Shown here: piece by piece, positions 1-64,000 of the stretch
Position numbering within the stretch: the first letter of the stretch is position 1
Layout: every line of letters begins with the position of its first letter
Virus record (IMG/VR): IMGVR_UViG_3300007722_000005
Span: 28,206 to 92,205 of that record
Reading direction: 5' to 3' (one strand)
DNA from: a virus
Length of the DNA: 64,000 nucleotides
The notes under the pieces: generated by a model
The model's database searches: none
Told to the model about the DNA's origin: nothing
Seen by the model: the letters and a program-made list of their open reading frames with translations, nothing else
Position numbers and translations under genes: made by a program

Positions 1-321
1 GTGATCACGAGTCAACTTTTCGTCGCCGTGCTGTTTTCCACAGTATCCACAGATGTGGAGGTCGCGACGAAATAGGTTCTTGTTGCTGAGTGTTGGAGTG
101 CGATCAATGTACTTGAATTTTGACTTCAAAGCAACGATTGATCCAATTTCAACATGCGAACGTTCACCCGTCATTCTTGACGTACCACCTTGAAACATAA
201 AATCTTCGTCGCCAAATTCCCACGCGACAAGGCCTTTACATTTCAAAGTCACGGCGTCCTGCCAGTTCATCCAGCTATGTGGCTGACCACCTGCATTTAC
301 TGCTAAGATAAGGTTATGCAT
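1..321 (-). CDS. HNH endonuclease (McrA/HNH_5-like), runs off the window edge
   Basis: Own translation MHNLILAVNAGGQP...LFRRDLHICGYCG...LTRDH, i.e. the RD-x-CxYCG...DH HNH motif. Confidence 0.85.
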   Translation of the reverse strand, partial: MHNLILAVNAGGQPHSWMNWQDAVTLKCKGLVAWEFGDEDFMFQGGTSRMTGERSHVEIGSIVALKSKFKYIDRTPTLSNKNLFRRDLHICGYCGKQHGDEKLTRDH

Positions 322-336
322 GTTACACTTCTATAA

Positions 337-597
337 TTAATCGCCGCCTGGGCGGCCGGTAAATTCTTCGTCTGACATTCCACCCCACTCATCAAACCCG
401 AGGTCGATGTCCTTATGTTTGTTATTATATACTGAATAACTATTATTGGCAACAACTTTAATTCTCTCGGGTGGCGTCAACGAAAACCCTTGTATTGCGT
501 TATTTATCAACCAATTGATGTATCCCATGTCGTTTTTGATAACGTGATCAACAGTTTTACCTTTATATTTCCCAAAACTAAGCCGGCGCTTTTTCAT
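337..597 (-). CDS. FGKYKG-motif protein (DUF3820 / exodeoxyribonuclease X C-terminal-like)
   Basis: SFGKYKGKT...YINWL motif. Confidence 0.6.
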   Translation of the reverse strand: MKKRRLSFGKYKGKTVDHVIKNDMGYINWLINNAIQGFSLTPPERIKVVANNSYSVYNNKHKDIDLGFDEWGGMSDEEFTGRPGGD

Positions 598-919
598 TAA
601 TCTCTAACTCCGCTGTTGTCTCGATCCACAACCGTGCACCACAATTAAGTGGTTTGTTTGGACGGTATACAAACTCCGATGGGCCAAGAATCTTGACACC
701 ATACCCCTTAATTGGACCTGCCGACGTTTGTATAGTGACCGGCGGGTCATTCTTTCCGTGTTTCAAATTGCTCATAATAACCTTCTTATCAACGTGTATA
801 CGCTTGATCGAAACGTTATCATGTGCCTTCTCGCGTCTTCTGTTATGAACTTCGCGTATAGACGGTTCTGACACTAATTTGAACGCTTTTCTACGACTAT
901 ATACACGCTTCTCGGCCAT
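578..919 (-). CDS. hypothetical phage protein
   Basis: ORF in a tightly packed operon; KRIHV...KPLNCGARLWIET. Confidence 0.6.
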   Translation of the reverse strand: MAEKRVYSRRKAFKLVSEPSIREVHNRRREKAHDNVSIKRIHVDKKVIMSNLKHGKNDPPVTIQTSAGPIKGYGVKILGPSEFVYRPNKPLNCGARLWIETTAELEINEKAPA

Positions 920-943
920 GGTTGTCGTATTGTTTCCTTATAG

Positions 944-1126
944 TTAGACTCTCGGGTGGGTGATCTTCGCGAACGTTTCGATACCACGAAGACGCTCAAT
1001 TTCATCAGCAGCTTCTTCGAGGATATCTGCAATACGATCTGATTTGCCTTCCTGCACACTTTTGCGGCCGGGAATTTGACGACGGATTTTGGCGCGTACT
1101 CTCAGTCTGGTAATAAGATCGTCCAT
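944..1126 (-). CDS. hypothetical phage protein, paralog of 27400..27600
   Basis: RLRxRAxIRRxIP...DRIxDILEEAAD shared with the paralog. Confidence 0.6.
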   Translation of the reverse strand: MDDLITRLRVRAKIRRQIPGRKSVQEGKSDRIADILEEAADEIERLRGIETFAKITHPRV

Positions 1127-1128
1127 AA

Positions 1129-1572
1129 TTAAATGCTAGGGGCGCCACAATTTGTGCAACCTCCTGCCATACTCCTCTGTTCGTTTTCGCAGCACAGGCC
1201 TTTGTAGTAACCACTCTCGTTGCCATCGTAAATAATTACGTGAGTAGTTATCCGCGCAATTGAAACCATGTGTTTAGTTCCTTTACTTTCCTTGATGTTT
1301 GGGTGAAAGGCAACAACCAAATCTGGCTTCTCGGCCAACATCGCCTTGTTACGAATTGGACCTGCTGCATTTTTGTATTTCTTCCAATCCGCTGGAAATT
1401 TCTTGGCGGGGATTCCATTATGGTCCGCCCAGTTGCGCGACATAATGTCAACGCCGCGGCACTCCCCCTCAATCAGCAGGGTGAAGTTGTTGACTTTGTG
1501 GAGTTCGTCGAGATGCAGCTCGAGATACTCACTATCAATCCAATCTCTATCGCCACACACAAGAACTTTCAT
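1129..1572 (-). CDS. SLOG/YspA family protein (DUF2493)
   Basis: VLVCGDRD, EGECRGVD, ADWKKYKNAAGPIRN motifs. Confidence 0.85.
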   Translation of the reverse strand: MKVLVCGDRDWIDSEYLELHLDELHKVNNFTLLIEGECRGVDIMSRNWADHNGIPAKKFPADWKKYKNAAGPIRNKAMLAEKPDLVVAFHPNIKESKGTKHMVSIARITTHVIIYDGNESGYYKGLCCENEQRSMAGGCTNCGAPSI

Positions 1573-1836
1573 AATTTTAACCTCTCTATAGCCGGGGTTC
1601 TGTTCTATCTGCTAATTCGTCTGTGAGTTTCCTCACCCTCGTCAGGTTTCAATCTGAGTCATAGGTGCACCAACCCGATATCTCGGCGAGTCACGTCATC
1701 GATATCTGTTTGGCTTGCTGCCGCTGATGTCATCGTACAAGCGACTTTCGTCTCCGATGTAGCATTTACAGCTGCTCTTGGCAGCCCCGAACTTCCTCGA
1801 CAACAAGTTGCCGCTAGCAGTCGAGAGGTTAAAATT
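1573..1836 (-). ncRNA. rnpB: RNase P RNA, compact, with reduced S-domain
   Basis: 14-bp terminal P1; P4 halves GAGGAAGUUCGGGG and AACAGAACCCCGGCUA; P2 CUGCUAG/UUAGCAG; GCAAGCCAAA; P18 GUGAG-GAAA-CUCAC followed by AGACGAAU. Confidence 0.9.
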
Positions 1837-2406
1837 TTAAACTCTTTTGGCGCCGTGACCGTCGATAGGTTTGAACGTTTTCTTTTTCATGATCTGTTTA
1901 ACATGATCGTAACTGATTGGGCAATAGTTGTGATTATCGACACCCACATCAATAGATAATGAATTTGGATCGTCTGGTAGATTCCCGTGCGAATGGCCAT
2001 ATAACTGCCACGAACCGTGGTGCGATTTGTTCCACACCTTCATTGCATAGTGCATAAGAATGATAAGCTGCTGACCTTTGCTTTTTGTTTTGTCAGTAAC
2101 TTTTAATTCAAAATAATCCTTGACCCACACAAAATGTTTTGCAACACACGGGTCCATTTTGCTGTCGTGATTGCCACGAACTAAGAACTTGCGGCCGTTC
2201 AATCTTTTGATGACCGCTTCGGCTTCATGGGGGCGAAGAAATGCAAAATCACCAACAAAATAAACTTCGTCATCAAATTGAACATGATCGTTGTGGTTAG
2301 TGATCAATGTCTCGTTCATATTATCAACATTCGCGAATGGCCGATTGCAAAATTTTATTATATTTGCGTGACCGTAATGTTGATCGCTTGTGAACCATAT
2401 TGTCAT
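1837..2406 (-). CDS. calcineurin-like metallophosphoesterase
   Basis: DxH, GD, GNHD and GHSH motifs. Confidence 0.9.
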   Translation of the reverse strand: MTIWFTSDQHYGHANIIKFCNRPFANVDNMNETLITNHNDHVQFDDEVYFVGDFAFLRPHEAEAVIKRLNGRKFLVRGNHDSKMDPCVAKHFVWVKDYFELKVTDKTKSKGQQLIILMHYAMKVWNKSHHGSWQLYGHSHGNLPDDPNSLSIDVGVDNHNYCPISYDHVKQIMKKKTFKPIDGHGAKRV

Positions 2407-2454
2407 TTTTTTTATTCCCTAGCACGTTTGGTTATTTTCCTTGCTTTTACAATG

Positions 2455-2549
2455 TGGTGCCCCCGCCCGGATTCGAACCGAGATCATGCGCCAATCTAGC
2501 GCCAATGCCGAGGTATAAGCTCGGAGTTTTACCGTTAAACTACAGGGGT
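2455..2549 (-). tRNA. tRNA-Ile(UAU) with long variable arm
   Basis: Anticodon arm CCGAG-CUUAUAC-CUCGG, long V-arm hairpin, encoded CCA. Confidence 0.85.
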
Positions 2550-2551
2550 TT

Positions 2552-2626
2552 TGGAGCTCCAGGACAGAGTTGAACTGTCTTTCGCACTTTACCAAAGTGC
2601 AGTAATAACCATTATACTACAGGAGC
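2552..2626 (-). tRNA. tRNA-Thr(GGU)
   Basis: Cloverleaf with encoded CCA. Confidence 0.9.
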
Positions 2627-2703
2627 GTTAATAAGTCCAGCCTAAAACTTTCATCAATTTCGTTTTGACTCTAATGCTGGTGCGTTAATTATCCACATAA
2701 TTT

Positions 2704-2776
2704 TGGCACCCCATGAAGGAATTCAACCTCCGCAATCAAGGGTAGAAACCTCGACGCCGACATCATCGGATGGGGC
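2704..2776 (-). tRNA. tRNA-Arg(UCU), atypical D-arm
   Basis: Acceptor, anticodon and T arms intact; D region CCGAUGAUGUCGG. Confidence 0.75.
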
Positions 2777-2919
2777 ATTGTTAAAAGTTAAAATCCTGTT
2801 ATTTGTACAGCTATAAAAAATATCCTATAGCAACTATAACGAACCACTCTGTCAGTGAAAATTGGTAACACCAACTCGGCAGCTTGAATGCAATATATTC
2901 AAATATTTTGTCAAACATT

Positions 2920-3138
2920 TTAGTAGTGCCTTTCGTTTGGATGAAGTCGCCAAAATAACCGGCTCGCTTTCTCTGGCGCTTTGTGGTAAACATCAAACCA
3001 ATATTCGTGCACAATGTCTAGCTTCTGGTTCTTCTGCTTGTGCCCGATCCAATAGGGGTTCGAATGGCCACGAGGGCGCCACGTTTTTTCGTGGTAATTC
3101 CTGCGTAGTTGCCTGTCGAGGAATCTATACCCCCACAT
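2920..3138 (-). CDS. hypothetical protein
   Basis: ORF on the coding strand between neighbouring genes. Confidence 0.45.
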   Translation of the reverse strand: MWGYRFLDRQLRRNYHEKTWRPRGHSNPYWIGHKQKNQKLDIVHEYWFDVYHKAPEKASRLFWRLHPNERHY

Positions 3139-3279
3139 ATCAGACGTTCAGGTGCTTCTTGAGAGATTCGAGCTCGCGCTGTTTCCGAGCAACATACTTC
3201 TCATTATCAGGGTAAGCTATTTTGAAACGCTCAAGTGCACCTTTACGACGTTCCTGACGACGAATAAAACTATTCTTGA

Positions 3280-3669
3280 TCATTTTAGCTGGTCCTCCAT
3301 CTCATTAAATGCTCGACTAAGTTGTACCGATGCTATCTGAACAAGTTTTGGATCCTTGAATCCAAAATTATCAGGTAGATTTAATGTTATCACGTGTTTG
3401 TCGGCAAGGTCGAATTCGCTCGAAGTTTCCTCGAAATTCTCTTTGTTGACAAACACAACAGCATCGGACCAATGAATCAGAACGTCGTCAGCGTGGATCA
3501 ACGCAAATGTTTTTGTTGACCCTGCTGCACGTGTGTTGAAGTTGAATGGATCGTTTGATAGAATCCAAGCGACGGTCGGGGAGCGTAGCAGTCCAGCTGA
3601 GCACACACAAAGAACCTTTAACGAAGTTCCTTGGTGAGAATTAGTAGAATTGTGTTTTCTGTTATTGAT
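3280..3669 (-). CDS. low-molecular-weight protein tyrosine phosphatase-like; apparent ATC start
   Basis: KVLCVCSAGLLRS CX5R loop; frame open upstream to an ATC preceded by AGGAG. Confidence 0.8.
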   Translation of the reverse strand: MNNRKHNSTNSHQGTSLKVLCVCSAGLLRSPTVAWILSNDPFNFNTRAAGSTKTFALIHADDVLIHWSDAVVFVNKENFEETSSEFDLADKHVITLNLPDNFGFKDPKLVQIASVQLSRAFNEMEDQLK

Positions 3670-3763
3670 GATGAACTCCTTTTTGATGAAGGTTTCGTAA
3701 CTGTTTGAATATGACTATTATACGTTTTTTTTACAAAAGGTCAACAATTTTAAATTTCAAAAG

Positions 3764-3838
3764 TGGAGCAGGTGGCGGGGATCGAACCCGCGACATTCAC
3801 GTTGGCAACGTGGCATTCTTCCGCTGAACTACACCTGC
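3764..3838 (-). tRNA. tRNA-Gly(GCC)
   Basis: Cloverleaf with encoded CCA. Confidence 0.92.
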
Positions 3839-3872
3839 GTTATTACATTTCTTCGTGTGTGCTTACGCTTGT

Positions 3873-3950
3873 TGGTACCCCCGGTCGGATTCGAACCGAC
3901 ACTGTGCAGGTTTTGAATCTGCTGCCTCCTACCAATTGCGCTACGGGGGC
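3873..3950 (-). tRNA. tRNA-Leu(CAA), short variable loop
   Basis: Cloverleaf, 5-nt V-loop, A73. Confidence 0.88.
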
Positions 3951-3962
3951 ATAGTTTTTGAT

Positions 3963-4033
3963 TGGTACCCTGAGTGAGATTCGAACTCACAAAAGCTGGT
4001 TTAGGAAACCTGCTCCCGTCCATTGGTCAGGAT
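3963..4033 (-). tRNA. tRNA-Arg(CCU), truncated D-arm
   Basis: 71 nt; acceptor and T arms intact; loop UUCCUAA. Confidence 0.7.
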
Positions 4034-4034
4034 G

Positions 4035-4427
4035 TTATGTATGTATTATTGCTGAGGCGATATACTTCTGTATCTTAGCAGGTACGTTATGTGCTTTATT
4101 CATTACATCGGTCATTGTGAACTCGCTCGTGATTCCTTCTCGTGCGAAACTATATAGCGTTCCACCTGGGTGCTCAGTAGCGAGTATCTTCAACATACCG
4201 GCATCAGTAGCTGGAGCGTTGACTGCTGTTTTCTTGATCTTTACCGCCTGTGCAATGCCCATTGTATCTCGGAGCATAGACATCACCTCAGAGGGATCAG
4301 CATTGCGCATTACAGACAACACTTTACCGACGAGGACGTTGATGGCCTTATCTTTTCCAGACTTTACTTGCTCAACGGTCTTTTGATTGTCTGCAATGAC
4401 TTGGGTAATTAGTTCTTCTATTTTCAT
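4035..4427 (-). CDS. GatB C-terminal/YqeY-domain protein
   Basis: IEELITQVIADN...KSGKDKAINVLVGKVL...ADPSEV resembles the GatB tail; start moved to MKIEE to avoid overlapping a tRNA. Confidence 0.75.
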   Translation of the reverse strand: MKIEELITQVIADNQKTVEQVKSGKDKAINVLVGKVLSVMRNADPSEVMSMLRDTMGIAQAVKIKKTAVNAPATDAGMLKILATEHPGGTLYSFAREGITSEFTMTDVMNKAHNVPAKIQKYIASAIIHT

Positions 4428-4435
4428 ATGAATTT

Positions 4436-4525
4436 TGGCGGAGAGTAGAGTAGTCGAAACCCATTCCATTCCTGGAACCAACTGTTTTCGAGGCAGTGTC
4501 GTCAATCCCTGACAATTTACTCTCC
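4436..4525 (-). tRNA. tRNA-Ser(CGA)
   Basis: Long V-arm, G73, CCA. Confidence 0.88.
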
Positions 4526-4687
4526 ATTAAGTATTTTAGCGTCTTTCTCGCTGAGAGGAGTGCAACAATCTACCTTCAACTCTTCGTATGGAAGCTTTCT
4601 GAATATACGATCCCAACCTTCACGATAAGCATTGGTCGGTTGTTTCGTTTTCAGTTCGTCGCCAGTGATGTCGTTTTTTGATGTCAT
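4517..4687 (-). CDS. small hypothetical protein (56 aa)
   Basis: Own translation MTSKNDITGDELKTKQPTNAYREGWDRIFRK... Confidence 0.5.
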   Translation of the reverse strand: MTSKNDITGDELKTKQPTNAYREGWDRIFRKLPYEELKVDCCTPLSEKDAKILNGE

Positions 4688-4702
4688 AATCTATTTGTGT
4701 AG

Positions 4703-4778
4703 TGGTAGTGACCGTGGGAGTCGAACCCACCTATTCTTCCTTATGAGGGAAGCACATAAGCCGCTCTGTCAGGTCACT
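4703..4778 (-). tRNA. tRNA-Met(CAU), elongator or Ile2
   Basis: Anticodon arm CUUCC-CUCAUAA-GGAAG. Confidence 0.85.
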
Positions 4779-4783
4779 GCTGT

Positions 4784-4857
4784 TGGTGGTTCCAAGAGGA
4801 ATCGGACCTCTATATTCGCCATGTCAAAGCGACACTCTACCATTGAGTTATGGAACC
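4784..4857 (-). tRNA. tRNA-Val(GAC)
   Basis: Cloverleaf with encoded CCA. Confidence 0.88.
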
Positions 4858-4864
4858 TAATTTA

Positions 4865-4940
4865 TGGGGTGATCGACGAGATTCGAACTCGCGCTATCTG
4901 ATTCACAATCAGAGGTGCTGACCTTTACACTACGACCACC
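4865..4940 (-). tRNA. tRNA-His(GUG)
   Basis: G-1:C73, cloverleaf. Confidence 0.92.
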
Positions 4941-4946
4941 ATTGTT

Positions 4947-5019
4947 TGGTAGCGGCCGAGGGTAACGATCCCTCTCCCATCGCAGGTTATGAGCCTGGAG
5001 TCTACCACTAGAAGCCGCA
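4947..5019 (-). tRNA. tRNA-Met(CAU), initiator-like, atypical D-arm
   Basis: 1:72 mismatch; GGCUCAUAACC; short D-loop. Confidence 0.7.
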
Positions 5020-5041
5020 ATAGTCTTCTTTACTTCAATTC

Positions 5042-5118
5042 TGGTGCGCGGGCAGAGAATCGAACTCTGCAAATCCCACTTGTAAGGAGGGTGGTGTCAC
5101 CAGCTACGCTCCCCGCGC
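5042..5118 (-). tRNA. tRNA-Val(UAC)
   Basis: Cloverleaf with encoded CCA. Confidence 0.85.
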
Positions 5119-5174
5119 TTTGCGTGAAGTTATAAGGTTGTCAAGCCAACCTTCTCAAATCATGAGATGAAAAT

Positions 5175-5251
5175 TGGTCGGAGTACAAGGATTCGAACCT
5201 TGGACCCTCTGCTCCCAAAGCAGATGCGCTGCCAGACTGCGCTACACTCCG
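5175..5251 (-). tRNA. tRNA-Pro(UGG)
   Basis: Canonical cloverleaf, C1-G72. Confidence 0.95.
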
Positions 5252-5256
5252 AAACT

Positions 5257-5330
5257 TGGTGCCCCTTGACGGAATCGAACCGCCGTAAGCTGCTTACAAA
5301 ACAGCCGTAATACCATTATACTAAAGGGGC
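5257..5330 (-). tRNA. tRNA-Thr(UGU)
   Basis: Cloverleaf with encoded CCA. Confidence 0.92.
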
Positions 5331-5402
5331 AAATTATATTAATTACTTTTCTAAGTCAACTACTCGACCGCTGAGCTATCGAGTAATAATTCTATTTATA
5401 GT

Positions 5403-5615
5403 CTACGTTTCTTCCATTCCTGACGCTCCAGAGAGGCTTACACAATTTGGATCCTCTGCAATTACCGCAACAAACCGCATGTGGATGCTTCGCAACGTTG
5501 CTGCAATCGAAAGAGCGTCGCTCAAATCGCTGGCAACGTGGCCTTGTGTTACACTATCAAGCGTTGTCCAATATACTTTATATTCAGCTTTGTTCATATG
5601 TTTTACTTGTGACAC
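5403..5615 (-). CDS. hypothetical protein
   Basis: ORF inside the tRNA array. Confidence 0.55.
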   Translation of the reverse strand: MSQVKHMNKAEYKVYWTTLDSVTQGHVASDLSDALSIAATLRSIHMRFVAVIAEDPNCVSLSGASGMEET

Positions 5616-5840
5616 TATCGTTTAAGCCCGCTCAGGCCCGCACCCTCGAGGTATGTTGACCATATTTGCAAGACTCCTATGTAGCTTTCATAGGCGTAAC
5701 GCCACAAGTAAAACATTCGGCTCAGTACACCGAGAGGTATGATGAGTATCCTTTATGGTGTAGGGGACGTCCAGGCACATCACCGCGGTACACCATTTCA
5801 TCTTCTTTTGTTGCACTAAGGCGAAGAATCTTCAGAAGGT

Positions 5841-5914
5841 AACCTTTTCAACAATGTCTATTATACTACCATTTAAAGAATAGTCAACACTTTTCTTTTT
5901 ATTGTTAATTCGGC
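5841..5914 (-). repeat. 74-bp direct repeat, copy 1, carrying a sigma70 promoter (TTGACT-N17-TATAAT)
   Basis: Identical to 7343..7416 except for 1 nt in the -10 box. Confidence 0.9.
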
Positions 5915-6505
5915 TGTGTACTTCTCTTTAATTCTGTGAAGCTGTCCCGTTGCCCACTCCAAATTCCTGATGTATTGGTGTTGTTCAGAAGTTTGTTGAA
6001 CACCAACAACGGTGTTTAACCGTCGGTCAAAAAACTCTTCTGGCATGTTGTCGTGTGTTATTATAGTTCCTCTTGTAGGGAAGAATTGAACATATCTGCG
6101 CATGAATTCATTCCACTGTTCAATATGTTCAACAGGAGCTGTAAAATTAAATAGTTGAATTTCTGTTGATATCCTGAAACCAAACTGTTTTGCAAGAAGG
6201 AAGCTGAGTCCTGCTTGAACCATATCTTTTTCGACAACGAAAATTTCGTGCCGTGTTGTTTTCATCACCTTTTTGTACCACGCAATTGATTGTGGGAATC
6301 GGCAAAGATGATGGCCATGCAACTTTATAACAGTGTTTCCATTGTTCAAGCGATGAAGTAACCAATATTTTCGAAATACTGATGCAAAATTATCATCGTA
6401 ACGAGGTGCAAACGGCTCATAAATTTTGTTTTGTCGTTTGCACGAATGAAAAATAGCGCTACCATCTGTGCGGCGGTGGCTGTAAATTATTACTGGGTTT
6501 TTCAT
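5873..6505 (-). CDS. sulfotransferase-like P-loop protein (putative)
   Basis: IIYSHRRTDGSA..EPF..VIKLH pattern; preceded by TATAAATA at 6529-6536. Confidence 0.5.
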   Translation of the reverse strand: MKNPVIIYSHRRTDGSAIFHSCKRQNKIYEPFAPRYDDNFASVFRKYWLLHRLNNGNTVIKLHGHHLCRFPQSIAWYKKVMKTTRHEIFVVEKDMVQAGLSFLLAKQFGFRISTEIQLFNFTAPVEHIEQWNEFMRRYVQFFPTRGTIITHDNMPEEFFDRRLNTVVGVQQTSEQHQYIRNLEWATGQLHRIKEKYTAELTIKRKVLTIL

Positions 6506-6537
6506 AACACATCCTTTTTGAGATGTATTATTTATAA

Positions 6538-6614
6538 TGGTGCGAGTCATGGGAGTCGAACCCACACTGACCAGGTTTTAAATCTGGCGCCTCTTCCAAT
6601 TGGGCTACACTCGC
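6538..6614 (-). tRNA. tRNA-Leu(UAA), short variable loop
   Basis: Cloverleaf with encoded CCA. Confidence 0.88.
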
Positions 6615-6620
6615 GAAACT

Positions 6621-6695
6621 TGGAGCCCTGTGACAGATTCGAGCTGTCCTCTGAACTTTACGAAAGTTCTGTGTCGCCGTCTACACTTACGGGGC
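6621..6695 (-). tRNA. tRNA-Thr(CGU)
   Basis: Cloverleaf with encoded CCA. Confidence 0.85.
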
Positions 6696-6701
6696 AAAAC
6701 T

Positions 6702-6777
6702 TGGTGCGTCCCACAGGAATCGAACCTGTTTCAATGGCTCTTCAAACCACCGCTATGACCACATCAGCTAGAGACGC
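6702..6777 (-). tRNA. tRNA-Phe(GAA)
   Basis: Cloverleaf with encoded CCA. Confidence 0.9.
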
Positions 6778-6813
6778 AAATATCTCCGTTACACTATTTG
6801 TAGCTATTAAATT

Positions 6814-6887
6814 TGGAGACTCGAGACAGAGTTGAACTGTCATCTTCGGGTTTGCAATCCGAGGCACGGCCGTTATACCACCGAGTC
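6814..6887 (-). tRNA. tRNA-Cys(GCA)
   Basis: Cloverleaf, U73. Confidence 0.9.
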
Positions 6888-6893
6888 ATTGTT

Positions 6894-6970
6894 TGGTGCG
6901 CGAGGTGGGACTCGAACCCACAGAACCTACCCTCTCAAGATAGTATGTTTACCAATTTCATCACAAGCGC
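6894..6970 (-). tRNA. tRNA-Leu(GAG), short variable loop
   Basis: Cloverleaf with encoded CCA. Confidence 0.85.
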
Positions 6971-6979
6971 GTTGTTAGT

Positions 6980-7059
6980 TGGTGGAGTGAAAGAGAGTCG
7001 AACTCTAAGGCTACTAGTATGAGCGACCGCAAGGTCGCCGCCGCGATCCGAACCACCCC
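6980..7059 (-). ncRNA. Ala-acceptor tRNA-like RNA resembling the tmRNA tRNA-like domain
   Basis: G3-U70, A73, CCA and T-arm present; no D-stem; internal hairpin GCGACC-UUGC-GGUCGC. Confidence 0.6.
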
Positions 7060-7064
7060 GTATT

Positions 7065-7137
7065 TGGTACCCCATGAAGGAATTTAACCCTCGCAACTGA
7101 GCTTCGAAGGCTCTGCGCCGACATCATCGGATGGGAT
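7065..7137 (-). tRNA. tRNA-Arg(UCG), atypical D-arm
   Basis: Same CCGAUGAUGUCGG D region as 2704..2776. Confidence 0.72.
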
Positions 7138-7140
7138 ATT

Positions 7141-7212
7141 TGGCAACGGTGCACGGAGTCAAACCGTGTTGTATTTCCTTCAGAGGGAAAACCAGCTTCA
7201 AGCTTCACCGCA
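7141..7212 (-). tRNA. tRNA-Gln(CUG), short D-loop
   Basis: UUUCC-CUCUGAA-GGAAA; G73. Confidence 0.72.
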
Positions 7213-7220
7213 ATTGTTCT

Positions 7221-7297
7221 TGGTGCCCTAGAGGGGACTCGAACCCCTAAAATCTACATTCTAAGTGTAGCACGTATGCCAATTCCGTCACCAGGGC
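7221..7297 (-). tRNA. tRNA-Leu(UAG), short variable loop
   Basis: Cloverleaf with encoded CCA. Confidence 0.9.
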
Positions 7298-7342
7298 AAT
7301 ATTATTTAGATGTTATTAGTGTTGGTGTTTCCACGTTCACTC

Positions 7343-7416
7343 AACCTTTTCAACAATGTCTATTGTACTACCATTTAAAGAATAGTCAACACTTTTCTTT
7401 TTATTGTTAATTCGGC
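7343..7416 (-). repeat. 74-bp direct repeat, copy 2, with promoter (TTGACT-N17-TACAAT)
   Basis: Matches 5841..5914. Confidence 0.9.
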
Positions 7417-7437
7417 CTTGCGGCTCTCGCGTTGTAC

Positions 7438-7514
7438 TGGTGGGGGTAGAGGGATTCGAACCCACAATGACCCAGATTCAAAGTCTGGTACGCTTCCAGT
7501 CGCGTGTTACCCCT
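7438..7514 (-). tRNA. tRNA-Gln(UUG)
   Basis: CCAGA-CUUUGAA-UCUGG. Confidence 0.85.
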
Positions 7515-7520
7515 ATTGTT

Positions 7521-7594
7521 TGGTACTCCGGGAAGGAATCAAACCTTCGTGGGCCCCTTATCAAGAGGCTATCTTATCATTAGATGACCGGAGC
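7521..7594 (-). tRNA. tRNA-Ile(GAU)
   Basis: Cloverleaf with encoded CCA. Confidence 0.85.
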
Positions 7595-7600
7595 ATATTT

Positions 7601-7690
7601 TGGCGGAAAGCAGAGCGATCGAAGCCCAAACCCTTTCAGGTTCCAACCGATTAGCAATCGGCGCCGCACTCCATGCGCAATTTACTTTCC
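7601..7690 (-). tRNA. tRNA-Ser(GCU)
   Basis: Long V-arm, G73. Confidence 0.88.
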
Positions 7691-7695
7691 AAATA

Positions 7696-7771
7696 TGGTC
7701 TTTCAGGTGAGACTCGAACTCACGAAATCTTCGCCCCAAACGAAGTGGTATAGCCGCTAACCGACTGAAAG
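7696..7771 (-). tRNA. tRNA-Pro(UGG), second copy
   Basis: CUUCG-UUUGGGG-CGAAG. Confidence 0.88.
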
Positions 7772-7940
7772 ATATTCATTCCGTGTTTTCTATAGCACGG
7801 AGTATAACTTACCGGAGCCCATATAACCGTCATCAAGTGACTCGGTCTTATGAACTCCGACGTAGATTTTATTATTCACGAGTTAGTGATTTGATAGAGG
7901 CAATATTTCATGCCTCTATCGATAATAGATCTACTATGTG

Positions 7941-8012
7941 CTCCATCTCCTGGGATCGAACCAGGGACCTAGCGATTAACAGTCGCTTGCACTACCGCTG
8001 TGCTAAGATGGA
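7941..8012 (-). tRNA. tRNA-Asn(GUU), no encoded CCA
   Basis: U1-A72, canonical cloverleaf. Confidence 0.9.
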
Positions 8013-8018
8013 ATAACT

Positions 8019-8113
8019 TGGCTCCGCAGAGAGGCTTCGAACCTCTATATTGCGCCTTTCGGCCTTTACGTCTCATTAACAGTGAGGTCTCTTACCAATT
8101 AGAGTACCGCGGA
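8019..8113 (-). tRNA. tRNA-Asn(GUU) with long variable arm
   Basis: U1-A72, CUGUUAA loop, about 24-nt V region with a GCC-GAAA-GGC hairpin. Confidence 0.82.
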
Positions 8114-8164
8114 ATAAATCTTTATAATTCATATATCTCGTTGGAAATACATCAATTATAACGA

Positions 8165-8243
8165 TGGTGGGAGCGCCGGGATTCGAACCCGAATCTATCA
8201 GATTAAAAGTCTGTTGTGTTAAATCCGTTGACACCACACTCCC
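8165..8243 (-). tRNA. tRNA-Lys(UUU)
   Basis: Cloverleaf with encoded CCA. Confidence 0.88.
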
Positions 8244-8313
8244 ATTTGTTTACTACGTTTACCATCTTTCGATTTTCGTTTCATATCAAGATCCTTTTTT
8301 GATAAATATTAAC

Positions 8314-8472
8314 ATGCAAAAACTACAAAATTTTAAAGCCTTCTTTCAGCGCAATAAAAAGCAGGCTGAAGCCGAACCCCACACTGGCCCCGATCGTCGG
8401 AAAGGACCACGTCGCACTGTGACGAAGATTAAAACAAACTATACCGCGTGGCATGATCGCCGTGCTGCATAA
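8314..8472 (+). CDS. small basic protein (52 aa), on the strand opposite the array
   Basis: MQKLQNF...GPDRRKGPRR...HDRRAA; fills a tRNA-free gap; ATAAATA upstream. Confidence 0.5.
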   Translation: MQKLQNFKAFFQRNKKQAEAEPHTGPDRRKGPRRTVTKIKTNYTAWHDRRAA

Positions 8473-8475
8473 TGC

Positions 8476-8556
8476 CAAGAGTGTCCTAGGCCACTAGACG
8501 ATCTCGCACACGCCAGTAGCGTGGGTCGAGTGGGATTTGAACCCACGTCTCTCTTG
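8476..8556 (-). ncRNA. circularly permuted tRNA-like module (YrlA/Y-RNA-like), copy A
   Basis: Order T-arm, loop-closed acceptor-like stem, D-arm; ends pair CAAGAG/CUCUUG. Confidence 0.55.
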
Positions 8557-8559
8557 TTC

Positions 8560-8635
8560 TGGCGCCGAGGACGGGGATTGAACCCGCCTGAGAATGATCG
8601 ACAGTCATCCTGTATCCCCAGATAGCTACCTCGGC
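8560..8635 (-). tRNA. tRNA-Asp(GUC)
   Basis: Cloverleaf, G73. Confidence 0.85.
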
Positions 8636-8666
8636 AAATATGGAGTTGCGTAAACGCAACATTGTT

Positions 8667-8794
8667 TGGGACGCGATGGTGAGGTTTTCACTCACGACGA
8701 TTTACAAGATCGCTATCAGCTTTACCCCTCATGGTTGTAACCCCACTACTCATAAAGCATTCCTGTGGACTCGGTCACCACAGCTTCACCGCGT
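8667..8794 (-). ncRNA. 8/5-type oversized tRNA-like RNA ending in CCA
   Basis: 8-bp acceptor, 6-bp D-stem, 6-bp stem closing a 28-nt loop, V-arm, 5-bp T-stem. Confidence 0.55.
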
Positions 8795-8795
8795 T

Positions 8796-8869
8796 TGGAG
8801 CACCTGCGCGGATTCGAACCGCGTTCAATAGTTTGGAAAACTATGTCCTCTCCCAGGAGCGACAGATGC
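8796..8869 (-). tRNA. tRNA-Gly(UCC)
   Basis: Cloverleaf, U73. Confidence 0.85.
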
Positions 8870-8903
8870 ATTAGTTGAATGTCGACTATTTATAATATTG
8901 TTT

Positions 8904-8978
8904 TGGCGGCCCTGCACGGAATCGAACCGCGTTGGCTGGTTTTGGAGACCAGTGCATCACCTTTCATGCTTCAGGGAC
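8904..8978 (-). tRNA. tRNA-Trp(CCA)
   Basis: CUGGU-CUCCAAA-ACCAG. Confidence 0.9.
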
Positions 8979-9146
8979 ATAATTTAATTTGAGCTAAGAC
9001 AAAAAGGACTCGAACCTTCGCTTTCGCCAGAACCAGTTGTGCACCTACGTCTATAAACGTTTCCACAACCTTCTCAGCAACATGCAAACCCTACATTATA
9101 TCAAATTCACACAACAATTATAGTTGCAAGTGTGAACCTCAAAACT

Positions 9147-9230
9147 TGGTGGTTGTGGTAGGATTCGAACCTACTCAGCTAGTGGGCCACTGATTTACAG
9201 TCAGCTTATCTCTCCAAGGAATGCACAACC
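9147..9230 (-). tRNA. tRNA-Tyr(GUA)
   Basis: Long V-arm, CUGUAAA loop. Confidence 0.88.
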
Positions 9231-9247
9231 ATTGTAATACGAAATCT

Positions 9248-9321
9248 TGGTGGTTCTAGAAGGTAACGATCCTTCGTCGCACGATTATCAGTCGTGTGCT
9301 CTACCTTTGAGCTACAGAACC
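9248..9321 (-). tRNA. tRNA-Ile(GAU), second copy
   Basis: Cloverleaf with encoded CCA. Confidence 0.9.
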
Positions 9322-9331
9322 TAAAAGGCGG

Positions 9332-9393
9332 GAGTGTCCTACCACTATACGATTACCCTCACGAGGGTAAGTGGAAATCGAATCCACGTCTCT
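9332..9393 (-). ncRNA. circularly permuted tRNA-like module (YrlA/Y-RNA-like), copy B
   Basis: T-arm GUGGA-UUCGAUU-UCCAC, hairpin UUACCCU-CGUG-AGGGUAA, then D-arm GUAUAGUGGUAGGAC. Confidence 0.6.
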
Positions 9394-9402
9394 TTCTTTA
9401 CT

Positions 9403-9477
9403 TGGCGGTCCCAAGGGGTAACGATCCCCTTCTTCGACAGTGACAGTGTCGTGTGCGTCCATGAACACTTTGGAACC
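9403..9477 (-). tRNA. tRNA-Asp(GUC), second copy
   Basis: Cloverleaf, G73. Confidence 0.88.
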
Positions 9478-9489
9478 GAATGCAATAAC

Positions 9490-9581
9490 TGGCGGAGAGC
9501 AGAGGAGTCGAACCCCATCCCCTTTCGGGGAACCTAGTTTTCAAGGCTAGTCGACACACCAACGCGTCTGCATTACTCTCC
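9490..9581 (-). tRNA. tRNA-Ser(UGA)
   Basis: Long V-arm, G73. Confidence 0.88.
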
Positions 9582-9589
9582 ATTAATAC

Positions 9590-9664
9590 TGGTGCACCCG
9601 AGGAGAATCGAACTCCCTTTCGCAGATTGAAAGTCTGCTGTCCTAACCGGTAGACGACGGATGC
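9590..9664 (-). tRNA. tRNA-Glu(UUC)
   Basis: Canonical cloverleaf. Confidence 0.93.
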
Positions 9665-9745
9665 ATAATTCGCAGGCGTATTCCGGAGCAGCTCACGCAA
9701 GGTGAGTGCCCATTGAGTCATCAACTCAACTTACGCCATTGATCT

Positions 9746-9820
9746 TGGTGGGCCCTGTGGGATTTTAACCCACATCGTCTCGGGTAAGAGCCGAGTGTAA
9801 TAACGTTATACGAAAGACCC
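9746..9820 (-). tRNA. tRNA-Lys(CUU)
   Basis: Cloverleaf with a deviant T-loop. Confidence 0.8.
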
Positions 9821-9826
9821 ATAATT

Positions 9827-9900
9827 TGGAGCGGGATAGGAGAATCGAACTCCTTTAACTAGTTTGGAAGACTAGGACACAACCAATATGCCAATCCCGC
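9827..9900 (-). tRNA. tRNA-Gly(UCC), second copy
   Basis: Canonical cloverleaf. Confidence 0.92.
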
Positions 9901-9906
9901 GTTGTT

Positions 9907-9981
9907 TGGTGGAGGCCGAGGAAATCGAATCCTTCTAGTCAGAATCCTTGCAAAGGATACCCGTAACCCATTACTGCCCCC
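9907..9981 (-). tRNA. tRNA-Ala(UGC), reduced D-arm
   Basis: G3-U70; AUCCU-UUGCA-AGGAU arm; short D region. Confidence 0.78.
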
Positions 9982-10195
9982 AATGTTCTTAATTAACAGC
10001 AATTTTGCAACTATCCAAAAATGCTTTCAATTAAGGAGTAGGCCGTCCCCACTCAGATCTCTTTTACTCTTCCTGTTTACGCCAGGAATTTCATCCAGAC
10101 CGCCGCCAAATTGGAGATGTTTAAAGTGCCTCCGCGAATCGCGTTTCCGTACACTTTACTTCAAAAGAACGATTACTTCTTTGTTACTAGATTGA

Positions 10196-10226
10196 CTATT
10201 ATCAACATTTTAAAACAAAAGTCAAC
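10196..10226 (-). promoter_or_regulatory. sigma70-like promoter for the tRNA array
   Basis: TTGACT-N16-GATAAT. Confidence 0.55.
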
Positions 10227-10253
10227 AGTTATTTTAAATCCTTGATTCTACAA

Positions 10254-10288
10254 CAAAAAACCCCAAGTCTTTCGATCTTGGGGTTCTT
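10254..10288 (-). terminator. intrinsic terminator (attenuator)
   Basis: AACCCCAAG-AUCGAAAGA-CUUGGGGUU followed by a U-run. Confidence 0.85.
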
Positions 10289-10311
10289 TTTAAAAGAGAT
10301 CTGATACTACC

Positions 10312-10422
10312 TTATCTCATAAGAACCCCGATCGCTTCATCACTACGGCCAAACCATGAGCAAATCCCTGGCGCATTATATGCGGCGGGTTGGCTTAATG
10401 TTTGTGGTAGTGTTTTATTCAT
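10312..10422 (-). CDS. leaderless 36-aa attenuator leader peptide
   Basis: MNKTLPQTLSQPAAYNAPGICSWFGRSDEAIGVLMR; ATG 7 nt after TATAAT; 3' end complementary to the terminator arm. Confidence 0.7.
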   Translation of the reverse strand: MNKTLPQTLSQPAAYNAPGICSWFGRSDEAIGVLMR

Positions 10423-10429
10423 ATGAAGC

Positions 10430-10458
10430 ATTATAGTACCTTTTGAAAGAAAAGTCAA
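10430..10458 (-). promoter_or_regulatory. near-consensus sigma70 promoter
   Basis: TTGACT-N17-TATAAT. Confidence 0.85.
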
Positions 10459-10514
10459 CATCTATATTATATATATGTAAAAGTTAATTTTTGACCACTT
10501 TTGAACAAAAATAT

Positions 10515-10967
10515 TTAAAAGGTTTGATATTCGTCGGAAAACCACTTCTTGAAGTCGCCGTATAAATGTGCTTCAAGGTGTTCCGCTTCTTTTTCCCAGG
10601 GGCGATCGCGGTAATGGTCATCTTCCTGCAGCGACACACTAACACGGCGAGCTTTCCACATTGTGTGACATATTGATAATTCGCGCTTCGCATATTGTTT
10701 GACGTGGACCATCTCGTGGGACAACGCCAATATGGGATCAATCGTCTTCTTGTTAATGTTAATTGTAAACTTTCGTGGCTTATCGTTAATAATCGACGAC
10801 GGGTAGCACTCTGCATAACAGCCATTTTCGATTGCTCGGAAGTTAATGGTCACCGTTAGTTTACGAGAAAGATTCACATGCATCAATTGTCCGGAATAGA
10901 ATTTGATTGCTTCACCAACTTCAAATTTCAACTTATCATCACGACAGTTGCGGATTATGAACTTCAT
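10515..10967 (-). CDS. zincin metallopeptidase-like protein
   Basis: HEMVHVKQ (HExxH) and PWEKEA motifs. Confidence 0.8.
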   Translation of the reverse strand: MKFIIRNCRDDKLKFEVGEAIKFYSGQLMHVNLSRKLTVTINFRAIENGCYAECYPSSIINDKPRKFTININKKTIDPILALSHEMVHVKQYAKRELSICHTMWKARRVSVSLQEDDHYRDRPWEKEAEHLEAHLYGDFKKWFSDEYQTF

Positions 10968-10975
10968 CGTTCCTC

Positions 10976-11161
10976 CTAGTTTGGTTCGTCGTCTTGTTTG
11001 TCAGGTGCACCAGTCAACAAGACGTCCAACTGATGAGGAATGCTAATGACATCTAGCATCCAAATAAAAATATGGGATGTAGTCGTCATAACAAAAGCGA
11101 CGGGTGCCAGTAGTATAATACACAGTAACCAATAAGCAAATGCTATGATTGTAGACATCAT
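10976..11161 (-). CDS. small membrane protein
   Basis: Hydrophobic; TAATG-coupled to gp41. Confidence 0.5.
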   Translation of the reverse strand: MMSTIIAFAYWLLCIILLAPVAFVMTTTSHIFIWMLDVISIPHQLDVLLTGAPDKQDDEPN

Positions 11162-12543
11162 TAATTGAAGCTTTCGAATTTCGACGGATCAGATTTACCT
11201 AACCTTTTTCCGGTCGGGGATTTATCGAATGCCGGGCTGTCGTCCACAATATCCTCTTGGGCAGACTGCTCGACGTTGTACAATCTCATCTTCGACTTAT
11301 CAACACCAAGCACAAAACGCCTGTTCCTTGAAATGTCGTTGTAGCGGTTCTTCAATTGCTTGCAAAGAATTTGATTCATTTCAGCTAATTCTTCTGTAGT
11401 AATCAGAGCGAGCATCAAATCTGCTGTTGCAGGAAGGCCAAAACTTTCGCTTGTATCTTCTAAACCAACGTCAGTGTTTGAAAAACCTGATCGTGTTGTT
11501 TGTGTTGCAGAGATGAGTGGTACATCAAGTTCAATCGCGAGTCCACGCAATTCTTCCGCAATAGCTTTCACGTAAAGATATGAGTTAACGTTGGCACCAA
11601 ATTTCAATCTTGCTGATTTACATATATTTAGGTAATCGACAATAACGACGCGCGGTTTAAACTTCCTTTTTAGCTTTAACTCGCTGATTAAGTACCGGAA
11701 ATTATTTGCGTCCGCCGCGCCCGTAGGATACTCCTTAATAATCAAGCGGCCAGTCGTTTTCTCCCGCACACGTGCCATTTTCTTTGTGTACACGGCGTGT
11801 GGGAGCATTATTAATTCATCAAGTGACACGTTTAATAGATTCGCGTCAATCCGCTCGGCAATTTTCTCCTCAGACATTTCAAGTGTAATATACAGAACAT
11901 CCATTCCTATCGAGAGATAATGGGATGCAAAGTGGCACATCGCTAACGATTTACCAACACCTGTACCAGCTAAAATTATATTGAGAGTTTTGTTTGACAG
12001 ACCACCTTTTGTTATTTTATTTAAGAACTCTAGATCAAAAGGAATTTTATCTTCAACACGGTGGTAGAATTCATAACGCTCTTCACTATCACCAATAAAA
12101 TCGTGACCAATGTGGTTATCGAATGACACTGCCAACGCGGTCGATAGCAAATCCGGAATAGACCCCTTGTCGAGTTGTTTATCAGAACCATCCAAAATTT
12201 TAATCGAGGACATGACAGCATTATAGATTGCTTTATCTTGACAGAATTTTTCTGTCTCCGCCACAAGCCAATCAACGTTGTCGTCAACATTTTCTGTCAG
12301 ACTTTTAACGAGCTCAACAATATCTGAATGTTGGTCATCCGAGATGCCTTTGATTTTGTCCGCTTCAAGAAGCAGCACGTCCGGCGTTACTATACGGTTG
12401 TATTTTGTAAAGTGCTCATACACAATCTTATAAAGATGGCGTTCCGTGTCTCCAGAGAAATATGACTCCTTGAGAAACGGAAGAACCTTCCTCGCATATT
12501 CATCGTTATATGCGATATTTTTTATGATCAGCTGATCAAGCAT
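11161..12543 (-). CDS. 41: replicative DNA helicase (T4 gp41-like)
   Basis: AGTGVGKS Walker A, TLEMSEEKI, VDYLNI, ATQTTRSG. Confidence 0.97.
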   Translation of the reverse strand: MLDQLIIKNIAYNDEYARKVLPFLKESYFSGDTERHLYKIVYEHFTKYNRIVTPDVLLLEADKIKGISDDQHSDIVELVKSLTENVDDNVDWLVAETEKFCQDKAIYNAVMSSIKILDGSDKQLDKGSIPDLLSTALAVSFDNHIGHDFIGDSEERYEFYHRVEDKIPFDLEFLNKITKGGLSNKTLNIILAGTGVGKSLAMCHFASHYLSIGMDVLYITLEMSEEKIAERIDANLLNVSLDELIMLPHAVYTKKMARVREKTTGRLIIKEYPTGAADANNFRYLISELKLKRKFKPRVVIVDYLNICKSARLKFGANVNSYLYVKAIAEELRGLAIELDVPLISATQTTRSGFSNTDVGLEDTSESFGLPATADLMLALITTEELAEMNQILCKQLKNRYNDISRNRRFVLGVDKSKMRLYNVEQSAQEDIVDDSPAFDKSPTGKRLGKSDPSKFESFN

Positions 12544-13591
12544 TCACTTCTCCCATTAGGTTACCGCTTGATATCTTGTAGTGCTCGTTAATGGCTTTTT
12601 CAAAGTCTGCGTTTGCTAAAAGATCAACCCAAAAAGATTTATTGCTCGTTTGCTTTTCTGAAAACGTTTCTTCTGAAACTGTACCCGTCTCTTTATCAAC
12701 GAGAGCGTATGTTCCTTTTGATATCTTTGTGATGAATTTCGTTTCAACAGCAATATCAAACAATCCTGACCACTCAGCAATACCACCTTCGAACATAACC
12801 TGCACTGGAATCTTTGACTTCTCACGAACGTATCGTGATTTTTCTACATTGATTATGAAGTTATACCCCGCCAATTCGTCTTTCTCTTTCTCCTGTTGTC
12901 GACCAATAATAAAGATATTGTCCGCGGAGTAGTAGCTTCCTGTTCCTCCACCAACAACGTCCTTTGAAAACATCTCCAAAGTTTTGTATGTGTGATTGAC
13001 GGCTACCATTGGAATATTCTTCAAGTTGAGGTGGGGAGTTACCATTCGAAACAAGCTCTTGATTTGTTTTGCTCTCGTCATATCAGCAACAGATTTTTGT
13101 TCCAACGAATCCTCAATCTCTTTTTTCGAAGCGAGATTCCCAATTGAATCGATTGCGATGAATACCTTGTCGCCACGTTCGATGTGCTCAAGTTGCGTCA
13201 TAACATCGAACTTCAATTTCTCTACGTCAGTAATAGGTGTGTGTACTACACGAGATTTATCAATACCGAGTGCATCAAAGTAGCTGATTGGAGTACCAAA
13301 TTCTGAATCATAAAACAACAGAGCAGCATCTTTGTACTGATCCATATATGCTTTTGCCAAAATCAACGTGAACATGGTTTTAAAGTGTTTCGACGGACCA
13401 GCAAACATTGTTAGCCCTGGAGTGAGCCCGCCTTTCAAGCTTCCCGAAAGGGCAATGTTGAGAACGGGGATGCGTGTCGAAATCATATCCTTTTCGGAAA
13501 AAAGTTTCGATTCCATCAACGTGTCTGTCAATCCAATAGTTGTATGCTCACGTAGTTTATCAACAAGACTGTTTCCTTTTGCTTTTGCCAT
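12536..13591 (-). CDS. uvsX: RecA-like recombinase UvsX
   Basis: GPSKHFKT, YDSEFG, IDSIGNLAS. Confidence 0.97.
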   Translation of the reverse strand: MAKAKGNSLVDKLREHTTIGLTDTLMESKLFSEKDMISTRIPVLNIALSGSLKGGLTPGLTMFAGPSKHFKTMFTLILAKAYMDQYKDAALLFYDSEFGTPISYFDALGIDKSRVVHTPITDVEKLKFDVMTQLEHIERGDKVFIAIDSIGNLASKKEIEDSLEQKSVADMTRAKQIKSLFRMVTPHLNLKNIPMVAVNHTYKTLEMFSKDVVGGGTGSYYSADNIFIIGRQQEKEKDELAGYNFIINVEKSRYVREKSKIPVQVMFEGGIAEWSGLFDIAVETKFITKISKGTYALVDKETGTVSEETFSEKQTSNKSFWVDLLANADFEKAINEHYKISSGNLMGEVNA

Positions 13592-13611
13592 AAACGGTTC
13601 CCTTTTTTATA

Positions 13612-16203
13612 CTAATCAAATAACGATATTGTTCTCTCAGCTTTCCAACCAACCGCATTAAGTATTGTTTTGATTGGACCTAAGAACGTTTTTTCAAACT
13701 GCATGTCGATGTCAACATATTGATCGAGGCCTAACTCTTTCGGTAATCTACCAAGAGTTGCAATGACGTGTTGATGTGTTGGATTTGGTAACGTTAAGTA
13801 GCTGAATTTGGTCTTGTCACCGTTTCTTATCTTCAAGTACTTCGACTCAAGATTTTTACTTTCAATTAGAGTGTTGTACACAATCGCACCACGAACGTGA
13901 ATTGGACACCCTTTTTCTACATCACTGTATTCATCATTATCATCGAAAAGAGTAATTTTATCAACCGGTGTTCCTCGCCACTTTTCGATATTCATAATTC
14001 CTCGAGGAAAAGCGACTTGTTCGAATGGTAGATTATAAAATTTTTCCTTAAAGGCTGCAATGTAGTCAATCACGGTTTCTTCATTGCTTGCCATAATCAA
14101 TTCGAGTGTTGCTTTGATACTTTCCTTGCACGCTATAGGTGTAGACGACTTAACCGCCTCAATACCCTGCATTTTCAGTCTTGGCTTCGCGTAGCGGACA
14201 CCCTCGTTGTCATACACATTAAGAATATAGTGTTTCTTCCCTGTCCAAATACCCTTATTCGCGATTGCTTCACGTTTCATTTTCATCTTTTGCTGAAACG
14301 CGTTGACGTTCACTGCTAATTGGTCAAAACACTGATCGATGTAAGGTTCTAGGACTTGTTGGCATAATACATCAAGACTATCCACTATTTGCTCGTCTGT
14401 TTGTTTTGGATAGTTCTTTGTGACGAATGTATCGAGGTTAAGATACATTGAATCGGTGTCACACGCGATAACATAATCAACGTCGACAGTGTTCATCTTA
14501 TCGTTGAGTAATATGTTAATATGTTTCTCAATCCATCTGATAGCGAGTTGGCCCGATAGTGTAATGGACTCAGCATACTTCCGCTCAAACCACCTAAAGT
14601 GTTTGTTAGCAAGGGCGCCGTAAGCACTGTTCAATTGAATCTTTTTTGCTTGCTGCATATTATTACATCGTGCAATCTCGTTAACCAATTCAGCACGACG
14701 TGTTTTGCTTGTTGCTTTTTCAAGTTCTTGTTTGGCCACGAGCATTCGGTTTTTCCACACAACACGGTCGTTGTACATCTTCTCCATCAAGAAGGGAAGG
14801 AATCCTTGACGGTCGCGGTCGAACATACAACCAGATCCACAAATAGTTTTGTTGTTATCTACCGTTTCTTTTTTAATCTTCTCGTCAAGCAATCCACCAT
14901 TAATTAGGTTCTCGATTTCAAGCCCGTGAATTTGATCAACAAACGTTTCCGGTGAGATATTATACTGCATAATAATATGAGGGTACAAACTATTCAAGTC
15001 AAAGGATACCACCCATTCATACATTCCAACCTTAGGTGTTTTGACGAAGGCTCCTTGAATTTTTTCGTCGGTAGCAACATCAAATCCTGTGTGGTACGGT
15101 ACAATTATATTCTTCGTGCGAAGGTGGTTGTGGATCATGACGTCCCATATACGCACTGTCGTCAAACACTCGACTAGGTTAACTTTTGCTGCGTACGAAA
15201 TAGAAACAGCTTGTTCAATTAGCTTTAGCTTATTCTCCATTTCATAAACCAACTCAACGTCAATAATGTTATAGTTAACGAAATTGAAGAAGTCTTTTTC
15301 GTAGAATTCTGCTAGCGTATCAAAACCAAGACTATTGTAGTCTAGTTTTTTGCGACCAAGCTCCATGAACGACACGTGGTCCAGTGTGTAGTTTTCCTGT
15401 GGGGTATAAGAGAATTTCTTATACAACACGAGGTAGTCGAGGATTGTAATTCCTGCTGGGTGATTCATTTCTTTTGGTGGCCCGTCGGGATTGAAGCGAT
15501 TGGGAACAAACCTTTTGACGAAAAAACCAAATGGCGACAAGCGACTTACATGTTTGTTACCGAGGACAACCTCAATCCGCTTCATTAAGTAGGGCATATC
15601 AAATTCTTCCACGTTCCACCCTGTCACAATATCAGGTGCAAACTGTTTCGAATTCCATATGATAAGGAATTTGTTAAGTAAATCCTTTTCGCTTTGGCAC
15701 TTGAGGTAAGTTACATTTGGATTGTCGGTTTTATATGGTCGCGTGCCAAGAACAATGTACTTACCGTTCTTGGCTAGTGATATTGTGATGACTGCTTTGT
15801 CGCCGGTTTCCATGTTTTGGAAACCACCTTTCGAGTCCGTCTCAATGTCAATTACTACTAAAGAAAGTTTCGAATGTTCAAATTCAATATCAGTGCTGTA
15901 GCGGTCGTTAATATAATTGTGTACTATTTCAAATTCGCGGTGGCCAAACCCGTACATTATTTGTTGGTCATCGAGATTGCCGTACAATGCAGCTGCATTA
16001 CGAAAATGCTTTCGTGACGTGAAAGTCTTTTTGACGAGAGGAATGCCTTTGAGTGAATGGAATGTTGTCGGCAGACCTTGAGCAGGAACGAAGCAATATG
16101 GTTCACACTCTACTTCTTCACTAAAACGTTTACCGTCGCGATACCCGACAACACATAGTTTGTTGTCTTTGTTGCGGTAGCTTACGTTTGAATAAAATTC
16201 CAT
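13612..16203 (-). CDS. 43: family B DNA polymerase (gp43)
   Basis: DIET exonuclease motif, SFDLNSLYP, KIQLNSAYG, DTDS. Confidence 0.98.
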   Translation of the reverse strand: MEFYSNVSYRNKDNKLCVVGYRDGKRFSEEVECEPYCFVPAQGLPTTFHSLKGIPLVKKTFTSRKHFRNAAALYGNLDDQQIMYGFGHREFEIVHNYINDRYSTDIEFEHSKLSLVVIDIETDSKGGFQNMETGDKAVITISLAKNGKYIVLGTRPYKTDNPNVTYLKCQSEKDLLNKFLIIWNSKQFAPDIVTGWNVEEFDMPYLMKRIEVVLGNKHVSRLSPFGFFVKRFVPNRFNPDGPPKEMNHPAGITILDYLVLYKKFSYTPQENYTLDHVSFMELGRKKLDYNSLGFDTLAEFYEKDFFNFVNYNIIDVELVYEMENKLKLIEQAVSISYAAKVNLVECLTTVRIWDVMIHNHLRTKNIIVPYHTGFDVATDEKIQGAFVKTPKVGMYEWVVSFDLNSLYPHIIMQYNISPETFVDQIHGLEIENLINGGLLDEKIKKETVDNNKTICGSGCMFDRDRQGFLPFLMEKMYNDRVVWKNRMLVAKQELEKATSKTRRAELVNEIARCNNMQQAKKIQLNSAYGALANKHFRWFERKYAESITLSGQLAIRWIEKHINILLNDKMNTVDVDYVIACDTDSMYLNLDTFVTKNYPKQTDEQIVDSLDVLCQQVLEPYIDQCFDQLAVNVNAFQQKMKMKREAIANKGIWTGKKHYILNVYDNEGVRYAKPRLKMQGIEAVKSSTPIACKESIKATLELIMASNEETVIDYIAAFKEKFYNLPFEQVAFPRGIMNIEKWRGTPVDKITLFDDNDEYSDVEKGCPIHVRGAIVYNTLIESKNLESKYLKIRNGDKTKFSYLTLPNPTHQHVIATLGRLPKELGLDQYVDIDMQFEKTFLGPIKTILNAVGWKAERTISLFD

Positions 16204-16265
16204 ATTATTGCCAGTATGTTTGATTTTACGATTCACCATTATACCACACAATCAAGTTGAAGACA

Positions 16266-16292
16266 ACAAAAAAGGCGCCGAAGCGCCTTTTC
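16266..16292 (-). terminator. intrinsic terminator after hsp20
   Basis: AAGGCGC-UUCG-GCGCCUU plus U-run. Confidence 0.8.
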
Positions 16293-16399
16293 TTACACGA
16301 AGTTGCGATGCTTTAATTTGCTTTGTGCTTCAAGTTCGCGTGCTTCGTGTAGTACTTCTAAAACAGTCATCAACGATGACCAAATTTTCTTAAACATTA

Positions 16400-16885
16400 T
16401 TACTCCATTAATAGTTGTTTGCTGCCCTTTGTTTCGACGCCCGCATTGATCTCAACCTTTTTAGGCTTCTTTGAGTCGGGTATAATTTTCTCAAGAAAGA
16501 TCCTGAGCATTCCATCGATCAACTCTGCGTTCTGTACTTCCATGTAGGTAGGGATTCCCCATCCTCTTGTGAACGCTCTCGATCCAATTCCTTTCCAGAC
16601 GATGCCTTTGCTATCTTCTTTCGAAGACCCCTTTACCACAATGGTGTCGTCATCAATTGTGATCTCGAGTTCTTGTTTATCAAACCCAGCAACGGCAATT
16701 TCAATTTCGTACTTTGTGTCGCTAATCTTTTTGATGTTGTATGGTGGGTAGTTTGGAACATTTTTTGTTAGTTGTTCATAAAGCTTGTTCATTTTCTCGA
16801 ACTCTGCTTCAAACCCAACAAAATAAGGGGCAACCGCGCTTGCCCAGTACTGTCCAAATACCAATGATAGTGGTAAGTTTTTCAT
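16400..16885 (-). CDS. small heat shock protein (Hsp20/IbpA-like)
   Basis: NYPPYNI, IEIAVAGF, AELIDGMLRI. Confidence 0.93.
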   Translation of the reverse strand: MKNLPLSLVFGQYWASAVAPYFVGFEAEFEKMNKLYEQLTKNVPNYPPYNIKKISDTKYEIEIAVAGFDKQELEITIDDDTIVVKGSSKEDSKGIVWKGIGSRAFTRGWGIPTYMEVQNAELIDGMLRIFLEKIIPDSKKPKKVEINAGVETKGSKQLLME

Positions 16886-17018
16886 GTGTTCTCCTTTAAA
16901 TTAAGCAAGATTAAAAAATACAGGCTCCTTTCGGCAACCTGTATTAATATATATCAAACATATGTTGTGGGGCAACATAGTTCTGACCTCGAATATCTGC
17001 GAGGTCAGATTAGAAAAA

Positions 17019-17648
17019 CTAAGCCGTCTTTATGTAACTAGCTTTTCTTGCAGTCTTTTCGACAAGTTTAAATCCTAAGGTATCGATTAGTTTTTCTATA
17101 TCGTCGTGTGGATACAACAATATATCATCAAAAACCCAGGCTCCACCTACTGCAGTGCGTTGCGCGAAAAAAGAAATCTCGTCTCTCAGGGCTTTTGCGG
17201 TGTGTGGTCCGTCAAAGAAAACTAATGCGTACTTGTTTTCAATTACCTTGAAGTTGTTGTAGAAAGGGACGCCATCTGCAAATCGCGTAAAAAATTCTGT
17301 GTCCTCGAGACACATAAACGTCACATTAATTGGTTTACCTTGGAGATACTCATATATTGCTGGGAGCGCCTCGTTCCGCATATCGTTTGTGTAGTCAAGT
17401 TTGACTGAACGCTGTCCTTCGAGTTCACCAGGAAGGTAATCAATATTACCATAAGGATCAATACACACAACATTTCTGTTGATGTCACTATTCTCAAGAA
17501 CAGCGTCGACGATCACTTTTAAGCTACCGCCACGCCGCGTTCCAACCTCACACAGCATCCCATTGACAGGTTTAATTAGTTTTGCTGCGTTCGCGAGGAC
17601 GTGGTAGTCGGTTGAATCTGTTTCAAGTCCTATTACAATTTTTAACAT
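17019..17648 (-). CDS. class I SAM-dependent methyltransferase
   Basis: CEVGTRRGGS, CIDPY, FFDGPH, VFDD. Confidence 0.8.
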   Translation of the reverse strand: MLKIVIGLETDSTDYHVLANAAKLIKPVNGMLCEVGTRRGGSLKVIVDAVLENSDINRNVVCIDPYGNIDYLPGELEGQRSVKLDYTNDMRNEALPAIYEYLQGKPINVTFMCLEDTEFFTRFADGVPFYNNFKVIENKYALVFFDGPHTAKALRDEISFFAQRTAVGGAWVFDDILLYPHDDIEKLIDTLGFKLVEKTARKASYIKTA

Positions 17649-17752
17649 AAAAAAGTTCTCCTCAATTCAGTTATCATGCTAAGATCGGTTCGTCGTTTTC
17701 GGGTGGTGTTGTTAGGAAAGTGGTCGTGCCACTTGCTCGCAGTGTTTCACTT

Positions 17753-18139
17753 TTATCGTTTTCCTATGTTATACTTTGTGACGAGCTCCCACTCACCTTT
17801 TTCCCTGTGGGTAATAACTTTAATCTGGCTGAGTGGAGCTTTTGGTTCAGCGGTCCTTGTTTTCTCTACTATTGAAACAAGCCCCCACTCACTTAGCAGA
17901 TTTGTTATAGTGTTCCGGCGGCCGCGATCTTCTTCGGAAAAATTAGACGGCTTGCCGTCCAGAGCAAACAACTCTTTGAAATGGACGATGTAGTACTTGC
18001 CCCGCTTGTGAAGAATGTGACAGCTCTGGAAAAGTTTTTTGTCTTTACGTGATGCCACCCCAATCCTCGTAAGTGTTTCCCGTATTTTAAGGAAAGCGTC
18101 GGGATCAGCAAGAATTACTTCCACCAGACTTTCAATCAT
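17753..18139 (-). CDS. regA: translational repressor RegA
   Basis: FLKIRETLTRIG, QSCHILHKRGKYYIVHFKELF. Confidence 0.97.
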   Translation of the reverse strand: MIESLVEVILADPDAFLKIRETLTRIGVASRKDKKLFQSCHILHKRGKYYIVHFKELFALDGKPSNFSEEDRGRRNTITNLLSEWGLVSIVEKTRTAEPKAPLSQIKVITHREKGEWELVTKYNIGKR

Positions 18140-18522
18140 GATTCCCACCTTTTTATTATTTTTTTTATAATGGTGAGCTGATCTGGCGTTAGTATTTTAA
18201 GTGCTTGCAAAGTCTTATCGTTGCTATATCGATAATATGCTTGCACCGCCTTAAAATCCTCACTATCCAACCTTTTCACCCACTTTGCAAACCTTTTTGC
18301 GGGTCTGATACTATTTAGAAAAAAGTGATATTGTAACTTGTTGGGTAGTGTGGTAAATTGGTTCATTTCATTGCTGTGCAATATTGTATCGGGAAAGTAA
18401 GATAACCCCTTGTTTACAATGAATGGTACGTATAATTTTTCTACTCGGGTGTCGTTCTCGCTCCCTGTCATTAAGTCTTTTTTAGACCCATTTATTGAGT
18501 TGATGAAGTCAAATGGGCTCAT
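18136..18522 (-). CDS. 62: clamp loader small subunit (gp62)
   Basis: MSPFDFINSIN, YVPFIVNKGLSYFPDT, RFAKW. Confidence 0.93.
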   Translation of the reverse strand: MSPFDFINSINGSKKDLMTGSENDTRVEKLYVPFIVNKGLSYFPDTILHSNEMNQFTTLPNKLQYHFFLNSIRPAKRFAKWVKRLDSEDFKAVQAYYRYSNDKTLQALKILTPDQLTIIKKIIKRWES

Positions 18523-18700
18523 TGTTATTAAGCTCATTAGGTACTTCATCAACAAACGTTTGTTGACGATCATCAACAAACCATTCTGCAACCTCTCTCG
18601 TATTAAACGTGGTGTAGATGACCCATACGTCCGAATGGTCTTCGGCACGCATCACTGCAAACTTTGGTGCATTTGGCTGAAGAACTATTTTGTATTTCAT
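18509..18700 (-). CDS. hypothetical protein
   Basis: Overlaps the gp44 stop and the gp62 start. Confidence 0.5.
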   Translation of the reverse strand: MKYKIVLQPNAPKFAVMRAEDHSDVWVIYTTFNTREVAEWFVDDRQQTFVDEVPNELNNNEPI

Positions 18701-19638
18701 ACGAACTCACAGTCTGCCATAATCTGTGTGAAGCACGCTGCAAGATTAATTTCCTGGTCGGCAACAAACGCTGCTTTATACTGATATTCAGCGAGGATAA
18801 GAACTAGTGAAGGAATGCACGGCTGCTTGACATATTGAATTGCTTCATCATACAACCGCCGAAACAACGTCGTTTGATCGATATCACTATTCTCCCCTAC
18901 CCATTTGCGCATCTCGGTGAAACTTTTTGCTTTGAGATGTTTTACGAGGTTTTTCAATGATTCGTCTGATAGTGATGTAAGAATCCCCACATCAATTGCA
19001 CCCGTCGAACTATAGCGTTGCAGCTCGTTTAGTGCTCTCCGCCAATCAGGAAAGAACTTCGTAATGAGAGCGGCAACAACCTTCTTATCATGCTTGACAC
19101 CTTCTTTTGTGAGAATGTCAATTGTTAGGTCGAAGAACTTTTTCGCGAGAGTAGGTTTTTCTCTGTTCTCAATTTTGAATTCAATTACGCTGCACCGCGA
19201 GTGTAGCGGTTCAATGATTCTGTTCTTGAAATTGCACGTGAGAATAAAACCACAATTGGTGGCAAACTCTTCCATAAAATTACGAAGAGCTGGCTGTGTG
19301 GAGTTTGCGTTAAGGTAGTCTGCTTCATCAAGAATAACATACTTCCGGCCTCCCGTAAAAGACACAGAGGACGCAAACGCAGTGATATCATGTCTTAATG
19401 TATCAATATTGCCGTTCAGTGATCCGTTGATCACAACACTGTCGCAGCCAAGCTCGTTCAACATTGCCTTGGCGACAGTAGTTTTACCAACACCAGATCG
19501 ACCAGTCAGCATCAAATTTGGAACATTCTTATCATCAACAAATTGTTGAAAGGTCTTTTTTAGCTGTTCAGGCAGCACACAGTCAGCGACAGTTTTAGGT
19601 CGGTATTTCTCAGTCCACAAAAAATCACCATGTATCAT
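18697..19638 (-). CDS. 44: clamp loader large subunit (gp44)
   Basis: LWTEKYRP, GRSGVGKT, ILDEAD, LHSRC. Confidence 0.97.
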   Translation of the reverse strand: MIHGDFLWTEKYRPKTVADCVLPEQLKKTFQQFVDDKNVPNLMLTGRSGVGKTTVAKAMLNELGCDSVVINGSLNGNIDTLRHDITAFASSVSFTGGRKYVILDEADYLNANSTQPALRNFMEEFATNCGFILTCNFKNRIIEPLHSRCSVIEFKIENREKPTLAKKFFDLTIDILTKEGVKHDKKVVAALITKFFPDWRRALNELQRYSSTGAIDVGILTSLSDESLKNLVKHLKAKSFTEMRKWVGENSDIDQTTLFRRLYDEAIQYVKQPCIPSLVLILAEYQYKAAFVADQEINLAACFTQIMADCEFV

Positions 19639-19645
19639 AATATAG

Positions 19646-20311
19646 TTACTTTCTAAAAGTTGATTGGCTTCCGTTTGCAGCTATCCAATACTGCACATCT
19701 CCTCCCTTAAAATGCGATATCCCTTTTGATGTGATTTCTACTTCGTAATCTTCTGGAAGCAGTTTGAAATGCTCTCCGTTGAATACGATTTTAAATTCAT
19801 ATGGTGTATTACCGACCGGCGTTTCATACCTATTGTTTGTCGTCTTTGTTCCCGCATCCAAAGCAGTTAATTTGATAACATCACGATCCCCTATAACACC
19901 AATTGAAGGCAACTGAAGAACATTAAGGGCCTTTATTAGTGAGCTGTATGTTTGCTGTGGGAGAACGAAAGCTATCTCGGGGTTTTTTAGGATAACCTCT
20001 TTGTCAGGTGGCGTTGGGATCAATTCCTTCACGGTGTAGAATATTGATACCGACTCTTTTGAATTAGCGATTCTTAGGTGATTAGTTTCAAACTCAATAT
20101 CTGGGTCTTCGAACAACGAAAGAACACCCAGCAAACTACCGAGATCAAGAATTGCAAACGGCTGCGTAAACTTCTCGACCACAGTTGCGCTTGCGAGAAT
20201 CTCTTTGTTTGCTGATACAGTAGAGATTGTGGAGCCAGGTTCAATCGCGATCGATTTGTTGATCAACGTAAAGTTTTTTAAAATTTGCAACGTGCGTGCA
20301 CTAAGTTTCAT
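19646..20311 (-). CDS. 45: sliding clamp (gp45)
   Basis: MKLSARTLQILKNF..IN; synteny with gp44/62. Confidence 0.93.
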   Translation of the reverse strand: MKLSARTLQILKNFTLINKSIAIEPGSTISTVSANKEILASATVVEKFTQPFAILDLGSLLGVLSLFEDPDIEFETNHLRIANSKESVSIFYTVKELIPTPPDKEVILKNPEIAFVLPQQTYSSLIKALNVLQLPSIGVIGDRDVIKLTALDAGTKTTNNRYETPVGNTPYEFKIVFNGEHFKLLPEDYEVEITSKGISHFKGGDVQYWIAANGSQSTFRK

Positions 20312-20326
20312 AATATAAAGGTCCTT

Positions 20327-20575
20327 TTAGTGTAACGTGTCCCATCTAGATCCCTCTGAAGGCTTTTCAGCAAGACTCTCAATAGTTTTCGTAAGCATTT
20401 TAATCAGCATCTCGTTTGAAACAACTAATTTGAAAGATTGGATTGCCATTGAATAAAGTGCAGAAGCAGAGAGCATCATTGTTTCTTTATCCTGCACTTC
20501 GCTCTCTACAACATTCCCGACACGAGTAATCATATTATCAATGAATTCTTTGTGTTGTTTTTCTAACACAATCAA
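20327..20575 (-). CDS. hypothetical protein
   Basis: Operon-packed ORF. Confidence 0.55.
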   Translation of the reverse strand: MIVLEKQHKEFIDNMITRVGNVVESEVQDKETMMLSASALYSMAIQSFKLVVSNEMLIKMLTKTIESLAEKPSEGSRWDTLH

Positions 20576-21519
20576 GCCCTTTTTCCAAGTTGCGCCGCAT
20601 CAGCTGTTGCCGATGCACCGATTGAAGCGAGATCTGCGAGGCTGCCTCCAAACACGTAAGACCCAACATGTTGCAGTTTCATCCATGGACACAGCCATAC
20701 CTTCAGATTGGCTTTGTCGCAATTGTAGCAAAACATATAATCTTCTGATAGGTATCGCTTTGATGCACCGGCTTCAGTATCCAACAACTTTTGTGCAAGT
20801 TCTTGCAGACCTTCTTTTCCCTGTGCTACATCTTTAAGCAGTGTGTGGAGGTCTTCGTTTGTGTATCCCCGATCGATAATGCAATCAAAATACGCCATAA
20901 TCTCCCTAGAACCGTCAAATGCGGCCGTTCGAATGTGATCTGGCTTGTACAACTGCTTTGGATAATGTTTCTGGTACGTTTCAAATGTTTTGCGACGGAT
21001 CATCATAAATCCAGTCCCAAGCTCACGAACCTCTGTTGGCTTGTCAATTGCAATTTGGAGCTGACCACCTTTAGGATTGAAAACATAATCACCAACATAC
21101 TTCTCAAGCTCGTTGGGGTTCTTATCAGCTACACCCTTATCAACAGCCGATTTAATTTTCTCCCACGAGATGCACTTCTTTGGATATGGACCACCCATTA
21201 CATCATATGGAGAGTCGTCTGACATTATGGCGGCCAATGCAAGAACGTCGTTTGGGTCAAAACCAATATCCGCATCGATGAACATTAGATGTGTAGCCTC
21301 TGAGCGCAAAAATTCATCAACACAATAGTTGCGAGCTCGTGTAATCAAACTCTCGTTGAACAAGAAGTACAATTGTAGCTGTACTTGATACCTCGCACAA
21401 ATAGCTGCAAGATCTGCAATTGATCGGGTATACATTCCAGCACACATGCCGCCATACATCGGTGTCGCGACAAACAGCTTCTTTTTCCTAAGCTCGTCTA
21501 CCTCTATCTTAATTTCCAT
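20572..21519 (-). CDS. GT-A fold glycosyltransferase-like protein
   Basis: ATPMYGG, NESLITRARN, FIDADI (DxD), GTGFM, SEDY. Confidence 0.75.
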   Translation of the reverse strand: MEIKIEVDELRKKKLFVATPMYGGMCAGMYTRSIADLAAICARYQVQLQLYFLFNESLITRARNYCVDEFLRSEATHLMFIDADIGFDPNDVLALAAIMSDDSPYDVMGGPYPKKCISWEKIKSAVDKGVADKNPNELEKYVGDYVFNPKGGQLQIAIDKPTEVRELGTGFMMIRRKTFETYQKHYPKQLYKPDHIRTAAFDGSREIMAYFDCIIDRGYTNEDLHTLLKDVAQGKEGLQELAQKLLDTEAGASKRYLSEDYMFCYNCDKANLKVWLCPWMKLQHVGSYVFGGSLADLASIGASATADAAQLGKRA

Positions 21520-21528
21520 AAAGTTTCC

Positions 21529-22023
21529 TTATTTGTTGTATTTTTTGTCGTGCTCTTTGCCAATTCCATATGACCCATCGTATAGAGTCAGTGCTTCTGC
21601 ATCGAACGATATGTATTGCCCAATTCGTGTTCCTTGTTTAATTCTCATTGGTGCAACAGAGACATGCATTACAGCTGCCATGACACCGTGGTATCCTGAG
21701 TCATACAACCCTGACGTCAGGAACACACCATTACGGTTGAGTGTTGATCGTGTAATAACCCAACCAGCTTCACCGGCGCCAACACGTATAACATTTTCCA
21801 TCACTACTTCATAATCACCTGGCATCAACTGGTACCAACCGTTTACGTCAGGAGTGCACTCTACTGTGCCACGGTGTGTTTTGTTTTCGTTGTCTATCGT
21901 GAACACGTTAGGTTTGATAAGAAATATTTTACCCAGCCTCAGGTCGACCGCGTTTGGCTGTGAATCTCCCTCGGCGACATTGGTAAGTTCTGATTTTGAA
22001 TTTGGGCCGCAAATATGTTTCAT
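21529..22023 (-). CDS. dCTP deaminase / trimeric dUTPase family protein
   Basis: QPNAVDLRL, RSTLNRNG, YDSGYHG, RIGQ. Confidence 0.88.
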   Translation of the reverse strand: MKHICGPNSKSELTNVAEGDSQPNAVDLRLGKIFLIKPNVFTIDNENKTHRGTVECTPDVNGWYQLMPGDYEVVMENVIRVGAGEAGWVITRSTLNRNGVFLTSGLYDSGYHGVMAAVMHVSVAPMRIKQGTRIGQYISFDAEALTLYDGSYGIGKEHDKKYNK

Positions 22024-22427
22024 TTATCATATTCCTTTAACTTATGGTTGATAAATTTGACATTTTTTGTCGCCAAATCTAGAAGCTCATAAGTTGAGTA
22101 TAAATCTACGCCCGACTTGCCAGCTGGACCATCGGAGCCGCGCGGTGGATCATCTGATTTTTCCGCAACCTCACTTTTATCTCTCACATACATCATCAAG
22201 ATGATATAATGCATTGCTTTCAAAAGATCCTTTTCGTTTCGGCCGTCTTTCTTGCCATACCGTGCAAGATATTTGATTGCGGTGTCACGTGCAGTTGTTT
22301 CAAGAGAACCGTTTGCCTCCCACAAATCGATTACTTGCACATCTTGTTTTCCAACATAATGTTGTTTGTATGTTGATTGAATAAAAGCTAACAGCTTTTT
22401 AATATTTTGTTCTTCATTAAATCTCAT
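22020..22427 (-). CDS. DUF3310 (SaV-like) protein
   Basis: HY...QVID...IKYLARYGKKDG..KDLLKAMHY. Confidence 0.8.
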   Translation of the reverse strand: MRFNEEQNIKKLLAFIQSTYKQHYVGKQDVQVIDLWEANGSLETTARDTAIKYLARYGKKDGRNEKDLLKAMHYIILMMYVRDKSEVAEKSDDPPRGSDGPAGKSGVDLYSTYELLDLATKNVKFINHKLKEYDK

Positions 22428-22530
22428 TGTGGTGGCCTTTCCCAGCTCGCGCTGTGTTCTGGATCTTCCCACAATTTTAACTTATTGTTGATAAATTTGA
22501 TATTTTTTGTCGCCAAATCTAGAAGCTCAT
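22036..22530. repeat. 55-bp direct repeats (22036-22090 and 22476-22530) bracketing most of the DUF3310 gene
   Basis: 2 mismatches; both encode ELLDLATKNxKFINxKLK. Confidence 0.9.
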
Positions 22531-23329
22531 GATCGTGGCATTTGTGATTAAAGTCAACATGATGGAGAATTTTGCCCCTCTTCAATCCTGTTGGAGAGCA
22601 ATCAAAACCTACACCCATAAGACCTGCCCATATTGCGGCGCTCGAATCCCACGAATTAATGTATGGAACAAAATCTTCGAGTAGATCAATTTCGTTTGGA
22701 CCGTCGGTCATACCAAGACAATGAAACCGCTTGTATGCTTTGTCATTAACCAGAGCTCCGGCATCTCTCAGAGCTTTAAACACAGTCCAACGAGATAAAT
22801 ATCGTTGAAGTTTATGCGCATCAGAGGTGACGGCTAGTGGGCCCTCGTCAATACCAAGGGCGTGAGGGCAAGCTAGTATAGACACACCAATTAAATCAAT
22901 AAGAGGATTATCGATTGCCCATCGGAAGCTCGTAATTAGCCCGTGTAGATCGCCGATTTCGCTTTGAGGGACAAAGAATGTTTTGAATCCTGCTTGTCGA
23001 ATAACAAGTGCTTGAAGTTGCGCGGTGTTGATCGTATCGGTGAACGGGCAACCTGGATGATCAGTCATAACAATAACGTCGGCTTTACAAGCTCTACCCA
23101 TTGCAATCAGTTTATTCGCGGGATACATCGGCCGGCCTTGTTTGAACATTTCAAACGCGGAGTTATCCATAATCTTTTCTTTGCCGTCATCAAGGTTTGT
23201 GTAGAAGTCGCGGTATACTTCGTCTGATTCAACAAGATGAGCAAGGATTAAATGGGACTGGTTGTAGTGGGAAAAGAGGCCGAGGTATGGGGTCGGCGCT
23301 ATATGGCAAAATTTAATATTTGTGGTCAC
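22424..23329 (-). CDS. dpdA: DNA 7-deazaguanine transglycosylase (DpdA, TGT fold)
   Basis: IMDNSAFE, FVPQ, FHCLG, SWDSS TGT-like motifs; clustered with folE, queD, queE. Confidence 0.78.
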   Translation of the reverse strand: MTTNIKFCHIAPTPYLGLFSHYNQSHLILAHLVESDEVYRDFYTNLDDGKEKIMDNSAFEMFKQGRPMYPANKLIAMGRACKADVIVMTDHPGCPFTDTINTAQLQALVIRQAGFKTFFVPQSEIGDLHGLITSFRWAIDNPLIDLIGVSILACPHALGIDEGPLAVTSDAHKLQRYLSRWTVFKALRDAGALVNDKAYKRFHCLGMTDGPNEIDLLEDFVPYINSWDSSAAIWAGLMGVGFDCSPTGLKRGKILHHVDFNHKCHDHELLDLATKNIKFINNKLKLWEDPEHSASWERPPQ

Positions 23330-23331
23330 TA

Positions 23332-23700
23332 TTAATCCTTCCAATAGTAGTTGCGGCAACCGTTTTCACCATCTTCAGACACCTCGATGAAAACGTTTCT
23401 GTTGGGGTATTTCTTCTGAATGTACTTTGCAAGATCGTTTGCGAGCATTTCGCACGATTTGCTTTCCATAGCACCGTGTGTTTTATCAATCACTTTTTCA
23501 AGTTCGCGCTTGAATAAGATAAATTCTACATCGCGGTTATCATGAAAAACTTCCATCTCAACTCTAAAATGGAATATGTGTCTGTGAGGATGTCCGAGAA
23601 ATGCTACATCCTTTAATTTTGGGTCTGTTAGAGCCTCAGGGTAAAGATGAATACCTTCTCTTTGAAACGTAACAAATATAAAGCTATCAGTTTTATTCAT
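23332..23700 (-). CDS. dpdL: QueD paralog, DpdL-like CDG decarboxylase
   Basis: LGHPHRHIF fits the LxxxHRHxF signature as I recall it; adjacent to dpdA. Confidence 0.72.
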   Translation of the reverse strand: MNKTDSFIFVTFQREGIHLYPEALTDPKLKDVAFLGHPHRHIFHFRVEMEVFHDNRDVEFILFKRELEKVIDKTHGAMESKSCEMLANDLAKYIQKKYPNRNVFIEVSEDGENGCRNYYWKD

Positions 23701-23715
23701 CTTATATTACCTATC

Positions 23716-23748
23716 AAAAAAAAACTGCCGCCGGAGGCGGCAGTTTTT
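23716..23748. terminator. intrinsic terminator
   Basis: AAAAACTGCCGCC-GGA-GGCGGCAGTTTTT. Confidence 0.85.
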
Positions 23749-23777
23749 GGCTCAATCAAAATACTAGGTATTAAATG

Positions 23778-24020
23778 TTATCGGCCACCAAAGACCGTTT
23801 GACCACCGAATGCATAAGCGAGGCGCACCATTTCTTTTGATGGGCGGCCAATCTTGTATGACGATCCGGTTTTGGTGCGGTTCGTATAGATTGGATACCC
23901 TTCTGCACGAAGTTCGGAAATACGTGCTGACGGGTTAGTGATACCTAGCGAATACGCCTTACGTGATGTAAGTTTGCGACCAGTGTTGAGGACATTAAGA
24001 ATTTTTGTATATTGGTTCAT
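23778..24020 (-). CDS. winged helix-turn-helix protein
   Basis: PSARISELRAEGYPIYTN. Confidence 0.75.
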   Translation of the reverse strand: MNQYTKILNVLNTGRKLTSRKAYSLGITNPSARISELRAEGYPIYTNRTKTGSSYKIGRPSKEMVRLAYAFGGQTVFGGR

Positions 24021-24117
24021 TTAGATCTCCTTTAAAAACTACTCATTTCAGAATAATAGAGTCACAATAACTCCATCAACGTACCACTTTACTACATTTA
24101 AAAATAAAAGTCAACAG

Positions 24118-24312
24118 CTACTGTGCTATCTTGGTCTTTCTTAGAGCACCGACAGCCATTTTGACAACACGAGGATGGGTTTTCATCCGAAGTATGTAGA
24201 AAGGTTTCCCTTCAATATCTTCGGTCCCCATATAAAAGGCTTCAAAATACTCACCGGACATGATGTTCGTGTATGCTGCTAGTGGGTATTTTTTTGTTCT
24301 GCTTTGTTTCAT
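24118..24312 (-). CDS. hypothetical protein
   Basis: ATGA overlap with folE. Confidence 0.55.
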   Translation of the reverse strand: MKQSRTKKYPLAAYTNIMSGEYFEAFYMGTEDIEGKPFYILRMKTHPRVVKMAVGALRKTKIAQ

Positions 24313-25034
24313 TTTTCTGCGGACTGCATCCTAATATTGTTATAAAATTCTGCCTTAACAGAATCGTTGTGGAATAGACCGTGGACAACTGACGTTTGAG
24401 TGAGACTCGAGTGGGCTTCAACTCCTCTGTTCTCCATACAACCATGATGGGCTTGTATATAAACAGCAACATTTTCTGTGTCAGTTGCGTTCTTGATTTC
24501 GTTTGCTATTTGATTGACGAGGTCCTCTTGCAGCTGGCCGCGTCTCGCACACCACTGCGCAATTCGAGCGTATTTCGAAAGCCCAATAACTTCACCCGTC
24601 GGGATAATCCCAATATATGCTACACCATTGACTGGTTGGTGGTGATGTGAACACATTGATGTTATTTCTGCACGAACAACTAACATTCCCTCAAACCTGT
24701 TAGGTCCTTCATTGGGGAATGCGGTAATATCTGGTTTTGCTGTGTATCTGCCGACCATCAGCTCGTTGATATACATCTTGGCGAGACGCCTCGCCGTTCC
24801 TTTAGAATTTGGGTCATTATTGACATCAATGACAAGTGAGTGCAGCACTCCTTCAAACTTTGAAGCTACCTCGTCAATCAACTGATTAATCTCACCATCT
24901 TGTATTGCATCGGAGATGTTGTCGCCAGCCCAAAATCGTTTGTTGTTTGCAATTAGCCGTTCGCGAATATAGGTTGATGTCGGTTTGCGCGACACTGCTA
25001 TACCTTTATCTTCGTCGTCATACAAAATATTCAT
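24309..25034 (-). CDS. folE: GTP cyclohydrolase I
   Basis: SMCSHHHQP, IGLSKYAR, QLQE, HGCMENRG. Confidence 0.96.
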   Translation of the reverse strand: MNILYDDEDKGIAVSRKPTSTYIRERLIANNKRFWAGDNISDAIQDGEINQLIDEVASKFEGVLHSLVIDVNNDPNSKGTARRLAKMYINELMVGRYTAKPDITAFPNEGPNRFEGMLVVRAEITSMCSHHHQPVNGVAYIGIIPTGEVIGLSKYARIAQWCARRGQLQEDLVNQIANEIKNATDTENVAVYIQAHHGCMENRGVEAHSSLTQTSVVHGLFHNDSVKAEFYNNIRMQSAEK

Positions 25035-25043
25035 GGGCGTCCT

Positions 25044-25247
25044 TTAGTAATTATCGTGTGAATGTGCCGTGCGGGTCATATCATTGTGGAAATTAATTAG
25101 ATCGTTCTCTGCTTGGTCAACGACTTGTTCGACCCGAACAGCTCCAAAATCGATTCGAAGCTGTGTTATAACGTCCCTTTTCGGCGTCCCTTTAAGGAGA
25201 AGGTCTATTGCCTCATTAATTATTGGAAACGATGAATTCGTTTTCAT
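25044..25247 (-). CDS. hypothetical protein
   Basis: Operon-packed ORF. Confidence 0.5.
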   Translation of the reverse strand: MKTNSSFPIINEAIDLLLKGTPKRDVITQLRIDFGAVRVEQVVDQAENDLINFHNDMTRTAHSHDNY

Positions 25248-25638
25248 TGGTGAATCCCTCTTTAACGAGTTTAATGTGCTTACATTTGTTGTGGTATTTG
25301 AATCCTGTACAATCACAAGCAAAGTGGTCTCCACTTCGGCTAACATTGTACATTTTTCCTTTTGATCCTGCAACAGGAAATTCTTGATACTGCACGCTTT
25401 TGCCTGAGGACTTCATATCAACAACATTATTGATGCTAATTATTGATATGGGGAACCGACTATTGCCTGTTTCAACTGTAAAACTATCAGCGGGAACCCA
25501 CGGCGCATTTCGAAGCACTATACCTTGATAACGAAAAGTCTCGAAAGGCAAATCTTTGGATGTGAAATAGTTGATGTTGCGGTGTGAGGTTACCACCGCA
25601 ACATCAGACCCAACTGCTGGAATTTGAATATTATTCAT
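25216..25638 (-). CDS. SWIM zinc-finger protein
   Basis: CDCTGFKYHNKCKH. Confidence 0.8.
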   Translation of the reverse strand: MNNIQIPAVGSDVAVVTSHRNINYFTSKDLPFETFRYQGIVLRNAPWVPADSFTVETGNSRFPISIISINNVVDMKSSGKSVQYQEFPVAGSKGKMYNVSRSGDHFACDCTGFKYHNKCKHIKLVKEGFTNENEFIVSNN

Positions 25639-25684
25639 AATGCCAGCTTACACTAGATTACTGGTGAGGTCAACCCCTCATTAA
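25630..25684 (-). repeat. 55-bp promoter cassette, copy 1 (TTGACC-N17-TAAGCT, leaderless ATG)
   Basis: 1 mismatch to 26461..26515. Confidence 0.88.
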
Positions 25685-25930
25685 AAGATCTTTTTGAACT
25701 GGAACTACAGAATCTTCATACTTAAGCTTAGTGAGCGCCATATAATCAAGGTGCCGCCTAAAGCCATTATTAGAGATTTTCCAGCCGTGGAACTTTGACC
25801 ATTTGCTCGGATTGTTTCGCTTGAGCTTCTTGAGCGTCCCACCCTTGATTGAGTAGAGCCACTGTTCATTAACGTTCCAGAAGTAACCTGGATACTTGGT
25901 TGCGGTGAAACCGCTTGGTAATGTTACCAT
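25670..25930 (-). CDS. hypothetical protein
   Basis: ORF ending LMRG inside the repeat. Confidence 0.6.
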   Translation of the reverse strand: MVTLPSGFTATKYPGYFWNVNEQWLYSIKGGTLKKLKRNNPSKWSKFHGWKISNNGFRRHLDYMALTKLKYEDSVVPVQKDLLMRG

Positions 25931-25996
25931 AATTAAGCTCCAAAGAAAGCGTACACGTCTTGCATTTTACCGCTAACCAGCGGTGGATTGTGCTTC

Positions 25997-26239
25997 TCAC
26001 ATTTCTTGTAGAAGAAGATCATGATCATGATCGAGTTTCTTGCTACTGAGCACTTGAAGAAGCATCCGAGCTTGAAACTCTTCTACCTCATTAAGTGCAT
26101 TGAGGCCGAGGAATGCTAATGCAACGGTACTCCATGCACTATGTTTCTCCTCCTCGGTGAAATTAGAGTCATGGAGTACGTCGAGATACTGCTTACCGAT
26201 TTTTTTGAGCTCATCAAGATTACATGGTAGAGTAGACAT
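25997..26239 (-). CDS. hypothetical protein
   Basis: TAATG-coupled ORF. Confidence 0.5.
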   Translation of the reverse strand: MSTLPCNLDELKKIGKQYLDVLHDSNFTEEEKHSAWSTVALAFLGLNALNEVEEFQARMLLQVLSSKKLDHDHDLLLQEM

Positions 26240-26469
26240 TACTTCTCCTTGAATCCTTCGATCACACCAGATACCCCAGCGTGATAAATATCACGATAAC
26301 CATCTGGTGTTGCAACGTAAAGCAGCATTGAGATAATGAGGGCGATACCGACGATGACCGCGAATATCGCTCCAATCCACTTAACAAAAAACAGCAGAAC
26401 CTTCGCCCCTAAGTAGACGCAAAAGCCTGCTGCGAGTAACAGTAAAATTTCCATAACATTATTATTCAT
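26239..26469 (-). CDS. membrane protein
   Basis: Two hydrophobic segments. Confidence 0.6.
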   Translation of the reverse strand: MNNNVMEILLLLAAGFCVYLGAKVLLFFVKWIGAIFAVIVGIALIISMLLYVATPDGYRDIYHAGVSGVIEGFKEK

Positions 26470-26515
26470 AATGCCAGCTTACACTAGATTACTGGTGAGG
26501 TCAACCTCTCATTAA
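26461..26515 (-). repeat. 55-bp promoter cassette, copy 2
   Basis: Matches 25630..25684. Confidence 0.88.
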
Positions 26516-26815
26516 TTGAAATTTCTTGAGTGGCTTACGCTGATCACCTACAAGAGGAAACGTACAGATAGCTGTATGACCAGCAATCTCTGGCATCGTC
26601 TCCTTGAAGATCTTGTACTTGATCCCATGCATCTCAAGGTGCATTGCAATCTCTTCGAGCTCTACTTCACATTTTGCAGGAGAGAGTACAAAATTAACTG
26701 CGCCCTCTTGAGGACCAATTTCTGATCCAACCCACATACAGACGTGGCCTGCTTGCACAATCTGCTGAGGCACAGTGAGATCGGTTCTCACGAACACATA
26801 TGAGTATTTGTTCAT
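26501..26815 (-). CDS. peptidyl-tRNA hydrolase, Pth2 family
   Basis: YVFVRTDL..PQQIVQAGH...TAIC..P...KFQLM. Confidence 0.82.
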   Translation of the reverse strand: MNKYSYVFVRTDLTVPQQIVQAGHVCMWVGSEIGPQEGAVNFVLSPAKCEVELEEIAMHLEMHGIKYKIFKETMPEIAGHTAICTFPLVGDQRKPLKKFQLMRG

Positions 26816-27144
26816 TACGTCGTCTCAATTGTGGCATAATTAATTATGCGTGAGATCTCTTTGCAGTGATCTTCTGTCAGGGTTGGACCGAATATCTTTT
26901 GCAGTGCGTCAGGCCGGCACAGCCAGTACAATGCAGCGCGCTTCGCTGATATCAACGCGTGGTTGGCAGTAAGTCCGTTGTCAAGTTTGTTTTGGCTCGT
27001 CACCGGTGTGAATCCCTTACTCATATCTGCGCCACGGATGACGTTATAGATCAGGTAATGGAATGCCCTGCAGTGTTCAGCTTTTTTGAAGCAGTCTTTG
27101 ATCACAAGAAACTCATTTTTTTTATCTTTGAATACATAGTTCAT
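26815..27144 (-). CDS. hypothetical protein translationally coupled to Pth2
   Basis: AGGAG SD; HYLIYNVIRG..GFTP; TAATG overlap. Confidence 0.7.
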   Translation of the reverse strand: MNYVFKDKKNEFLVIKDCFKKAEHCRAFHYLIYNVIRGADMSKGFTPVTSQNKLDNGLTANHALISAKRAALYWLCRPDALQKIFGPTLTEDHCKEISRIINYATIETT

Positions 27145-27151
27145 GGTATAT

Positions 27152-27223
27152 CTCCTAGTAGTTGTCAAATTCGGGAAGGGATCTACTAGTGAGTCTTTAT
27201 GGTGGGTGTATCTAGAGTTTCAT
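27152..27223 (-). promoter_or_regulatory. amber-containing uORF (MKL*IHPP, 27197-27223) plus SD-overlapping hairpin
   Basis: AGGAG-N6-ATG AAA CTC TAG ATA CAC CCA CCA TAA; CTAGTAG/CTACTAG stem overlaps the downstream AGGAG. Confidence 0.6.
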
Positions 27224-27232
27224 CTCCATCTC

Positions 27233-27403
27233 CTATCGAAAGCTTTTAAGAATTGAAATAGTAACTACAATGATTGAGGACATAATTGCACCTACTCTGA
27301 TTGGATCAGTGCTCATGTAGATTAAACCTATAAGCAATCCACATGTTAGTGGAGTGACAGCGGCCAAATAGCAGAATATATCAGACCCAGTCAATTTTCT
27401 CAT
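27233..27403 (-). CDS. small membrane protein (56 aa), ends in TAG
   Basis: Own translation MRKLTGSDIFCYLAAV...ILKSFR; ATGA overlap upstream. Confidence 0.5.
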   Translation of the reverse strand: MRKLTGSDIFCYLAAVTPLTCGLLIGLIYMSTDPIRVGAIMSSIIVVTISILKSFR

Positions 27404-27600
27404 GTGTTAAGTAATAGCAGAGATGTGGTGATGATAGTACCTGCTCCAATAACCATAAAAAGGCGTGCCCTGAATTCAAGTTCCTGAATTCGATCTGCAG
27501 CTTCTTCGAGTATATCGGAAATACGATCCGGCTCCGCTCGAGGTATGCCTCGGCGAATCTCAGCGCGCTTTCTTAACCTGTATTTTATATCCCATGCCAT
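27400..27600 (-). CDS. hypothetical protein, paralog of 944..1126
   Basis: RLRKRAEIRRGIP..DRISDILEEAAD plus a hydrophobic tail. Confidence 0.6.
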   Translation of the reverse strand: MAWDIKYRLRKRAEIRRGIPRAEPDRISDILEEAADRIQELEFRARLFMVIGAGTIITTSLLLLNT

Positions 27601-27638
27601 ATATTCTCTACCGTACTTATATTAAGTTAAACATATCT

Positions 27639-27713
27639 TGGCGCTCCCGGTGGGAATCGAACCCACTGTCTCGGTTTTAGAGACCGCTGCCGCAACCAAT
27701 TGGCTTCAGGAGC
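27639..27713 (-). tRNA. amber suppressor tRNA (CUA), Trp-like body
   Basis: CGGU-CUCUAAA-ACCG arm, G73, canonical D and T arms, encoded CCA. Confidence 0.9.
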
Positions 27714-27719
27714 AAATAT

Positions 27720-28409
27720 TTATATCAACTTCCAGTTTGAAATTGGCATTAAACCATAACTTTTAGCTTCAACAGTTTTATATGTAAACACGATGTCCCC
27801 AGCGAGGCAAATTCTCATGTTTTCTGGCCCTATCTTTGAGGGAATGCTGTTCTCACGAAGTGTATATTCATTTTCCTCACCAGACCCCGTAAAATGATCA
27901 ACAGACGCGGGAAACACAAGCAACATTCCTTCGGTTGGTAGTATGCTAAAGTTGTGGGCGTTGAACTCATTCCACTCGGTTGCGTTCTGTGAATATATGT
28001 TTTTGTAGAATTGATTGGGACGAGGAGAAATAAAACAGATTCTATCCGGTGTAAATGATGTTGGAATGTTGACGTAATAAACAAACGACAACTGAGCGTC
28101 AGCGTGGTTGTGCACAGGGACACTCCAATCCTTCGTTATCATCAGCCACGACTTAACTATGTATAGGTTTTGAAATTCAGGATCGAGGCCGCACTCTTTT
28201 ATATGGTCCTTAACCGCACGACCTATGAAAGCATACAGATCAGCAAAAGCAACACCGTGTTGAAGATCGTTGTGACCCGTGTTTTCGTTAGATTGGAGAT
28301 TGTCGTTGCTGTGTTGAGGTAACACGTTAAAGAATGCTGGCTTAAATTCAGCAAATCGTGGATATACACTCTCCGTTATAAGAGTGGGAAACAGTCTGTG
28401 CTTTTTCAT
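27720..28409 (-). CDS. 2OG-Fe(II) oxygenase (TIGR02466-like)
   Basis: LFPT, HNH, SFVYYV, FPASVDH, RICLA. Confidence 0.82.
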   Translation of the reverse strand: MKKHRLFPTLITESVYPRFAEFKPAFFNVLPQHSNDNLQSNENTGHNDLQHGVAFADLYAFIGRAVKDHIKECGLDPEFQNLYIVKSWLMITKDWSVPVHNHADAQLSFVYYVNIPTSFTPDRICFISPRPNQFYKNIYSQNATEWNEFNAHNFSILPTEGMLLVFPASVDHFTGSGEENEYTLRENSIPSKIGPENMRICLAGDIVFTYKTVEAKSYGLMPISNWKLI

Positions 28410-28424
28410 ACTACCACCAAGAAC

Positions 28425-28646
28425 TTAATTTTCGTCATCAAATTCATAACCAAAATCTTCCTTGAGAATGTCGCGGATTGTGGCGTTGTCGTAAAACATC
28501 GATTCGTCGACAGTATCGTAGTCTGCATTAAACATCTCGTCAATAAAATGGACGAGTTTTTTTCTTTTGGTTGGAGCCTTGTCGGTTGATGTTAGTATTG
28601 CTCCAACACCCGCGTCAAATATTGCTGTTCCTCCAGCCCATCCCAC
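28425..28646 (-). CDS. hypothetical protein
   Basis: MGWAGGTAIFD..DYDT. Confidence 0.55.
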   Translation of the reverse strand: MGWAGGTAIFDAGVGAILTSTDKAPTKRKKLVHFIDEMFNADYDTVDESMFYDNATIRDILKEDFGYEFDDEN

Positions 28647-28659
28647 AATATTTACTCCC

Positions 28660-29250
28660 TTATTTCACGTAGTTTGCGACGATTGTCTTGCTGAGTTTCG
28701 AGAAGATTGTCTCAAAGATCTCTGCAACCCACTTACCGATGTTGAGTATCAGGTCCTCAAAGACAGTAGCAACAGCAACGAGAGGCCACTGAATTATCCA
28801 GAAGGTAATACGATCCGCTTCGCTCGTAGCGCGTGGAGTCCAGGCATCGATGAAGGATTCACGATCGTGTACTTTTATGCTGCTGTTAAATGGGTTCCGG
28901 GGTAAGTCCATGTTGAGCTTTAAGTAGTTGGTGATATTACCATCCGCATCGAATATTGCTGTGCTGTTGGTTTTACTCTTCAGGGCATGAAGCTTCAGGT
29001 CTGCAATGCTCTCTTGCAGCTTCTTACCTTTCTTCCTGACGTAGAAGAGCCACTTAACGAAAGCAACACCGATACCAGCACCGAGGTATGTTGGCAACCA
29101 CTTAACGAGAAGCTCTTTCCAGGTGAAGGAATCAAATAATCCCGGATATTCTCCTGCTGCAACCCAGATGAAGAACGCAACTGAACCGATGAAGAGCAGT
29201 GCTGAGACGATGTAACGGTCATCAGCAAACGCATACAGTTCAGCAATCAC
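28660..29250 (-). CDS. membrane protein
   Basis: Several predicted TM segments. Confidence 0.6.
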   Translation of the reverse strand: MIAELYAFADDRYIVSALLFIGSVAFFIWVAAGEYPGLFDSFTWKELLVKWLPTYLGAGIGVAFVKWLFYVRKKGKKLQESIADLKLHALKSKTNSTAIFDADGNITNYLKLNMDLPRNPFNSSIKVHDRESFIDAWTPRATSEADRITFWIIQWPLVAVATVFEDLILNIGKWVAEIFETIFSKLSKTIVANYVK

Positions 29251-29281
29251 AACGATAACGAATAAAGCAATTCACCACATA

Positions 29282-29740
29282 TTAATCTCCTCTTATCCAC
29301 ATCGCAGAATTGGCTGGAGTTTCAGATACCTTTACCATCCTCAGTTTCACACGACCGTCGCTGTAACCGTTATCACCTAACCAGATCTCGTTGATATAAT
29401 CAGCGAGCCACTTGGCAATACCTTCACAGCCAGTTCTTTCAACAACTACCATCTTACAGAGTCCCTTTTTATGGAGCTCTTCAAACGTATTGAACTCTGG
29501 ATCATCTTGAGCGACAAGTAGAGTGTGATCAAACCAGTCATCCAGATTTTCTTTTAGTGTTTTGAATCCACCGAAATCTGCTACCCAGTTACGCTGATCA
29601 AGAACCTCTGCTTCAAATTCAAAGTGAAACGCAAGTGCGTATCCGTGAATCAGATTGCAGTGAGTGTCTGCTCTCCACTGACGATATGCGACAGCGTAAC
29701 CTTTCTCATGCCCGTATGTCTTAGTACTTACAAATTTCAT
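29282..29740 (-). CDS. queD: 6-carboxytetrahydropterin synthase
   Basis: HCNLIHGY, DFG, FDHT, CEG, VSET. Confidence 0.92.
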   Translation of the reverse strand: MKFVSTKTYGHEKGYAVAYRQWRADTHCNLIHGYALAFHFEFEAEVLDQRNWVADFGGFKTLKENLDDWFDHTLLVAQDDPEFNTFEELHKKGLCKMVVVERTGCEGIAKWLADYINEIWLGDNGYSDGRVKLRMVKVSETPANSAMWIRGD

Positions 29741-29813
29741 AGAATCTCCATTACGTGAACCGGGAAGTTGATTGTGCGCCACCCGAGTGCCTCAATAACT
29801 TTTTTCTTTACGA

Positions 29814-30101
29814 TCATTTTTTCTCCAGTGCATGATACACCCGATACATAGCAGAGCCAGCAGCGATGTGGCCACCGTTTGTTGCTGTTCCGATATAATC
29901 GTAACTTCCATCTGCTGGTATTACTTCTCCAGTATAGATGAGACGCACTTCTCTTGATAGTTTGGTGGCTGAATCTTGGTCAATAAGTGCATACACGACC
30001 ACCTGAAATGGCTCACATTCTATATGTAAGAATACTGCACCTATGTCCAAGAGCAGGGAGTTTGACCCCATGTTCAGCGGAAATTTATGTATAACTTTCA
30101 T
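29814..30101 (-). CDS. hypothetical protein
   Basis: IHKFPL...TG...YIGT. Confidence 0.6.
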   Translation of the reverse strand: MKVIHKFPLNMGSNSLLLDIGAVFLHIECEPFQVVVYALIDQDSATKLSREVRLIYTGEVIPADGSYDYIGTATNGGHIAAGSAMYRVYHALEKK

Positions 30102-30553
30102 TTTGCCTCCCAGAAGAATTCTACCCACCTCTTATCGGTTTGTCTATCGATAAGGTAACCCGTAAGCACGGCGTCTGCCGCTGGTTTACCATCAACTACA
30201 ACCTCTGTATTAACAACTAGAGCAGCAAACTTTGCTTTTGGTAGTTGTTTTTGAACTTCCTTTAGAGTTTTTCCACTATCCACTATGTCATCAACAACTA
30301 ATATGTTACTTGTGTGTTTTTCATACAACTCGCGGATCTTGTCGCTTACAATTTGGTCAAACCCATCACGAGTTTGCCAATCCAGTACCTCACATGGTAC
30401 ACCAAGTTTGTGAGAAAGGGCAACAGCTGGAACTAATCCACCCCTCTTGATTCCTACGACAATTTTAGGATAGTAGTTTTCGAGCGCCATTTGTTCCATT
30501 ATTACCACAAGCGAGGCTTTGAACTTTTCGTGTGTGAAGTGAATTTTGCTCAT
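30098..30553 (-). CDS. type I phosphoribosyltransferase
   Basis: RGGLVPAV and LVVDDIVDSGKT (PRPP motif). Confidence 0.9.
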   Translation of the reverse strand: MSKIHFTHEKFKASLVVIMEQMALENYYPKIVVGIKRGGLVPAVALSHKLGVPCEVLDWQTRDGFDQIVSDKIRELYEKHTSNILVVDDIVDSGKTLKEVQKQLPKAKFAALVVNTEVVVDGKPAADAVLTGYLIDRQTDKRWVEFFWEAK

Positions 30554-30563
30554 TGTGGAAATA

Positions 30564-31019
30564 TCATGCTGGTCGTAGCTTGTATATTGGTTTTGGAGGA
30601 TAGCATGGGAAATCGATCCACACGCGGCTGTTGGGTTGTGTAGTGTAGCAGCTCTGGTATTCTTTTCCTTCATCATCGTTTACCATGTCGTAAAACACAA
30701 TTCCGTTGATGTCGTATGCGCGCCCACCTTTACTATCCTTGAAAATATGGCTACAACGGTTGTTCTGGAACAGATCTGCCCCCACTTCGTTCCATTCATG
30801 CTCGTCGCCGGTTAGTGGTGAAAGTGGTTCGAACGCAAGCAACTTTTCCAGCAACCCGAGAGCATACGACGCCGATGATCCCGAGTGGCCTTCATCCGCA
30901 AATTCGTCGACCATGTGAAGTATATGATTGCGCATGGCAACGTTCATCTCATCGCCGTCTTTTGCCATCCCAATCAAATCAAGTTCACGCTCTGCGTGGT
31001 GTCTTAAGCTCACGTTCAA
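30564..31019 (-). CDS. hypothetical phage protein
   Basis: GHSGSSA, PLSPLTG..EW, QNNRCS. Confidence 0.65.
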   Translation of the reverse strand: MNVSLRHHAERELDLIGMAKDGDEMNVAMRNHILHMVDEFADEGHSGSSASYALGLLEKLLAFEPLSPLTGDEHEWNEVGADLFQNNRCSHIFKDSKGGRAYDINGIVFYDMVNDDEGKEYQSCYTTQPNSRVWIDFPCYPPKPIYKLRPA

Positions 31020-31052
31020 TGCCTTTCTTTGAATTGTGTAGATTTCTTCATA

Positions 31053-31910
31053 TTATGTTCCCCATTCGTTCTTGAACAACGGCACCTGCAACCGGTCACT
31101 ATATCTCACCCCATGTTTCATTGCAAGGAGCGCAACAGCTTTATTGTTGAGGTTGTATACCGACTCTGTTCCACCAACCGGCATAAAATATGTTGACCCA
31201 AAGAATCCATGCTGTTGGTAGCTTTTTGTTGCGCGCAGAGCTTCTTCTGCATCTTCCTCAGTCGCAATTACATACTTCAGGTATGTTGGGCCAATCTTCT
31301 GATATTCCTCAACAATAACTGGTCTAATAGCATCTTCTTGGTTTTCTCCAGAAACAGAGAGTTTTGGAGAAACAGAAAACGTGATCTCACGTTGCCCATA
31401 TTGTGTTGATTGTGACAACCACTCTTTGAGATATTTGCTGAAAGCCACCGTTATTCTCTGTGTCCCGTTCGTTTCGAACGTAATGTGTTGGAGGTGTCTC
31501 ATTGCGGGGTTATTGAGGAGATCGGGGTAAGCACGCTGCCACCCCAGAAGCGGTTCACCTCCTGTGATGACGAGGTGTTCTTCTTCCCAGTGTTTGAATG
31601 GGAGAATTTTTGATATTTCGTACGCAATTTCATCCGTCTCAAGACTCGGAGAAAGATGTTTGAATCGAGGATCCCAAGAAGCATAAGAATCGCAGCCGGT
31701 AGCAACCAATGGTAGGTTACCGTAATTCTTATATAGTCCAATATTTGCTGCAGCAAGATCTCGCTCATTGCTCACCATACCTTTCGGCATATTAAAGCCA
31801 CCACATGTGAAATTACATCCAAACGTGCGCAAGAACACACTAGGAACGCCCATATAGCGCCCTTCACCCTGAATGCTATAGAATAACTCAGCTACTTTGA
31901 TTTTTGCCAT
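31053..31910 (-). CDS. queE: 7-carboxy-7-deazaguanine synthase (radical SAM)
   Basis: ELFYSIQGEG, GCNFTC...CDS, TGGEP, ETNGT, SPKL. Confidence 0.95.
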   Translation of the reverse strand: MAKIKVAELFYSIQGEGRYMGVPSVFLRTFGCNFTCGGFNMPKGMVSNERDLAAANIGLYKNYGNLPLVATGCDSYASWDPRFKHLSPSLETDEIAYEISKILPFKHWEEEHLVITGGEPLLGWQRAYPDLLNNPAMRHLQHITFETNGTQRITVAFSKYLKEWLSQSTQYGQREITFSVSPKLSVSGENQEDAIRPVIVEEYQKIGPTYLKYVIATEEDAEEALRATKSYQQHGFFGSTYFMPVGGTESVYNLNNKAVALLAMKHGVRYSDRLQVPLFKNEWGT

Positions 31911-32407
31911 TATGGCCTTCTATTTAATTTTTTCTGAAGCCGACGACCTTGCTCGACATGAAATGAACTTGCCCGACTAGTATACAACATTCCGTTCAAA
32001 TGGTCAAGCTCGTGTTGAAAGCAGCGAGCAGTTATTCCTGTGAACTTTTGTGTTATTGTTTCTTTGTTTGGAAGTTCAAAGCGAACTTTGATTGATTTTG
32101 GTCTCTTGATCTTAATGAATAGGTTTGGAAACGTTAGGCATCCCTCTTCAAGGAGAACAATGCCCTTTGCTGTTTGATCAACAATTCGTGGATTGAAGCA
32201 GACAAGTACAGGGTTCGACTTTATTGCAAACACCCGATATGGAAGACCAACCTGTGGAGCCGCAATTCCTAGCGCGTTTTTCGCAATCATCGTATCTGCA
32301 AGGTTTTTTGCAAGCTCGATTGGATCGCCTGGGAGAGCATTCCAGTCCCAATCAGGTTGAACTAATCTCAGTATTGCAGCGTCATCGGACACCAGGTCAA
32401 GAATCAT
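31910..32407 (-). CDS. def: peptide deformylase
   Basis: GIAAPQVG, EGCL, QHELDHLNG. Confidence 0.95.
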   Translation of the reverse strand: MILDLVSDDAAILRLVQPDWDWNALPGDPIELAKNLADTMIAKNALGIAAPQVGLPYRVFAIKSNPVLVCFNPRIVDQTAKGIVLLEEGCLTFPNLFIKIKRPKSIKVRFELPNKETITQKFTGITARCFQHELDHLNGMLYTSRASSFHVEQGRRLQKKLNRRP

Positions 32408-32601
32408 ATCAACTCTTTCCATGTGTGGCCACATGTTGCACACAACATTAGCCTCGTTGTTCTGCTTGGGTCAGTATCGTGTATTTTGTTGCCATATTTG
32501 TCGGTGACTGTAGGAACCACGTACTGAGACGAGATCACACAATCTTCCCTACTACACAGCGGCGTTGGTGTTTCTACCTCTGAAAGAAACTGTTTTGTCA
32601 T
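32404..32601 (-). CDS. small Zn-ribbon-like protein
   Basis: CxxxxC...CATC; ATGA overlaps on both sides. Confidence 0.5.
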   Translation of the reverse strand: MTKQFLSEVETPTPLCSREDCVISSQYVVPTVTDKYGNKIHDTDPSRTTRLMLCATCGHTWKELI

Positions 32602-34313
32602 GCTGCAATCCTCGAAAAGTTTTTGTGTTTCTCAAACTTAATAATGTTAGTGAACCTATCAAACAATTGATCCCCTTTGTGGCTTATTATAAACATGTTA
32701 TTATCTTTTGTCAACGTATTTAAAATCTTCATAAATTCTTCCGTCCCTGAGCTGTCGAGCGAACTATCGAAAACCTCATCCATAATCAATAGGTTTGTCG
32801 ATGCACTGTTCCTCATTTTGGCAATAGATCTCCACGTGAACAAAAGTGCGAGATCGATTCGCATCTTCTCGCCTTCAGAGAAGCTTTGATACGTAAAGTC
32901 ATCACGGAACCTTGACCTAATTGTTTCTTCAAACTTCTCGTTGAGTTCAAATTGAACAAAAAAGTCCATTGATGCAAGGTATTTGTTTACGAGTTTGTTC
33001 ATGATCGGAATATACTGCTTGATTATCTTTGTCTTGATACCCGTGTCCTTGAGAAGAAATCCGGCGACTTCAATGATCTGCTTATCTTTTTGTAGTTCCT
33101 CTAGCTTTTGTGTAGATTGTTTCTGAATAGCTTTGATTGTTGCAATTTCATTCTCGTTTGTACTTATATGGACATTGTTTGATTGTGCCGCAACGATATC
33201 TTTTTCGTGGTTAGCTGTTGTCCTATCGTTCAACGCAATCTCATTCAGCGCTGTTTTTCTTGCAATCTCATATTGGCCAACCTTTTTGGATATCTCCTCG
33301 ATTAATGTAGCAATAGCGGTACCTCGAGAAATTTTAGCAGCAATTCTAACGAGCCCATCTTCAACATCAACAAGCTTGTTCTGCTTTTGTTCAACGTTTG
33401 AGCTCCTAAAATGATCATCAATAGATTGCAAGCATGTCGGGCAGTCGTCAGTTGTTTGTAGGAACTTAATTTCCTTAACCAACTTCTGCTTACGGTCTTC
33501 AAGTGTGCACTCTATTTCTATCAACGTGTTATGAATAGTCCTCTTCTTTTCAAGTTGAGGAAGGGCTGCACTTGTAGCAACAATACTACTATCTATTTGT
33601 GCAATATCGTCCTGAATACCTTTGTTCGTTTGCTTAATCTCTTTGATTGTAGCTTGCTTCTGAAGAACAACTTCGTCATTAGCTTTCGCCATGATTTCGA
33701 TGTGTTGTAGATGTATTTTGATCTTCTCTGTAGCAAGCTTAATGTCAGATTCCGCTCCCATTATCTGCTCTCTGTTGTCAACTACCTTCTGCTTTAACAG
33801 AACATTCATTTTGGAGAATATGTTGATGTCCAAAAGGTCTTCGATGATCTCTCTGCGATTTGTGGCAGACAGTTGCATGAATGGTGTGAACGATGCAGAT
33901 CCAAGAATAACAATTTGGTTAAATGCTTTTTGATTAAACTTGAGGATGTGCTTTTCGAGATATTCTTGATACTGTTTGACGTCAGCATGCTGATCTATTA
34001 GTTGGTCGTCAACATATATTTCAAAGACATTGGGTTTGAGTCCACGACGAATTGTATATTGCTTGCCGCCGATCGTAAGATCAACCTCAACAACAGCATC
34101 CTTTTTGTTTATCGAGTTAACAAGCTGTGCTTTTTGTATGTTGCGGAACGGCCGTCCATAGAGGACGAACGACAGTGCATCGAGTATCGTCGACTTTCCT
34201 GCACCGTTTTCACCAACGACGAGCGTTGATCCTCGTTTCGAGAGATCAACCTCAGTGATTGTGTTGCCTGTTGATAGAAAATTTTTCCACCGAATTTTCT
34301 GAAATAACATCAT
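32598..34313 (-). CDS. 46: recombination endonuclease, SbcC-like subunit (gp46)
   Basis: GENGAGKS, CPTC hook, FSEGE, MDEVFD. Confidence 0.97.
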   Translation of the reverse strand: MMLFQKIRWKNFLSTGNTITEVDLSKRGSTLVVGENGAGKSTILDALSFVLYGRPFRNIQKAQLVNSINKKDAVVEVDLTIGGKQYTIRRGLKPNVFEIYVDDQLIDQHADVKQYQEYLEKHILKFNQKAFNQIVILGSASFTPFMQLSATNRREIIEDLLDINIFSKMNVLLKQKVVDNREQIMGAESDIKLATEKIKIHLQHIEIMAKANDEVVLQKQATIKEIKQTNKGIQDDIAQIDSSIVATSAALPQLEKKRTIHNTLIEIECTLEDRKQKLVKEIKFLQTTDDCPTCLQSIDDHFRSSNVEQKQNKLVDVEDGLVRIAAKISRGTAIATLIEEISKKVGQYEIARKTALNEIALNDRTTANHEKDIVAAQSNNVHISTNENEIATIKAIQKQSTQKLEELQKDKQIIEVAGFLLKDTGIKTKIIKQYIPIMNKLVNKYLASMDFFVQFELNEKFEETIRSRFRDDFTYQSFSEGEKMRIDLALLFTWRSIAKMRNSASTNLLIMDEVFDSSLDSSGTEEFMKILNTLTKDNNMFIISHKGDQLFDRFTNIIKFEKHKNFSRIAA

Positions 34314-35368
34314 TCTAGTGATATTGCATCATGATAAAGGTTTCTCAATACACCCTCGAGCCTTGGTTTATCAACAGCTACCTGGAGCTGCTGTATATAC
34401 TTACTTACTAGCGAAAGCGTGTCCTCTGCTTCGTTGATGATATCAGAATCTTCTTCCATATTGAGGTTCATGTGATCATCAACAACCTGCAATGACGCCA
34501 CATTCTTCTTCTCAATTATATCTACCATCAAGTCGAAGTTGTGTGGGTTTGTTTTGTTTGATACGACAATCTTAACGAACTTGCCCGTTAGGTTTTGTGG
34601 ATTAAATGTTTTGATATCAATTGGGTTCTTAACGTCGTCATAGTATATTTTGTGGAACATTAATAGTGGGTTCTCAATGAACTCGAGGCTGCGTGTGTTC
34701 GTGTCAAAGATGTGAAACCCTCGAGGGTCATCGTAATCGGACCAAGTCATCTCATAAGGTGCACCGAGATAGTTGATGTTGTCGCGGGTTGATTTGTGGT
34801 GGTAGTGACCTGAGCAGACAATATCGAACTTCTTGAACATTGAAGCGCTGTATCCTATGTTGATCATTGATCCCTTATACATCTCAAATCCCTGAAGCTC
34901 AAGGTGTCCAAAACATACCTGGGCTTTTGTGTCATTTATGAATCTAACGGTTTCGTCGACGTTGTCTTCACATATCCACGGAATTAAAGCAATCTCTACC
35001 CCATCAACTATTATGCTGCGAGGGCCTGCATGCACTATAATATTGTTGTATTCCTTAAGCAGCAGATCCGGTGAGTTAATCTTGTTGGTGTTTTTGTAGT
35101 ATGTGCAGTGATTTCCAACAATAACATCGTGACGTATTTCCCGAGCAGCTACCTCATTAAACCAATACCCCCTACAACGATCCAATGAAAAATAGTTCAC
35201 ATATTTTCGACGGTCGAATGTGTCACCAAGATCAATAATATGCTTAATATTGTGTTTATCAATATAAGGGAAAAACACGCTACCATAAAATTGTTCAAAA
35301 TGTTTGTGAAAAACTTCTGAGTCGTTACGAGCTCCAAAATGCTGATCAGTAATCAGAGCTATCTTCAT
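34310..35368 (-). CDS. 47: recombination endonuclease, SbcD-like subunit (gp47)
   Basis: TDQHFG, GDTFDRRK, GNH, GHYH. Confidence 0.97.
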   Translation of the reverse strand: MKIALITDQHFGARNDSEVFHKHFEQFYGSVFFPYIDKHNIKHIIDLGDTFDRRKYVNYFSLDRCRGYWFNEVAAREIRHDVIVGNHCTYYKNTNKINSPDLLLKEYNNIIVHAGPRSIIVDGVEIALIPWICEDNVDETVRFINDTKAQVCFGHLELQGFEMYKGSMINIGYSASMFKKFDIVCSGHYHHKSTRDNINYLGAPYEMTWSDYDDPRGFHIFDTNTRSLEFIENPLLMFHKIYYDDVKNPIDIKTFNPQNLTGKFVKIVVSNKTNPHNFDLMVDIIEKKNVASLQVVDDHMNLNMEEDSDIINEAEDTLSLVSKYIQQLQVAVDKPRLEGVLRNLYHDAISLE

Positions 35369-35938
35369 TTAATCATCCGTAAATTTCTCCACGCCTTTTT
35401 TGGCTTTTGCCCTCTTATTTTTTAACTTCTTCTCTCTAAGAGTATCCTCGAAAGCCTTGATAAAGTCAACAGTGTGTTGGTCGGAAACTAAATGTTGTGT
35501 CGTGTTATGAGGATCCTCATTATTACTTTGTTCGACAAGCTCATCAAATATCATTGACGACTCTGTCACCTTATGTTTAATATATGTCTGCTTGCGTTCC
35601 TTCAGTATTCGACGAAGAAAGGCGTAGTATATTATTTGTGTGAAGTATGCAAAAGGATTTTCCGACTTTGCTGGGTCGAAGTTGTCAAAATAGCTGACAC
35701 AATTCTCAATACCATCGCTAATCATTTCATCACGAAACGTATAGTTGATAAATTGGTGTTTGTGTGACAGTCCTTCTGCGATAGCCATTAAGCAAACGGC
35801 TATTGGTCCAGGGATCTGCGGCTTTTCCTTCTTCTTCTTTTTTGCGATGATACAATCGCTCTTGTACTTGATGATCATCTCGTACAGTTGCTTATTGTTT
35901 ACATAATGATTAGGTTTTGCTTTTGGTTGTGTAGCCAT
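35369..35938 (-). CDS. 55: late transcription sigma factor (gp55)
   Basis: HYVNNK, EMISDGIENC, NPFAYFTQI. Confidence 0.96.
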   Translation of the reverse strand: MATQPKAKPNHYVNNKQLYEMIIKYKSDCIIAKKKKKEKPQIPGPIAVCLMAIAEGLSHKHQFINYTFRDEMISDGIENCVSYFDNFDPAKSENPFAYFTQIIYYAFLRRILKERKQTYIKHKVTESSMIFDELVEQSNNEDPHNTTQHLVSDQHTVDFIKAFEDTLREKKLKNKRAKAKKGVEKFTDD

Positions 35939-36009
35939 ATAGTATAATATCTTTCCCCCGATACTGGGATTATAATGATTCAAATAATGAAAGTCAACAG
36001 TTCTTTTAA

Positions 36010-36399
36010 TTAATTTAAAGGGCCATTAAAACCTTCAAGGATAGCTTTGTACATAGTTTCTGTTGGCGAATCTGATGTATTTGAAGCTCGGTCGAGCTCC
36101 TCACTTATGATACCATCAATCTCTTTGACCATTTGATCAACAGCTATCTCGTAGTATCCTCCCATACCCTCTATAACACCTGCCTCGGATACAATCAACG
36201 ATCGCTCAAAAGAGATATCGCGGGTATTCGCAAACTGCATATATCTTGTCAATGAAACATGTGGAAGGCTTGAGAATTCGTTCTTATAGTTGATTTGAAC
36301 AGGGTTTGTTAAAACCAATTGTGTTGGCGTTCTCTTTTTAATATTACCAATAACCTCGATACCACTTATCAGCTTAATTAGCGTTGGTTTCTTTTTCAT
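36010..36399 (-). CDS. conserved T4-like Sm-fold hypothetical protein
   Basis: IKLISGIEVI; position between uvsW and gp55. Confidence 0.6.
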   Translation of the reverse strand: MKKKPTLIKLISGIEVIGNIKKRTPTQLVLTNPVQINYKNEFSSLPHVSLTRYMQFANTRDISFERSLIVSEAGVIEGMGGYYEIAVDQMVKEIDGIISEELDRASNTSDSPTETMYKAILEGFNGPLN

Positions 36400-37856
36400 A
36401 GATCTACGTTGTATATCTTATAATTAAAACCGCTTTCGTCATACACACCCACTCTTTCGTGGAAATGCCTCAAAGTAATATTGGGTTTGGGATTTAGTTT
36501 ATTTTTTGGGTTATGTGTCAAGTCGTCGGCAATATCAAAAAGAGTGGCCATATCTTTTCCGTCACTCTTTCGTAAAGACCTTCCAATCGACTGAAGAACA
36601 GTAATACTTGATTTAAATGAGCTTGCGAAGATGACGTTATGTAGTTTTGGCACGTTAACGCCCTTGCTAAAGCTACCAACAGAAGCGACAGTAATACTGT
36701 TATCTTCGTTGTTAATTTGTAACCTTATTTTATTTCTCTCCTCACCAGGAACACCACCGTGAATAAAGTATATCTTGCGATCAACTTTATTATGCTCAAC
36801 GATATCATCATACAGAACCTTTCCGTGCCTCTCTACAAAGCGGAAAAGAACAAGCGTGTTTCCTTTGAGTGAAAGCGCGAGGTTGCGAACGAACTTGTTT
36901 CGTTGGTTGTGGGTGACAATAAAATCGATTTCTTCTGCAAAATCCATTTTCTTTACTAGGGCAGCAGATTCCTCTGAGTGTTTGAGCACGATAGCCTTAA
37001 TTCGGAAAGGAGATAGGTATCCCTTGTCGATTAACTCTGATGTTGTAGCTACCCTCAAAACGGGACCAAAGAGCCCCTCAAGAACAAGCTCGTTCGTTTC
37101 CGAACCATCTAAAGTTCCTGTAAACCCCACCCTAAAGCTGGCCTCAGACACACTTTCCATAACCTTCTTTAGACTCGCGGCTGCAAACAAGTGCACTTCG
37201 TCACCAAACACCGCTTTAAAACGCTTAAACCACGCCTTCTTAAGCTTAACAATTGATTGCCACGTCGTGATAGTGATGGCGCGATTGACTTCCGTGTCTT
37301 GCCCCTGATAGATGAGGTGTATGTCGTATGGATCACAACCGTAATCGATAAAATCTGTTTTGATCTGGTGAACAAGGCTAACGGAATCAACAACAATAAG
37401 AACGTTGGCTCCTATCATCCGCGAAAGCACGTAAAGAATGAGGGATTTTCCAGAGGCTGTCGGGGAAAGTATTACCCCCCGTCTATTTCTTGTGCAATGA
37501 ACTATAGCGTCTTTTTGAAAGTAGTGAAGGTCGAACGGAAGGTTGAGTGACTTTATAAAATCATCTAGCTCAACAAGAGATACGTTCGTGGCGCCTGGTG
37601 TGTTGTCGCAGATACTGTAATCTCGTGCTGCAGCGAATTGTTTTATTTTACCAACAAGCCCTGTGTAGATTGTTTGGTTCATCATATTGAACAATCTGAT
37701 CTTGCCGTCCCAAATCTTATCCTTAAACTTCTGCATGTACCTAGCATTAGGAACCATAAAAGTAAAGTTATCACTAATCTCCATTGCAATACTACGCTCA
37801 CAGATTATCTGAACGTGTGATGCATCTACAGGATTAATTGTGATATCAAAATTCAT
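36396..37856 (-). CDS. uvsW: SF2 helicase UvsW
   Basis: SPTASGKS, DEVH, QSIGRSLR. Confidence 0.96.
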   Translation of the reverse strand: MNFDITINPVDASHVQIICERSIAMEISDNFTFMVPNARYMQKFKDKIWDGKIRLFNMMNQTIYTGLVGKIKQFAAARDYSICDNTPGATNVSLVELDDFIKSLNLPFDLHYFQKDAIVHCTRNRRGVILSPTASGKSLILYVLSRMIGANVLIVVDSVSLVHQIKTDFIDYGCDPYDIHLIYQGQDTEVNRAITITTWQSIVKLKKAWFKRFKAVFGDEVHLFAAASLKKVMESVSEASFRVGFTGTLDGSETNELVLEGLFGPVLRVATTSELIDKGYLSPFRIKAIVLKHSEESAALVKKMDFAEEIDFIVTHNQRNKFVRNLALSLKGNTLVLFRFVERHGKVLYDDIVEHNKVDRKIYFIHGGVPGEERNKIRLQINNEDNSITVASVGSFSKGVNVPKLHNVIFASSFKSSITVLQSIGRSLRKSDGKDMATLFDIADDLTHNPKNKLNPKPNITLRHFHERVGVYDESGFNYKIYNVDL

Positions 37857-38290
37857 TACGATCCTTGTGTAAACTTCATCCAATCAATAGCAGACTTGAT
37901 GTTAAATCCTCGCGTCGAGAGTGACTTTATAATTGATTCGAGAAAGTCGACTCGCTCTTGAATAATATCAATATGTAGCTGTTGATTAATTAGGTCATCA
38001 TCAGCTTCAAGATACATTGATAACTCGTTTTTCATAATACGAAGAGACATTGGTTCCCAATTACGAAACTTCAACTCCTCCTCACTCATTGTCCCAGTGT
38101 AGTATTCGTACTTTGCTTTATACAATTTCTTGAGGTCGGTGAAGAGCTTCTTTAACCTCAGGCGCTCTTCACTATAAATCTTAAAATACTTTACGTGGAG
38201 CTTTGCAATGTCGAGAGATGATTGGCCAAGGTCTAATCGGTCAATGATGCTGTCTTTCTCCCACAATTCTTGTATGTCATTCAACTTCAT
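37856..38290 (-). CDS. uvsY: recombination mediator UvsY
   Basis: WEKDSIID, YYTG, RGFNIKSAIDW. Confidence 0.9.
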   Translation of the reverse strand: MKLNDIQELWEKDSIIDRLDLGQSSLDIAKLHVKYFKIYSEERLRLKKLFTDLKKLYKAKYEYYTGTMSEEELKFRNWEPMSLRIMKNELSMYLEADDDLINQQLHIDIIQERVDFLESIIKSLSTRGFNIKSAIDWMKFTQGS

Positions 38291-38350
38291 TTCACTACTC
38301 CAAAATAATAATATCGATATTATAACATATTGCAGGGGAAAGGTCAACGA

Positions 38351-38899
38351 TTACAGGCGGGCAATTTTAAACCTTCTAAAAGCAAAAGTTACTGTCGCGC
38401 TTGCGTGGACAACGTCACTTTCGGTTGAGGAAAAAGGAATCTCAGAAAGACTTGTAGGAAAAGCTTCGATGAAAGTAATCTGGTGTAGAGGGTTCATTGC
38501 ACTCGAAAGAATTGTTAAAGTAGCATCAGAGTATATACCGTGTCCCGTCATTCGATCTGTGAGACCGGTGATCACTCCACCGCGTCGCTCATCAATTGCT
38601 TTGAATTCATCAAACTCATCCGGAAAACCCATTGCAATCATCCAATCAAAGATCTCGAGGTAATTATCTAGATTCTCGTCGACCTTGAATGTGACGGAAA
38701 GGTCACCAAACTCGAGGTGATCACCAGCCAAAGGAATTCGTATAAACGGGCTAGGAACATTACTTTGCCCTAACGTCAGGTTTGGTAGCGTGACGTTTTG
38801 AACGAAGTAGTTGATCGACGGCGTTTTGTTGATCGTGAACTTAAATCCAAGAGGTGAAAGAAAGTTCTGATTCGCTGGTTGATTTGAAATTGTGGACAC
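38351..38899 (-). CDS. 3: tail tube terminator / tail completion protein (gp3-like)
   Basis: NFLSPLGFKF, VDENLDNY, SDATL, AFPTSLS. Confidence 0.88.
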   Translation of the reverse strand: MSTISNQPANQNFLSPLGFKFTINKTPSINYFVQNVTLPNLTLGQSNVPSPFIRIPLAGDHLEFGDLSVTFKVDENLDNYLEIFDWMIAMGFPDEFDEFKAIDERRGGVITGLTDRMTGHGIYSDATLTILSSAMNPLHQITFIEAFPTSLSEIPFSSTESDVVHASATVTFAFRRFKIARL

Positions 38900-38926
38900 G
38901 TAATCTCCTTTATCCTATTTATCAAC

Positions 38927-38956
38927 GAAAAAAAAGGGGATCCGAAGATCCCCTGT
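38927..38956 (-). terminator. intrinsic terminator after gp23
   Basis: GGGGAUC-UUCG-GAUCCCC plus U-run. Confidence 0.9.
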
Positions 38957-38988
38957 TTAATGTAACTACTCGTTTATTATAGTTATTA

Positions 38989-40335
38989 TTATAGAATATT
39001 ATCCACAAGAACGCGACGGTAGTACACGTTGCTATCCTTGGTGATAGCACCAAGACCAGCTGTTGAACCTTCGGCGTATGGATTTGCGACAATTCCGTAA
39101 CGTGTCTTAAATCCAATTTTTGGTTGGAAGCTGTCTTGATCAACAGCACGAACCATTTGGAGCGGTACGTATGGGCAGTAGAAAAGCCCGGCGTCAAATG
39201 CACTTGATCCCTTGTAACCAACAACCATGTAGTTGCCGGTTGAGTATGGATCGATATAAACGCGGATGCGACCGTTTAGAACACCGGCGAATGTGTTGCC
39301 AGTATCATCAACGTTCAATGCGTTAGAGTTAAGTGCAGGTGCGTAGTCAAGAACACCAGCCATTTGAAGAGCAGAAGCTACATCGCTCGAGCAGATGATG
39401 ATGTTACCTTTACCACGTCGTGTCGCCTTTGCGATCGCGTTACTTTCACGTTCAACTTGGAACATCAAGCCCTTGAACTTTTCAACTGACCAACGACCGT
39501 TTGCATCTGTATCAAGGTCGAAGCGGCCGACTGTCGTTGTGCCTGAAGCAGCACCACGCGTTGCTGTTACTAGAACAGTACGAACGATTTCACGGTTGAT
39601 TTCAGCAAGAATTTCCGAAGAAAGAATGTTGCTGAGTTCTGTTTCTGCGTCAAGACCATGAATTGCTTTCAAGTCTTGTGCAAGTTCCATTGTGTATTCT
39701 GCTTTCAAGGCACGCGATTGTGCTGTAACAGATACTTTTTCAATGCTGAATGCCATTTGTGGAATAGCTGTATTACCAGTTGTTCCAAGAGCTTCAGACT
39801 GCGACGTTGGCATTGCATCACCAAAGTTGTAGATGCCGGTTTCTGCTAGGTTAGCAGTGCCGCTTGTTGTGTTACCTGGGTATCCACCAACGTGCTTGTC
39901 ACCAAGCGTATTAGCATTACCAACAACAGAAGCGTGTGAAGTGTTAACTTCGTTGTAGAAGGTTTCAGTACCGACCTGGTTAGCGTAACGAGCGCGCATT
40001 GCGAAAATCAAGCCTGTTGGGCCTGTCATTGGCTGAACGCCGCAGATATCGTATGCGATCAAATTAGGCATTGCACGACGGACGAGGCTGATCAACACAG
40101 GATCGAATGTGTCGATTGAAGCACCACCATCCCCAGCTTGCGCGGTGTTAACAGGCAAACCACCTTCACTCAATAGCGATGAGCGAGTGTACTGCTGACC
40201 TTCGCGGAGTGCGCGTTCTGTATTTTCCAACAGAACTGATGTGACGCCACGCCGGTGAGCATCGGCGATCTTTGGTAGATCTTCGTGCTCAAGAATTGGC
40301 TTCCATTTTTGTTGTAGATCTTCGGATAGGTACAT
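38989..40335 (-). CDS. 23: major capsid protein (gp23)
   Basis: GVQPMTGPTGLIFAMR, SRALKAEY, FYCPYVPL, GFKTRYG. Confidence 0.99.
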   Translation of the reverse strand: MYLSEDLQQKWKPILEHEDLPKIADAHRRGVTSVLLENTERALREGQQYTRSSLLSEGGLPVNTAQAGDGGASIDTFDPVLISLVRRAMPNLIAYDICGVQPMTGPTGLIFAMRARYANQVGTETFYNEVNTSHASVVGNANTLGDKHVGGYPGNTTSGTANLAETGIYNFGDAMPTSQSEALGTTGNTAIPQMAFSIEKVSVTAQSRALKAEYTMELAQDLKAIHGLDAETELSNILSSEILAEINREIVRTVLVTATRGAASGTTTVGRFDLDTDANGRWSVEKFKGLMFQVERESNAIAKATRRGKGNIIICSSDVASALQMAGVLDYAPALNSNALNVDDTGNTFAGVLNGRIRVYIDPYSTGNYMVVGYKGSSAFDAGLFYCPYVPLQMVRAVDQDSFQPKIGFKTRYGIVANPYAEGSTAGLGAITKDSNVYYRRVLVDNIL

Positions 40336-40362
40336 ATAATTCTCCTTACGAGTTGTTTTTAT

Positions 40363-40370
40363 TATTTATA
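40363..40370 (-). promoter_or_regulatory. T4-type late promoter TATAAATA; further minus-strand copies start at 5393, 6529, 8887, 43974, 46392, 46996, 50215 and 54947
   Basis: Exact gp55 consensus upstream of structural genes. Confidence 0.85.
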
Positions 40371-40372
40371 AA

Positions 40373-41338
40373 TTAACGATTTTTAACGGTGCGGGAAATT
40401 GCAGCAGCGTAGTTTGCCATCGGGCCTTTTGTGACCACTTTTGGTTCTTCCACTTCTTCAATTTGTTCAGTTAGGTCTTGAGCTGACGACTTTTTTGAAG
40501 GAAAGTAGTTCTCTTTCAAAATCCCAAGCTTCTTCTGGTACGACTCTGCTGATGTAAACTCTACACCCTCAACGATCGTAGCAAATTTTTCTGCTTCTGT
40601 TGCTGCAAGTCCTTCAGACACTTCGTCAAAAATACTTTGCTGTTCTACAACATCACTTACTTTGCGAAGTTCGATATTTTCTGAAATCTGGCCGTTGAGC
40701 TGCTCTTCGAGTTCTGCAACACGATTTGCAAGTTCTTCAACAACGTCAATTTTCTCTTCTGGAATGTCAATGTTGTTTTCTTCAAACAACTGCTTGAGAC
40801 CAGCGATGAATTCTTCAGAAATTTCTGTTTTGATAGAAGACTCAATAGCAACTTGATTTTCTTCCATCCACTGCTCAACAACATAGTTGAGGTACTGATC
40901 AACGTGGGCTGCGAGCTCTTGTTGGTTTTCTTCTTGAATGCTTGCGAACGCTTCTTCGTACTGCGCTGCCAGCTGTTCTTCAATTGTTTTTACTTTTGCT
41001 GCAACAGCCGACTCAAACACGACAACGGCACGCTCTTTGAACTCTTCTGTGAGGTCAGCATCAACAAACATCGCTTCAATTTCTTCCTTCATTGCAACCG
41101 ACGCTTTGTTTGATGCTGCATTGTCAGCTGTTGGTTTTGTGTTGTTGGCTGGGTCAGTTTCTTGAACTTCGCCTTCAAGCTTCTTTGGTTCTAGGTCGCC
41201 TTGGACTTTGCTGTTGCCAGGTCCTTTAGCACGAGTGACCCCACTCGAAGCTGGGTCACCAATAGAAACGCCTGTTGCGCCTCCGCCGGTAACAATCTTC
41301 TCGTCGAGCTTTTCTTTGAATGTTTGTTTTTGTGGCAT
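40373..41338 (-). CDS. 22: prohead core scaffold (gp22)
   Basis: Acidic coiled coil, YLNYVVEQWMEEN; synteny. Confidence 0.93.
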   Translation of the reverse strand: MPQKQTFKEKLDEKIVTGGGATGVSIGDPASSGVTRAKGPGNSKVQGDLEPKKLEGEVQETDPANNTKPTADNAASNKASVAMKEEIEAMFVDADLTEEFKERAVVVFESAVAAKVKTIEEQLAAQYEEAFASIQEENQQELAAHVDQYLNYVVEQWMEENQVAIESSIKTEISEEFIAGLKQLFEENNIDIPEEKIDVVEELANRVAELEEQLNGQISENIELRKVSDVVEQQSIFDEVSEGLAATEAEKFATIVEGVEFTSAESYQKKLGILKENYFPSKKSSAQDLTEQIEEVEEPKVVTKGPMANYAAAISRTVKNR

Positions 41339-41373
41339 AAAAATCTCCTTGTATGTGGTATTATTTAGTTATT

Positions 41374-42033
41374 TTACTTTTTAGAGAGCGAGTTAAGGAA
41401 AGATTCGAATATAGCAAATTTATCCTTGGCAAGCGTTTTTTTGCGGGCTGCTTCGTTAATAGTTTCTTTAATTGCGTCCATTTGCTGAGCCTTCAGGATC
41501 CCATTGTCCCAAACCCACTCAACTCCCTCCATTATTCCCTGCACAAACGCATTCGGAGCAGAAGGATCCGCAACAATATCGCCAGCTGTTGCAAGGTGAA
41601 AGTCGTTTTGGACTTCCATAATACCATTTTTCTCAACAAGAGATCCCATTCCTCGTGACGAAACCCCGAGACTTGCACCCTCAAGAATCAAATTCTTGAC
41701 GATGTTGCCCATTGGTGTTTCCATAATCTTTGCGCGCCCAATAACCTGGTTACCAACAATCTTTAACTCTTTAATCATGTGCGATACACGATCAAGGTTA
41801 ATTGAAGGTCCCTGTGGATGCCCGAGCTCACCATAAGCGCGGTTTGCTTGCACACTTTCCTTGATGTATCTCTCAATAACAGGAATTGTTGTTTCAGAGC
41901 GGTAGATTCGGTTGTTCCGATTCTTTATTTCCATCTCCATGAAAACACCCTCGATGAAGCAGTTTTTCTTACCGTCTTTTTCTTCAACGAGGAGTTTAAC
42001 GTCCTCTGAAATTTCGCAGAATAGCTTCATCAC
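41374..42033 (-). CDS. 21: prohead protease (gp21)
   Basis: GELGHP, GVSSRGMGS, DIVADPSAP. Confidence 0.97.
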   Translation of the reverse strand: MMKLFCEISEDVKLLVEEKDGKKNCFIEGVFMEMEIKNRNNRIYRSETTIPVIERYIKESVQANRAYGELGHPQGPSINLDRVSHMIKELKIVGNQVIGRAKIMETPMGNIVKNLILEGASLGVSSRGMGSLVEKNGIMEVQNDFHLATAGDIVADPSAPNAFVQGIMEGVEWVWDNGILKAQQMDAIKETINEAARKKTLAKDKFAIFESFLNSLSKK

Positions 42034-42042
42034 ATTATCCTT

Positions 42043-42324
42043 TTAGTAAAATCCAATTGGAGCACCCTTGGCTATGTCAGCCGTGTTTGCTTCGATTGTG
42101 TCGGAAGGGTTTTTCATTAAACATTCACCGCTAAAATCTGTTGCCGACGACCCGATTGTAAACGATCCAAGGACTGTATTGGACGTGTCACGAAGAGTGA
42201 TCAGAACGTGGTTTGATGCGTCAGTGTTTACTATTCGCACAATAGTTGAATTTGCAAACGTGCTGCGGTTGGCATTAATACCAACGTTCGCCTCTACACC
42301 CTTAATTTTAATATTATCGGCCAT
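42043..42324 (-). CDS. hypothetical virion protein
   Basis: Position in the head module. Confidence 0.6.
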   Translation of the reverse strand: MADNIKIKGVEANVGINANRSTFANSTIVRIVNTDASNHVLITLRDTSNTVLGSFTIGSSATDFSGECLMKNPSDTIEANTADIAKGAPIGFY

Positions 42325-43717
42325 ATTTATTCCTTAATGTGGGGTTTTGAAACCCCACGTGTGTTACTTTAAGGTAACCATCGTCTTGCCCTTGTTCGAG
42401 CTCAGTAGCAGATATCTTCTCGCCCTGTTTGAATCTTTTTGGGTCGGAAGATTTCACAACAACGTGGTGACCTTTTTCGGTGTGTGGCTTGACGTGCAAC
42501 GCAACTTTTAGAGCAACTTCCGCCAATTGTGTTTCCTCATCCCATGTTGCTGGGACGTTTGCGTGACGCCCCTGTACTTTGAGGTAAACATTTCCTAAAC
42601 CCTTGTTGCGGCGATCAATCAACCGCTTAGCAATACCTTTGTACTCACCCTTCTTTGCGTGGGGTGTAAGGTCCTTGATCTGCTTGGTTGCCTTTTGTGC
42701 ATAGTTTGTCAACATGTTGACGGAAACTTCATCAACCCGCTCCACTTCTTCTTTCTGCAGCTTGTTAACGTGGTGCATGATCTCGTCGTGGTCCAATGGC
42801 GCGCGCGAGTCTTGAGAACCGATTAGGTCATCCTCAAACTCACGGACATGCTTTTTTGTGACTTTTTCTCCTTTGTGGCGATCAACGAGAAACTTTGCAA
42901 TATCGCTGTGATTGTCAAAACCTTCCTTCACCGGTTCCGATGGGGAATGCTCACGCGTGGCATATTCACCCTGTTGGTGAATGTTGTCGTGAAGATCTTG
43001 AAGTTGATTAGCGAAATGATTCAAACTACCAACATGTCCAAAATGTGGCTTACCACCTAGTGCAGCTTTGTGGTTATCAATACCAGCTGATATTCCCTTG
43101 ATGAGGCCTTTAATCCGACCGTGATGTTGCTTGTACAAGTCCTGTGCCACAGAACTGCGTGCACCTTCATCGAGGTTATCATACTCGTCTTTTTGCTTGC
43201 TGCCACCATACGACTTGCCAGCAATTTTGCGAAGTGCAGACTTTTTCTTTTCTGGTTCGTTGAGGGTGCGCCCTTTTGCAGCCGCGCGCTGGCGAGCAGC
43301 TTCTATCCTGTCTTCGATTCCTTCCTTGACGCCGGCAGGCTCCTTGAGAGTTTCTCCGTGAAGCGAAACAGTCCCACTAGGCAGAGATTTTGCTTTGGCG
43401 AAAGCGTTCTTAACACTACCGGTCATGTGAACTAGCTTGTCGCCAGATTTAACTTGATAGACGCGTTGCTCGTACACTTTTTCGTCGTCGTCAATTCCAC
43501 GATCACTATAACCGTGGTGAGGAGGACGGGCAGCAGTCTTTATGTTCGCCGCTTGAAAGAGATCGTCGTCTTCTGAAGGACCTTTTCCTTTAACAGAAGG
43601 AGATTTATCTAATGTTTTGCTTTTGACGACAACGTGCTTGTTCTTAAACTTCTCTTCGTCGCCAGGCTTGGGGCCGTAAACCTCAAGCATCTGTTTCAGT
43701 GTCTTATTCATCGGCAT
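42314..43717 (-). CDS. putative prohead/internal protein (mosaic)
   Basis: Lys/His/Glu-rich; recurring VKEG/LDEG/VDEV sites resembling gp21 cleavage sites. Confidence 0.55.
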   Translation of the reverse strand: MPMNKTLKQMLEVYGPKPGDEEKFKNKHVVVKSKTLDKSPSVKGKGPSEDDDLFQAANIKTAARPPHHGYSDRGIDDDEKVYEQRVYQVKSGDKLVHMTGSVKNAFAKAKSLPSGTVSLHGETLKEPAGVKEGIEDRIEAARQRAAAKGRTLNEPEKKKSALRKIAGKSYGGSKQKDEYDNLDEGARSSVAQDLYKQHHGRIKGLIKGISAGIDNHKAALGGKPHFGHVGSLNHFANQLQDLHDNIHQQGEYATREHSPSEPVKEGFDNHSDIAKFLVDRHKGEKVTKKHVREFEDDLIGSQDSRAPLDHDEIMHHVNKLQKEEVERVDEVSVNMLTNYAQKATKQIKDLTPHAKKGEYKGIAKRLIDRRNKGLGNVYLKVQGRHANVPATWDEETQLAEVALKVALHVKPHTEKGHHVVVKSSDPKRFKQGEKISATELEQGQDDGYLKVTHVGFQNPTLRNKYGR

Positions 43718-43949
43718 CCTCTGTGTCTAGTTGGTCCATTTCTTCATCTGAAATATCGGCGTCAGACACTTCAAGCTCTTCTGTGTCGTCATCTACAGGA
43801 TCAGAAAACATACTTTGCTGCAACTCTTCTTTTCGTGCTGCAACAGCATCAACAATCTTTGACAACATAATATCGTTAACTAACCCACTCATTTGACTAG
43901 GGTTATCGTCAACAGCTGCGGTCACAATATCATTCACGGTTGGTTCCAT
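43704..43949 (-). CDS. prohead core protein (gp67-like)
   Basis: Small and acidic; downstream of the portal region with a late promoter. Confidence 0.65.
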   Translation of the reverse strand: MEPTVNDIVTAAVDDNPSQMSGLVNDIMLSKIVDAVAARKEELQQSMFSDPVDDDTEELEVSDADISDEEMDQLDTEDADE

Positions 43950-44069
43950 TTAGATCTCCTTTATAATCACAAGTATTTATAAACAATTAACATTACACTC
44001 AATCCTTTAATGCGATAAACTGATTTTTCGTCAATAGCTGTTGGCAACGTGGTCGCCATTTATTAATTA

Positions 44070-44279
44070 TCAATCTTTCAGACTGAGGAACTTACCAACA
44101 GTTAGTAGACCGGCAGGATCGGCTATTTCCTCTAGTTGCGCTGCAAGCGCAGCTGTATAGCCCTGTGACGTCATTCCTGTTTGCACTTGTGCTGGCACAT
44201 CAGCTAGTTGCGCTGCGAGCGCGGCTGTATAGCCCTGTGACGTCATTCCTGTCTGCACTTGCGACGGCACATCAGCAAT
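44070..44279 (-). pseudogene. gene fragment with two 24-aa repeats
   Basis: ADVPxQVQTGMTSQGYTAALAAQL twice; frame starts inside the end of the collagen gene without a clear SD. Confidence 0.45.
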
Positions 44280-44715
44280 GTCTCCCGTCCTTACCGTTCT
44301 TGCCGTCTTTGCCGATCAGCCCATCTTTACCGTGTTTACCAGCAAGGCCATCCTTACCATCGAGTCCGTTCTTTCCATCCTTACCGTCTTTCCCGTTCTT
44401 TCCATCGGTACCATTCCTACCATCCAATCCATCCTTACCGTCGACACCATCTCTTCCGTGCTCCCCGTTATCGCCGGCAACACCACTATCCCCCTTATCC
44501 CCTTTTAACCCACGAGGTCCAATATCACCAACAATACTAAACCCCGAAACACCTTGGTCACCTTTAGGACCTTGTGCTCCTCTTTCGCCTTTATCTCCTT
44601 TGTCCCCCTTCTCCCCGGGGCGGATTACTACTTTCTGTGCAAGCTGCTCTTGAATTTTAAAATCAGTTATTTTCGCCGCGGCTTGAAGAATTTCAACCTT
44701 CTCGAGTTCTTTCAT
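44272..44715 (-). CDS. collagen-like protein, probably truncated
   Basis: G-X-Y repeats (GKD/GEK) that end abruptly. Confidence 0.75.
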   Translation of the reverse strand: MKELEKVEILQAAAKITDFKIQEQLAQKVVIRPGEKGDKGDKGERGAQGPKGDQGVSGFSIVGDIGPRGLKGDKGDSGVAGDNGEHGRDGVDGKDGLDGRNGTDGKNGKDGKDGKNGLDGKDGLAGKHGKDGLIGKDGKNGKDGRHC

Positions 44716-44815
44716 GTTTGGCGACCTGTTCTAATAATGAGTTAAAATTTGTCAGCATTGAACGATCTTGATCGGATACTTGATCTTGTGGTTCAGGTTC
44801 AGGCTCAACTTCAAT

Positions 44816-46363
44816 CTACTCAAGCTGCTCAGCAACAGGAGGAGCCGCCCCTTGCGCTCCTTGGAACGCCGTGAGCTCCGAACCCTCTTCCAACATCTCG
44901 TCACTCATCTCCTGAATTTCTTCGTCGGTCTGCATCAACACAGAGCGTTTGATATATGATTTCGAGTAGTACGTTCCAACATAATTATTCATTATCTCGA
45001 GAACAGCTAGCCGCTCTTTTTCCACCTCGAGATCTTTAAGTTCAGAGAAAAAGTTGTCGCGGGCGTAGTTGTACTTCAATCTGTTTTGGATTCGGGTCCA
45101 ATCGTCCGCGGTGATAATCGATTTAAGAATTAGCTGCTTCTCTAATGCTTTTGTAAACAATTGGCTAAAACGAACACGGAGACGATCGATGAATTTTGCG
45201 AACTTGATTTCATCACGAGAAATCTCTGATGATCTGCCGAGATTGAACGCTTGGTCAGGTTGCAACCTCGAAATAGGAACACTCAAAGCACGGAACAATT
45301 TATTTTGGAAATATTTGATATCTTCAATTTCGCCGAGGTTTTGGCCACCTGGTAGTGTTTGAATTTCCGTTGCTTTCCCATCTCCACGACGAGGTAACCA
45401 GAAGTCTTCAAGCATCGTCATAAACTTACGATCGTCGCGGACTTCACCGGTGCCGACATCATATTGTAACTTATTCTTGTGACGCGTCATCATATCACGA
45501 AGATATTGCTCTGCCTTCATCTTCGGTAAATTACCAACGTCGATGTAAAATATACGACGTTCTGGCGCGCGCGAAATACGATATATTACTGATGCGTCTT
45601 CAATTGTTTTTAATTGATTAAGCGGCTTAATTGCTTTGTGGAGGTAAGACAACACCAACGACGACTTGCTATCAAGAAGTCCGGATGTAACGTGTATAAT
45701 GCTGTCCTTTGCAATCCTGATCCCTTGCGTCGATGTGCTTGACGCAGGCGAAGGACCGGCTGTTGAGAATCCACGTTCTGTGTAAATGAAGTATTCGTTG
45801 ACTACTTCTTGCGTTGATGCTGTTGGATTGTCTTTTGAAGAAAGGCCCTTATTTCGAACTTCTTTGACCTTGCGTATTTTGCGTGGATCAATATAACGGA
45901 GCTCTTGAATACCGTCGGCAGGTTTTGTCTTATCAATTACTGCCTGATAGTACATCCTTCCGTCGATATACCAACGACGGAATATGTCATATCCTTTTTG
46001 ATTGAATCCAAGAAGATCGAAAATATATTCGAACTCTCCTTCGATTTTCTTTTTGATGTTTGGCGAAAGGTCGGTGTTATCGAGGACGAGCTCAACGATA
46101 CGGTCGATCTCTGAATTGATAGATTCGTTGACAATATCGTCGATAGCCGCTTCAACTTCAGGGTGGAGAGACATTTCACGATATCTTGTGACAAGCTCAG
46201 ACTCTGTTTTTGCTGCACCCTCAAGGTCAACATACAACCCATACGAACCGCCAGACGCAACTGTAAGAGCGCCATCGTCCTGAGATTCAGGACCAATAGC
46301 GTCTAAGTTTTTTTTGTTTTCGTCTTCATTCTTGCGGCGGATCTCAAATCCGAAAAAATCCAT
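44816..46363 (-). CDS. 20: portal protein (gp20)
   Basis: RRWYIDGR, YRISRAPERR, EDFWLPRR; ends in TAG. Confidence 0.98.
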   Translation of the reverse strand: MDFFGFEIRRKNEDENKKNLDAIGPESQDDGALTVASGGSYGLYVDLEGAAKTESELVTRYREMSLHPEVEAAIDDIVNESINSEIDRIVELVLDNTDLSPNIKKKIEGEFEYIFDLLGFNQKGYDIFRRWYIDGRMYYQAVIDKTKPADGIQELRYIDPRKIRKVKEVRNKGLSSKDNPTASTQEVVNEYFIYTERGFSTAGPSPASSTSTQGIRIAKDSIIHVTSGLLDSKSSLVLSYLHKAIKPLNQLKTIEDASVIYRISRAPERRIFYIDVGNLPKMKAEQYLRDMMTRHKNKLQYDVGTGEVRDDRKFMTMLEDFWLPRRGDGKATEIQTLPGGQNLGEIEDIKYFQNKLFRALSVPISRLQPDQAFNLGRSSEISRDEIKFAKFIDRLRVRFSQLFTKALEKQLILKSIITADDWTRIQNRLKYNYARDNFFSELKDLEVEKERLAVLEIMNNYVGTYYSKSYIKRSVLMQTDEEIQEMSDEMLEEGSELTAFQGAQGAAPPVAEQLE

Positions 46364-46403
46364 AATATCTCCTAAAGTGTTTCTTCACGTGTATTTATAG
46401 AGT

Positions 46404-46955
46404 TTAAACCCCGCCGGCTTGACCTGTCACTCCACCTGAAATGTTCCACCAGTCGTATTGGAATGTGACTGTGAATTCTTCGATCTGATCTGTCGCGTTC
46501 CAATCAAGTTCGATTGGTGATACTGAAGAAGGGAAAATTCCATTGAACTGGTAAGTGCGAATTGGAACACCAGTTTTTGAAAACTGTGTAACCTGGGCGT
46601 TAGCTTTATAAAGCAAAGGACTTGCAGCACCAAAGTTACGAAGGTTTCCCTGGAGAGAATTGATCTTGTTTGACCACTCTTCCATTGCGTTTCGAATTAG
46701 AAAGTCTTCATCGTTGATTATTGTTACTGTCCAATCACCAAACACACGATCGCCGGCCAGCTTGATACGACGACCGAAGTATGGTACTTCGATGATTCCA
46801 AGATCCGATGAAGGGATTTGTGCAGTTCGCACCATAAAAGGTACTTTAATGTCAGCAATTGAGTTACCTGGATTCTGAATGGTAACTTGAAAGAGCGACT
46901 GGCGCGCTCCTCCAAATGTTAGCTGACTTCTGATCTCATTAATATTAAATGCCAT
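46404..46955 (-). CDS. 19: tail tube protein (gp19)
   Basis: AGDRVFGDWTVT..NDEDF..R, IEEFTVTF. Confidence 0.96.
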   Translation of the reverse strand: MAFNINEIRSQLTFGGARQSLFQVTIQNPGNSIADIKVPFMVRTAQIPSSDLGIIEVPYFGRRIKLAGDRVFGDWTVTIINDEDFLIRNAMEEWSNKINSLQGNLRNFGAASPLLYKANAQVTQFSKTGVPIRTYQFNGIFPSSVSPIELDWNATDQIEEFTVTFQYDWWNISGGVTGQAGGV

Positions 46956-47049
46956 TTTGTTTCTCCTGAGGAAAAATTAAAACCTTTAGTAATATTATTT
47001 ATATATAAAATGGTTATAAATACCCCACAACCTCACGCAAGGATCAACA

Positions 47050-47835
47050 ATGTCAACACCTTACACCTATTTAATTGGATGGCCACAACATGATGTGTTC
47101 TATTACGGAGTTAGATACAAAGCTGGGTGCGACCCAAACGATCTGTTTGTAACTTACTTCACATCATCAAAACTTGTTCATGCTTGTATAATGAAATTTG
47201 GGATGCCATCTATTAAATCGATTCGTCGAACCTTTAAGACACCGAAACAAGCTATGATTTGGGAACAGAAAGTCCTTCGTCGTGTTAAAGTTTTATACAG
47301 CAAAAGATGGTTGAATCAGAATATATCAGGAGCTATCGAATTTAACATCGATGTTCGGCGCGCCATGAGTGATGCTAAGAAAAATAAAATCTGGGTTAAT
47401 AAACACGGGAAAAAGACTTTGATTAGGCGGGAATTACTCAATACTTTTATAGAAAATGGCTACGCCAAAGGTCACGGCCAATTAAATTTAGGTGACCGCA
47501 ACGGCATGTGGGGTAAAAAGCATTCGAAGGAAACGCGACAAAAAATATCTAATGTTAGATCCAAACAAGGATGTATTCTAACTGAACAAGGCCGCGCAAC
47601 AAAATCCATCTATATGCAAAAAAACAATCCGATGCATAATCCTGAACACAAAAAACAATACGACAATATTATGTCAACTATTAAACGGGGTAAAGGTGTT
47701 ACAGGGCCAGGCAATCAAGTTTTCAGCTCTGTTCGCGAAGCACAAAAAAACCACCCAGAAATAAAATACACAACACTTGCTTATTATTGCGCAAAAAAGA
47801 AAAACGGCTGGAGCTACACCGTTTTTCCTTTATAA
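47050..47835 (+). mobile_element. free-standing GIY-YIG (Seg-like) homing endonuclease with NUMOD3 motif
   Basis: YTYLIGW..YYGVR..YFTSS; NGMWGKKHSKETRQKIS; own TATAAATA at 47015. Confidence 0.85.
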
Positions 47836-47847
47836 TCAACCTGTTAA

Positions 47848-50163
47848 CTAAAAGGACCCGACGACCTCACTAAACTCAACACCAGTGCGAACCGCTACAA
47901 AGTTCAACTGAATAAAGTTAATCGATTTAGCTGGTTTGATATAAATGTCACCAATGAATTCGTTACGATCAATTACTTCGCCAGTGTTGTTTGTTGAATC
48001 GCAAACAACCTTAAAGTCGTAAACGCCGCGACGACCTTGCACATCACGTAGGAAAGGCTCAACAAGGTTTTTGAACTGTGCCCGTGTGAAATCGTCGTTG
48101 AATTCAAACAATGTAAACTTGGCTGCTGTGGCAATTGCTTTTTCAAGAACGATAAACAGACGGCGGACGTTGATACGATCAAATGCGCTTGGTTTTGCAA
48201 GAAGCGTTTTGTCACCGTAAAGGATTGTTCCTTGTCCAGGGAAGGTAACCACAGGGTTGACTCCCGCCTTATAAAGAATATCGCGTTGTGCTTTGTTTGG
48301 ATTGAAAGCAAGCTTAACGATGTTCTTGATCTGACCGCGGTTGAAACCAGCAATCGAGAACCAAGGATCACGCTGCTCGTCTGTGCGAACTGCAAGACCT
48401 GCCATGTCACCATTCAAAGGAATGTAACGGTAGACGTCGTTGTATTTGTCGTATTGGTATTTGTAACCACAATCCAAGAAACCATATGACGTCGAGCGAA
48501 CAGAGTTACGGAAAGTTACAACGTGATCTGCTTCCTGGCCAAGGTTCGAAACAACATCAGCGCGATCAGGCGAGATGAACGCTACACAATCTTTACGTGA
48601 TTCACAGATATTGTCGATAATGTAATTACCGAGCTGTTCTCCGTTTGTTCCTCCGCGTGCTTTGCCTTGTAGAACAAGCGAAACATCAACGTTTTCTGCA
48701 GAAGCAAACAGATCGTAGGCCTCTGTTAGAATGTTAATTGCGCATGTGACTTCGTTAGCACCATCTGTACCACCAACAAACGAACCAGTGAAAGGCTTCG
48801 TGTTAGTTGAGTTGATAACAAGCAGCGCTGTATTTGAAGCAGCACCACTACGAGGATTTACAGACCAAACATATGCTGAGTTCTGGTTAATAACGTCTTT
48901 GAAGTATACCGTTGCACCGTCAGCTGACTTCGCATTAGTAGCGCGCGATAGACCTTCGTACACTTCAAGAATAGTTCCTGGAACACCAGTGAATGCACCA
49001 TCCTGATCAGAAACAACAACGTGAACTTCGTCTTTTGCGCTCGTGTTACCTTGTCCAGAAACGAAATCTGATGTCCCGATCGTCTTATCAACGGTATTGA
49101 AGAACTCCCAGTTGCGAGTAAACGTGTTAGCGACAAACGTTGTTGAAAGAATGTATACATCTTCAAAACCAACGGTTGTGTAGCTGTGCGTTGTGTTAAC
49201 AGCAAGGGTACCAATGGATGAAACTTGGTTGTATTGCTTCCCAATTGATGTGTTTCCGAGGACAACAACGTCTCCAACAGTCAATTTGCTGATGATCGCT
49301 GTGATCTGTGTGTTTGTTGTCGTGAGATCTACACCTGTGTTTGATCCAACACGAATCAAAGCTGTATTGGATCCAACAGCAATTGTCAAGTCTGAAATTG
49401 ATGTGTTAACGTCGCCTGATCCAACAGTAACTGTTGATTCAAAAGCGTTCGACGAATCGCACACCGAAACCTTCAATGAATTGCCGAGCAACCCAGGGTA
49501 CTTTGCAACAAAGACTGTGTCAGAATCTGCGGCAAAATATTCACCGTTTGAATCTTTTGAAGTGAAATCGTCTTCGTTCTTTGTGATCATGTTGTTAATG
49601 TCAGCAACAAGACCTGTAGAAACAGCAGCGTTGCGTGTTACTGTTGGGTCTTCAGTTACGGCTGTAACTGCGGAAGTGTTCGCTCCGTTAGTTATTTGTA
49701 GGGCAGTGTTAGATCCTGTGTAGACGCTAAAAAAACCTTCCATTGTCGCCACGTTAACTGTTAGAGTTGATGTGTTTGCAAGAACAATTGTTCCAATAGC
49801 AGTGTTGTTTACACCATCGATACCGCGCTGGTAAACTGTTGATCCATTAGCAAATTTCGTGTCAGCGTTTTCAACCGTAAGAACTGTGTTAACGCCACTG
49901 ATTGTATTAGCGGCACGGGAAACAATCAACTTGTTACCGTATGAAAGGAAGTTTGCACCAGTGAAGAACGTTTCTGCATTGAATGATGTTGGTTTTCCGA
50001 ACCGTGCGGCCAACTCTGCTTCAGAGCTGATCAAAACTCTTTCGCCGACAGGACCCCATCTGAACACACCACCAAGCGCGCCTTCTGTTGTCGAAACGGC
50101 AGGCACGACCGTTGTAAGGTCGATCTCGGTTACATTTACGCCTGCGCTTACTTGAAATGGCAT
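47848..50163 (-). CDS. 18: tail sheath protein (gp18)
   Basis: GVNVTEIDLT, WGP, PWFSIAG, RINVRRLF, SINFIQLNF. Confidence 0.98.
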   Translation of the reverse strand: MPFQVSAGVNVTEIDLTTVVPAVSTTEGALGGVFRWGPVGERVLISSEAELAARFGKPTSFNAETFFTGANFLSYGNKLIVSRAANTISGVNTVLTVENADTKFANGSTVYQRGIDGVNNTAIGTIVLANTSTLTVNVATMEGFFSVYTGSNTALQITNGANTSAVTAVTEDPTVTRNAAVSTGLVADINNMITKNEDDFTSKDSNGEYFAADSDTVFVAKYPGLLGNSLKVSVCDSSNAFESTVTVGSGDVNTSISDLTIAVGSNTALIRVGSNTGVDLTTTNTQITAIISKLTVGDVVVLGNTSIGKQYNQVSSIGTLAVNTTHSYTTVGFEDVYILSTTFVANTFTRNWEFFNTVDKTIGTSDFVSGQGNTSAKDEVHVVVSDQDGAFTGVPGTILEVYEGLSRATNAKSADGATVYFKDVINQNSAYVWSVNPRSGAASNTALLVINSTNTKPFTGSFVGGTDGANEVTCAINILTEAYDLFASAENVDVSLVLQGKARGGTNGEQLGNYIIDNICESRKDCVAFISPDRADVVSNLGQEADHVVTFRNSVRSTSYGFLDCGYKYQYDKYNDVYRYIPLNGDMAGLAVRTDEQRDPWFSIAGFNRGQIKNIVKLAFNPNKAQRDILYKAGVNPVVTFPGQGTILYGDKTLLAKPSAFDRINVRRLFIVLEKAIATAAKFTLFEFNDDFTRAQFKNLVEPFLRDVQGRRGVYDFKVVCDSTNNTGEVIDRNEFIGDIYIKPAKSINFIQLNFVAVRTGVEFSEVVGSF

Positions 50164-50230
50164 ATCATTTCTCCTCAAAAATTGTTATTTTGTTAATGTT
50201 TACTCAGATGTAGGTATTTATAAATTCACA

Positions 50231-51853
50231 TTATTCTGTAAACATCAACCATTTATCGTTGTTTACTGCTAAAACCACATCCTTTTCAATTAGATCAAAA
50301 TCGTTTGAGCTAAGGAAAGGAACGACCTCCTCATCAATTGCTGGTTGTTTTTCAGCAAGCAGAGCTTTTCGTGCATCTGTGTCGGTAAGGTCTTTGAAAT
50401 ATGTTTGTGATGTGGCCCACGCAAAAATTACGCAACACATCACCATGTCGTCGTTCCCGTCTTCAGCTTCATAAGAATTTTTGACAGATACGAATCGCAT
50501 CAATTCAAACATGATAGTCTCATCACGCAAAAGCATTTTTTGGTTTTCGACCAGCGACTTCAGATTTGAACATCCAAACTTCTTTGATTGCTTTGTTGTT
50601 CTCATACCTAATTTTGTCGCTCCACCAAAACCACCAGAAAGAACCTGAATACCTGATTTCTGGTCGCTCGATGTTGTAAGCACGTTCTCATACTCCAGAT
50701 CATAATGGAGGATGTCACATACCTGTTGCCCAATATCATTCGTTTCAACAAGCACGGCACAATCCCGGTACTTTTCTGCTGCCGATTTAATTACAGTTGG
50801 GAAAAGTAAAGGTGACAGCAAATTGTTGCGGTATGTCGCAACAACTCTATAGGGCACCTCTGTGATATCAAAAATAACAAATGCAGAATAATCAGCTCCC
50901 TGACCTCTTGCAGTATCAACTGTCATCAGATAACTTCGATCTTTCTTCGGTTCCTCATAAATCGAAACCTCTGCGTGTTTGATTATAGGAACGTCGGCAA
51001 CGAGATGTCTAAGAATATCAGGATGAATAAGGGTGTTTGATGACCCGACAAATTCTGTCTCAAATTCGACGCGGAACTGGTCAGCGCTTGTGTTACGGAT
51101 TGTTTCCTTCTTCCACTTCTCGTCGCGACCTGGTGTTTCCGACCAGTGGATACTGACGCGGTTATAATCGTTACGCCCGAGCTCGCTATCTCTCCACATT
51201 TTGTAGAAGAGGTTAAGACCATTCGGTGTTGATGTAATTAATACCTTTGTTGTCTTACCCGACGAAATAACGGGGTACGTTGAAGCAAAAAATCTTTCTT
51301 GGAGGTTGTTCGGGACGAAAGCGAACTCGTCGAGATATACAAGGTTATATGAACCGCCTCGACCACCAGCTGAGGTTGTTGAAGATGCAATTATCTTCGA
51401 GTGATTCTCGAGCTCAATTGTTCCTTTGTTCCACTCAACGACACCTTGCTGCATCCACGACGGAAGGTTTTCATAAGCAAGTTGAATCCTCGAAAGAATT
51501 TCTCGAGCTTGTGCTAACTTGTGAGCAAAAATAGCAATTGAATACTCTTCGTTGAACAACATATACCAAATCATCAACCCGACAATTGCAGTTGTCTTAC
51601 CACACTGGCGTGGCATCTTGCAGATAACAAAACGCTCTGCCACCGACGTTGTGATAATATTTGTTTGGTATTGATATGGAACAAAATTAACGAGACCCTC
51701 GTCAACGTTAATAATCTTTACATAATTTGAAATAAAGTAGATAGGATCACGAGAGCACTTGACGAATTCTTTGACCTGGTCTGCTGTAAAATTATGTGGT
51801 ACATCACTCTTTTTTAGGTGACGGTTTCCTTGGTAGATTTCACTTCTTGCCAT
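50231..51853 (-). CDS. 17: terminase large subunit (gp17)
   Basis: PRQCGKTT, YLDEFAFV, STPNG, DDMVM. Confidence 0.97.
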   Translation of the reverse strand: MARSEIYQGNRHLKKSDVPHNFTADQVKEFVKCSRDPIYFISNYVKIINVDEGLVNFVPYQYQTNIITTSVAERFVICKMPRQCGKTTAIVGLMIWYMLFNEEYSIAIFAHKLAQAREILSRIQLAYENLPSWMQQGVVEWNKGTIELENHSKIIASSTTSAGGRGGSYNLVYLDEFAFVPNNLQERFFASTYPVISSGKTTKVLITSTPNGLNLFYKMWRDSELGRNDYNRVSIHWSETPGRDEKWKKETIRNTSADQFRVEFETEFVGSSNTLIHPDILRHLVADVPIIKHAEVSIYEEPKKDRSYLMTVDTARGQGADYSAFVIFDITEVPYRVVATYRNNLLSPLLFPTVIKSAAEKYRDCAVLVETNDIGQQVCDILHYDLEYENVLTTSSDQKSGIQVLSGGFGGATKLGMRTTKQSKKFGCSNLKSLVENQKMLLRDETIMFELMRFVSVKNSYEAEDGNDDMVMCCVIFAWATSQTYFKDLTDTDARKALLAEKQPAIDEEVVPFLSSNDFDLIEKDVVLAVNNDKWLMFTE

Positions 51854-52274
51854 CTTTACTCTTTATAAGAGCAAGCAACTCAGCTGAACTTCCCACAAAC
51901 AAGTTATTGTGGTTTGTAACCGTCTTGCCTACTTCACCTTTAAGTTCGGCGGCCTGTCTCGATAGATCGATTAGGTCTTTGTTGGTTTGTGTAAGTGTTT
52001 TGATTAAGTCAGCCACGACTTCATATTGCCGTGACTCTTGCCCTCGTTTTGCTATCTCAAGCATACTATCGAGCGCAGTACTGCCTTTTTTAAGAACGTC
52101 TTTAATGTTTGTTCGGGCGAGATTAAAATCTTCGTCGACAACTCCTTTGTCTTCAGGTTCGAGTATTGGAAGCAACTCCCCCTGCTCAACAACTACAACT
52201 TCCTCTCCTTTAGAAATTGAAAACCGCTCAACAACGTTCTCGTCAATCCCAAGCGACTTATCTATTTCACTCAT
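51840..52274 (-). CDS. 16: terminase small subunit (gp16)
   Basis: RQYEV, NNLFVGSSAEL. Confidence 0.92.
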   Translation of the reverse strand: MSEIDKSLGIDENVVERFSISKGEEVVVVEQGELLPILEPEDKGVVDEDFNLARTNIKDVLKKGSTALDSMLEIAKRGQESRQYEVVADLIKTLTQTNKDLIDLSRQAAELKGEVGKTVTNHNNLFVGSSAELLALIKSKDGKK

Positions 52275-52275
52275 A

Positions 52276-53103
52276 TTAATAATCAACCTTCGTAGTTATA
52301 TACTTGTAATCACTATTCGCAGCAATTGAATTTCTACCCACAGTCAACAAACTATTAGTTGTCCCAACACCGTTTGCGTCTAGTCCGGGAGTAATGTTTA
52401 TATCAGCAATAACTGGGGCAACGCCGACAGCATTGTCTATATCATCATACGGCGAAGCGTCGAAAAAGTTCACGTCAGTCAATGTTATGACACCTGTCTT
52501 AGAAACGGGGCCAAACAAGTACCCCTTAACAATCATATTCATAGTCCAAACCAGGGCGCGCCGCTCTTCAAAATTCCCTTCATAGATATCTTGGGCAACG
52601 ACATCCAACATTACCACAGGAATGTCACGGATTATATTCATCTCGGGGACTAAATTTACAGTCGGCGTCCATTCGGGTGTGAAGAAAGGAAGTACCTGTT
52701 CAATAATCTGTGTAGCATCTTCGGTATTTTTGCACATGACACTCACCGTAAACATGAAGTCGTATGGCACCGGATTATACTGCGATACCACGCTTCGTGA
52801 TGTTGTGTTTGAGACATTCACGTTTCTATTGATTGTGAGTAGCTTTCGCTCTGGTGCGTAGTTAATATTAACAAGCTCAAACGATATCCGCGGGAGACTA
52901 ATTGCAAACTTGCGGTCAAGGTTCGGATCTTGTGTCAATCGCGCAAGCGTTTTTTCTTTCGGCCCAAACGAGATAGGAACCTTAATAGATTGTGTGACGT
53001 TGTTCGACGAATCGCGTCTATCGATTTCAATATCATTAAACAATGTTCCCACAAGGGTAACATATTTTCTAATTGAACCGTGGTAGAATTTTTTACCAAA
53101 CAT
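52276..53103 (-). CDS. 15: tail sheath stabilizer (gp15)
   Basis: GTLFNDI, LPRISFE, EQVLPFFTP. Confidence 0.94.
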   Translation of the reverse strand: MFGKKFYHGSIRKYVTLVGTLFNDIEIDRRDSSNNVTQSIKVPISFGPKEKTLARLTQDPNLDRKFAISLPRISFELVNINYAPERKLLTINRNVNVSNTTSRSVVSQYNPVPYDFMFTVSVMCKNTEDATQIIEQVLPFFTPEWTPTVNLVPEMNIIRDIPVVMLDVVAQDIYEGNFEERRALVWTMNMIVKGYLFGPVSKTGVITLTDVNFFDASPYDDIDNAVGVAPVIADINITPGLDANGVGTTNSLLTVGRNSIAANSDYKYITTKVDY

Positions 53104-53840
53104 TAGAAGCGTCCTGATTCAGAGAAAGGGTTAGATTCAGAAAAATTGACGAATGTGTCTGTTTCTGTTTGAATTGTTTCGTTTTCAGCTGCCGCGTCAA
53201 TTACCTCGAGCTCGTCGCCCTCTGTCAAGAACTGCTCACCACTTTCCATCAAGAAAGGACTCTCTAGACGATCATCAACCAATAAGTTGAATATACTTGC
53301 CTTGCCAAGAAAATTACTAACGTATAGGTCATCAATTTCCGAGAACCCTGTATTGAAATACTCGCTGTTGTACTCAAACAACTCACATTTTAAATCGTAC
53401 ATCTGCAGAGCACCCATCTGGTAAAAAACTGGTTCATGCTCTACAAACTTTATCTCAAACATCTTTCGGTTGAGAGGGAAATAAATTAGATCTCCTTCAC
53501 GAGGCCTTGTAATGTAAAGAAGCGTACCAAGTTCTTGTTCAAACGACCGCCGCGCTACCGTAAACGTCATTTGATCGCGGATCTGAAGATTGAATTTTGA
53601 AAGGAAGTCCCCTTCTCCTCCAAAGCCTTCAACGTTTTTAATATACATCTCAACATCACCAGTTTCCGTGTAGCGGGACGTCTGACGATCTTCACCGTAG
53701 ACCTTATCTTCGTTTTGAAGAGTACGCTTGATATACTTAATATCAACACCGTAGATCTTAATAGTCTCAATCACAAGATCTTCAATAAGATTTTGCTCTT
53801 GGCTATTTGTGAAATTATTAAAGTAGAAATTGGTGGCCAT
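53103..53840 (-). CDS. 14: neck protein (gp14)
   Basis: RPREGDLIYFP, FEIKFVEHE. Confidence 0.94.
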   Translation of the reverse strand: MATNFYFNNFTNSQEQNLIEDLVIETIKIYGVDIKYIKRTLQNEDKVYGEDRQTSRYTETGDVEMYIKNVEGFGGEGDFLSKFNLQIRDQMTFTVARRSFEQELGTLLYITRPREGDLIYFPLNRKMFEIKFVEHEPVFYQMGALQMYDLKCELFEYNSEYFNTGFSEIDDLYVSNFLGKASIFNLLVDDRLESPFLMESGEQFLTEGDELEVIDAAAENETIQTETDTFVNFSESNPFSESGRF

Positions 53841-53846
53841 GAATCT

Positions 53847-54590
53847 TTAGCCGATCATATCGATGTTTGGAAGGGAGTACGAATTTAACATCTCATCTTC
53901 CATCTTAACAATTTCTGCCGCTGCGTCGTCGTATATCTTCTGCCCATTAAACTGGACGCCACCTGGCAATACCAACCCTTCAAATTTTGTTAAGTTTGAC
54001 CCCCACTGTTTTTTAATTAGCTGTGTGCAATAGTTCCCTAACCAACGATCACCCCACACATCAGTAAACTCGTCGGGATCAACAACTTGGTATGCTTGAA
54101 TAACAAGATACTGCCCAACATTAACCTTCTCCCAATCCATATCAATATGGAGACGGTTTCTGTGTCTGTTGTAACGGATTGGTTGTTTACCTACTAGCAA
54201 CTCTTGAATGAAGGCAATATGTTCCATTGCCATGTAATATGGAATCATCGACACGCTCGAAAACGTGTACAAATCATTCAGAGCGATTTGGTAACGAATG
54301 TTGAACAAATCGTTACTACTAACAGCAGGATCGCCTACAGGAAAAACATACACGGCACCGATAATATTTTCTGGTGTTGTAATGTATCTGTCGGTAATTG
54401 TCTGTGCGGTAATAAGATGTTTATAGTACACCATTTCAGTGCCATCAAAATGGTAGTCCCAATAATATTTAATTGCTTCATCAATACGATCTTCAACCTG
54501 ATCGTCGTCGACGTTTATTTCGATGACAGGCTTTCCTAGCTTTCGCAAGCAATACTCTTTAAACTGCGACCTACTTGATGGAATAGCCAT
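53847..54590 (-). CDS. 13: neck protein (gp13)
   Basis: CLRKLGKPVIEINVDDDQ, KKQWGSNL.KF, LPGG. Confidence 0.95.
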   Translation of the reverse strand: MAIPSSRSQFKEYCLRKLGKPVIEINVDDDQVEDRIDEAIKYYWDYHFDGTEMVYYKHLITAQTITDRYITTPENIIGAVYVFPVGDPAVSSNDLFNIRYQIALNDLYTFSSVSMIPYYMAMEHIAFIQELLVGKQPIRYNRHRNRLHIDMDWEKVNVGQYLVIQAYQVVDPDEFTDVWGDRWLGNYCTQLIKKQWGSNLTKFEGLVLPGGVQFNGQKIYDDAAAEIVKMEDEMLNSYSLPNIDMIG

Positions 54591-54592
54591 AT

Positions 54593-54919
54593 TTACCTCG
54601 TTACGTTAGGTGTTACGGTCACAATACCTTCAACCGTTCGGATTACAGTGTTACCGTCAGTCGCCTCAACATCATAGACATATCGGCCGCCTACAATATT
54701 TGCATTGGTTTCGGCATTCATTGATAGTGTTTGGGCACCGTCGATCGTGCCTAACACGACCGTAAATGTATAAGCAGTATTCGACGTGAAATGCTTGCGC
54801 ATCTGACCGTTTGCGGTGAACCCTGTAAGATCAACCACCTCTCCTGTATTTGATAATGCAATAATAGTGTTGGAGAACGAAGCCCCTTGTTCCATAACCA
54901 AATTTACTTTGCGTGCCAT
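54593..54919 (-). CDS. conserved small virion beta-sandwich protein
   Basis: QGASF..DLTG...GRYVYDVE..EG.VTVTP. Confidence 0.7.
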   Translation of the reverse strand: MARKVNLVMEQGASFSNTIIALSNTGEVVDLTGFTANGQMRKHFTSNTAYTFTVVLGTIDGAQTLSMNAETNANIVGGRYVYDVEATDGNTVIRTVEGIVTVTPNVTR

Positions 54920-54962
54920 GTTTGTCTCTTTGCGATGTTATACAAATATTTATACAAAAACA

Positions 54963-55880
54963 CTATTGGGTTACACCAGCGTCCTTACGAGATTTTGCAA
55001 TATAATCAGTAAACTTCTTTGATCCGAAGATGCTTGGACTCCAATACAGGTTGTTGTTTTTGTAGTATTCAACTACGTCCTTATCTTGCAACACATCCAT
55101 CATCAGAGCAGAGTAGAAATTAATTACCTGTTTTGATACTCCTTTTGGAAGTATAATTCCATATCCACCACTGAACGCGAAACCGGGGAGAACTTCACTC
55201 AGCGCAGCTACGTTTGGTAGGTCAGGTAAGCGGTTTTCACTTGTAACAGCCGCAATTCCTACCTTACCATCGCGGTATATCTCTGCGACTGAACCGACAG
55301 GAAGTATTGCATAATTAATATGCCCACCTTGAATGTCGGGGATTATTTGCCCACTCGATTTATACGGAACAAGTGTTGCTGTTCCTTTCACCACTTTTAA
55401 CAGGTCGTTTGCTCGTGCGATTTGACCTTTACTTGACACACCAATTGTTGTTTCAACCTTGTTGAGGTTAGATATGAAATTGGGTAGAGTTCCTACTCCA
55501 ACAACCGCGAAATAAATTTTTGATGCTATAGTAATATATTCAAAATCGGCCGCGGTATACTCCTGCACGCCTTTATAGAAGATATCATTGTATACGAAAT
55601 GCGATCCGATACCACTAAACGCGAAATAAGACCCATCCTTTGGTTGCCGGTGGAAATAATTAATACCAACAACACCGCTGCCACCAGGTCGGTAATCACG
55701 AAGCACTTTGATACCCCTCTTTTCGATAGCTTTGTAAATTGGCGCCAACGCCGCGTCGGTTGATGACCCAGCTGGATACGATACCACGACTACTAGGTTC
55801 GTTGGTTTAAATTCTGCATGTGTTTTGATAGTGAACCCGAACAGGACCAAACATAAAACAACTATTGATAATATTTTCAT
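54963..55880 (-). CDS. Bug/TctC tripartite tricarboxylate transporter substrate-binding protein
   Basis: Signal peptide, YPAGSSTD, PGGSG, VPYKS, RLPDLPNV. Confidence 0.88.
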   Translation of the reverse strand: MKILSIVVLCLVLFGFTIKTHAEFKPTNLVVVVSYPAGSSTDAALAPIYKAIEKRGIKVLRDYRPGGSGVVGINYFHRQPKDGSYFAFSGIGSHFVYNDIFYKGVQEYTAADFEYITIASKIYFAVVGVGTLPNFISNLNKVETTIGVSSKGQIARANDLLKVVKGTATLVPYKSSGQIIPDIQGGHINYAILPVGSVAEIYRDGKVGIAAVTSENRLPDLPNVAALSEVLPGFAFSGGYGIILPKGVSKQVINFYSALMMDVLQDKDVVEYYKNNNLYWSPSIFGSKKFTDYIAKSRKDAGVTQ

Positions 55881-55886
55881 ATTTCC

Positions 55887-57104
55887 TCATATAATGTATA
55901 GTTTTGATTTAACTCTTGTAATCCTGTTAGGAAGGGTTTTGTCGTGGAATTGCATCGTTTGCTTGATCCACGGTGCCTTAATACTACTTATGTAGTGTTG
56001 CAAACCGCCAACGAGAAGATCAACAGAGCCGTCCGAGCGGCTCTGTTGATAAAACCAAATGTCGCGCTCGTTGAGAAAGTGCCCAGATGGCTTCGAGTTA
56101 AACTTATTGAAAGAGACCAAATCAGCCGACGTGAGGGAGGGGTAGAGAAGAATTTTCAACATATCGCCACCCAACGCACATATTAATTTGCCATCAGCAG
56201 AAAAGTAATTTGACACAAGTTGGTGTTTATATGGATCTTTCCCTGCGTATAACTTTCCAAGAGTGCTGATTGTTTTATTTGCTACGTGCCGTTGAAAAAA
56301 GTTCTTTATAATATGTGATTGCTTAATTATTATCTGTGCGCCTTCATATGTCGGCGACCAGTAAAACAACTCGTCGACCCCTCCACTCAAACTACTCTCT
56401 AATATGTTTTTTGTTGGCGACATTAGTGTTATACAGTCAGCAAAATGAAATGAAAAGTTTTCGCCGAACCCCTCAACGCGCGGCTTTTCGGCCCCCCACA
56501 CAAAACAAACTTTTTTTCCTGCTGTTAACAATTCCTTCCATTCACGGGTTCCGTTTTCGTAAATACTTCCGGCCCTCACCCTGGCTTGAGTGAAAGGTGT
56601 CCCGATATCGTTTATCCAGTGGATAAAATCAGAGTTCTTTTTTGTGTAGAAGTTGTTGAGGTTGTCAGTGATATCAAACAGCGTTTGTTTTGTTTGTATT
56701 CCTAATTTTTGCACTTTCGGTATTGCAACATTAAACACTTCATTGTTGACAAAGCTTGCGGGATTTTGGGATCCCTTCAAATCAACCATAAAACATACTT
56801 CGTCGAGCGGAATGTTATTGCGCGCAAACGTTTCGAGAATGTTTGTCGAATCGGACCCGCCGCTATACATAAGAACAATATGGTCGTATTGTTCTCGTAG
56901 TTTTTCTGCTCTTTTCGTATACAGCTCGTCCAACGAGAAGGGTGGTTCAGTTGTCCAGTCAAACGATGAAAAGAACTCGTCATTATAGTTCCACTTCACA
57001 TCTTGTGGGTTGTCGGCTAACTGCATTATTTCATATTTGCTGGTCGTTATTAGTTGTTTGTACTGATAAAAACCATATGTGTGAGGATGATTCATATACT
57101 TCAC
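55887..57104 (-). CDS. N-type ATP pyrophosphatase (AANH, PP-loop) protein
   Basis: LMYSGGSDS, WGAEKP, ELFYW, KQSH. Confidence 0.75.
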   Translation of the reverse strand: MKYMNHPHTYGFYQYKQLITTSKYEIMQLADNPQDVKWNYNDEFFSSFDWTTEPPFSLDELYTKRAEKLREQYDHIVLMYSGGSDSTNILETFARNNIPLDEVCFMVDLKGSQNPASFVNNEVFNVAIPKVQKLGIQTKQTLFDITDNLNNFYTKKNSDFIHWINDIGTPFTQARVRAGSIYENGTREWKELLTAGKKVCFVWGAEKPRVEGFGENFSFHFADCITLMSPTKNILESSLSGGVDELFYWSPTYEGAQIIIKQSHIIKNFFQRHVANKTISTLGKLYAGKDPYKHQLVSNYFSADGKLICALGGDMLKILLYPSLTSADLVSFNKFNSKPSGHFLNERDIWFYQQSRSDGSVDLLVGGLQHYISSIKAPWIKQTMQFHDKTLPNRITRVKSKLYII

Positions 57105-57145
57105 TAACCTATATAATATCTGTACAGCTATTTAGGAGGTTGGTT

Positions 57146-58048
57146 ATGAATTGGTTATTAGTGTGTTTGATTGTTTTGATGCCGTCGACGCCGCGGGCAC
57201 AGGATGTTTCACAAATATACGTTGCGTATCCACCAGGAGGGTTAGGAGATATTTTAGCGCGGCACGTGTCAAAATATATAGGGCCACTTCAGGTAGTCAA
57301 TATCCCAGGACCACTCAATCAACAAGCAGCCAAGACAGCTTTTCGTAACAACCAGTTGATGTCTGTTGAAACATCGAGTCTCGCAATTACTCCTGAGATT
57401 TACGGCCGAGAAAAATCGTACGACATGTACGATAACTTTCAAAGAGCAATAATATTAGGATCGTCGCCGATGGTTCTTGTTGTTAATGCTGACCTCCCTA
57501 TAAACAACGTTGCCGAATTCAAACGATATATCGTTGATAATAATGTCGACGTCACATACGCAACAGCCGGCTCTATTACGATTGTAGCGGCGTTAGAATT
57601 TCTCGAGCTTGCAAAGATTAAAGCTCGCCCAATTCCATACAAGGGTGGCGCTGATGCTATCCAGGCAGTTATGGGTGGGCACGTAACGTTTCACTTCGGA
57701 AATCTCACAGGAGCAATAACACAAACACGCGTTAAAATTATTGCGGTCGGCACACAAAACCGAGTTGACCAGCTTCCTGAAGTAATGACAGTGAAAGAGC
57801 AACTCGGCAAAACGCTCACAACAAAAGGTTATTTTGGTGTTGGTTTGCCAAACGGTATTAACAGTGATATGGCTAATGTGTGGGCAAACCGGTTTAAGTT
57901 GTTGTGCGGCAGCAATCAGTTTGCTGCAGATATGAGTAAATACGGGTTTACAGTCGAGTGTTTAAACGGTGCAGCCTATCACACAACAATCACAAACCAA
58001 CAGAAATTTTATCGTGATATGATTACAAAATATGGGCTGCAAAGATGA
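57146..58048 (+). CDS. Bug/TctC substrate-binding protein
   Basis: AGGAGG SD, YPPGGLGDILAR, IPYKGG, LPEV.T. Confidence 0.9.
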   Translation: MNWLLVCLIVLMPSTPRAQDVSQIYVAYPPGGLGDILARHVSKYIGPLQVVNIPGPLNQQAAKTAFRNNQLMSVETSSLAITPEIYGREKSYDMYDNFQRAIILGSSPMVLVVNADLPINNVAEFKRYIVDNNVDVTYATAGSITIVAALEFLELAKIKARPIPYKGGADAIQAVMGGHVTFHFGNLTGAITQTRVKIIAVGTQNRVDQLPEVMTVKEQLGKTLTTKGYFGVGLPNGINSDMANVWANRFKLLCGSNQFAADMSKYGFTVECLNGAAYHTTITNQQKFYRDMITKYGLQR

Positions 58049-58860
58049 AAACACACAAAAACTGGCTTTTAACAAATATTGCCGAAAAACAGTTTAATCA
58101 TCACCTCAACTATACGGTTTATACCCGTTTATACCCGTTTTACGACGTTTCCTTTCAACGATCGATAGAATGTACGATCAATGAAATTCGAAACCTTAAA
58201 AACGACTTATATGTTGGATTGAGTGGTGGAGCTGATTCTGAGTTTGTGTTGAAGTCGTTCGTCGAACGACATGTTCCTATCACACCCGTAATTGTAAAAT
58301 GTGAAGGAAACGAAGCAGAAACATTCTATGCTTATAAAGCGTGTCGGCGCTTTAATGTTGATCCGGTAATTATTATGGCTGATAACAACAAACTAATTAG
58401 CACGTTTGAAGAGATGAATGGAAAACTTCCAATGCACGGAATAATGGCTATCCCACAACTAATTGCAGCAGAGTTTGTTGCGCGCCGTGAAGGGTTTATA
58501 ATAAACCCAAACCACTTAAACGGCGACGGCGACGGAAAAGTTATTGAAGGAATTTTTGAGCGGAATGAATGGGACGATTATGTCGATGTACTGTATCCAG
58601 GAATGGCAATCGAATTTTTCTCCTACCACATTGAAACGATCTACGCAATGACACTGCTAGCAACAAAAGGAACGTGGCAACAGTATAAAAGCAAACTATA
58701 CCAAACACCATATCGACCGAAGATGCGCGCGAAATACCACCCAACAGTAGTCGATTTTTTTGACAAAACGATTGCAGATTTTCCACAATCGAACCCCCAC
58801 TTTTGTTTTGGCAACAGGAATCAAGTCCTTGAAAGATTGAGCCCCTATGTTATCAAGTAA
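58045..58860 (+). CDS. AANH PP-loop protein
   Basis: VGLSGGADSE. Confidence 0.7.
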   Translation: MKTHKNWLLTNIAEKQFNHHLNYTVYTRLYPFYDVSFQRSIECTINEIRNLKNDLYVGLSGGADSEFVLKSFVERHVPITPVIVKCEGNEAETFYAYKACRRFNVDPVIIMADNNKLISTFEEMNGKLPMHGIMAIPQLIAAEFVARREGFIINPNHLNGDGDGKVIEGIFERNEWDDYVDVLYPGMAIEFFSYHIETIYAMTLLATKGTWQQYKSKLYQTPYRPKMRAKYHPTVVDFFDKTIADFPQSNPHFCFGNRNQVLERLSPYVIK

Positions 58861-59899
58861 GTTAGGTTTTTATCAGAGTGGGAAAAATGTTAGTGTTTCG
58901 CGTCGAGAAGTAACAGAAAGAACACTATCAATACCACATTGGAATTTCAACGACGATGTGTTTAGTGTTGTTAATTGGAATAAAGAACCTCCAGAAACAT
59001 TATCGGATTTATATATTGCGCGTTGCCGGCAACTAAGAGAAAAATACGATTACGTAGTTCTAATGTTTAGTGGTGGCAGTGACAGCGACAATATGTTGGA
59101 GCACTGGTTGCTTTCAGGATGTAAGTTGGACGAGGTTGTTATATTGAACAGGCAATCAGGTGCCAACGACAAAACGAGTTTTTCAGAAATTGAGCAGAAC
59201 GTTGTTGCGATCCCAAAAGCGATGATGCTCCAACAACTTCACAAGTTCAAACTAACAATATTTGACCAATCGACAGCGATGATCGATTTTATAAAACAAA
59301 CAGACGACATACCATACGTAAGCAACATCATAATCACGCCAAATGTAGGCTCGAGAAGGTTTTTGTTTGAGCAGCCACATATTAAGCGTGTGCTTAGTCA
59401 GGGCAAGAAAGTGGTTTTAGTTTGGGGGGCAGATAAAATTATACACAGCTTTCGCAAACAAAAGCTTTCTGTGTCATTTGATCAACATAACGTCGAATGT
59501 TGTGTTGGTCCGCTACTAATTGCTAACAGTGGTGAGAAAGAAGGGAAGTGTCACGAGCTTTTTTATTGGACCGCTGACTTTCCAGATGTTGTTATTAAGC
59601 AAGCGCACGTTATCAAACAGTATCTGTCGTGCCCAATAAACCACGTAACTAATCCACAATTTGTATCGTATGGGCAGCAATCAATCAAGCTAACGGACGA
59701 CGGGTACCGAAGAGTCGTGTACCCTTTTTGGGATTTAAAAACATTTACGGCAGGAAAAAGCAGTAGCACAACAATCTCTAATAGAGATCAATGGCTTTGG
59801 AGAGGTAATCTACCTGAAGCGAGAAGGTTTGAAGATATCGTAAAACAATACCACACAAACGTCACAACAACGAAAAATACTTACACAGTCGGGTCGTAG
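58847..59899 (+). CDS. AANH PP-loop protein, paralog of 55887..57104
   Basis: LMFSGGSDS, WGADK, ELFYW, KQAH. Confidence 0.75.
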   Translation: MLSSKLGFYQSGKNVSVSRREVTERTLSIPHWNFNDDVFSVVNWNKEPPETLSDLYIARCRQLREKYDYVVLMFSGGSDSDNMLEHWLLSGCKLDEVVILNRQSGANDKTSFSEIEQNVVAIPKAMMLQQLHKFKLTIFDQSTAMIDFIKQTDDIPYVSNIIITPNVGSRRFLFEQPHIKRVLSQGKKVVLVWGADKIIHSFRKQKLSVSFDQHNVECCVGPLLIANSGEKEGKCHELFYWTADFPDVVIKQAHVIKQYLSCPINHVTNPQFVSYGQQSIKLTDDGYRRVVYPFWDLKTFTAGKSSSTTISNRDQWLWRGNLPEARRFEDIVKQYHTNVTTTKNTYTVGS

Positions 59900-60384
59900 G
59901 AGTCGAACTGTACATTGACGGCCAATAGAGCATCAATCGACGTTGCCGCGTTCAAATCCTTCGCGGCGGCGTCGGCAAGTTTTTTAATCGATTGCTTGTA
60001 TTTGATTAATTCTTCGAGAACGCCGCCCTGTTCGATGAGGTCGATTGCCCGCATTTTTGCGTAGTCATTAAGATAGTTATATTTTGATTTCAAATTTTGT
60101 TGGATTCTATTGCGTACCAATTTCAATTCAACATCGGAAACTTTCAGTGCAATTGATGAATCCTCTTCGTTCATTACGTATTCCCCATCAAAATTATGTT
60201 TTTCAAGATCGGGGCAACGGTCAACAATTTCGGCAATCTGATTCTCGACGACAAAAAGCATGCGGCTTAAATTGTAGCCAGCAACGTTATTAGCGAATTC
60301 GTCTGGCGACAGTCGTCGAGCAACAGCGGACCGGTCAGCAGTGAGGTAGACGAATTGTGTATCTTTTACGTTAGCGTATATCAT
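59881..60384 (-). CDS. hypothetical protein (tail-fibre assembly-like)
   Basis: End of the fibre operon; helical C-terminus. Confidence 0.45.
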   Translation of the reverse strand: MIYANVKDTQFVYLTADRSAVARRLSPDEFANNVAGYNLSRMLFVVENQIAEIVDRCPDLEKHNFDGEYVMNEEDSSIALKVSDVELKLVRNRIQQNLKSKYNYLNDYAKMRAIDLIEQGGVLEELIKYKQSIKKLADAAAKDLNAATSIDALLAVNVQFDSYDPTV

Positions 60385-60929
60385 ACAAATTTAGGCCCCG
60401 TAAACCAGTTAACAAGCGAGTATCGCGTTCCAAATGTTACGGGAGCAACACGATGTCTCAACGCTGAAGGAAACACCATAACAGATCCTCGTGGTTTGAT
60501 TAGCGGTTGTTCTTCTCGTTTATATCCTTCAAACTGAAAATCGCCGCCACCATAATCATCGTTTAATGTGATCACGAGGCTGAGCTTTCTCATTCCGTCT
60601 TTGTGTCGTGAAGAGTCTTGATGATAGTCGTAAAAATCATCAACATCATACACAGTGAACTGAGGAACTTCTTGCCCGGTGATTGCAAAGTTCCACGCCT
60701 GCTTATTAGCTTGTGACATATAATGCCACGCGATAGCGGAAAGCCACGCGTGTTTTGAAGGCTCGAGGAAAGCAGTGCGCGATAAACGAATATCTTCGTT
60801 GACTTTTGGGTTATCGGTATCAACAACCGCCGCAGCTATTCCCCCTCTCAAACCTTCAGAAATTATTACGTTGCACACCGAAGGTGGAATTTCACTTTCC
60901 CAAAACCAGTGAGTTGGCTCAATAATCAT
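60381..60929 (-). CDS. 2OG-Fe(II) oxygenase (PKHD/prolyl-hydroxylase type)
   Basis: HQD, RKLS, FPS..HRV.PV..GTRYSLV. Confidence 0.92.
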   Translation of the reverse strand: MIIEPTHWFWESEIPPSVCNVIISEGLRGGIAAAVVDTDNPKVNEDIRLSRTAFLEPSKHAWLSAIAWHYMSQANKQAWNFAITGQEVPQFTVYDVDDFYDYHQDSSRHKDGMRKLSLVITLNDDYGGGDFQFEGYKREEQPLIKPRGSVMVFPSALRHRVAPVTFGTRYSLVNWFTGPKFV

Positions 60930-61627
60930 ACCTTCTTTTCCCATAAATTATCGCGGTAATAACTTCTTTCCGACGATCGGCGATCTCTTGTCTTGTTGAG
61001 TTTTTGCAAATCTTTTCCTGTCAACGAATCAATTAGTGGAGCCTTTTTGTAATCTCTTTTAAACGGAATTGCCTGCATAAGAGGATACCCCCTCTCAAGT
61101 TTCATCGGTCCATCTGTTACTTTGAGGAAACCAGGGAAGTTAACGAACTCGAAGTATTTATCTGTCTCGACAATACCAGTCATCAGATCGAGTTTTCCGT
61201 CTGGGCGGTTGAACGGCATTGTGAATATTGTCGACCAGCCAGGAGGAGTTTGGATCAACCAATGGTTGAGAAATTTGAGGGGAACAGAGGGAACTTTTGG
61301 ATGACCAGCTATTTGCTTCAGATTATGTGACTCGCACATATTCATGACAAAATCACTCTCCCAACAAACGCGTTCTCCGTTGTTAGAAACAAGAAAATGT
61401 ATATCGGCAGCGAGAGGAATAATCCACCCAACCGACATGGCGTCGAGGAATGGCGGGCAGCGTTTAATTGTTGACGCCGGCGTTATTTTTCCTTCTTCTT
61501 GAAAAGTAGGATCGAGCCGTTTAAACCAATCAGGGATCAACCGTTTCGCTGGATACGGCTCTGGTATAACATCCTTACAACGCGGGTCACAAAGAAATTT
61601 AATTTCATCACTTCCATTCCAAAACAT
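60926..61627 (-). CDS. conserved hypothetical protein (DUF6065-like)
   Basis: TIKRCPPFLDAM, W.IQTPPGWS, GIVETD, G.PLMQAIPFKR. Confidence 0.65.
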   Translation of the reverse strand: MFWNGSDEIKFLCDPRCKDVIPEPYPAKRLIPDWFKRLDPTFQEEGKITPASTIKRCPPFLDAMSVGWIIPLAADIHFLVSNNGERVCWESDFVMNMCESHNLKQIAGHPKVPSVPLKFLNHWLIQTPPGWSTIFTMPFNRPDGKLDLMTGIVETDKYFEFVNFPGFLKVTDGPMKLERGYPLMQAIPFKRDYKKAPLIDSLTGKDLQKLNKTRDRRSSERSYYRDNLWEKKV

Positions 61628-61637
61628 AATGTTCTCC

Positions 61638-62717
<1,080 letters not shown>

Positions 62718-62721
62718 TACC

Positions 62722-63045
62722 TTACCCTATTTTAGGGGTTTTGGCAAGAAAATCTTTTGGTAGCTCATTAATTGCTGTAGCCCAACTTCTCTTAGCATAT
62801 ATCTCTTCACCGTCTGGTGAAATCCAATACACCTTATCAAAAATGATTATAGGAAACCCGGCGAAAGTTTTTTCGGGGAACCACGTGTTAAGTGCATCAA
62901 GACAAGATTGTTCGTCATCCAACGTTGGGTATGACATGTTAGCATATTTGATTCTAAATTGGTCAAGAAAAATACGCAAGTCAGCAGACTCTAAATTATA
63001 TGTCGTGTACAGCTGAATGTTGTTATATTTGATTGGGGTTGCCAT
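62722..63045 (-). CDS. hypothetical protein, possibly glutaredoxin-like fold without CxxC
   Basis: LYTT...LNTW..FP.IIF. Confidence 0.5.
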   Translation of the reverse strand: MATPIKYNNIQLYTTYNLESADLRIFLDQFRIKYANMSYPTLDDEQSCLDALNTWFPEKTFAGFPIIIFDKVYWISPDGEEIYAKRSWATAINELPKDFLAKTPKIG

Positions 63046-63055
63046 ATTCTCTCCG

Positions 63056-64000
63056 TTATGCTTCAATGAACGACATTGAAACGAACCAGTTCGCGACACC
63101 ATCGTATTTAGTAGCAACAAAAATTGTTGTTTTATTAGCCCCAGTAGCAGCTACTGGCTGCGTTGCGCTGTTATTAAACTTCAACGTTTCTCCACCAGGA
63201 GCAGCGAGAGTTACTGTGTATCCACCAGTGCCATTCTGTGTAAAAATCATCACAATCGTCTTAACAGAATCTGTTTGGCCGGGCATACTTGCTGGTAAGG
63301 TTATTGTGCAATTATTATCGACCGTGTACCGGGTTACGTTACGTGATGATGAAACAGTAAGGCCTGTGTCTGTAGCTGTAAATGCTGCAGCGTCTTCAAC
63401 GAAGTTTTGAATTTTTGTTGCGTTGAACGTGACGGCCGTAGAATTTGCTGCGAGTCCGTTACCGACGGATAGAGTTGAGCTCGTGACAACACTGTTAACC
63501 GTACTGTTGCCGACTTTAACTTGTGACGTTGAAAGATTGACGTTAGCGCCGACATTTATTGCAACAGACGCATTCGCGGTACCGGTTATTGTTGCGCCGG
63601 CAGTAGGTGACAACAATCCAGCAACACTTAACGTGTTTGAAAGTGTTGCTGCTCCCGTAACAAACAGCGTGTTCGAAAGTGTTGTTGCTCCAAGAACTGC
63701 TAGTGTTCCATCAGTATCAATCAATCCCGAAGTGATTGCAGTATTGACTGTTGAGTTGCCAACGGTAATTCTTGATGTTGAAAGATTGACGTTTGCGCCG
63801 ACATTGATAGCAACCGAAGCGTTTGATGTTCCTGTTACCGTCACACCAGCTGTAGGCGATAACAATCCGGCGACGCTCATTGTATTCGAGAATGTGGCTG
63901 CACCGATCCCTGTGGTTGTTGTCTCAGCTCGAATTGATCCATTAACAACGAGGGAAGATTGGGTGAGAACGGCATTTACGGTGCTGTTACCAACTCTAAC
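63056..64000 (-). CDS. tail fibre / virion protein, C-terminal part (start beyond window)
   Basis: VGNSTVN and TLSNTL repeats; QNGTGGYTV C-terminal domain. Confidence 0.85.
   Translation of the reverse strand, partial: VRVGNSTVNAVLTQSSLVVNGSIRAETTTTGIGAATFSNTMSVAGLLSPTAGVTVTGTSNASVAINVGANVNLSTSRITVGNSTVNTAITSGLIDTDGTLAVLGATTLSNTLFVTGAATLSNTLSVAGLLSPTAGATITGTANASVAINVGANVNLSTSQVKVGNSTVNSVVTSSTLSVGNGLAANSTAVTFNATKIQNFVEDAAAFTATDTGLTVSSSRNVTRYTVDNNCTITLPASMPGQTDSVKTIVMIFTQNGTGGYTVTLAAPGGETLKFNNSATQPVAATGANKTTIFVATKYDGVANWFVSMSFIEA

Follow-up and report, generated by a model that had tools for sequence, protein, structure and literature searches.

Sequence evidence that a T4-like phage encodes a reduced RNase P RNA of bacterial type A beside its tRNA array

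Can a phage that carries a large tRNA array also carry the RNA enzyme that matures tRNAs? RNase P RNA is regarded, to our knowledge, as a universal cellular ribozyme, and the question was raised by an earlier note, made from the letters of the DNA, which placed such an RNA in a 264-nt intergenic stretch of a viral contig. The DNA that was analysed, here called the window, measures 64,000 nucleotides and covers positions 28,206 to 92,205 of the IMG/VR virus record IMGVR_UViG_3300007722_000005, a contig of 92 kb with an estimated completeness of about 51%. Its proteins and its occurrence in metagenomes identify the source as an uncultured, T4-like freshwater virus: the contig encodes T4-type gp23 capsid, gp20 portal, gp18 sheath, gp15, terminase, family-B polymerase, clamp loader, UvsX and UvsW proteins, and its DNA was found in freshwater metagenomes of 2017 and also in an estuary sample of 2022. 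In the latter, the RNA stretch was identical in contigs from three runs and, as there were no variants, no micro-covariation could be read; no RNA-sequencing source of the contig DNA is listed among the public runs.

A search with cmscan, using permissive filters and window positions 1400-2000 (601 bases), aligned the stretch from end to end with the bacterial type-A model RF00010 (RNaseP_bact_a), at 1573-1832 on the minus strand and over model positions 1-367, with 63.5 bits and an E value of 5e-19. Thus, the Infernal search with Rfam models that the earlier note had proposed returned a full-length covariance-model match at the expected place, below the gathering score. Within the RNase P clan, the bacterial type-A model gave the best match, and it matched only once on the whole 92-kb contig (E 1.8e-20). 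Despite the full-length alignment, the score stays under the 100 bits that Rfam sets as gathering score for RF00010, which is why a default Rfam scan of the window returned tRNAs only. The shortfall arises because 18 nt stand for 110 model positions (P10-P14 and their junctions) and because P3 is short. The predicted fold has a minimum free energy of -84.5 kcal/mol (z = -3.3), a value equalled by none of 200 shuffled sequences, and the sole ORF overlapping the stretch has 36 codons. Starting right after the stop codon of ORF 1837-2406 and running up to the ATG (at 1572) of ORF 1129-1572, the RNA gene leaves no nucleotide of the intergenic space unused and is therefore flanked by two protein genes, not by tRNAs; a promoter and terminator scan found no site of its own adjoining it. 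Judged by its sequence, the stretch is the gene for a true RNase P RNA homologue, a reduced form of bacterial type A, with the following parts:

1573-1836, minus strand: whole RNA gene, 264 nt, from the 5' end to the 3' end of P1, delimited by the RF00010 match, the P1 ends and the ORF limits
1823-1836, minus strand: P1 5' strand AAUUUUAACCUCUC, 14 bp with 1573-1586; 10 of 10 modelled pairs compensatory in the family
1815-1820, minus strand: P2 5' strand CUGCUA, pairing with 1609-1614; 5 of 6 pairs compensatory, 100% of cells paired
1798-1813, minus strand: P3 hairpin of 6 bp, CGGCAA, loop CUUG, UUGUCG; 94% paired, 5 of 5 pairs compensatory
1785-1798, minus strand: CR-I, the P4 5' strand, GAGGAAGUUCGGGG with a bulged U, pairing with 1589-1603 as 3 bp, bulged U and 5 bp
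1780-1784, minus strand: P5 5' strand CUGCC, pairing with GGCAG at 1718-1722
1723-1772, minus strand: specificity-domain remnant, with outer GCUG/CAGC, inner CAUCG/CGAUG, GGAG, a GAC-GAAA-GUC hairpin and CG..AC
1714-1718, minus strand: J5/15 GCAAG, invariant in subgroup alignments, at the position of E. coli A248
1669-1714, minus strand: P15 (GCCAA/UUGGU), P16 (GAUAUC/GAUAUC), P17 hairpin and L15 GGGUU loop, aligned to model P15-P17
1642-1657, minus strand: extra hairpin between P15 and P18, UCAG / AUUGAAAC / CUGA, with a conserved UGAAA loop motif, outside the standard type-A model
1623-1636, minus strand: P18 hairpin GUGAG-GAAA-CUCAC, directly before J18/2; 97% paired, 4 of 4 pairs compensatory
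1609-1622, minus strand: J18/2 AGACGAAU and P2 3' strand UAGCAG, from the model alignment and reading of the sequence
1589-1603, minus strand: CR-V, the P4 3' strand, ACAGAACCCCGGCUA, pairing with the CR-I strand
1573-1586, minus strand: P1 3' strand GAGAGGUUAAAAUU, with GAGAGG inside, 8 nt ahead of the following gene's ATG

All the elements of the catalytic domain that had been named beforehand, namely, P1 with its 14 bp, P2, P3, both halves of P4, P5, a stem in the P15 region and the P18 GAAA hairpin, were thereby located. With the bacterial type-A RNAs (rnpB; E. coli M1 RNA, Thermotoga maritima P RNA; RF00010) the window RNA has in common P1-P5, P4 with its bulged U, P15-P16-P17 with the L15 GGU, P18 with a GNRA loop, the J5/15, J18/2 and J2/4 motifs and, at the level of the phage family, the P6 pseudoknot. 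It differs from them in being virus-encoded and in measuring 264 nt against a model of 367 positions; in the lack of P8-P9, P11-P14 and CR-II/CR-III; in a P3 of only 6 bp, far shorter than that of E. coli; in the P4 variant GAGGAAGUUCGGGG / AACCCCGGCUA; and in the extra hairpin between P15 and P18. The motifs of the core are kept (L15 GGGUU, J5/15 GCAAG, J18/2 AGACGAAU and ACAGAACC). The L15 sequence CGGGUU aligns to CGGGUa of the model, is invariant in the subgroup and contains GGU, the putative motif for pairing with tRNA 3'-RCCA; for the J5/15 position, one study describes a contact of E. coli A248 with substrate N-1 (PMC10465520).

Relatives were sought in three ways, from a phosphoesterase gene nearby, from motifs of the two P4 halves and from a motif of the subgroup, with RF00010 run on whole records. 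Reduced RNase P-like RNAs of 228-419 nt were detected with RF00010 in jumbo phages whose genomes are complete and have terminal repeats (G001, G007 and G049), the smallest, of 228 nt, in G001. The RF00010 scores of the other family members range from 21 to 67 bits, except for the 191 bits of the copy in G058, a complete phage of 168 kb. This 330-nt copy, at L070 1501-1830, lies above the cut-off, lacks P13/P14 only, keeps P8-P12 and has the P4 variant of the phage type; from these features it looks like an intermediate between the full-size RNA and the cut-down forms. The order of P18 followed by J18/2 is the same in this fuller copy and in the window.

The nearest relatives of the window RNA (L081, L085, L090 and L100) are about 57-59% identical to it in an alignment that includes the flanks. 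When five close relatives were aligned, with P2 treated as a pseudoknot, 94.3% of cells were paired and 37 of 69 pairs showed compensatory changes, a result reached by none of 500 shuffles, with slid alignments giving 25-42% paired cells and 0-7 compensatory pairs. A covariance model built from this alignment, R1, matched phage and metagenome contigs at 42 places (E 1e-5 to 1e-82), which give 37 distinct sequences. In the resulting 37-member alignment 91.8% of cells are paired, 56 of 62 pairs are compensatory and the covariation score is 0.549, as compared with 33-45%, about 29 pairs and 0.06-0.09 in slid controls. As the alignment was fitted to R1, it favours structure, a bias that the slid controls and the independent Rfam matches guard against.

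Helix by helix, P1, P2, P3, P5 and P15 are 89-100% paired with nearly all pairs compensatory, and the two helices of the P15-P17 region are 96% and 85% paired, with compensatory changes, in the 37-member alignment. In P4, 97% of cells are paired, 6 of 8 pairs are compensatory and the bulged U is kept across the 37 sequences; its geometry of 3 bp, bulged U and 5 bp is maintained through compensatory changes on both strands, as seen in AG-U-UCGGGG/CCCCGGCU of the window, AAG-U-CGGGA/UCCCGCUU of L100 and GCGA/UCGC of the cultured phage described below. The extra hairpin covaries as well (UCAG/CUGA, CCAG/CUGG, CCAC/GUGG, CCGC/GCGG, CCGG/CCGG and CUGG/CCAG in six sequences; 99% paired), and its UGAAA loop presumably resembles a T-loop motif, which we take as only a lead. 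As read from covariation and motif conservation, the catalytic-domain fold, that is, P1-P5 with the P4 pseudoknot, P15-P17 with the L15 GGU, J5/15, J18/2 and P18, is under selection in the phage family.

The specificity domain has not been kept. The claim that most of it is missing holds, with 110 model positions reduced to 18 nt, and the stub inside the GCUG/CAGC helix, put at about 45 nt in the earlier note, measures 42 nt; of the P8-P9 arms and of the P11-P14 region, with its CR-II/CR-III, nothing remains. CR-II/CR-III are the modules that, in the bacterial enzyme of solved structure, read the tRNA T/D-loop elbow. As for the GCUG/CAGC helix itself, which had been taken for P7, it is present in the window, but only 64% of cells pair in relatives, so that its identity as a conserved P7 was rejected. 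The inner helix of the stub, CAUCG/CGAUG (GUGG/CCAC in relatives), has 97% of cells paired and, on this comparison, is the better homologue of P7/P10; GGAG and CG..AC of the stub are invariant in the subgroup alignments.

Forms without most of the specificity domain exist in nature. The archaeal type T RNAs of the Thermoproteaceae are natural and functioning, and their P10 ends in a small loop or is absent, the same kind of stub as in the phage RNA (PMC3579882). An intact catalytic domain and a specificity domain that is mostly lost are thus common to both. However, type T is a cellular gene with an archaeal-type catalytic domain, several archaeal proteins, a contracted P15 and P5/P15 linker and a P2 of 3 bp (PMC3579882), whereas the window RNA has a P2 of 6 bp, the bacterial GCAAG in J5/15 and its best match in bacterial type A. 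By this comparison the phage RNA is of bacterial type-A descent and its likeness to type T is convergent: it would work like type T without being a member of it. Laboratory deletions of the specificity domain are also known, including the E. coli C-domain ('CP RPR') and the 'Mini/Micro P' RNAs, from which the phage RNAs differ in being natural and conserved; the E. coli C-domain alone still cleaves substrates, though less efficiently, whether C5 protein is present or not (PMC5839562). The small natural P RNAs of Mycoplasma are cellular and retain the core of the specificity domain, and the phage RNAs go down to 228 nt (G001). The P RNA of Mycoplasma fermentans has about 276 nt.

The P6 pseudoknot, formed by J5/7 with L17, covaries in the family: sequences pair with their own partner strand over a mean of 5.5 bp, as compared with 4.3 bp in cross-pairs, and none of 2000 permutations attained the mean of the own pairs. 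Examples are GAGAGA/UCUCUC, GCAAGGGA/UCCCUUGC, GAGUAGG/UCUACUC and CUGCUUA/UGAGCAG. In the window RNA, which has the type-A P16 and P17, P6 is reduced to GAG/CUC, at 3 bp the weakest in a family whose other members have 5-8 bp; in specificity-domain-less E. coli constructs a P6-like contact matters (PMC5839562).

This weak P6, the position between protein genes rather than tRNAs and the many related phages that have no such RNA would all fit a decaying, non-functional remnant of a captured and once-functional rnpB. We consider such decay of the window copy improbable, since every helix except P6 is intact and the 14-bp P1 is perfect, the conserved core motifs are all present and the gene fills its intergenic gap exactly. 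Concerning its distribution, R1 had no match in nine T4-like phages, namely, phiN3, phiM12, Mosig, Melnitz-3, T4, KVP40, S-CRM01, S-SCSM2R and S-SRM01. Since many tRNA-rich T4-like phages, T4, KVP40 and S-CRM01 among them, do without the RNA, it must be dispensable for running a tRNA array. When the window region and the RNA of the cultured phage DLP6 were used as BLASTN queries against the deposited phage collection, nothing besides DLP6 itself was returned, because the family is too diverged. Six matches of the subgroup motif in bacterial genomes, and likewise L099 and L101 in the viral set, were discarded as chance, the P4 halves being absent nearby.

Among cultured phages, Stenotrophomonas phage vB_SmaS-DLP_6, or DLP6, comes closest in its capsid protein (70% identity). 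DLP6 carries a copy at KU682439.2 105774-106018 (L114 5775-6019) that is matched by R1 (154.9 bits, E 5e-50) and, independently, by RF00010 (28.5 bits, E 4e-7). The copy lies inside the cluster of 30 tRNAs, where a stretch free of annotation separates a hypothetical gene from a tRNA-Arg; the GenBank record leaves the stretch blank, and RNase P is not mentioned in the DLP6 paper (PMC5349666). In the same array region ARAGORN lists 38 tRNA genes, as against 30 in that paper. The RNA also lies inside a same-strand tRNA array in G001, where 5 nt separate it from the preceding tRNA and 2 nt from the following one, and in L081, L067 and L070; it lies near such an array in L085, L090, L076, L100 and the window. 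In two other phage contigs, L071 (2298-2620) and L067 (6578-6966), genes for tmRNA are no more than a few kb away from the RNase P-like RNA.

The ORF that follows the RNA in the window, 1129-1572, is a YspA/SLOG-family gene (PF10686) whose Pfam match begins at residue 1, and GAGAGG in the 3' strand of P1 is, from its sequence and spacing, likely its ribosome-binding site. Folding of P1 would therefore hide this site, and a mainly cis-acting RNA may be conceived, in which folding or excision controls translation of the SLOG gene. The 8 nt between GAGAGG and the ATG at 1572 and the ORF starts found directly after the RNA in several relatives speak for it. We hold it highly improbable as the main role, for it explains neither why a whole RNase P core is conserved nor the copies flanked by tRNAs instead of ORFs, and any such control would be at most a secondary effect. 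In L085 and L067, as in the window, an ORF starts directly after the RNA. One assembled contig (run X1) joins a sequence like window 1044-1073, with one mismatch, straight to 1559, which points to a co-occurring strain with the 3' end of the RNA and without the SLOG gene.

The presumed substrates lie upstream of the RNA, so that its reported position downstream of a tRNA array, on the same strand of a T4-like contig, is upheld. They comprise:

2455-9981, minus strand: tRNA array, with 29 standard tRNAs and about 10 tRNA-like genes at relaxed settings
2704-2776, minus strand: mini-D-arm tRNA-like gene, Arg UCU
3964-4035, minus strand: mini-D-arm tRNA-like gene, Arg CCU
4947-5019, minus strand: mini-D-arm tRNA-like gene, CAU anticodon
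7065-7137, minus strand: mini-D-arm tRNA-like gene, Arg UCG
7141-7218, minus strand: mini-D-arm tRNA-like gene, Gln CUG
9907-9981, minus strand: mini-D-arm tRNA-like gene, Ala UGC

All tRNA genes of the window are on the minus strand. Among the 30 tRNAs found with ARAGORN, CCA is encoded in 29, the T-loop is TTCRA in 26, the D-loop has GG in 29 and N(-1) is U in 18. Encoded CCA fails as a universal correlate of the RNA, being found in only 4 of the 15 tRNAs of G001. In the six mini-D-arm genes, which were read by eye, the acceptor stem, anticodon loop, T-arm and CCA are good, and the D hairpin is miniature and adjoins the acceptor stem without the 8-9 connector; three of the six lack C56 and one has an AUCGUUA T-loop. 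Missed by ARAGORN defaults and by Rfam, they supply the only Arg and Ala anticodons found in the array. An automated detector of such genes was dropped for counting, as it fires on ordinary U8-A9-G10 starts. Three ARAGORN tRNAs have odd T-loops, AUCGUUA or UUAAAAU. A class of T-loops with A54 and U58 instead of T54 and A58 (AUCGUUA/AUCGUAA) occurs at 9248-9321, 9403-9477 and 4947-5019 of the window and in the DLP6 array (L123), and looks, from its sequence, like a swapped reverse-Hoogsteen pair. Two tRNAs of 95 nt, Ile(UAU) and Asn(GUU), at 2455-2549 and 8019-8113, have long extra arms that are unusual for their isotypes, and a lone tRNA with a CUA anticodon, of the amber suppressor type, is found at 27639-27713, about 18 kb from the array.

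In all, roughly ten of the approximately 40 genes of the array deviate in the D or T loop, and most tRNAs are canonical. Odd T-loops are commoner in two carriers of the RNA (4 of 29 in the window, 7 of 38 in DLP6) than in two non-carriers (1 of 28 in KVP40, 0 of 34 in S-CRM01), a comparison of two related genomes with two; several other carriers have wholly canonical T-loops. Thus, the proposal that the ribozyme is suited to phage tRNAs with abnormal D and T loops draws support from the deviant genes and from their greater frequency in two carriers, but it is at odds with the canonical majority and with the fully canonical carriers, and the link between the RNA and the odd tRNAs is only suggestive.

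The same observations bear on the idea that the RNA is an active ribozyme whose main substrates or partners are unlike those of classical RNase P, for instance in processing the tRNA-like genes of deviant elbow or further transcripts of the phage, and perhaps with a phage protein in place of RnpA. The six mini-D-arm genes, the several A54/U58-type T-loops, the unequal share of odd T-loops in carriers and non-carriers and the UGAAA-loop hairpin conserved in the subgroup would be in keeping with it, and the authors who described type T likewise allowed for an unknown subunit (PMC3579882). Still, the phage tRNAs are mostly canonical, both here and in other carriers, and no candidate protein was found to co-occur with the RNA, as the neighbouring genes differ between the window and DLP6, for which reason an upstream gene common to both was also rejected. 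We deem this reading unlikely.

With regard to the protein partner, no gene for RnpA (PF00825) was found in the contig of the window or in five complete carrier genomes (G001, G007, G049, G058 and DLP6), in a search that was positive for 10 of 14 reference genomes used as control. A bacterial-type holoenzyme of these carriers would consequently have to use the host protein, and the gene content is consistent with the suggestion of a borrowed host RnpA; as the contig is only about 51% complete, the window's phage may still have a protein cofactor of its own. At 54963-55880 of the window, a gene has a match (E 4e-12) to PF03401, the family of TctC/Bug periplasmic receptors, which is very abundant in Burkholderiales, and this gene is a possible hint to a host of that order.

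The lack of a phage RnpA gene would also suit an RNA that acts as a sponge or competitor, retaining the catalytic-domain surface for protein binding and capturing host RnpA so as to shut down or redirect the host RNase P while being a poor enzyme itself. Loss of the specificity domain and a weak P6, such as the window RNA has, are changes that lower the activity of engineered E. coli RNAs (PMC5839562). However, a decoy has no need of the L15 GGU, the J5/15 GCAAG, the bulged U of P4 and J18/2, all of them conserved in the family, and a phage with about 40 tRNA genes needs RNase P activity, not its inhibition, which makes competition for RnpA quite an unlikely role.

We favour, with a probability of roughly 0.6, the reading in which the RNA is a functional ribozyme that matures the phage pre-tRNAs with the help of host RnpA. 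This functional reading is preferred because the core for the acceptor end and the chemistry is intact and selected, because engineered C-domains cleave and because archaeal type T exists. The RNA would be co-transcribed with the leftward tRNA array and the neighbouring genes and would fold through its 14-bp P1, its ends being trimmed by host nucleases. It would then bind host RnpA, a step proposed because the carrier phages examined encode none, and the RNA-RnpA enzyme would remove the 5' leaders of phage pre-tRNAs. Recognition would depend on the acceptor stem, on the encoded 3'-CCA through the L15 GGU, on N(-1) through J5/15 and on the leader through RnpA, and the T/D-loop elbow would not be measured. 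The benefit may be added, phage-controlled capacity for tRNA maturation in an array of about 40 genes, possibly with greater tolerance of its elbow-deviant tRNAs.

It is tempting to speculate further that the phage owns a private tRNA-maturation enzyme without elbow recognition, which seizes host RnpA and reads the acceptor stem, CCA and leader alone. This might free the evolution of mini-D-arm and altered-T-loop tRNAs that host enzymes, or tRNA-targeting defence nucleases, handle poorly, and the UGAAA-loop hairpin might be a new module for docking or substrate contact that replaces the lost domain. We put this extension forward tentatively and find it rather doubtful.

Phage tmRNAs and the stable RNAs of the T4 tRNA cluster are likewise non-coding genes that lie in or beside phage tRNA arrays and are co-transcribed with them, and they belong to different RNA families; those of T4 are of unknown function. 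No description of a virus-encoded RNase P RNA came up in full-text literature searches, in a survey of huge phages, in one of virus tRNA clusters, in the paper on DLP6 or in one on mycobacterial ncRNA. As far as we found, the phage RNA is the first RNase P RNA described from a virus; what is new is a type-A form with a viral gene and with the specificity domain mostly gone. Being below the Rfam threshold, the reduced phage RNAs are invisible to routine annotation; the copy in the cultured phage DLP6 opens bench tests, both biochemical and genetic. Conserved viral RNAs poor in the specificity domain would form, in the bacterial lineage, a counterpart of archaeal type T and a natural experiment on how little RNase P RNA is needed in vivo, and tRNA 5'-maturation would join the translation functions that large phages bring with them.

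Follow-up and report, generated by a model that had tools for sequence, protein, structure and literature searches.

The tRNA genes of an uncultured T4-like phage are probably preceded by a ribosome-operated transcription attenuator, whose leader peptide samples all of the amino acids and contains no single-residue repeat. The element lies in a 64,000-nucleotide stretch of viral DNA (the window), and the evidence for it comes from its anatomy, from two mutually exclusive and nearly isoenergetic folds, from covariation, from the open frame, from the amino-acid diversity of that frame, from the spacing of the parts, and from the association with tRNA arrays. From these sequence comparisons we infer that the leader ORF is translated, that the position of the ribosome selects the fold, that slow decoding leads to readthrough, and what the physiological trigger is; the phage would probably send extra transcription into its tRNA genes when ribosomes decode slowly.

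The source record is a 92-kb IMG/VR virus entry, estimated to be about half complete. Its gp41-type helicase shares 56-60% identity with cyanomyovirus counterparts, its late promoters are canonical T4-type sequences (TATAAATA), and it carries a family of early sigma-70-type promoters (TGTTGACyTTT...TATAAT), nearly all on the minus strand; the phage is therefore an uncultured relative of T4. The features of the leader region and of the array are listed in Table 1. The upstream neighbour is a 150-codon gene (10967-10515, minus strand) with an HExxH motif, whose PHROG matches are all of unknown function and whose 150-residue product gave no match in a Pfam search. An upstream ATATATAAT motif was considered as a T4-type late promoter and rejected, the late promoters of this phage being of the canonical form.

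Table 1. Features of the leader region and the tRNA array, in window positions
Feature	Position	Strand	Remarks
P0, possible weak upstream promoter, GTCAAA-N18-TATAAT	10466-10495	-	weak match, 9/12
P1, TTGACT-N17-TATAAT	10430-10458 (TTGACT 10458-10453; TATAAT 10435-10430)	-	early sigma-70-type family
Leader ORF	10312-10431	-	39 codons from ATG 10431, or 36 from ATG 10422; stop TAA 10314-10312
Long imperfect hairpin in ORF body	10334-10429	-	z-score in the window -3.7
Strand A, GGGGUUCUU	10321-10329	-	codons 35-37 of the 39-codon frame; ends 6 nt before the stop codon
Strand B, AAGAACCCC	10280-10288	-	pairs with A, or with the terminator 3′ arm and U-tract
Intrinsic terminator	10255-10288	-	CCCCAAG, loop ATCGAAAGA, CTTGGGG, T6; -19.9 kcal/mol
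P2, TTGACT-N16-GATAAT	10198-10225	-	between terminator and tRNA genes
boxA-like element, CGTTCTTTTGA	10161-10171	-	downstream of P2
tRNA array	2455-9900	-	29 genes by ARAGORN and one by Rfam at 7524-7594
Early promoters within the array	7389, 5887, 3744		early sigma-70-type family
T4-type late promoters within the array	8894, 6536, 5400		

Relatives of the element were sought by its terminator. The exact terminator as query against viral contigs gave three loci sharing the full layout of the window, and a pattern with two stem positions left free gave 22 viral and 38 metagenome loci; with duplicates and three unrelated matches removed, 39 distinct elements remain, the window included. In a collection of cultured phages, a 1.1-kb query found nothing beyond a match at the level of tRNAs, to Stenotrophomonas phage DLP6, and the collection yielded no member of the leader family. 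Several other matches were set aside. A terminator query gave weak matches only, the one in phage T5 being an unrelated bidirectional terminator between ordinary genes, and a match in a 636-kb uncultured phage does lie ahead of tRNAs, although the small ORF there is hydrophobic and falls short of a pangram. The leader and first tRNAs of a relative, used as query, matched tRNA genes only, and a 49-residue open frame used against the viral contigs found no relative.

The leader begins at or close to a strong promoter. The TTGACT-N17-TATAAT sequence described in an earlier reading of the sequence alone (here, the sequence-only reading) is present at 10458-10430 on the minus strand, and within the 10 kb scanned it ranks first among sigma-70 matches, with 11 of 12 positions in agreement. 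The ATG said to follow its -10 box by 7 nt is likewise there (10422-10420), and the frame opening with it reads as written, 36 codons with 19 amino acids and His alone missing, to the TAA at 10314-10312. A further in-frame ATG at 10431 overlaps the -10 box, has AAGG upstream, and adds M-L-H, for a total of 39 codons and all 20 amino acids. The N-terminus read from this ATG (MLHMNKTLPQ) aligns with those of two relatives (L087, MLHISKHFPQ; L092, MLHLPQ), and the ancestral start is therefore probably 10431. The description of a leaderless 36-codon leader thus stands for transcripts from P1 only, the homologous start probably being that of the 39-codon, 20-amino-acid form; as judged from the sequence, P1 is embedded in the ancestral leader and would give rise to the leaderless form. 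The -10 box of P0 lies 34 nt ahead of ATG 10431, and P0 could possibly yield a leader mRNA carrying the AAGG Shine-Dalgarno motif; a promoter-like site takes the same position, 30-34 nt before an SD-led start codon, in L082, L083, L113, L115 and L140.

Start signals are present in all of the relatives, either as a Shine-Dalgarno motif or as an ATG 6-7 nt past a consensus -10 box. Most have AGGA, GGAG or AAGG at the proper distance, frequently with a TTG or GTG start, and consensus promoters (11-12 of 12) occur directly 5′ of leader ORFs. The leaderless layout, with the ATG 6-7 nt past the -10 box of an 11-12/12 promoter, is seen in eight elements from four or five lineages. In L084 and L115 the -10 box of a P1-like promoter and the ATG overlap, such that P1 transcripts there could not be translated. 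The body of the ORF upstream of strand A is more structured than its shuffles (family mean z -2.5, with 25 of the 39 below -2), and the predicted hairpin may act as an RNA polymerase pause or synchronising structure.

The terminator consists of a CCCCAAG/CUUGGGG stem with an A/U-pair extension, a bulged A, a UC/GA step closing a GAAA tetraloop, and U6, and the identical hairpin is present in L082-L084. The 9-nt complementarity noticed in the sequence-only reading is exact: GGGGTTCTT near the end of the ORF (10329-10321) is the complement of AAGAACCCC (10288-10280), which forms the flank and arm on the 5′ side of the terminator. Because the A:B helix and the terminator share the CCCC, they are mutually exclusive. 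Folding both conformers, a step that reading had proposed, gives -57.8 kcal/mol for the antiterminator form and -58.1 kcal/mol for the terminator form in the window, which at 0.3 kcal/mol apart are nearly isoenergetic; the A..B hairpin itself has -16.9 kcal/mol and the terminator -19.9 kcal/mol, and across the family the antiterminator/terminator difference ranges from about -7 to +5 kcal/mol. When the nascent transcript is folded up to the 5′ arm, A:B is part of the minimum-energy fold in the window and, by a strict test, in 32 of the 39 elements, and the remaining elements have offset or interrupted A:B helices (e.g. GGGUCCUGGAAG with CUUCCAGGACCC).

The pairing of A with B is also conserved by compensatory change. 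Plain MAFFT misplaced strand A between two architectural classes of element, and the sequences were therefore re-anchored on the GGGG motif that starts strand A. In this alignment of 32 distinct sequences the A:B positions pair in 84.9% of cells versus 73.1% in shuffles, and 56 cells are compensatory versus 23.7 +/- 3.9 in shuffles, none of 500 shuffles reaching the observed value and all slid controls being lower, counts that are to be read with the GGGG anchoring as a caveat. Six of the eleven A:B pairs vary on both sides, as at pair 6, where UA and CG occur 17:13, and the terminator is paired in 96.7% of cells across the family, with two covarying pairs. The two classes differ in the position of A, which lies 0-17 nt upstream of the stop codon in class I and 12-25 nt upstream in class II, and the class II elements have an extra local hairpin, GGUCC..GGACC, beside A. 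In the predicted folds this hairpin could compete with A:B and so complicate the polarity of the switch.

These observations bear on another view of the region, that an ordinary terminator insulates P2 and that the 9-mer and the diverse ORF are due to chance or remain from a duplicated hairpin arm. In L001 and L002, whose upstream genes are the closest homologues of the window's (47% identity), there is no small ORF: immediately after the stop codon of the gene come a hairpin, a TTGACT promoter, a boxA-like sequence and the tRNAs. Their hairpin shares the loop of the window's, has a compensated stem, and stands without a strand A, while its 3′ arm reads CCTGGGGTTCTT and contains the 9-mer of strand A, which suggests that A arose from a hairpin arm. 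As an account of the window and its 38 relatives, insulation is nevertheless highly improbable: a 9-nt complement anchored on CCCC appears in only 22 of 20,000 dinucleotide shuffles of the window alone, the changes are compensatory across lineages, and the ORF, its spacing and its diversity are kept over 18 clusters.

The frame is open over 29-46 codons in each of the 39 elements, whereas the other two forward frames average 2.4 and 2.9 stops. Its stop codon is set 25-38 nt ahead of the terminator CCCC, again in 39 of 39. The peptide itself behaves differently. Between close pairs the codon changes are 130 non-synonymous versus 37 synonymous, and are spread evenly over the codon positions (67:76:81), which argues that the peptide sequence is not under purifying selection; with the frame kept open at the same time, it is translation that is selected, and not the peptide. 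There is no conserved residue pattern beyond what the RNA helices impose, and the order of Cys and Trp varies among the lineages. L082 and L083 read the GGGGTTCTT motif in another frame than the window and L084 do, and the motif is thus conserved as RNA.

Two further explanations have to be weighed against this pattern. The first is that the ORF is an independent small gene with a functional peptide of 36-39 residues, its adjacency to tRNAs being a matter of conserved gene order and the A:B helix serving to tune structure or stability at the 3′ end of the mRNA. It would fit with the strong promoter and strong terminator of its own and the separate promoter for the tRNAs, and there is precedent in leader peptides of other systems that act in trans (PMC7298713). 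We rate it as distinctly unlikely on account of the excess of non-synonymous changes with no third-position excess, of a residue pattern that goes no further than the RNA helices (with Cys and Trp moving about), and of the lack of any PHROG match to the leader peptide; it would also leave unexplained the confinement of 18-20 different amino acids to one frame and the presence of a covarying helix in competition for the terminator stem. The second, to which we give very little credence, makes the frame a by-product, of either an RNA switch set by something other than the ribosome (a protein, a small RNA or a tRNA) or a non-coding RNA running from P1 to the terminator. Although the unusually structured ORF body (mean z -2.5) and the retention of GGGGUUCUU as nucleotides across differing frames (window and L084 versus L082 and L083) speak for an RNA function, this would not account for a frame open in 39 of 39 where the other forward frames have 2-3 stops, for the start signals, whether Shine-Dalgarno motif or leaderless ATG, for a stop codon fixed relative to both A and the terminator, or for a frame-specific diversity. 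Nor does any Rfam family reach its threshold in the leader region, the sub-threshold matches being the rimP leader (22 bits, gathering 47) and the Rev39 5′UTR (21, gathering 88), and no T-box riboswitch was matched at E up to 1 in 9700-10700 or at the gathering score in 1-10500.

The feature that most sets these leaders apart is their amino-acid content. All 20 residues are found in 19 of them, 19 in another 14, and 18 in the remaining 6, and the mean is 19.3 different residues in 39 codons, where the phage proteome would lead one to expect about 16. With the worst member taken from each of 18 clusters at 50% identity, Fisher's combined p is 4e-14, a figure in which kinship overstates independence since the relatives are homologous. 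In the window alone, the chance of 19 different residues in 36 codons is about 0.026, and of 20 in 39 codons about 0.005. The other five reading frames have 15.7-17.0 different residues, and in 33 of the 39 elements none of them equals the ORF frame; the diversity is therefore specific to the frame, and neither base composition nor the hairpins account for it. Most of it is held by the approximately 30 codons upstream of strand A, with 17.95 different residues compared to about 15.5 expected. Among close variants the rare residues relocate and are not lost, as with the Cys of L110 and L130, which is placed differently from that of L127 and L132.

We also considered that the leader might be written in the codons of the phage's own tRNAs, and dropped this for the present phage, in which uncovered codons occur at about the background level. 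Nine of the 39 leader codons specify Ala, Ser or Arg and have no array tRNA by standard tools, and a tenth, CCC, is doubtfully read. The leader thus samples amino acids generally and does not mirror the array.

The mechanism that we propose for these parts is as follows. Transcripts would start at P1 (leaderless, with ATG 10422) or farther upstream (ATG 10431, with AAGG), and the ORF would accordingly have 36 or 39 codons. As RNA polymerase progresses, strand A (GGGGUUCUU) could pair with B (AAGAACCCC), which is also the 5′ side of the terminator. In the nucleotide numbering of the 39-codon frame, A lies at 103-111, the stop codon at 118-120, B at 144-152, the 3′ arm of the terminator at 165-171 and the U-tract at 172-177, which places the start of B 26 nt past the stop codon's first base; a ribosome whose A site contains the stop codon would cover about nt 103-132, including all of A and none of B. 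A ribosome keeping pace to the stop codon would then leave B to pair with the 3′ arm, the terminator would form, and the transcript would end at about 10255. If the ribosome lagged within approximately the first 30 codons, or never loaded, A:B would form first and hold the CCCC, the terminator would be blocked, and the polymerase would run on, past P2 and the boxA-like element, to transcribe the tRNA genes. The predicted outcome is extra tRNA transcription, above that from the array's own promoters, whenever decoding is slow. The 25-38-nt gap between stop codon and CCCC would be conserved because B must sit just outside the footprint of the terminating ribosome.

The same parts could be wired with the opposite polarity, such that translation acts as a licence: the untranslated RNA would terminate with A engaged in other pairings, such as the structure of the ORF body or, in some lineages, a 5′ segment, active translation would free A to block the terminator, and tRNA transcription would follow translation activity and not its failure. 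There are folds of this kind. In the full-length minimum-energy fold of L082-L084, L087-L089, L093 and L099, A is paired with the opening codons of the ORF and the terminator is formed; the class II GGUCC..GGACC hairpin adjoins A, and L017 shows perfect pairing between the initial 16 nt of its ORF and the 15 nt after the stop codon. We nonetheless regard opposite polarity as unlikely, since no competitor for A is predicted in the window, where the nascent fold has A:B, since A lies so close to the stop codon (0-17 or 12-25 nt before it) that a terminating ribosome would cover it and favour termination, and since the constant distance from stop codon to terminator fits termination after complete translation.

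The sequence-only reading had proposed a general sensor in which stalling at almost any codon leads to readthrough. The frame, the near-pangram, the covarying helix, the spacing and the position before the array all agree with a general decoding sensor; the response at almost any codon needs correction. The head of the window's leader, the approximately 30 codons before strand A, contains 17 different amino acids, and Asp, Glu and Val are confined to the final nine codons of the leader; a ribosome stalled there would itself mask strand A and favour termination.

The position of the module relative to tRNA genes is well conserved. The sequence-only reading had proposed a search for conservation of the small ORF and antiterminator before tRNA arrays in related phages, and this conservation is seen in the frame open in 39 of 39, in the A:B covariation, and in a same-strand tRNA within 1.2 kb, usually at 100-360 nt, in 25 of the 28 elements whose downstream sequence extends to 400 nt or more; an opposite-strand tRNA is found downstream in none of these 28. 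The genes upstream of the module vary between lineages, which indicates that the module travels with the array. An independent sample, of loci fetched by way of the upstream protein and not the hairpin, contains three further groups with ORFs of 33-35 codons and 18-20 different residues ahead of arrays. In two of them (L010/L017/L029 and L054/L068/L071) a different terminator is detected after the ORF and before the tRNA array, and in the third (L056/L076/L078) none is detected by the terminator test, though the fold shows a hairpin; the sequences of these groups suggest A:B-type complementarity.

The window's own array is somewhat smaller than had been supposed, with 30 tRNAs by the standard tools (ARAGORN and Rfam) and not about 40, and no second leader module was found inside it. 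The second promoter-like element that had been placed at 10196-10226 is P2 (TTGACT-N16-GATAAT, 10225-10198), which begins 30 nt past the terminator. Most relatives have promoters of this type, and L096 has a perfect consensus immediately before its first tRNA. In the place of the boxA-like element the relatives have CGTTCTTTAAAAA, CGCTCATTAACAA or TGCTCTTTAAAAA; the rrn boxA consensus, which we take to be TGCTCTTTAACAA, is matched only partially by CGTTCTTTTGA in the window. With P2 and the internal early and late promoters in place, the switch can only add to tRNA transcription, and the notion that it is the sole gate to the tRNA genes is not borne out, as P2 is joined by at least three early and three late promoters within the array. 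The early promoters at 7389 and 5887 share about 60 nt.

A broader reading is that many uncultured T4-like phages of lakes and seas possess a pangrammatic gauge of decoding speed, by which they raise transcription of their own tRNA arrays upon tRNA shortage, tRNA cleavage or general slowing; this we offer tentatively, as a possibility that falls somewhat short of an even chance. That host anticodon nucleases are the trigger is a guess. The usual explanations of phage tRNA arrays are codon usage or escape from host defences that target tRNAs, and we know of little on how their expression is controlled. If the attenuator reading is correct, phages would gauge overall decoding performance and adjust tRNA supply to it, in a homeostatic loop that is possibly a counter-measure to host anticodon nucleases, and attenuation, classically the control of a single operon by a single amino acid, would be extended to the full set of amino acids and to the tRNA pool. 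The element would then be the first attenuator known for tRNA genes, and its leader the first known to be selected for amino-acid completeness over repetition. The element is only about 200 nt long with sigma-70 signals, and should therefore work in laboratory bacteria or in a cell-free system, where it could serve as a compact reporter of translation stress.

Close relatives in design are the attenuators of enterobacterial amino-acid operons, including trpL, hisL, pheL and leuL and the multivalent thrL and ilvL. The phage element has in common with the trpL type a short leader ORF, an intrinsic terminator, an antiterminator that shares a strand with it, a stop codon set so that the terminating ribosome covers the antiterminator strand, and a structured ORF segment with a possible pause hairpin. 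It departs from them in its codons, since there is no run of regulatory codons for a single amino acid and the 29-46 codons hold 18-20 residues, nearly every amino acid being used once or twice, and in its setting: it is viral, it precedes tRNAs and not biosynthetic enzymes, several members are leaderless, and a second promoter lies past the terminator, P2 at 10225-10198 standing between attenuator and genes. None of the Rfam leader families matches the phage leader.

Among the T4-type phages themselves, the PeSL cassettes of Arbiol et al. 2010 are reportedly modules of recombination and expression that flank small novel ORFs. They resemble the phage element in the succession of a terminator-like stem-loop and an early sigma-70-type promoter (here 10288-10198), and early-promoter sequences are repeated in the array; the covarying antiterminator and the pangram ORF, both present in the phage element, are not known from PeSLs. 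A response to translation stress is known from other leaders, including the inhibitor-responsive attenuators of bmrCD and of Listeria lmo0919. Another is vmlR of B. subtilis, in which a ribosome-stalling leader attenuator responds to translation inhibitors (PMC9226507). In vmlR as in the phage, general slowdown of the ribosome on a short leader ORF turns the terminator off (in the phage, by the mechanism proposed here), and the output reports translation stress and not the supply of a single amino acid, but the vmlR-type leaders are very short or have specific stall sites and control antibiotic resistance, whereas the phage leaders have 29-46 codons, are selected for diversity, and precede tRNAs.

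The nearest published physiological logic is that of the trn operon of Anabaena sp. PCC 7120, a long tRNA array that is induced under translational stress and controlled by direct repeats overlapping the promoter together with the repressor TrcR (PMC8421152, PMC10272220). Neither of these two papers mentions a leader peptide, attenuation or a terminator for the trn operon. The two systems thus have in common an accessory tRNA array that rises, or in the phage would rise, when translation is impaired, and differ in that the Anabaena array is bacterial and plasmid-borne whereas the phage array is viral and has an attenuator-like leader. In full-text searches of the literature we found no account of a leader-peptide attenuator before tRNA genes, or of a pangram leader. 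The part that is new relative to all of these systems is a leader with a near-complete set of amino acids in place of the run of regulatory codons, located ahead of tRNA genes.

Several variations on the leader architecture are seen among the related loci from viral and metagenome contigs. In the class II elements (L100, L108, L117, L120, L123, L125, L131, L133, L135 and L136), strand A, the segment at the end of the leader ORF that pairs with the terminator 5′ arm, reads GGGGUCCy, and a local partner, GGACC, lies between it and the stop codon, such that the two could form a third alternative hairpin. The class II ORFs are longer, at 42–46 codons, and thus about 30 codons still lie ahead of strand A. 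A more distant group of near-pangrammatic leaders comprises L010, L017 and L029. In L017 (4851–4970), and likewise in L010 and L029, the opening 16 nt of the ORF show perfect complementarity to the 15 nt immediately following the stop codon; a long-range helix between these two parts would occlude the start codon. The leader ORFs of L110, L127, L130 and L132 have a mosaic make-up, with two variants of the N-terminal part and two of the central part, and we take this to indicate recombination within the leader; each has a single Cys, whose position differs between the two central variants.

Additional features of the window and of the relatives L001 and L002 are listed in the table. Two of the early promoters within the array, at 7389 and 5887, lie in copies of a repeat of about 60 nt. 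The tRNA-like sequence preceding the array terminates in CCACCA, its anticodon loop carries UGC and its D-arm is very short; it was called by neither ARAGORN nor Rfam. The structured RNA of L001 and L002, relatives without a leader ORF, has paired ends (GGAGGG...CCCTCC) and finishes with CCA, and may be an unusual tRNA-like gene.

Additional promoters, RNAs and boxA-like site in the window and in L001/L002
Feature	Position	Strand	Remarks
T4-type late promoters, TATAAATA	window 8894, 6536, 5400	minus	within tRNA array
Early promoters, TTGACy..TAtAAT	window 7389, 5887, 3744	minus	within tRNA array
tRNA	window 7524–7594	minus	Rfam, 50 bits; missed by ARAGORN
tRNA-like sequence	window ~9907–9990	minus	P2 upstream, first ARAGORN tRNA downstream
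tRNA, anticodon CTA (amber-suppressor type)	window 27639–27713	minus	distant from tRNA array
Structured RNA, ~90 nt	L001 ~3560–3650; L002 ~2350–2440		downstream of promoter and boxA-like site
boxA-like sequence, CGTTCTTTTGA	window 10161–10171	minus	between P2 and tRNAs

The boxA-like sequence follows P2, the promoter between the terminator and the tRNA genes, and a site in the same place is found in L082–L084, L087–L089, L099, L113, L115, L140 and L001/L002, with the variants CGTTCTTTAAAAA, CGCTCATTAACAA or TGCTCTTTAAAAA in these relatives. Its presence between P2 and the tRNAs suggests that these phage tRNA arrays may use antitermination of the rrn type, mediated by Nus factors.

What the first reader, a model, noticed from the sequence alone, without database searches (positions are those of the whole stretch)
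26501..27713. Candidate amber-readthrough switch: suppressor tRNA(CUA), an MKL*IHPP uORF and an SD-overlapping hairpin ahead of a hypothetical gene and Pth2
Seen (minus strand, in order): an intact tRNA with a CUA anticodon (27639-27713); two short ORFs; a uORF with its own AGGAG, ATG AAA CTC TAG ATA CAC CCA CCA TAA (27197-27223); then, 7 nt after the TAA, a CTAGTAG/CTACTAG stem whose 3' arm overlaps the AGGAG of ORF 26815-27144, which is TAATG-coupled to a Pth2-family gene. The upstream 56-aa ORF also ends in TAG in the same frame. Established: Pro-Pro-stop slows termination, and Pth clears peptidyl-tRNA. Inference: a ribosome stopping at TAG is 22 nt from the stem and leaves it intact, while one reading through dwells at PP-TAA and melts it. 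The operon would then be on only when UAG is suppressed or RF1 is limiting. I do not know of a description of this circuit.
Basis: partly seen in the sequence, partly recalled or inferred. Interest (0 to 1): 0.92.

Follow-up and report, generated by a model that had tools for sequence, protein, structure and literature searches.

The report
Stop-codon-readthrough switch beside phage suppressor tRNA
A T4-like phage that uses the normal genetic code has a tiny leader gene with a UAG stop that probably must be read through by the phage's own UAG-reading tRNA before two downstream genes can be translated. The same design recurs in dozens of distant phages, with the leader's stop codon matching the tRNA's anticodon, and I found no published description of it.

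Summary

- **Conservation:** I recovered about 35 distinct homologous leaders from about 75 related phage loci. Each has SD-ATG, 0-12 codons, an in-frame TAG, 2-13 codons, then x-Pro-Pro, mostly followed by a stop.
- **Reading frame:** The first CCNCCN after such mini-ORFs is in frame in 37 cases against 1 out of frame. The Pro codons vary at wobble positions.
- **Hairpin:** In 30 of 30 leaders the downstream gene's Shine-Dalgarno pairs with a segment on or just after the Pro-Pro codons. Compensatory changes support the pairing.
- **tRNA link:** A tRNA(CUA) usually lies about 25 nt upstream of the leader (415 nt here). One phage with tRNA(UUA) has TAA as the internal stop, and one with tRNA(UCA) has TGA.
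- **Amber in the enzyme gene:** Many relatives, including the cultured phages GAP32 and ME3, also carry an N-terminal TAG in the PTH2-like gene itself.
- **Gene products:** The 104-aa protein has the PTH2 fold. The 109-aa partner belongs to no known family.
- **Genetic code:** The genome otherwise uses TAG as a stop.

Stalling, SD unmasking and the function of the two proteins are inferred, not shown. The scan has already noted this design in at least eight other genomes. I found no paper describing it.

The parts
27639..27713 (-). Suppressor tRNA with anticodon CUA. It has a canonical 7-nt anticodon loop (CU-CUA-AA), discriminator G73 and an encoded CCA.
   Evidence: ARAGORN; Rfam RF00005 at 48.7 bits. 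Its nearest relative is the tRNA(CUA) of L001 at 80% identity.
27400..27600 (-). 66-aa ORF between the tRNA and the leader. It has a homologue in L001 directly upstream of that leader and is not part of the conserved core.
   Evidence: 76% identity over 42 aa to L001:2461-2586
27233..27403 (-). 56-aa hydrophobic ORF that ends in TAG (27235-27233) in the leader's frame. Read-through would run on through EMEMKL-TAG-IHPP-TAA.
27197..27234 (-). Amber-containing leader. Its parts are SD AGGAG 27234-27230, ATG 27223-27221, AAA CTC, in-frame TAG 27214-27212, ATA CAC, Pro-Pro CCA CCA 27205-27200 and TAA 27199-27197.
   Evidence: The leader is conserved in L001 and in about 35 distinct leaders elsewhere. 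Frame test 37:0:1.
27152..27193 (-). SD-sequestering hairpin. The 5' arm CUC.CUAGUAG (27193-27183) pairs with the 3' arm CUACUAGGAG (27161-27152), which contains the main-ORF SD AGGAG (27156-27152). The loop is 21 nt.
   Evidence: The same geometry holds in 30/30 leaders against a mean of 9/30 in shuffles. Compensatory pairs are seen in a sub-family.
26815..27144 (-). 109-aa all-helical protein of no known family. It is the conserved upstream partner of the PTH2-like gene, and its TAA overlaps the next ATG (TAATG).
   Evidence: family alignment A4, 31 members. AF2 pLDDT 92. No fold or family match; weak PHROG 22448 hit of unknown function.
26501..26815 (-). 104-aa PTH2-fold protein (peptidyl-tRNA hydrolase 2-like). 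In this phage it has a plain ATG start and no amber codon.
   Evidence: AF2 pLDDT 94. Foldseek top hits are Bit1/PTH2 1q7s, MJ0051 2zv3, AF2095 3erj and Sso Pth2 1xty, with TM 0.72-0.79. The family profile hits PDB peptidyl-tRNA hydrolase at E 2e-4. 16 of 42 relatives hit Pfam PTH2.

Best explanation
The element is a translational switch whose input is read-through of a stop codon.

**Off state.** The mRNA for the 109-aa and PTH2-like genes starts with a well-initiated mini-ORF (M-K-L) that runs into UAG. Without suppression, RF1 releases the ribosome there, 22 nt before the hairpin. The hairpin keeps the Shine-Dalgarno of the 109-aa gene paired, so the translationally coupled pair stays off.

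**On state.** When the phage's own tRNA(CUA) decodes that UAG, the ribosome goes on through I-H-P-P to UAA. Pro-Pro, and Pro before a stop, are slow steps of peptide-bond formation and termination. A ribosome with the second Pro codon in the P site covers the mRNA out to about +12 to +15. Here that is the CUC and the first bases of CUAGUAG, which pair with the SD. The SD is then freed and the two genes are translated.

**Shown here:**
- all the parts are present;
- the TAG and the Pro-Pro behind it are conserved in frame;
- the anti-SD sits on or just after the Pro-Pro codons in every relative;
- the module is linked to a suppressor tRNA whose anticodon matches the leader's internal stop.

**Inferred:**
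- read-through actually occurs;
- the ribosome stalls;
- the SD is unmasked;
- the direction of regulation is 'on'.

**Speculative.** The purpose of the switch is unknown. The PTH2-like enzyme may deal with a tRNA-linked by-product of suppression. It may instead hydrolyse the suppressor's own ester and so hold read-through at a set level.
For: 1. **Close relative.** L001 (85% identity in the PTH2-like protein, 47% in the 109-aa protein) keeps the leader codon for codon. It has two synonymous changes flanking the TAG, identical stem arms and a diverged loop.
2. **Distant relatives.** Among loci fetched only by homology to the PTH2-like protein, the pattern SD-ATG-(0-12 codons)-stop-(1-14 codons)-CCNCCN occurs 44 times with TAG on the gene strand. 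It occurs 4 times with TAA and 3 with TGA, and 0/1/0 times on the other strand, over 239 kb. That gives 31 distinct leaders, with more in IMG/VR.
3. **Frame.** The first CCNCCN after any SD-ATG..TAG mini-ORF is in frame 0 in 37 cases, frame 1 in 0 and frame 2 in 1. Pro codons vary at third positions.
4. **SD pairing.** The main-ORF SD is paired with a partner lying -6 to +21 nt from the end of Pro-Pro in 30/30 leaders. Shuffles give a mean of 9/30 and a maximum of 17 in 200. In one sub-family the helix is 88% paired against 37-53% when slid, with 3 compensatory pairs. Arms differ between families: CTAGTAG/CTACTAG, CTAGTCA/TGACTAG, CTTATCG/CGATAAG.
5. **tRNA position.** tRNA(CUA) lies upstream on the same strand in about 30 of 60 loci, typically with about 25 nt between the tRNA 3' end and the leader ATG.
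6. **Anticodon matches stop.** L115 has tRNA(UUA) and a leader with internal TAA and terminal TAG, while its sister L124 has internal TAG. The L117/L185 contig has tRNA(UCA), no CUA tRNA among its 15 tRNAs, and internal TGA.
7. **Amber in the enzyme gene.** At least 16 relatives have an N-terminal in-frame stop in the PTH2-like gene with no alternative start, plus internal ones. These stops are always TAG, never TAA or TGA. They include the cultured phages GAP32 and ME3.
8. **TAG is a normal stop here.** 17 of 103 crude ORFs end in TAG, conserved genes are intact under table 11, and opening TAG gives no coding gain specific to it.
9. **Established knowledge, from memory.** Pro-Pro needs EF-P, and C-terminal Pro slows release. 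RAPP/RGPP uORFs stall and unmask a downstream SD (PMC7897499, PMC10951233).
Against: - There is no experimental or expression evidence.
- The window's motif IHPP-stop is not a characterised arrest motif. Pauses at Pro-Pro-stop are relieved by EF-P in healthy cells, so the dwell may be short.
- The window's stem begins at +10 to +14 from the P-site Pro codon, at the edge of the ribosome footprint.
- The hairpin is modest (-10 kcal/mol) and the region as a whole folds no better than shuffles.
- In several families the anti-SD is the CCUCC of the Pro codons themselves, so part of the Pro-Pro conservation there could serve RNA pairing.
- Some relatives (L109-L111) lack a stop after PP and may work by translating through the hairpin and re-initiating.
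- The loci are related by descent, so the counts are not independent events.
- The ochre and opal cases are one lineage each.
- RNAalifold on plain MAFFT alignments predicted no consensus structure.
Confidence: 0.72

Rival explanations
1. The switch senses release-factor availability rather than the suppressor tRNA. It would turn on when RF1 is depleted or inhibited, by the phage or by a host response, and the nearby tRNA(CUA) would only raise the gain.
For: Read-through depends on competition between RF1 and the tRNA, so both affect it. In the window the tRNA lies 415 nt away, with two ORFs in between. Some loci with a leader show no suppressor tRNA within the fetched flanks, for example L108, L109, L114 and L128.
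Against: The internal stop tracks the anticodon of the phage's own suppressor: CUA with TAG, UUA with TAA, UCA with TGA. UAA is read by both release factors, so the ochre variant does not fit a pure RF1 sensor. The usual 25-nt spacing between tRNA and leader implies one transcription unit.
Confidence: 0.1
2. The functional unit is the 3-codon minigene M-K-L-stop, like the bar minigenes of phage lambda. Peptidyl-tRNA drop-off from it would titrate or report peptidyl-tRNA hydrolase capacity upstream of a Pth-like gene. What follows the TAG would be conserved as RNA only.
For: The mini-ORF is very short, has a strong SD and precedes a PTH2-fold gene. Minigene toxicity in Pth-limited cells is established knowledge (from memory).
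Against: The pre-stop part varies from 0 to 11 codons and includes ATG-TAG with no peptide at all. The Pro-Pro behind the stop keeps the frame 37:0:1 with wobble variation. Synonymous changes are seen downstream of the TAG in L001. The stop type follows the suppressor anticodon.
Confidence: 0.05
3. These phages read TAG as a sense codon throughout (code 15-like recoding). The leader would then be an ordinary arrest-peptide uORF and the TAG would carry no regulatory meaning.
For: Phages with TAG reassignment and suppressor tRNAs are known (PMC9523058). Many relatives have TAG inside the PTH2-like gene.
Against: In this genome TAG ends 17 of 103 crude ORFs, including DNA polymerase, portal and sheath. 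These are full-length under table 11. Opening TAG gives fewer extra ORFs and bases than opening TAA or TGA, so there is no sign that TAG is read as sense. No other N-terminal amber gene or leader is found in the 92-kb contig. In-frame TAGs are confined to this module.
Confidence: 0.04
4. Read-through represses rather than activates. A ribosome stalled at PP, or translation into the hairpin region, would lower expression of the downstream genes. This could happen by triggering mRNA cleavage or rescue at the stall.
For: Stalled ribosomes can recruit nucleases and rescue factors (established knowledge). The direction of regulation was not measured.
Against: The anti-SD lies under the stalled ribosome in 30/30 leaders, and the main start is 49-96 nt downstream, beyond steric reach. 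That is the geometry of activating attenuators. The N-terminal TAGs in the PTH2-like gene of many relatives make its synthesis positively dependent on read-through.
Confidence: 0.05

Closest known systems
Ribosome-arrest leader peptides that unmask a downstream Shine-Dalgarno: ErmCL/ermC, SecM/secA, and the RAPP/RGPP uORFs ApdA, ApdP and ApcA (PMC7897499, PMC10951233, PMC12992588)
   Same: A short upstream ORF ends in x-Pro-Pro. A hairpin hides the SD of the next gene, and the arm that hides it lies where a stalled ribosome would sit.
   Different: The input is different: the arrest site can be reached only by reading through a stop codon, not in response to a drug or to secretion status. The window's motif is IHPP-stop, not RAPP or RGPP; among the relatives I saw, only L136 has RGPP. 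The peptide is only 4-15 residues beyond the stop. The regulated genes are a PTH2-like protein and an unknown partner, not Sec/YidC components.
PepNL leader of E. coli (PMC11890864)
   Same: It is a natural leader peptide whose regulatory outcome depends on read-through of a stop codon by a tRNA.
   Different: In PepNL the arrest is at the stop codon, and near-cognate read-through by Trp-tRNA relieves it. Here a dedicated, co-encoded suppressor tRNA is needed to reach the stall site, so read-through would turn the system on.
Engineered 'unnatural amino acid switches' with a TAG placed in a leader peptide such as tna (reviewed in PMC6412442)
   Same: The logic is the same: expression of the downstream gene requires translation of the leader beyond an inserted UAG by an amber suppressor tRNA.
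   Different: Those switches are synthetic and act on transcription through Rho and rut sites. This one is natural, phage-encoded, translational (SD hairpin), and evolutionarily conserved together with its own tRNA.
prfB (RF2) autoregulation by an in-frame UGA and +1 frameshift (established knowledge, from memory)
   Same: An early in-frame stop codon serves as a sensor of the cell's decoding and termination capacity for that stop.
   Different: prfB uses frameshifting within the regulated gene and senses a release factor. Here there is in-frame read-through by a suppressor tRNA in a separate leader, or in relatives in the N-terminus of the PTH2-like gene.
Orphan suppressor tRNAs of standard-code jumbo phages, for example XacN1 (PMC5852040)
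   Same: These are large phages with many tRNA genes, including tRNA(CUA), and a normal genetic code.
   Different: The XacN1 study read through amber stops in silico and found no target genes. Here a specific, conserved target sits next to the tRNA.

Membership tests
PTH2 (peptidyl-tRNA hydrolase 2, Pfam PF01981), for the 104-aa ORF | Sequence match to the family profile | tested here: inconclusive
   The window protein alone has no Pfam hit at E<=0.1. 16 of 42 aligned relatives hit PF01981, best E 3.8e-5. The family profile hits PDB peptidyl-tRNA hydrolase 24bt_A at E 2e-4 and 2zv3 at E 0.07.
PTH2 (peptidyl-tRNA hydrolase 2, Pfam PF01981), for the 104-aa ORF | PTH2 alpha/beta fold | tested here: met
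   The AF2 model has pLDDT 94.3. The 13 best Foldseek hits, all with E <= 0.001, are PTH2/Bit1 structures and uncharacterised proteins of the same fold. The named PTH2 entries (1q7s, 2zv3, 3erj, 1wn2, 1xty) have TM 0.72-0.79 and probability 1.0.
PTH2 (peptidyl-tRNA hydrolase 2, Pfam PF01981), for the 104-aa ORF | Catalytic residues and hydrolase activity on peptidyl-tRNA | tested here: inconclusive
   R10, D12, Q21, H24 and E72 are invariant in the family. In the HMM alignment, the Lys-Lys of the solved enzyme's 'tgKK' segment aligns with Gln-Gln, so the catalytic Lys may be missing. Activity cannot be tested with these tools.
RAPP/RGPP-type regulatory arrest peptides | Arg-Ala/Gly-Pro-Pro at the arrest site | tested here: not met
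   The window has I-H-P-P and L001 has I-R-P-P. Relatives have HSPP, HDPP, xRPP, NGPP and QAPP; RGPP occurs only in L136. What is shared is x-P-P, mostly followed by a stop.
RAPP/RGPP-type regulatory arrest peptides | uORF whose stall site overlaps the arm that sequesters the downstream SD | tested here: met
   This holds in 30/30 leaders, against a mean of 9/30 in shuffles.
RAPP/RGPP-type regulatory arrest peptides | Demonstrated elongation arrest | not testable with these tools
   This needs toeprinting or in vitro translation.
Nonsense suppressor tRNA | Cloverleaf with anticodon CUA in a 7-nt loop, flanked by U33 and a purine at position 37 | tested here: met
   ARAGORN; Rfam tRNA at 48.7 bits. 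The loop reads C-U-CUA-A-A.
Nonsense suppressor tRNA | Aminoacylation and decoding of UAG in vivo | not testable with these tools
   Support is indirect only: conserved in-frame TAGs next to the tRNA, and anticodon-to-stop matching.
Genome-wide TAG reassignment (code 15-type phage) | In-frame TAG in many genes, with TAG not used as a terminator | tested here: not met
   TAG ends 17 of 103 crude ORFs. Core genes are intact under table 11. No other amber-interrupted gene is found in 92 kb.

The most novel reading that the evidence does not exclude
The module is a self-contained homeostat of genetic-code state. The leader, and in relatives the amber codon in the enzyme gene, would measure how efficiently UAG is being read through. 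The PTH2-like enzyme, together with its helical partner, would hydrolyse the suppressor's aminoacyl- or peptidyl-tRNA. Read-through would then be held at a set level that a standard-code phage can tolerate. This would be a natural feedback controller of stop-codon meaning, and it would explain why standard-code phages carry 'orphan' suppressor tRNAs.
Probability: 0.2. Interest if true: 0.95.

Novelty: new variant of a known kind. Interest (0 to 1): 0.86.

Why it matters
Suppressor tRNAs are common in large standard-code phages, and their targets have been an open puzzle. The XacN1 study looked for targets and found none (PMC5852040). This module provides a conserved natural target next to the tRNA, so the question becomes testable.

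The module also looks like a natural sensor of stop-codon read-through. Synthetic biologists built that same logic on purpose by placing TAG in leader peptides (PMC6412442).

It points to two uncharacterised proteins, a PTH2-fold enzyme and a helical partner, that probably act on tRNA-linked intermediates when suppression is active.

The N-terminal TAGs cause these genes to be missed or truncated in deposited phage annotations, for example in GAP32. Cultured phages with related modules (Acinetobacter phage ME3, Cronobacter phage GAP32) make direct experiments possible.

Tried and rejected
- **Nucleotide searches.** Megablast and blastn of the region against 50,697 phage records found nothing beyond weak tRNA similarity.
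- **Leader pattern scan.** An exact leader pattern scan of IMG/VR found only the L001 contig.
- **Hairpin pattern scan.** The pattern CTAGTAG-N20-50-CTACTAGGAG gave 104 stretches. Apart from L001 they were unrelated chance or coding matches.
- **Protein homologues.** The word-index homologue search found only 1 cluster for the 109-aa protein and 7 for the 104-aa protein. Relatives were reached through back-translated patterns instead.
- **Consensus structure.** RNAalifold on MAFFT alignments of two leader sets predicted no consensus structure. The helix was therefore tested with a named structure and per-sequence folds with shuffles.
- **Window fold.** The window's 106-nt fold is not unusually stable (z = -0.41).
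- **Rfam.** No family other than tRNA is found in 26400-27800.
- **109-aa protein.** There is no Pfam match, no PDB sequence match, no Foldseek match, and a best VIA Z of only 4.6.
- **Complex prediction.** Prediction of a complex between the 109-aa and PTH2-like proteins gave no verdict (score 0.00). This is not evidence either way.
- **Other amber targets.** A search of the 92-kb contig for other amber-interrupted genes or leaders found none that are convincing.
- **Amino-acid identity of the tRNA.** It could not be assigned. The nearest tRNAs of the phage itself are Leu-CAA at 74% and Trp at 71%.
- **Promoter scan.** The sigma-70 and terminator scan of 26300-28500 gave counts no higher than shuffles.
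Full report
**1. Context**

The window is part of a 92,205-base virus contig of a T4-like myovirus.
- Pfam finds Gp23 major capsid, T4 portal, tail sheath, large terminase, UvsW, DnaB-like helicase and a family-B DNA polymerase.
- The polymerase is about 45% identical to those of cyanomyoviruses.
- Genes run almost entirely on the minus strand.
- There is an array of 29 tRNA genes at 2455-9900, plus one isolated tRNA with anticodon CUA at 27639-27713.

**2. The observation**

Reading the minus strand confirms each element.
- The tRNA(CUA) lies at 27713-27639.
- It is followed by a 66-aa ORF and a 56-aa ORF.
- The 56-aa ORF ends in TAG at 27235-27233. That TAG is part of the AGGAG (27234-27230) lying 6 nt before the leader ATG.
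- The leader ATG AAA CTC TAG ATA CAC CCA CCA TAA occupies 27223-27197, in the same frame as the 56-aa ORF.
- CTAGTAG (27189-27183) pairs with CTACTAG (27161-27155).
- Folding extends the helix to CUC.CUAGUAG / CUACUAGGAG, so the whole AGGAG of the 109-aa ORF (ATG 27144) is paired.
- The 109-aa ORF and the 104-aa ORF overlap in TAATG.
- The leader pattern is unique in the window and absent from 100 shuffles.
- The hairpin is modest (-10 kcal/mol), and the region as a whole does not fold better than shuffles.

**3. The genome uses the standard code**

- In a crude non-overlapping ORF set, 56 ORFs end in TAA, 30 in TGA and 17 in TAG.
- The TAG-terminated genes include polymerase, portal and sheath, which are full-length by Pfam under table 11.
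- Treating TAG as sense gives no coding gain specific to TAG.
- No other amber-interrupted gene or amber leader turned up in the 92 kb.
- So the tRNA(CUA) is a suppressor in a standard-code phage.

**4. The closest relative**

An IMG/VR contig (L001) encodes an 85%-identical 104-aa protein and a 47%-identical 109-aa homologue.
- Its leader reads ATG AAG CTC TAG ATT AGA CCA CCA TAA.
- It is followed by the same CTC-N-CTAGTAG ... CTACTAGGAGAT, with a diverged loop.
- The two changes next to the TAG, AAA>AAG before it and ATA>ATT after it, are synonymous. This is what translation on both sides of the TAG in one frame predicts.
- L001 also has a tRNA(CUA).
- The genes between tRNA and leader are arranged differently, so the leader and the two-gene unit form the conserved core.

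**5. Distant relatives**

A back-translated pattern scan with an alignment of the 104-aa family fetched 64 metagenome loci at 30-51% identity. A second scan fetched 14 IMG/VR loci. These were chosen without regard to the leader.
- Homologues of the 109-aa protein sit directly upstream of the PTH2-like gene in many of them.
- Upstream of that gene there is again a short ORF with a good SD, an in-frame TAG and x-Pro-Pro behind it.
- Examples are MKL*IHFANGPP.., MNKL*IYCSQAPP.., ML*IHNNGPP**, M*LTIHSPPS*, M*RNRPPPS*, MSTETIIRT*VPHNHDPP* and MEKFR*VVRPP*.

Controls:
- The same pattern occurs 44 times with TAG on the gene strand. It occurs 4 times with TAA and 3 with TGA, and 0/1/0 times on the opposite strand, in 239 kb.
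- For all distinct SD-ATG..TAG mini-ORFs, with no requirement on what follows, the first CCNCCN within 48 nt is in frame 0 in 37 cases, frame 1 in 0 and frame 2 in 1.
- The Pro codons vary freely at third positions: CCA CCA, CCG CCG, CCT CCT, CCA CCC and others.
- I take this as strong evidence that ribosomes read through the TAG in frame.

**6. The hairpin**

- In 30 of 30 distinct leaders, the minimum-energy fold of the segment from the Pro codons to the main ATG pairs the main SD with a partner. That partner lies between -6 and +21 nt from the end of Pro-Pro.
- With the upstream part shuffled, this holds in 9 of 30 on average, and in at most 17 across 200 shuffles.
- The arms differ between families while pairing is kept: CTAGTAG/CTACTAG (window), CTAGTCA/TGACTAG (L109), CTTATCG/CGATAAG (L110), and TCCTG../..CAGGA against TCCTA../..TAGGA.
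- In a 13-member sub-family aligned without reference to structure, the named helix is 88% paired against 37-53% when the partner is slid. It has three pairs with changes on both sides, and its covariation score is above 500 of 500 shuffles.
- In some families the anti-SD is the CCUCC of the Pro codons themselves. In others it is the Ser codon plus stop that follow. In the window it starts 3-7 nt after the TAA.
- The common rule is that the anti-SD lies where a ribosome sitting on Pro-Pro would cover it, and beyond the reach of a ribosome terminating at the internal stop.

**7. Link to the suppressor tRNA**

- ARAGORN finds a tRNA(CUA) upstream on the same strand in about 30 of 60 metagenome loci.
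- In most, the leader ATG starts about 25 nt after the tRNA 3' end. In the window the gap is 415 nt.
- L115 carries tRNA(UUA). Its leader is MIKVTDN-TAA-VPSLHDPP-TAG, whereas its sister L124 has MKKVTDN-TAG-TLSQHDPP-TGA.
- The contig of L117/L185 carries a 78-nt tRNA(UCA) and no CUA tRNA among its 15 tRNAs. Its leader reads ATG TTA TGA ... TCT CCT TGA.
- The leader's internal stop therefore follows the anticodon in all three classes. The ochre and opal classes are single lineages, and the opal leader has only one Pro.

**8. A second gating mode**

- In at least 16 relatives the PTH2-like ORF has no usable start after the nearest upstream in-frame stop. That stop is always TAG, with an ATG 1-13 codons before it. 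Three more have internal TAGs.
- Two cultured phages show this. Cronobacter phage GAP32 reads MAQ*NEKTWIYVFVR, and its deposited CDS starts too late. Acinetobacter phage ME3 reads MT*IHENKKHTYVFVR, with an annotated tRNA of anticodon CTA 450 nt upstream.
- In the window and L001 the enzyme gene has a plain ATG, so only the leader is gated.

**9. The proteins**

- The 104-aa protein is predicted with pLDDT 94. Its 13 best PDB matches by fold are PTH2/Bit1 enzymes and uncharacterised proteins of the same fold. The named PTH2 entries score TM 0.72-0.79.
- The family profile finds a solved peptidyl-tRNA hydrolase at E 2e-4, and 16 of 42 relatives hit Pfam PTH2. The window protein alone does not.
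- A Lys pair of the solved enzyme aligns with Gln in this family, so the chemistry may differ.
- The 109-aa protein is confidently helical (pLDDT 92) with no sequence or fold relative.

**10. Mechanism and rivals**

The best-supported reading is an activating translational attenuator whose input is read-through of the leader's stop by the phage's suppressor tRNA.
- A pure RF1 sensor fits the anticodon-to-stop matching poorly.
- A bar-like minigene fits neither the variable pre-stop length, which includes ATG-TAG, nor the in-frame Pro-Pro.
- General TAG recoding is contradicted by the genome's own stop usage.
- Stalling, unmasking and the direction of control are inferred from geometry and from what is known of Pro-Pro, C-terminal Pro and RAPP-type uORFs (PMC7897499, PMC10951233). 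They have not been measured.
- The window's IHPP-stop is not a characterised arrest motif.

**11. What is known**

- Four full-text searches found no description of an amber-containing leader or of a link between PTH2 and a suppressor tRNA in phages.
- The XacN1 paper states that targets of its CUA tRNAs could not be found.
- PepNL is a natural leader in which stop read-through relieves an arrest.
- Engineered switches place TAG in a leader peptide to make expression depend on amber suppression.

**12. Earlier notes of this scan**

I had already found the conservation when the look-up showed that this scan has noted the same design in at least eight other genomes. Those notes cite RAPP/RGPP peptides as the closest known system and report no publication.

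My own tests agree on three points: the design recurs, it is linked to the tRNA, and the stop matches the anticodon. They do not support RAPP/RGPP membership for this window's minimal IHPP leader.

Noticed in passing
window 27717-27724 (-), and ten other sites: TATAAATA, the T4-type late-promoter motif, occurs 11 times against 2.4 expected. Ten copies are on the coding strand, just upstream of gp23, portal, sheath and other structural genes and within the tRNA array. One copy ends 4 nt before the tRNA(CUA). That is probably too close to yield a full-length tRNA, so whether the module is late-transcribed is open.
   Followed up: partly
window 24309-25034, 29282-29782, 30098-30676, 27720-28409 (-): The module is flanked by GTP cyclohydrolase I, a 6-pyruvoyl-tetrahydropterin synthase (QueD-like), a phosphoribosyltransferase and a 2OG-Fe(II) oxygenase. 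This suggests a 7-deazaguanine-type modification pathway nearby.
   Followed up: partly
L117 (= L185 contig), leader near L117:2538-2567; tRNA at L191:1498-1575: This is an opal variant. The leader is ATG TTA TGA GTT AAA TCC CAA TCT CCT TGA, with a single Pro. Both TGAs are in frame with the ATG of the 109-aa homologue. A tRNA(UCA) lies about 6 kb upstream on the same strand.
   Followed up: partly
L172 (Cronobacter phage GAP32, JN882285.1 about 290140-290464) and L173 (Acinetobacter phage ME3): The PTH2-like genes of these cultured phages begin M-A-Q-TAG and M-T-TAG. The deposited GAP32 CDS (GAP32_397) starts downstream of the conserved YVFVR motif. In several Erwinia and Serratia jumbo phages no gene is annotated under the match at all.
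   Followed up: partly
L124:2342-2417: ARAGORN calls this tRNA Arg(TCT). Its loop, TTCTAAA, is the same as in the CUA tRNAs of the sister loci L118 and L139, so it may be a CUA suppressor with a weak anticodon stem.
   Followed up: no
L109, L110 and L111, about 100 nt upstream of the leaders: These three leaders are preceded by a sigma-70-like TTGACT/TTGACC - 16-17 nt - TATATA, and no tRNA was found in the flanks. They also continue past Pro-Pro (PPLIT..FCG), ending at or near the main ATG (ATGA overlap in L110 and L111). This suggests coupling by translating through the hairpin.
   Followed up: no
window 44816-46363 (-): The portal gene ends in TAG. Read-through would add a 40-residue acidic tail (IEVEPEPEPQDQ...) before TGA. 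There is no evidence that this is used.
   Followed up: no
window 27215-27221 and 27108-27114: A 7-nt inverted repeat, GAAACTC/GAGTTTC, links the leader's first codons to codons 11-13 of the 109-aa ORF, 100 nt apart. It is probably chance.
   Followed up: no
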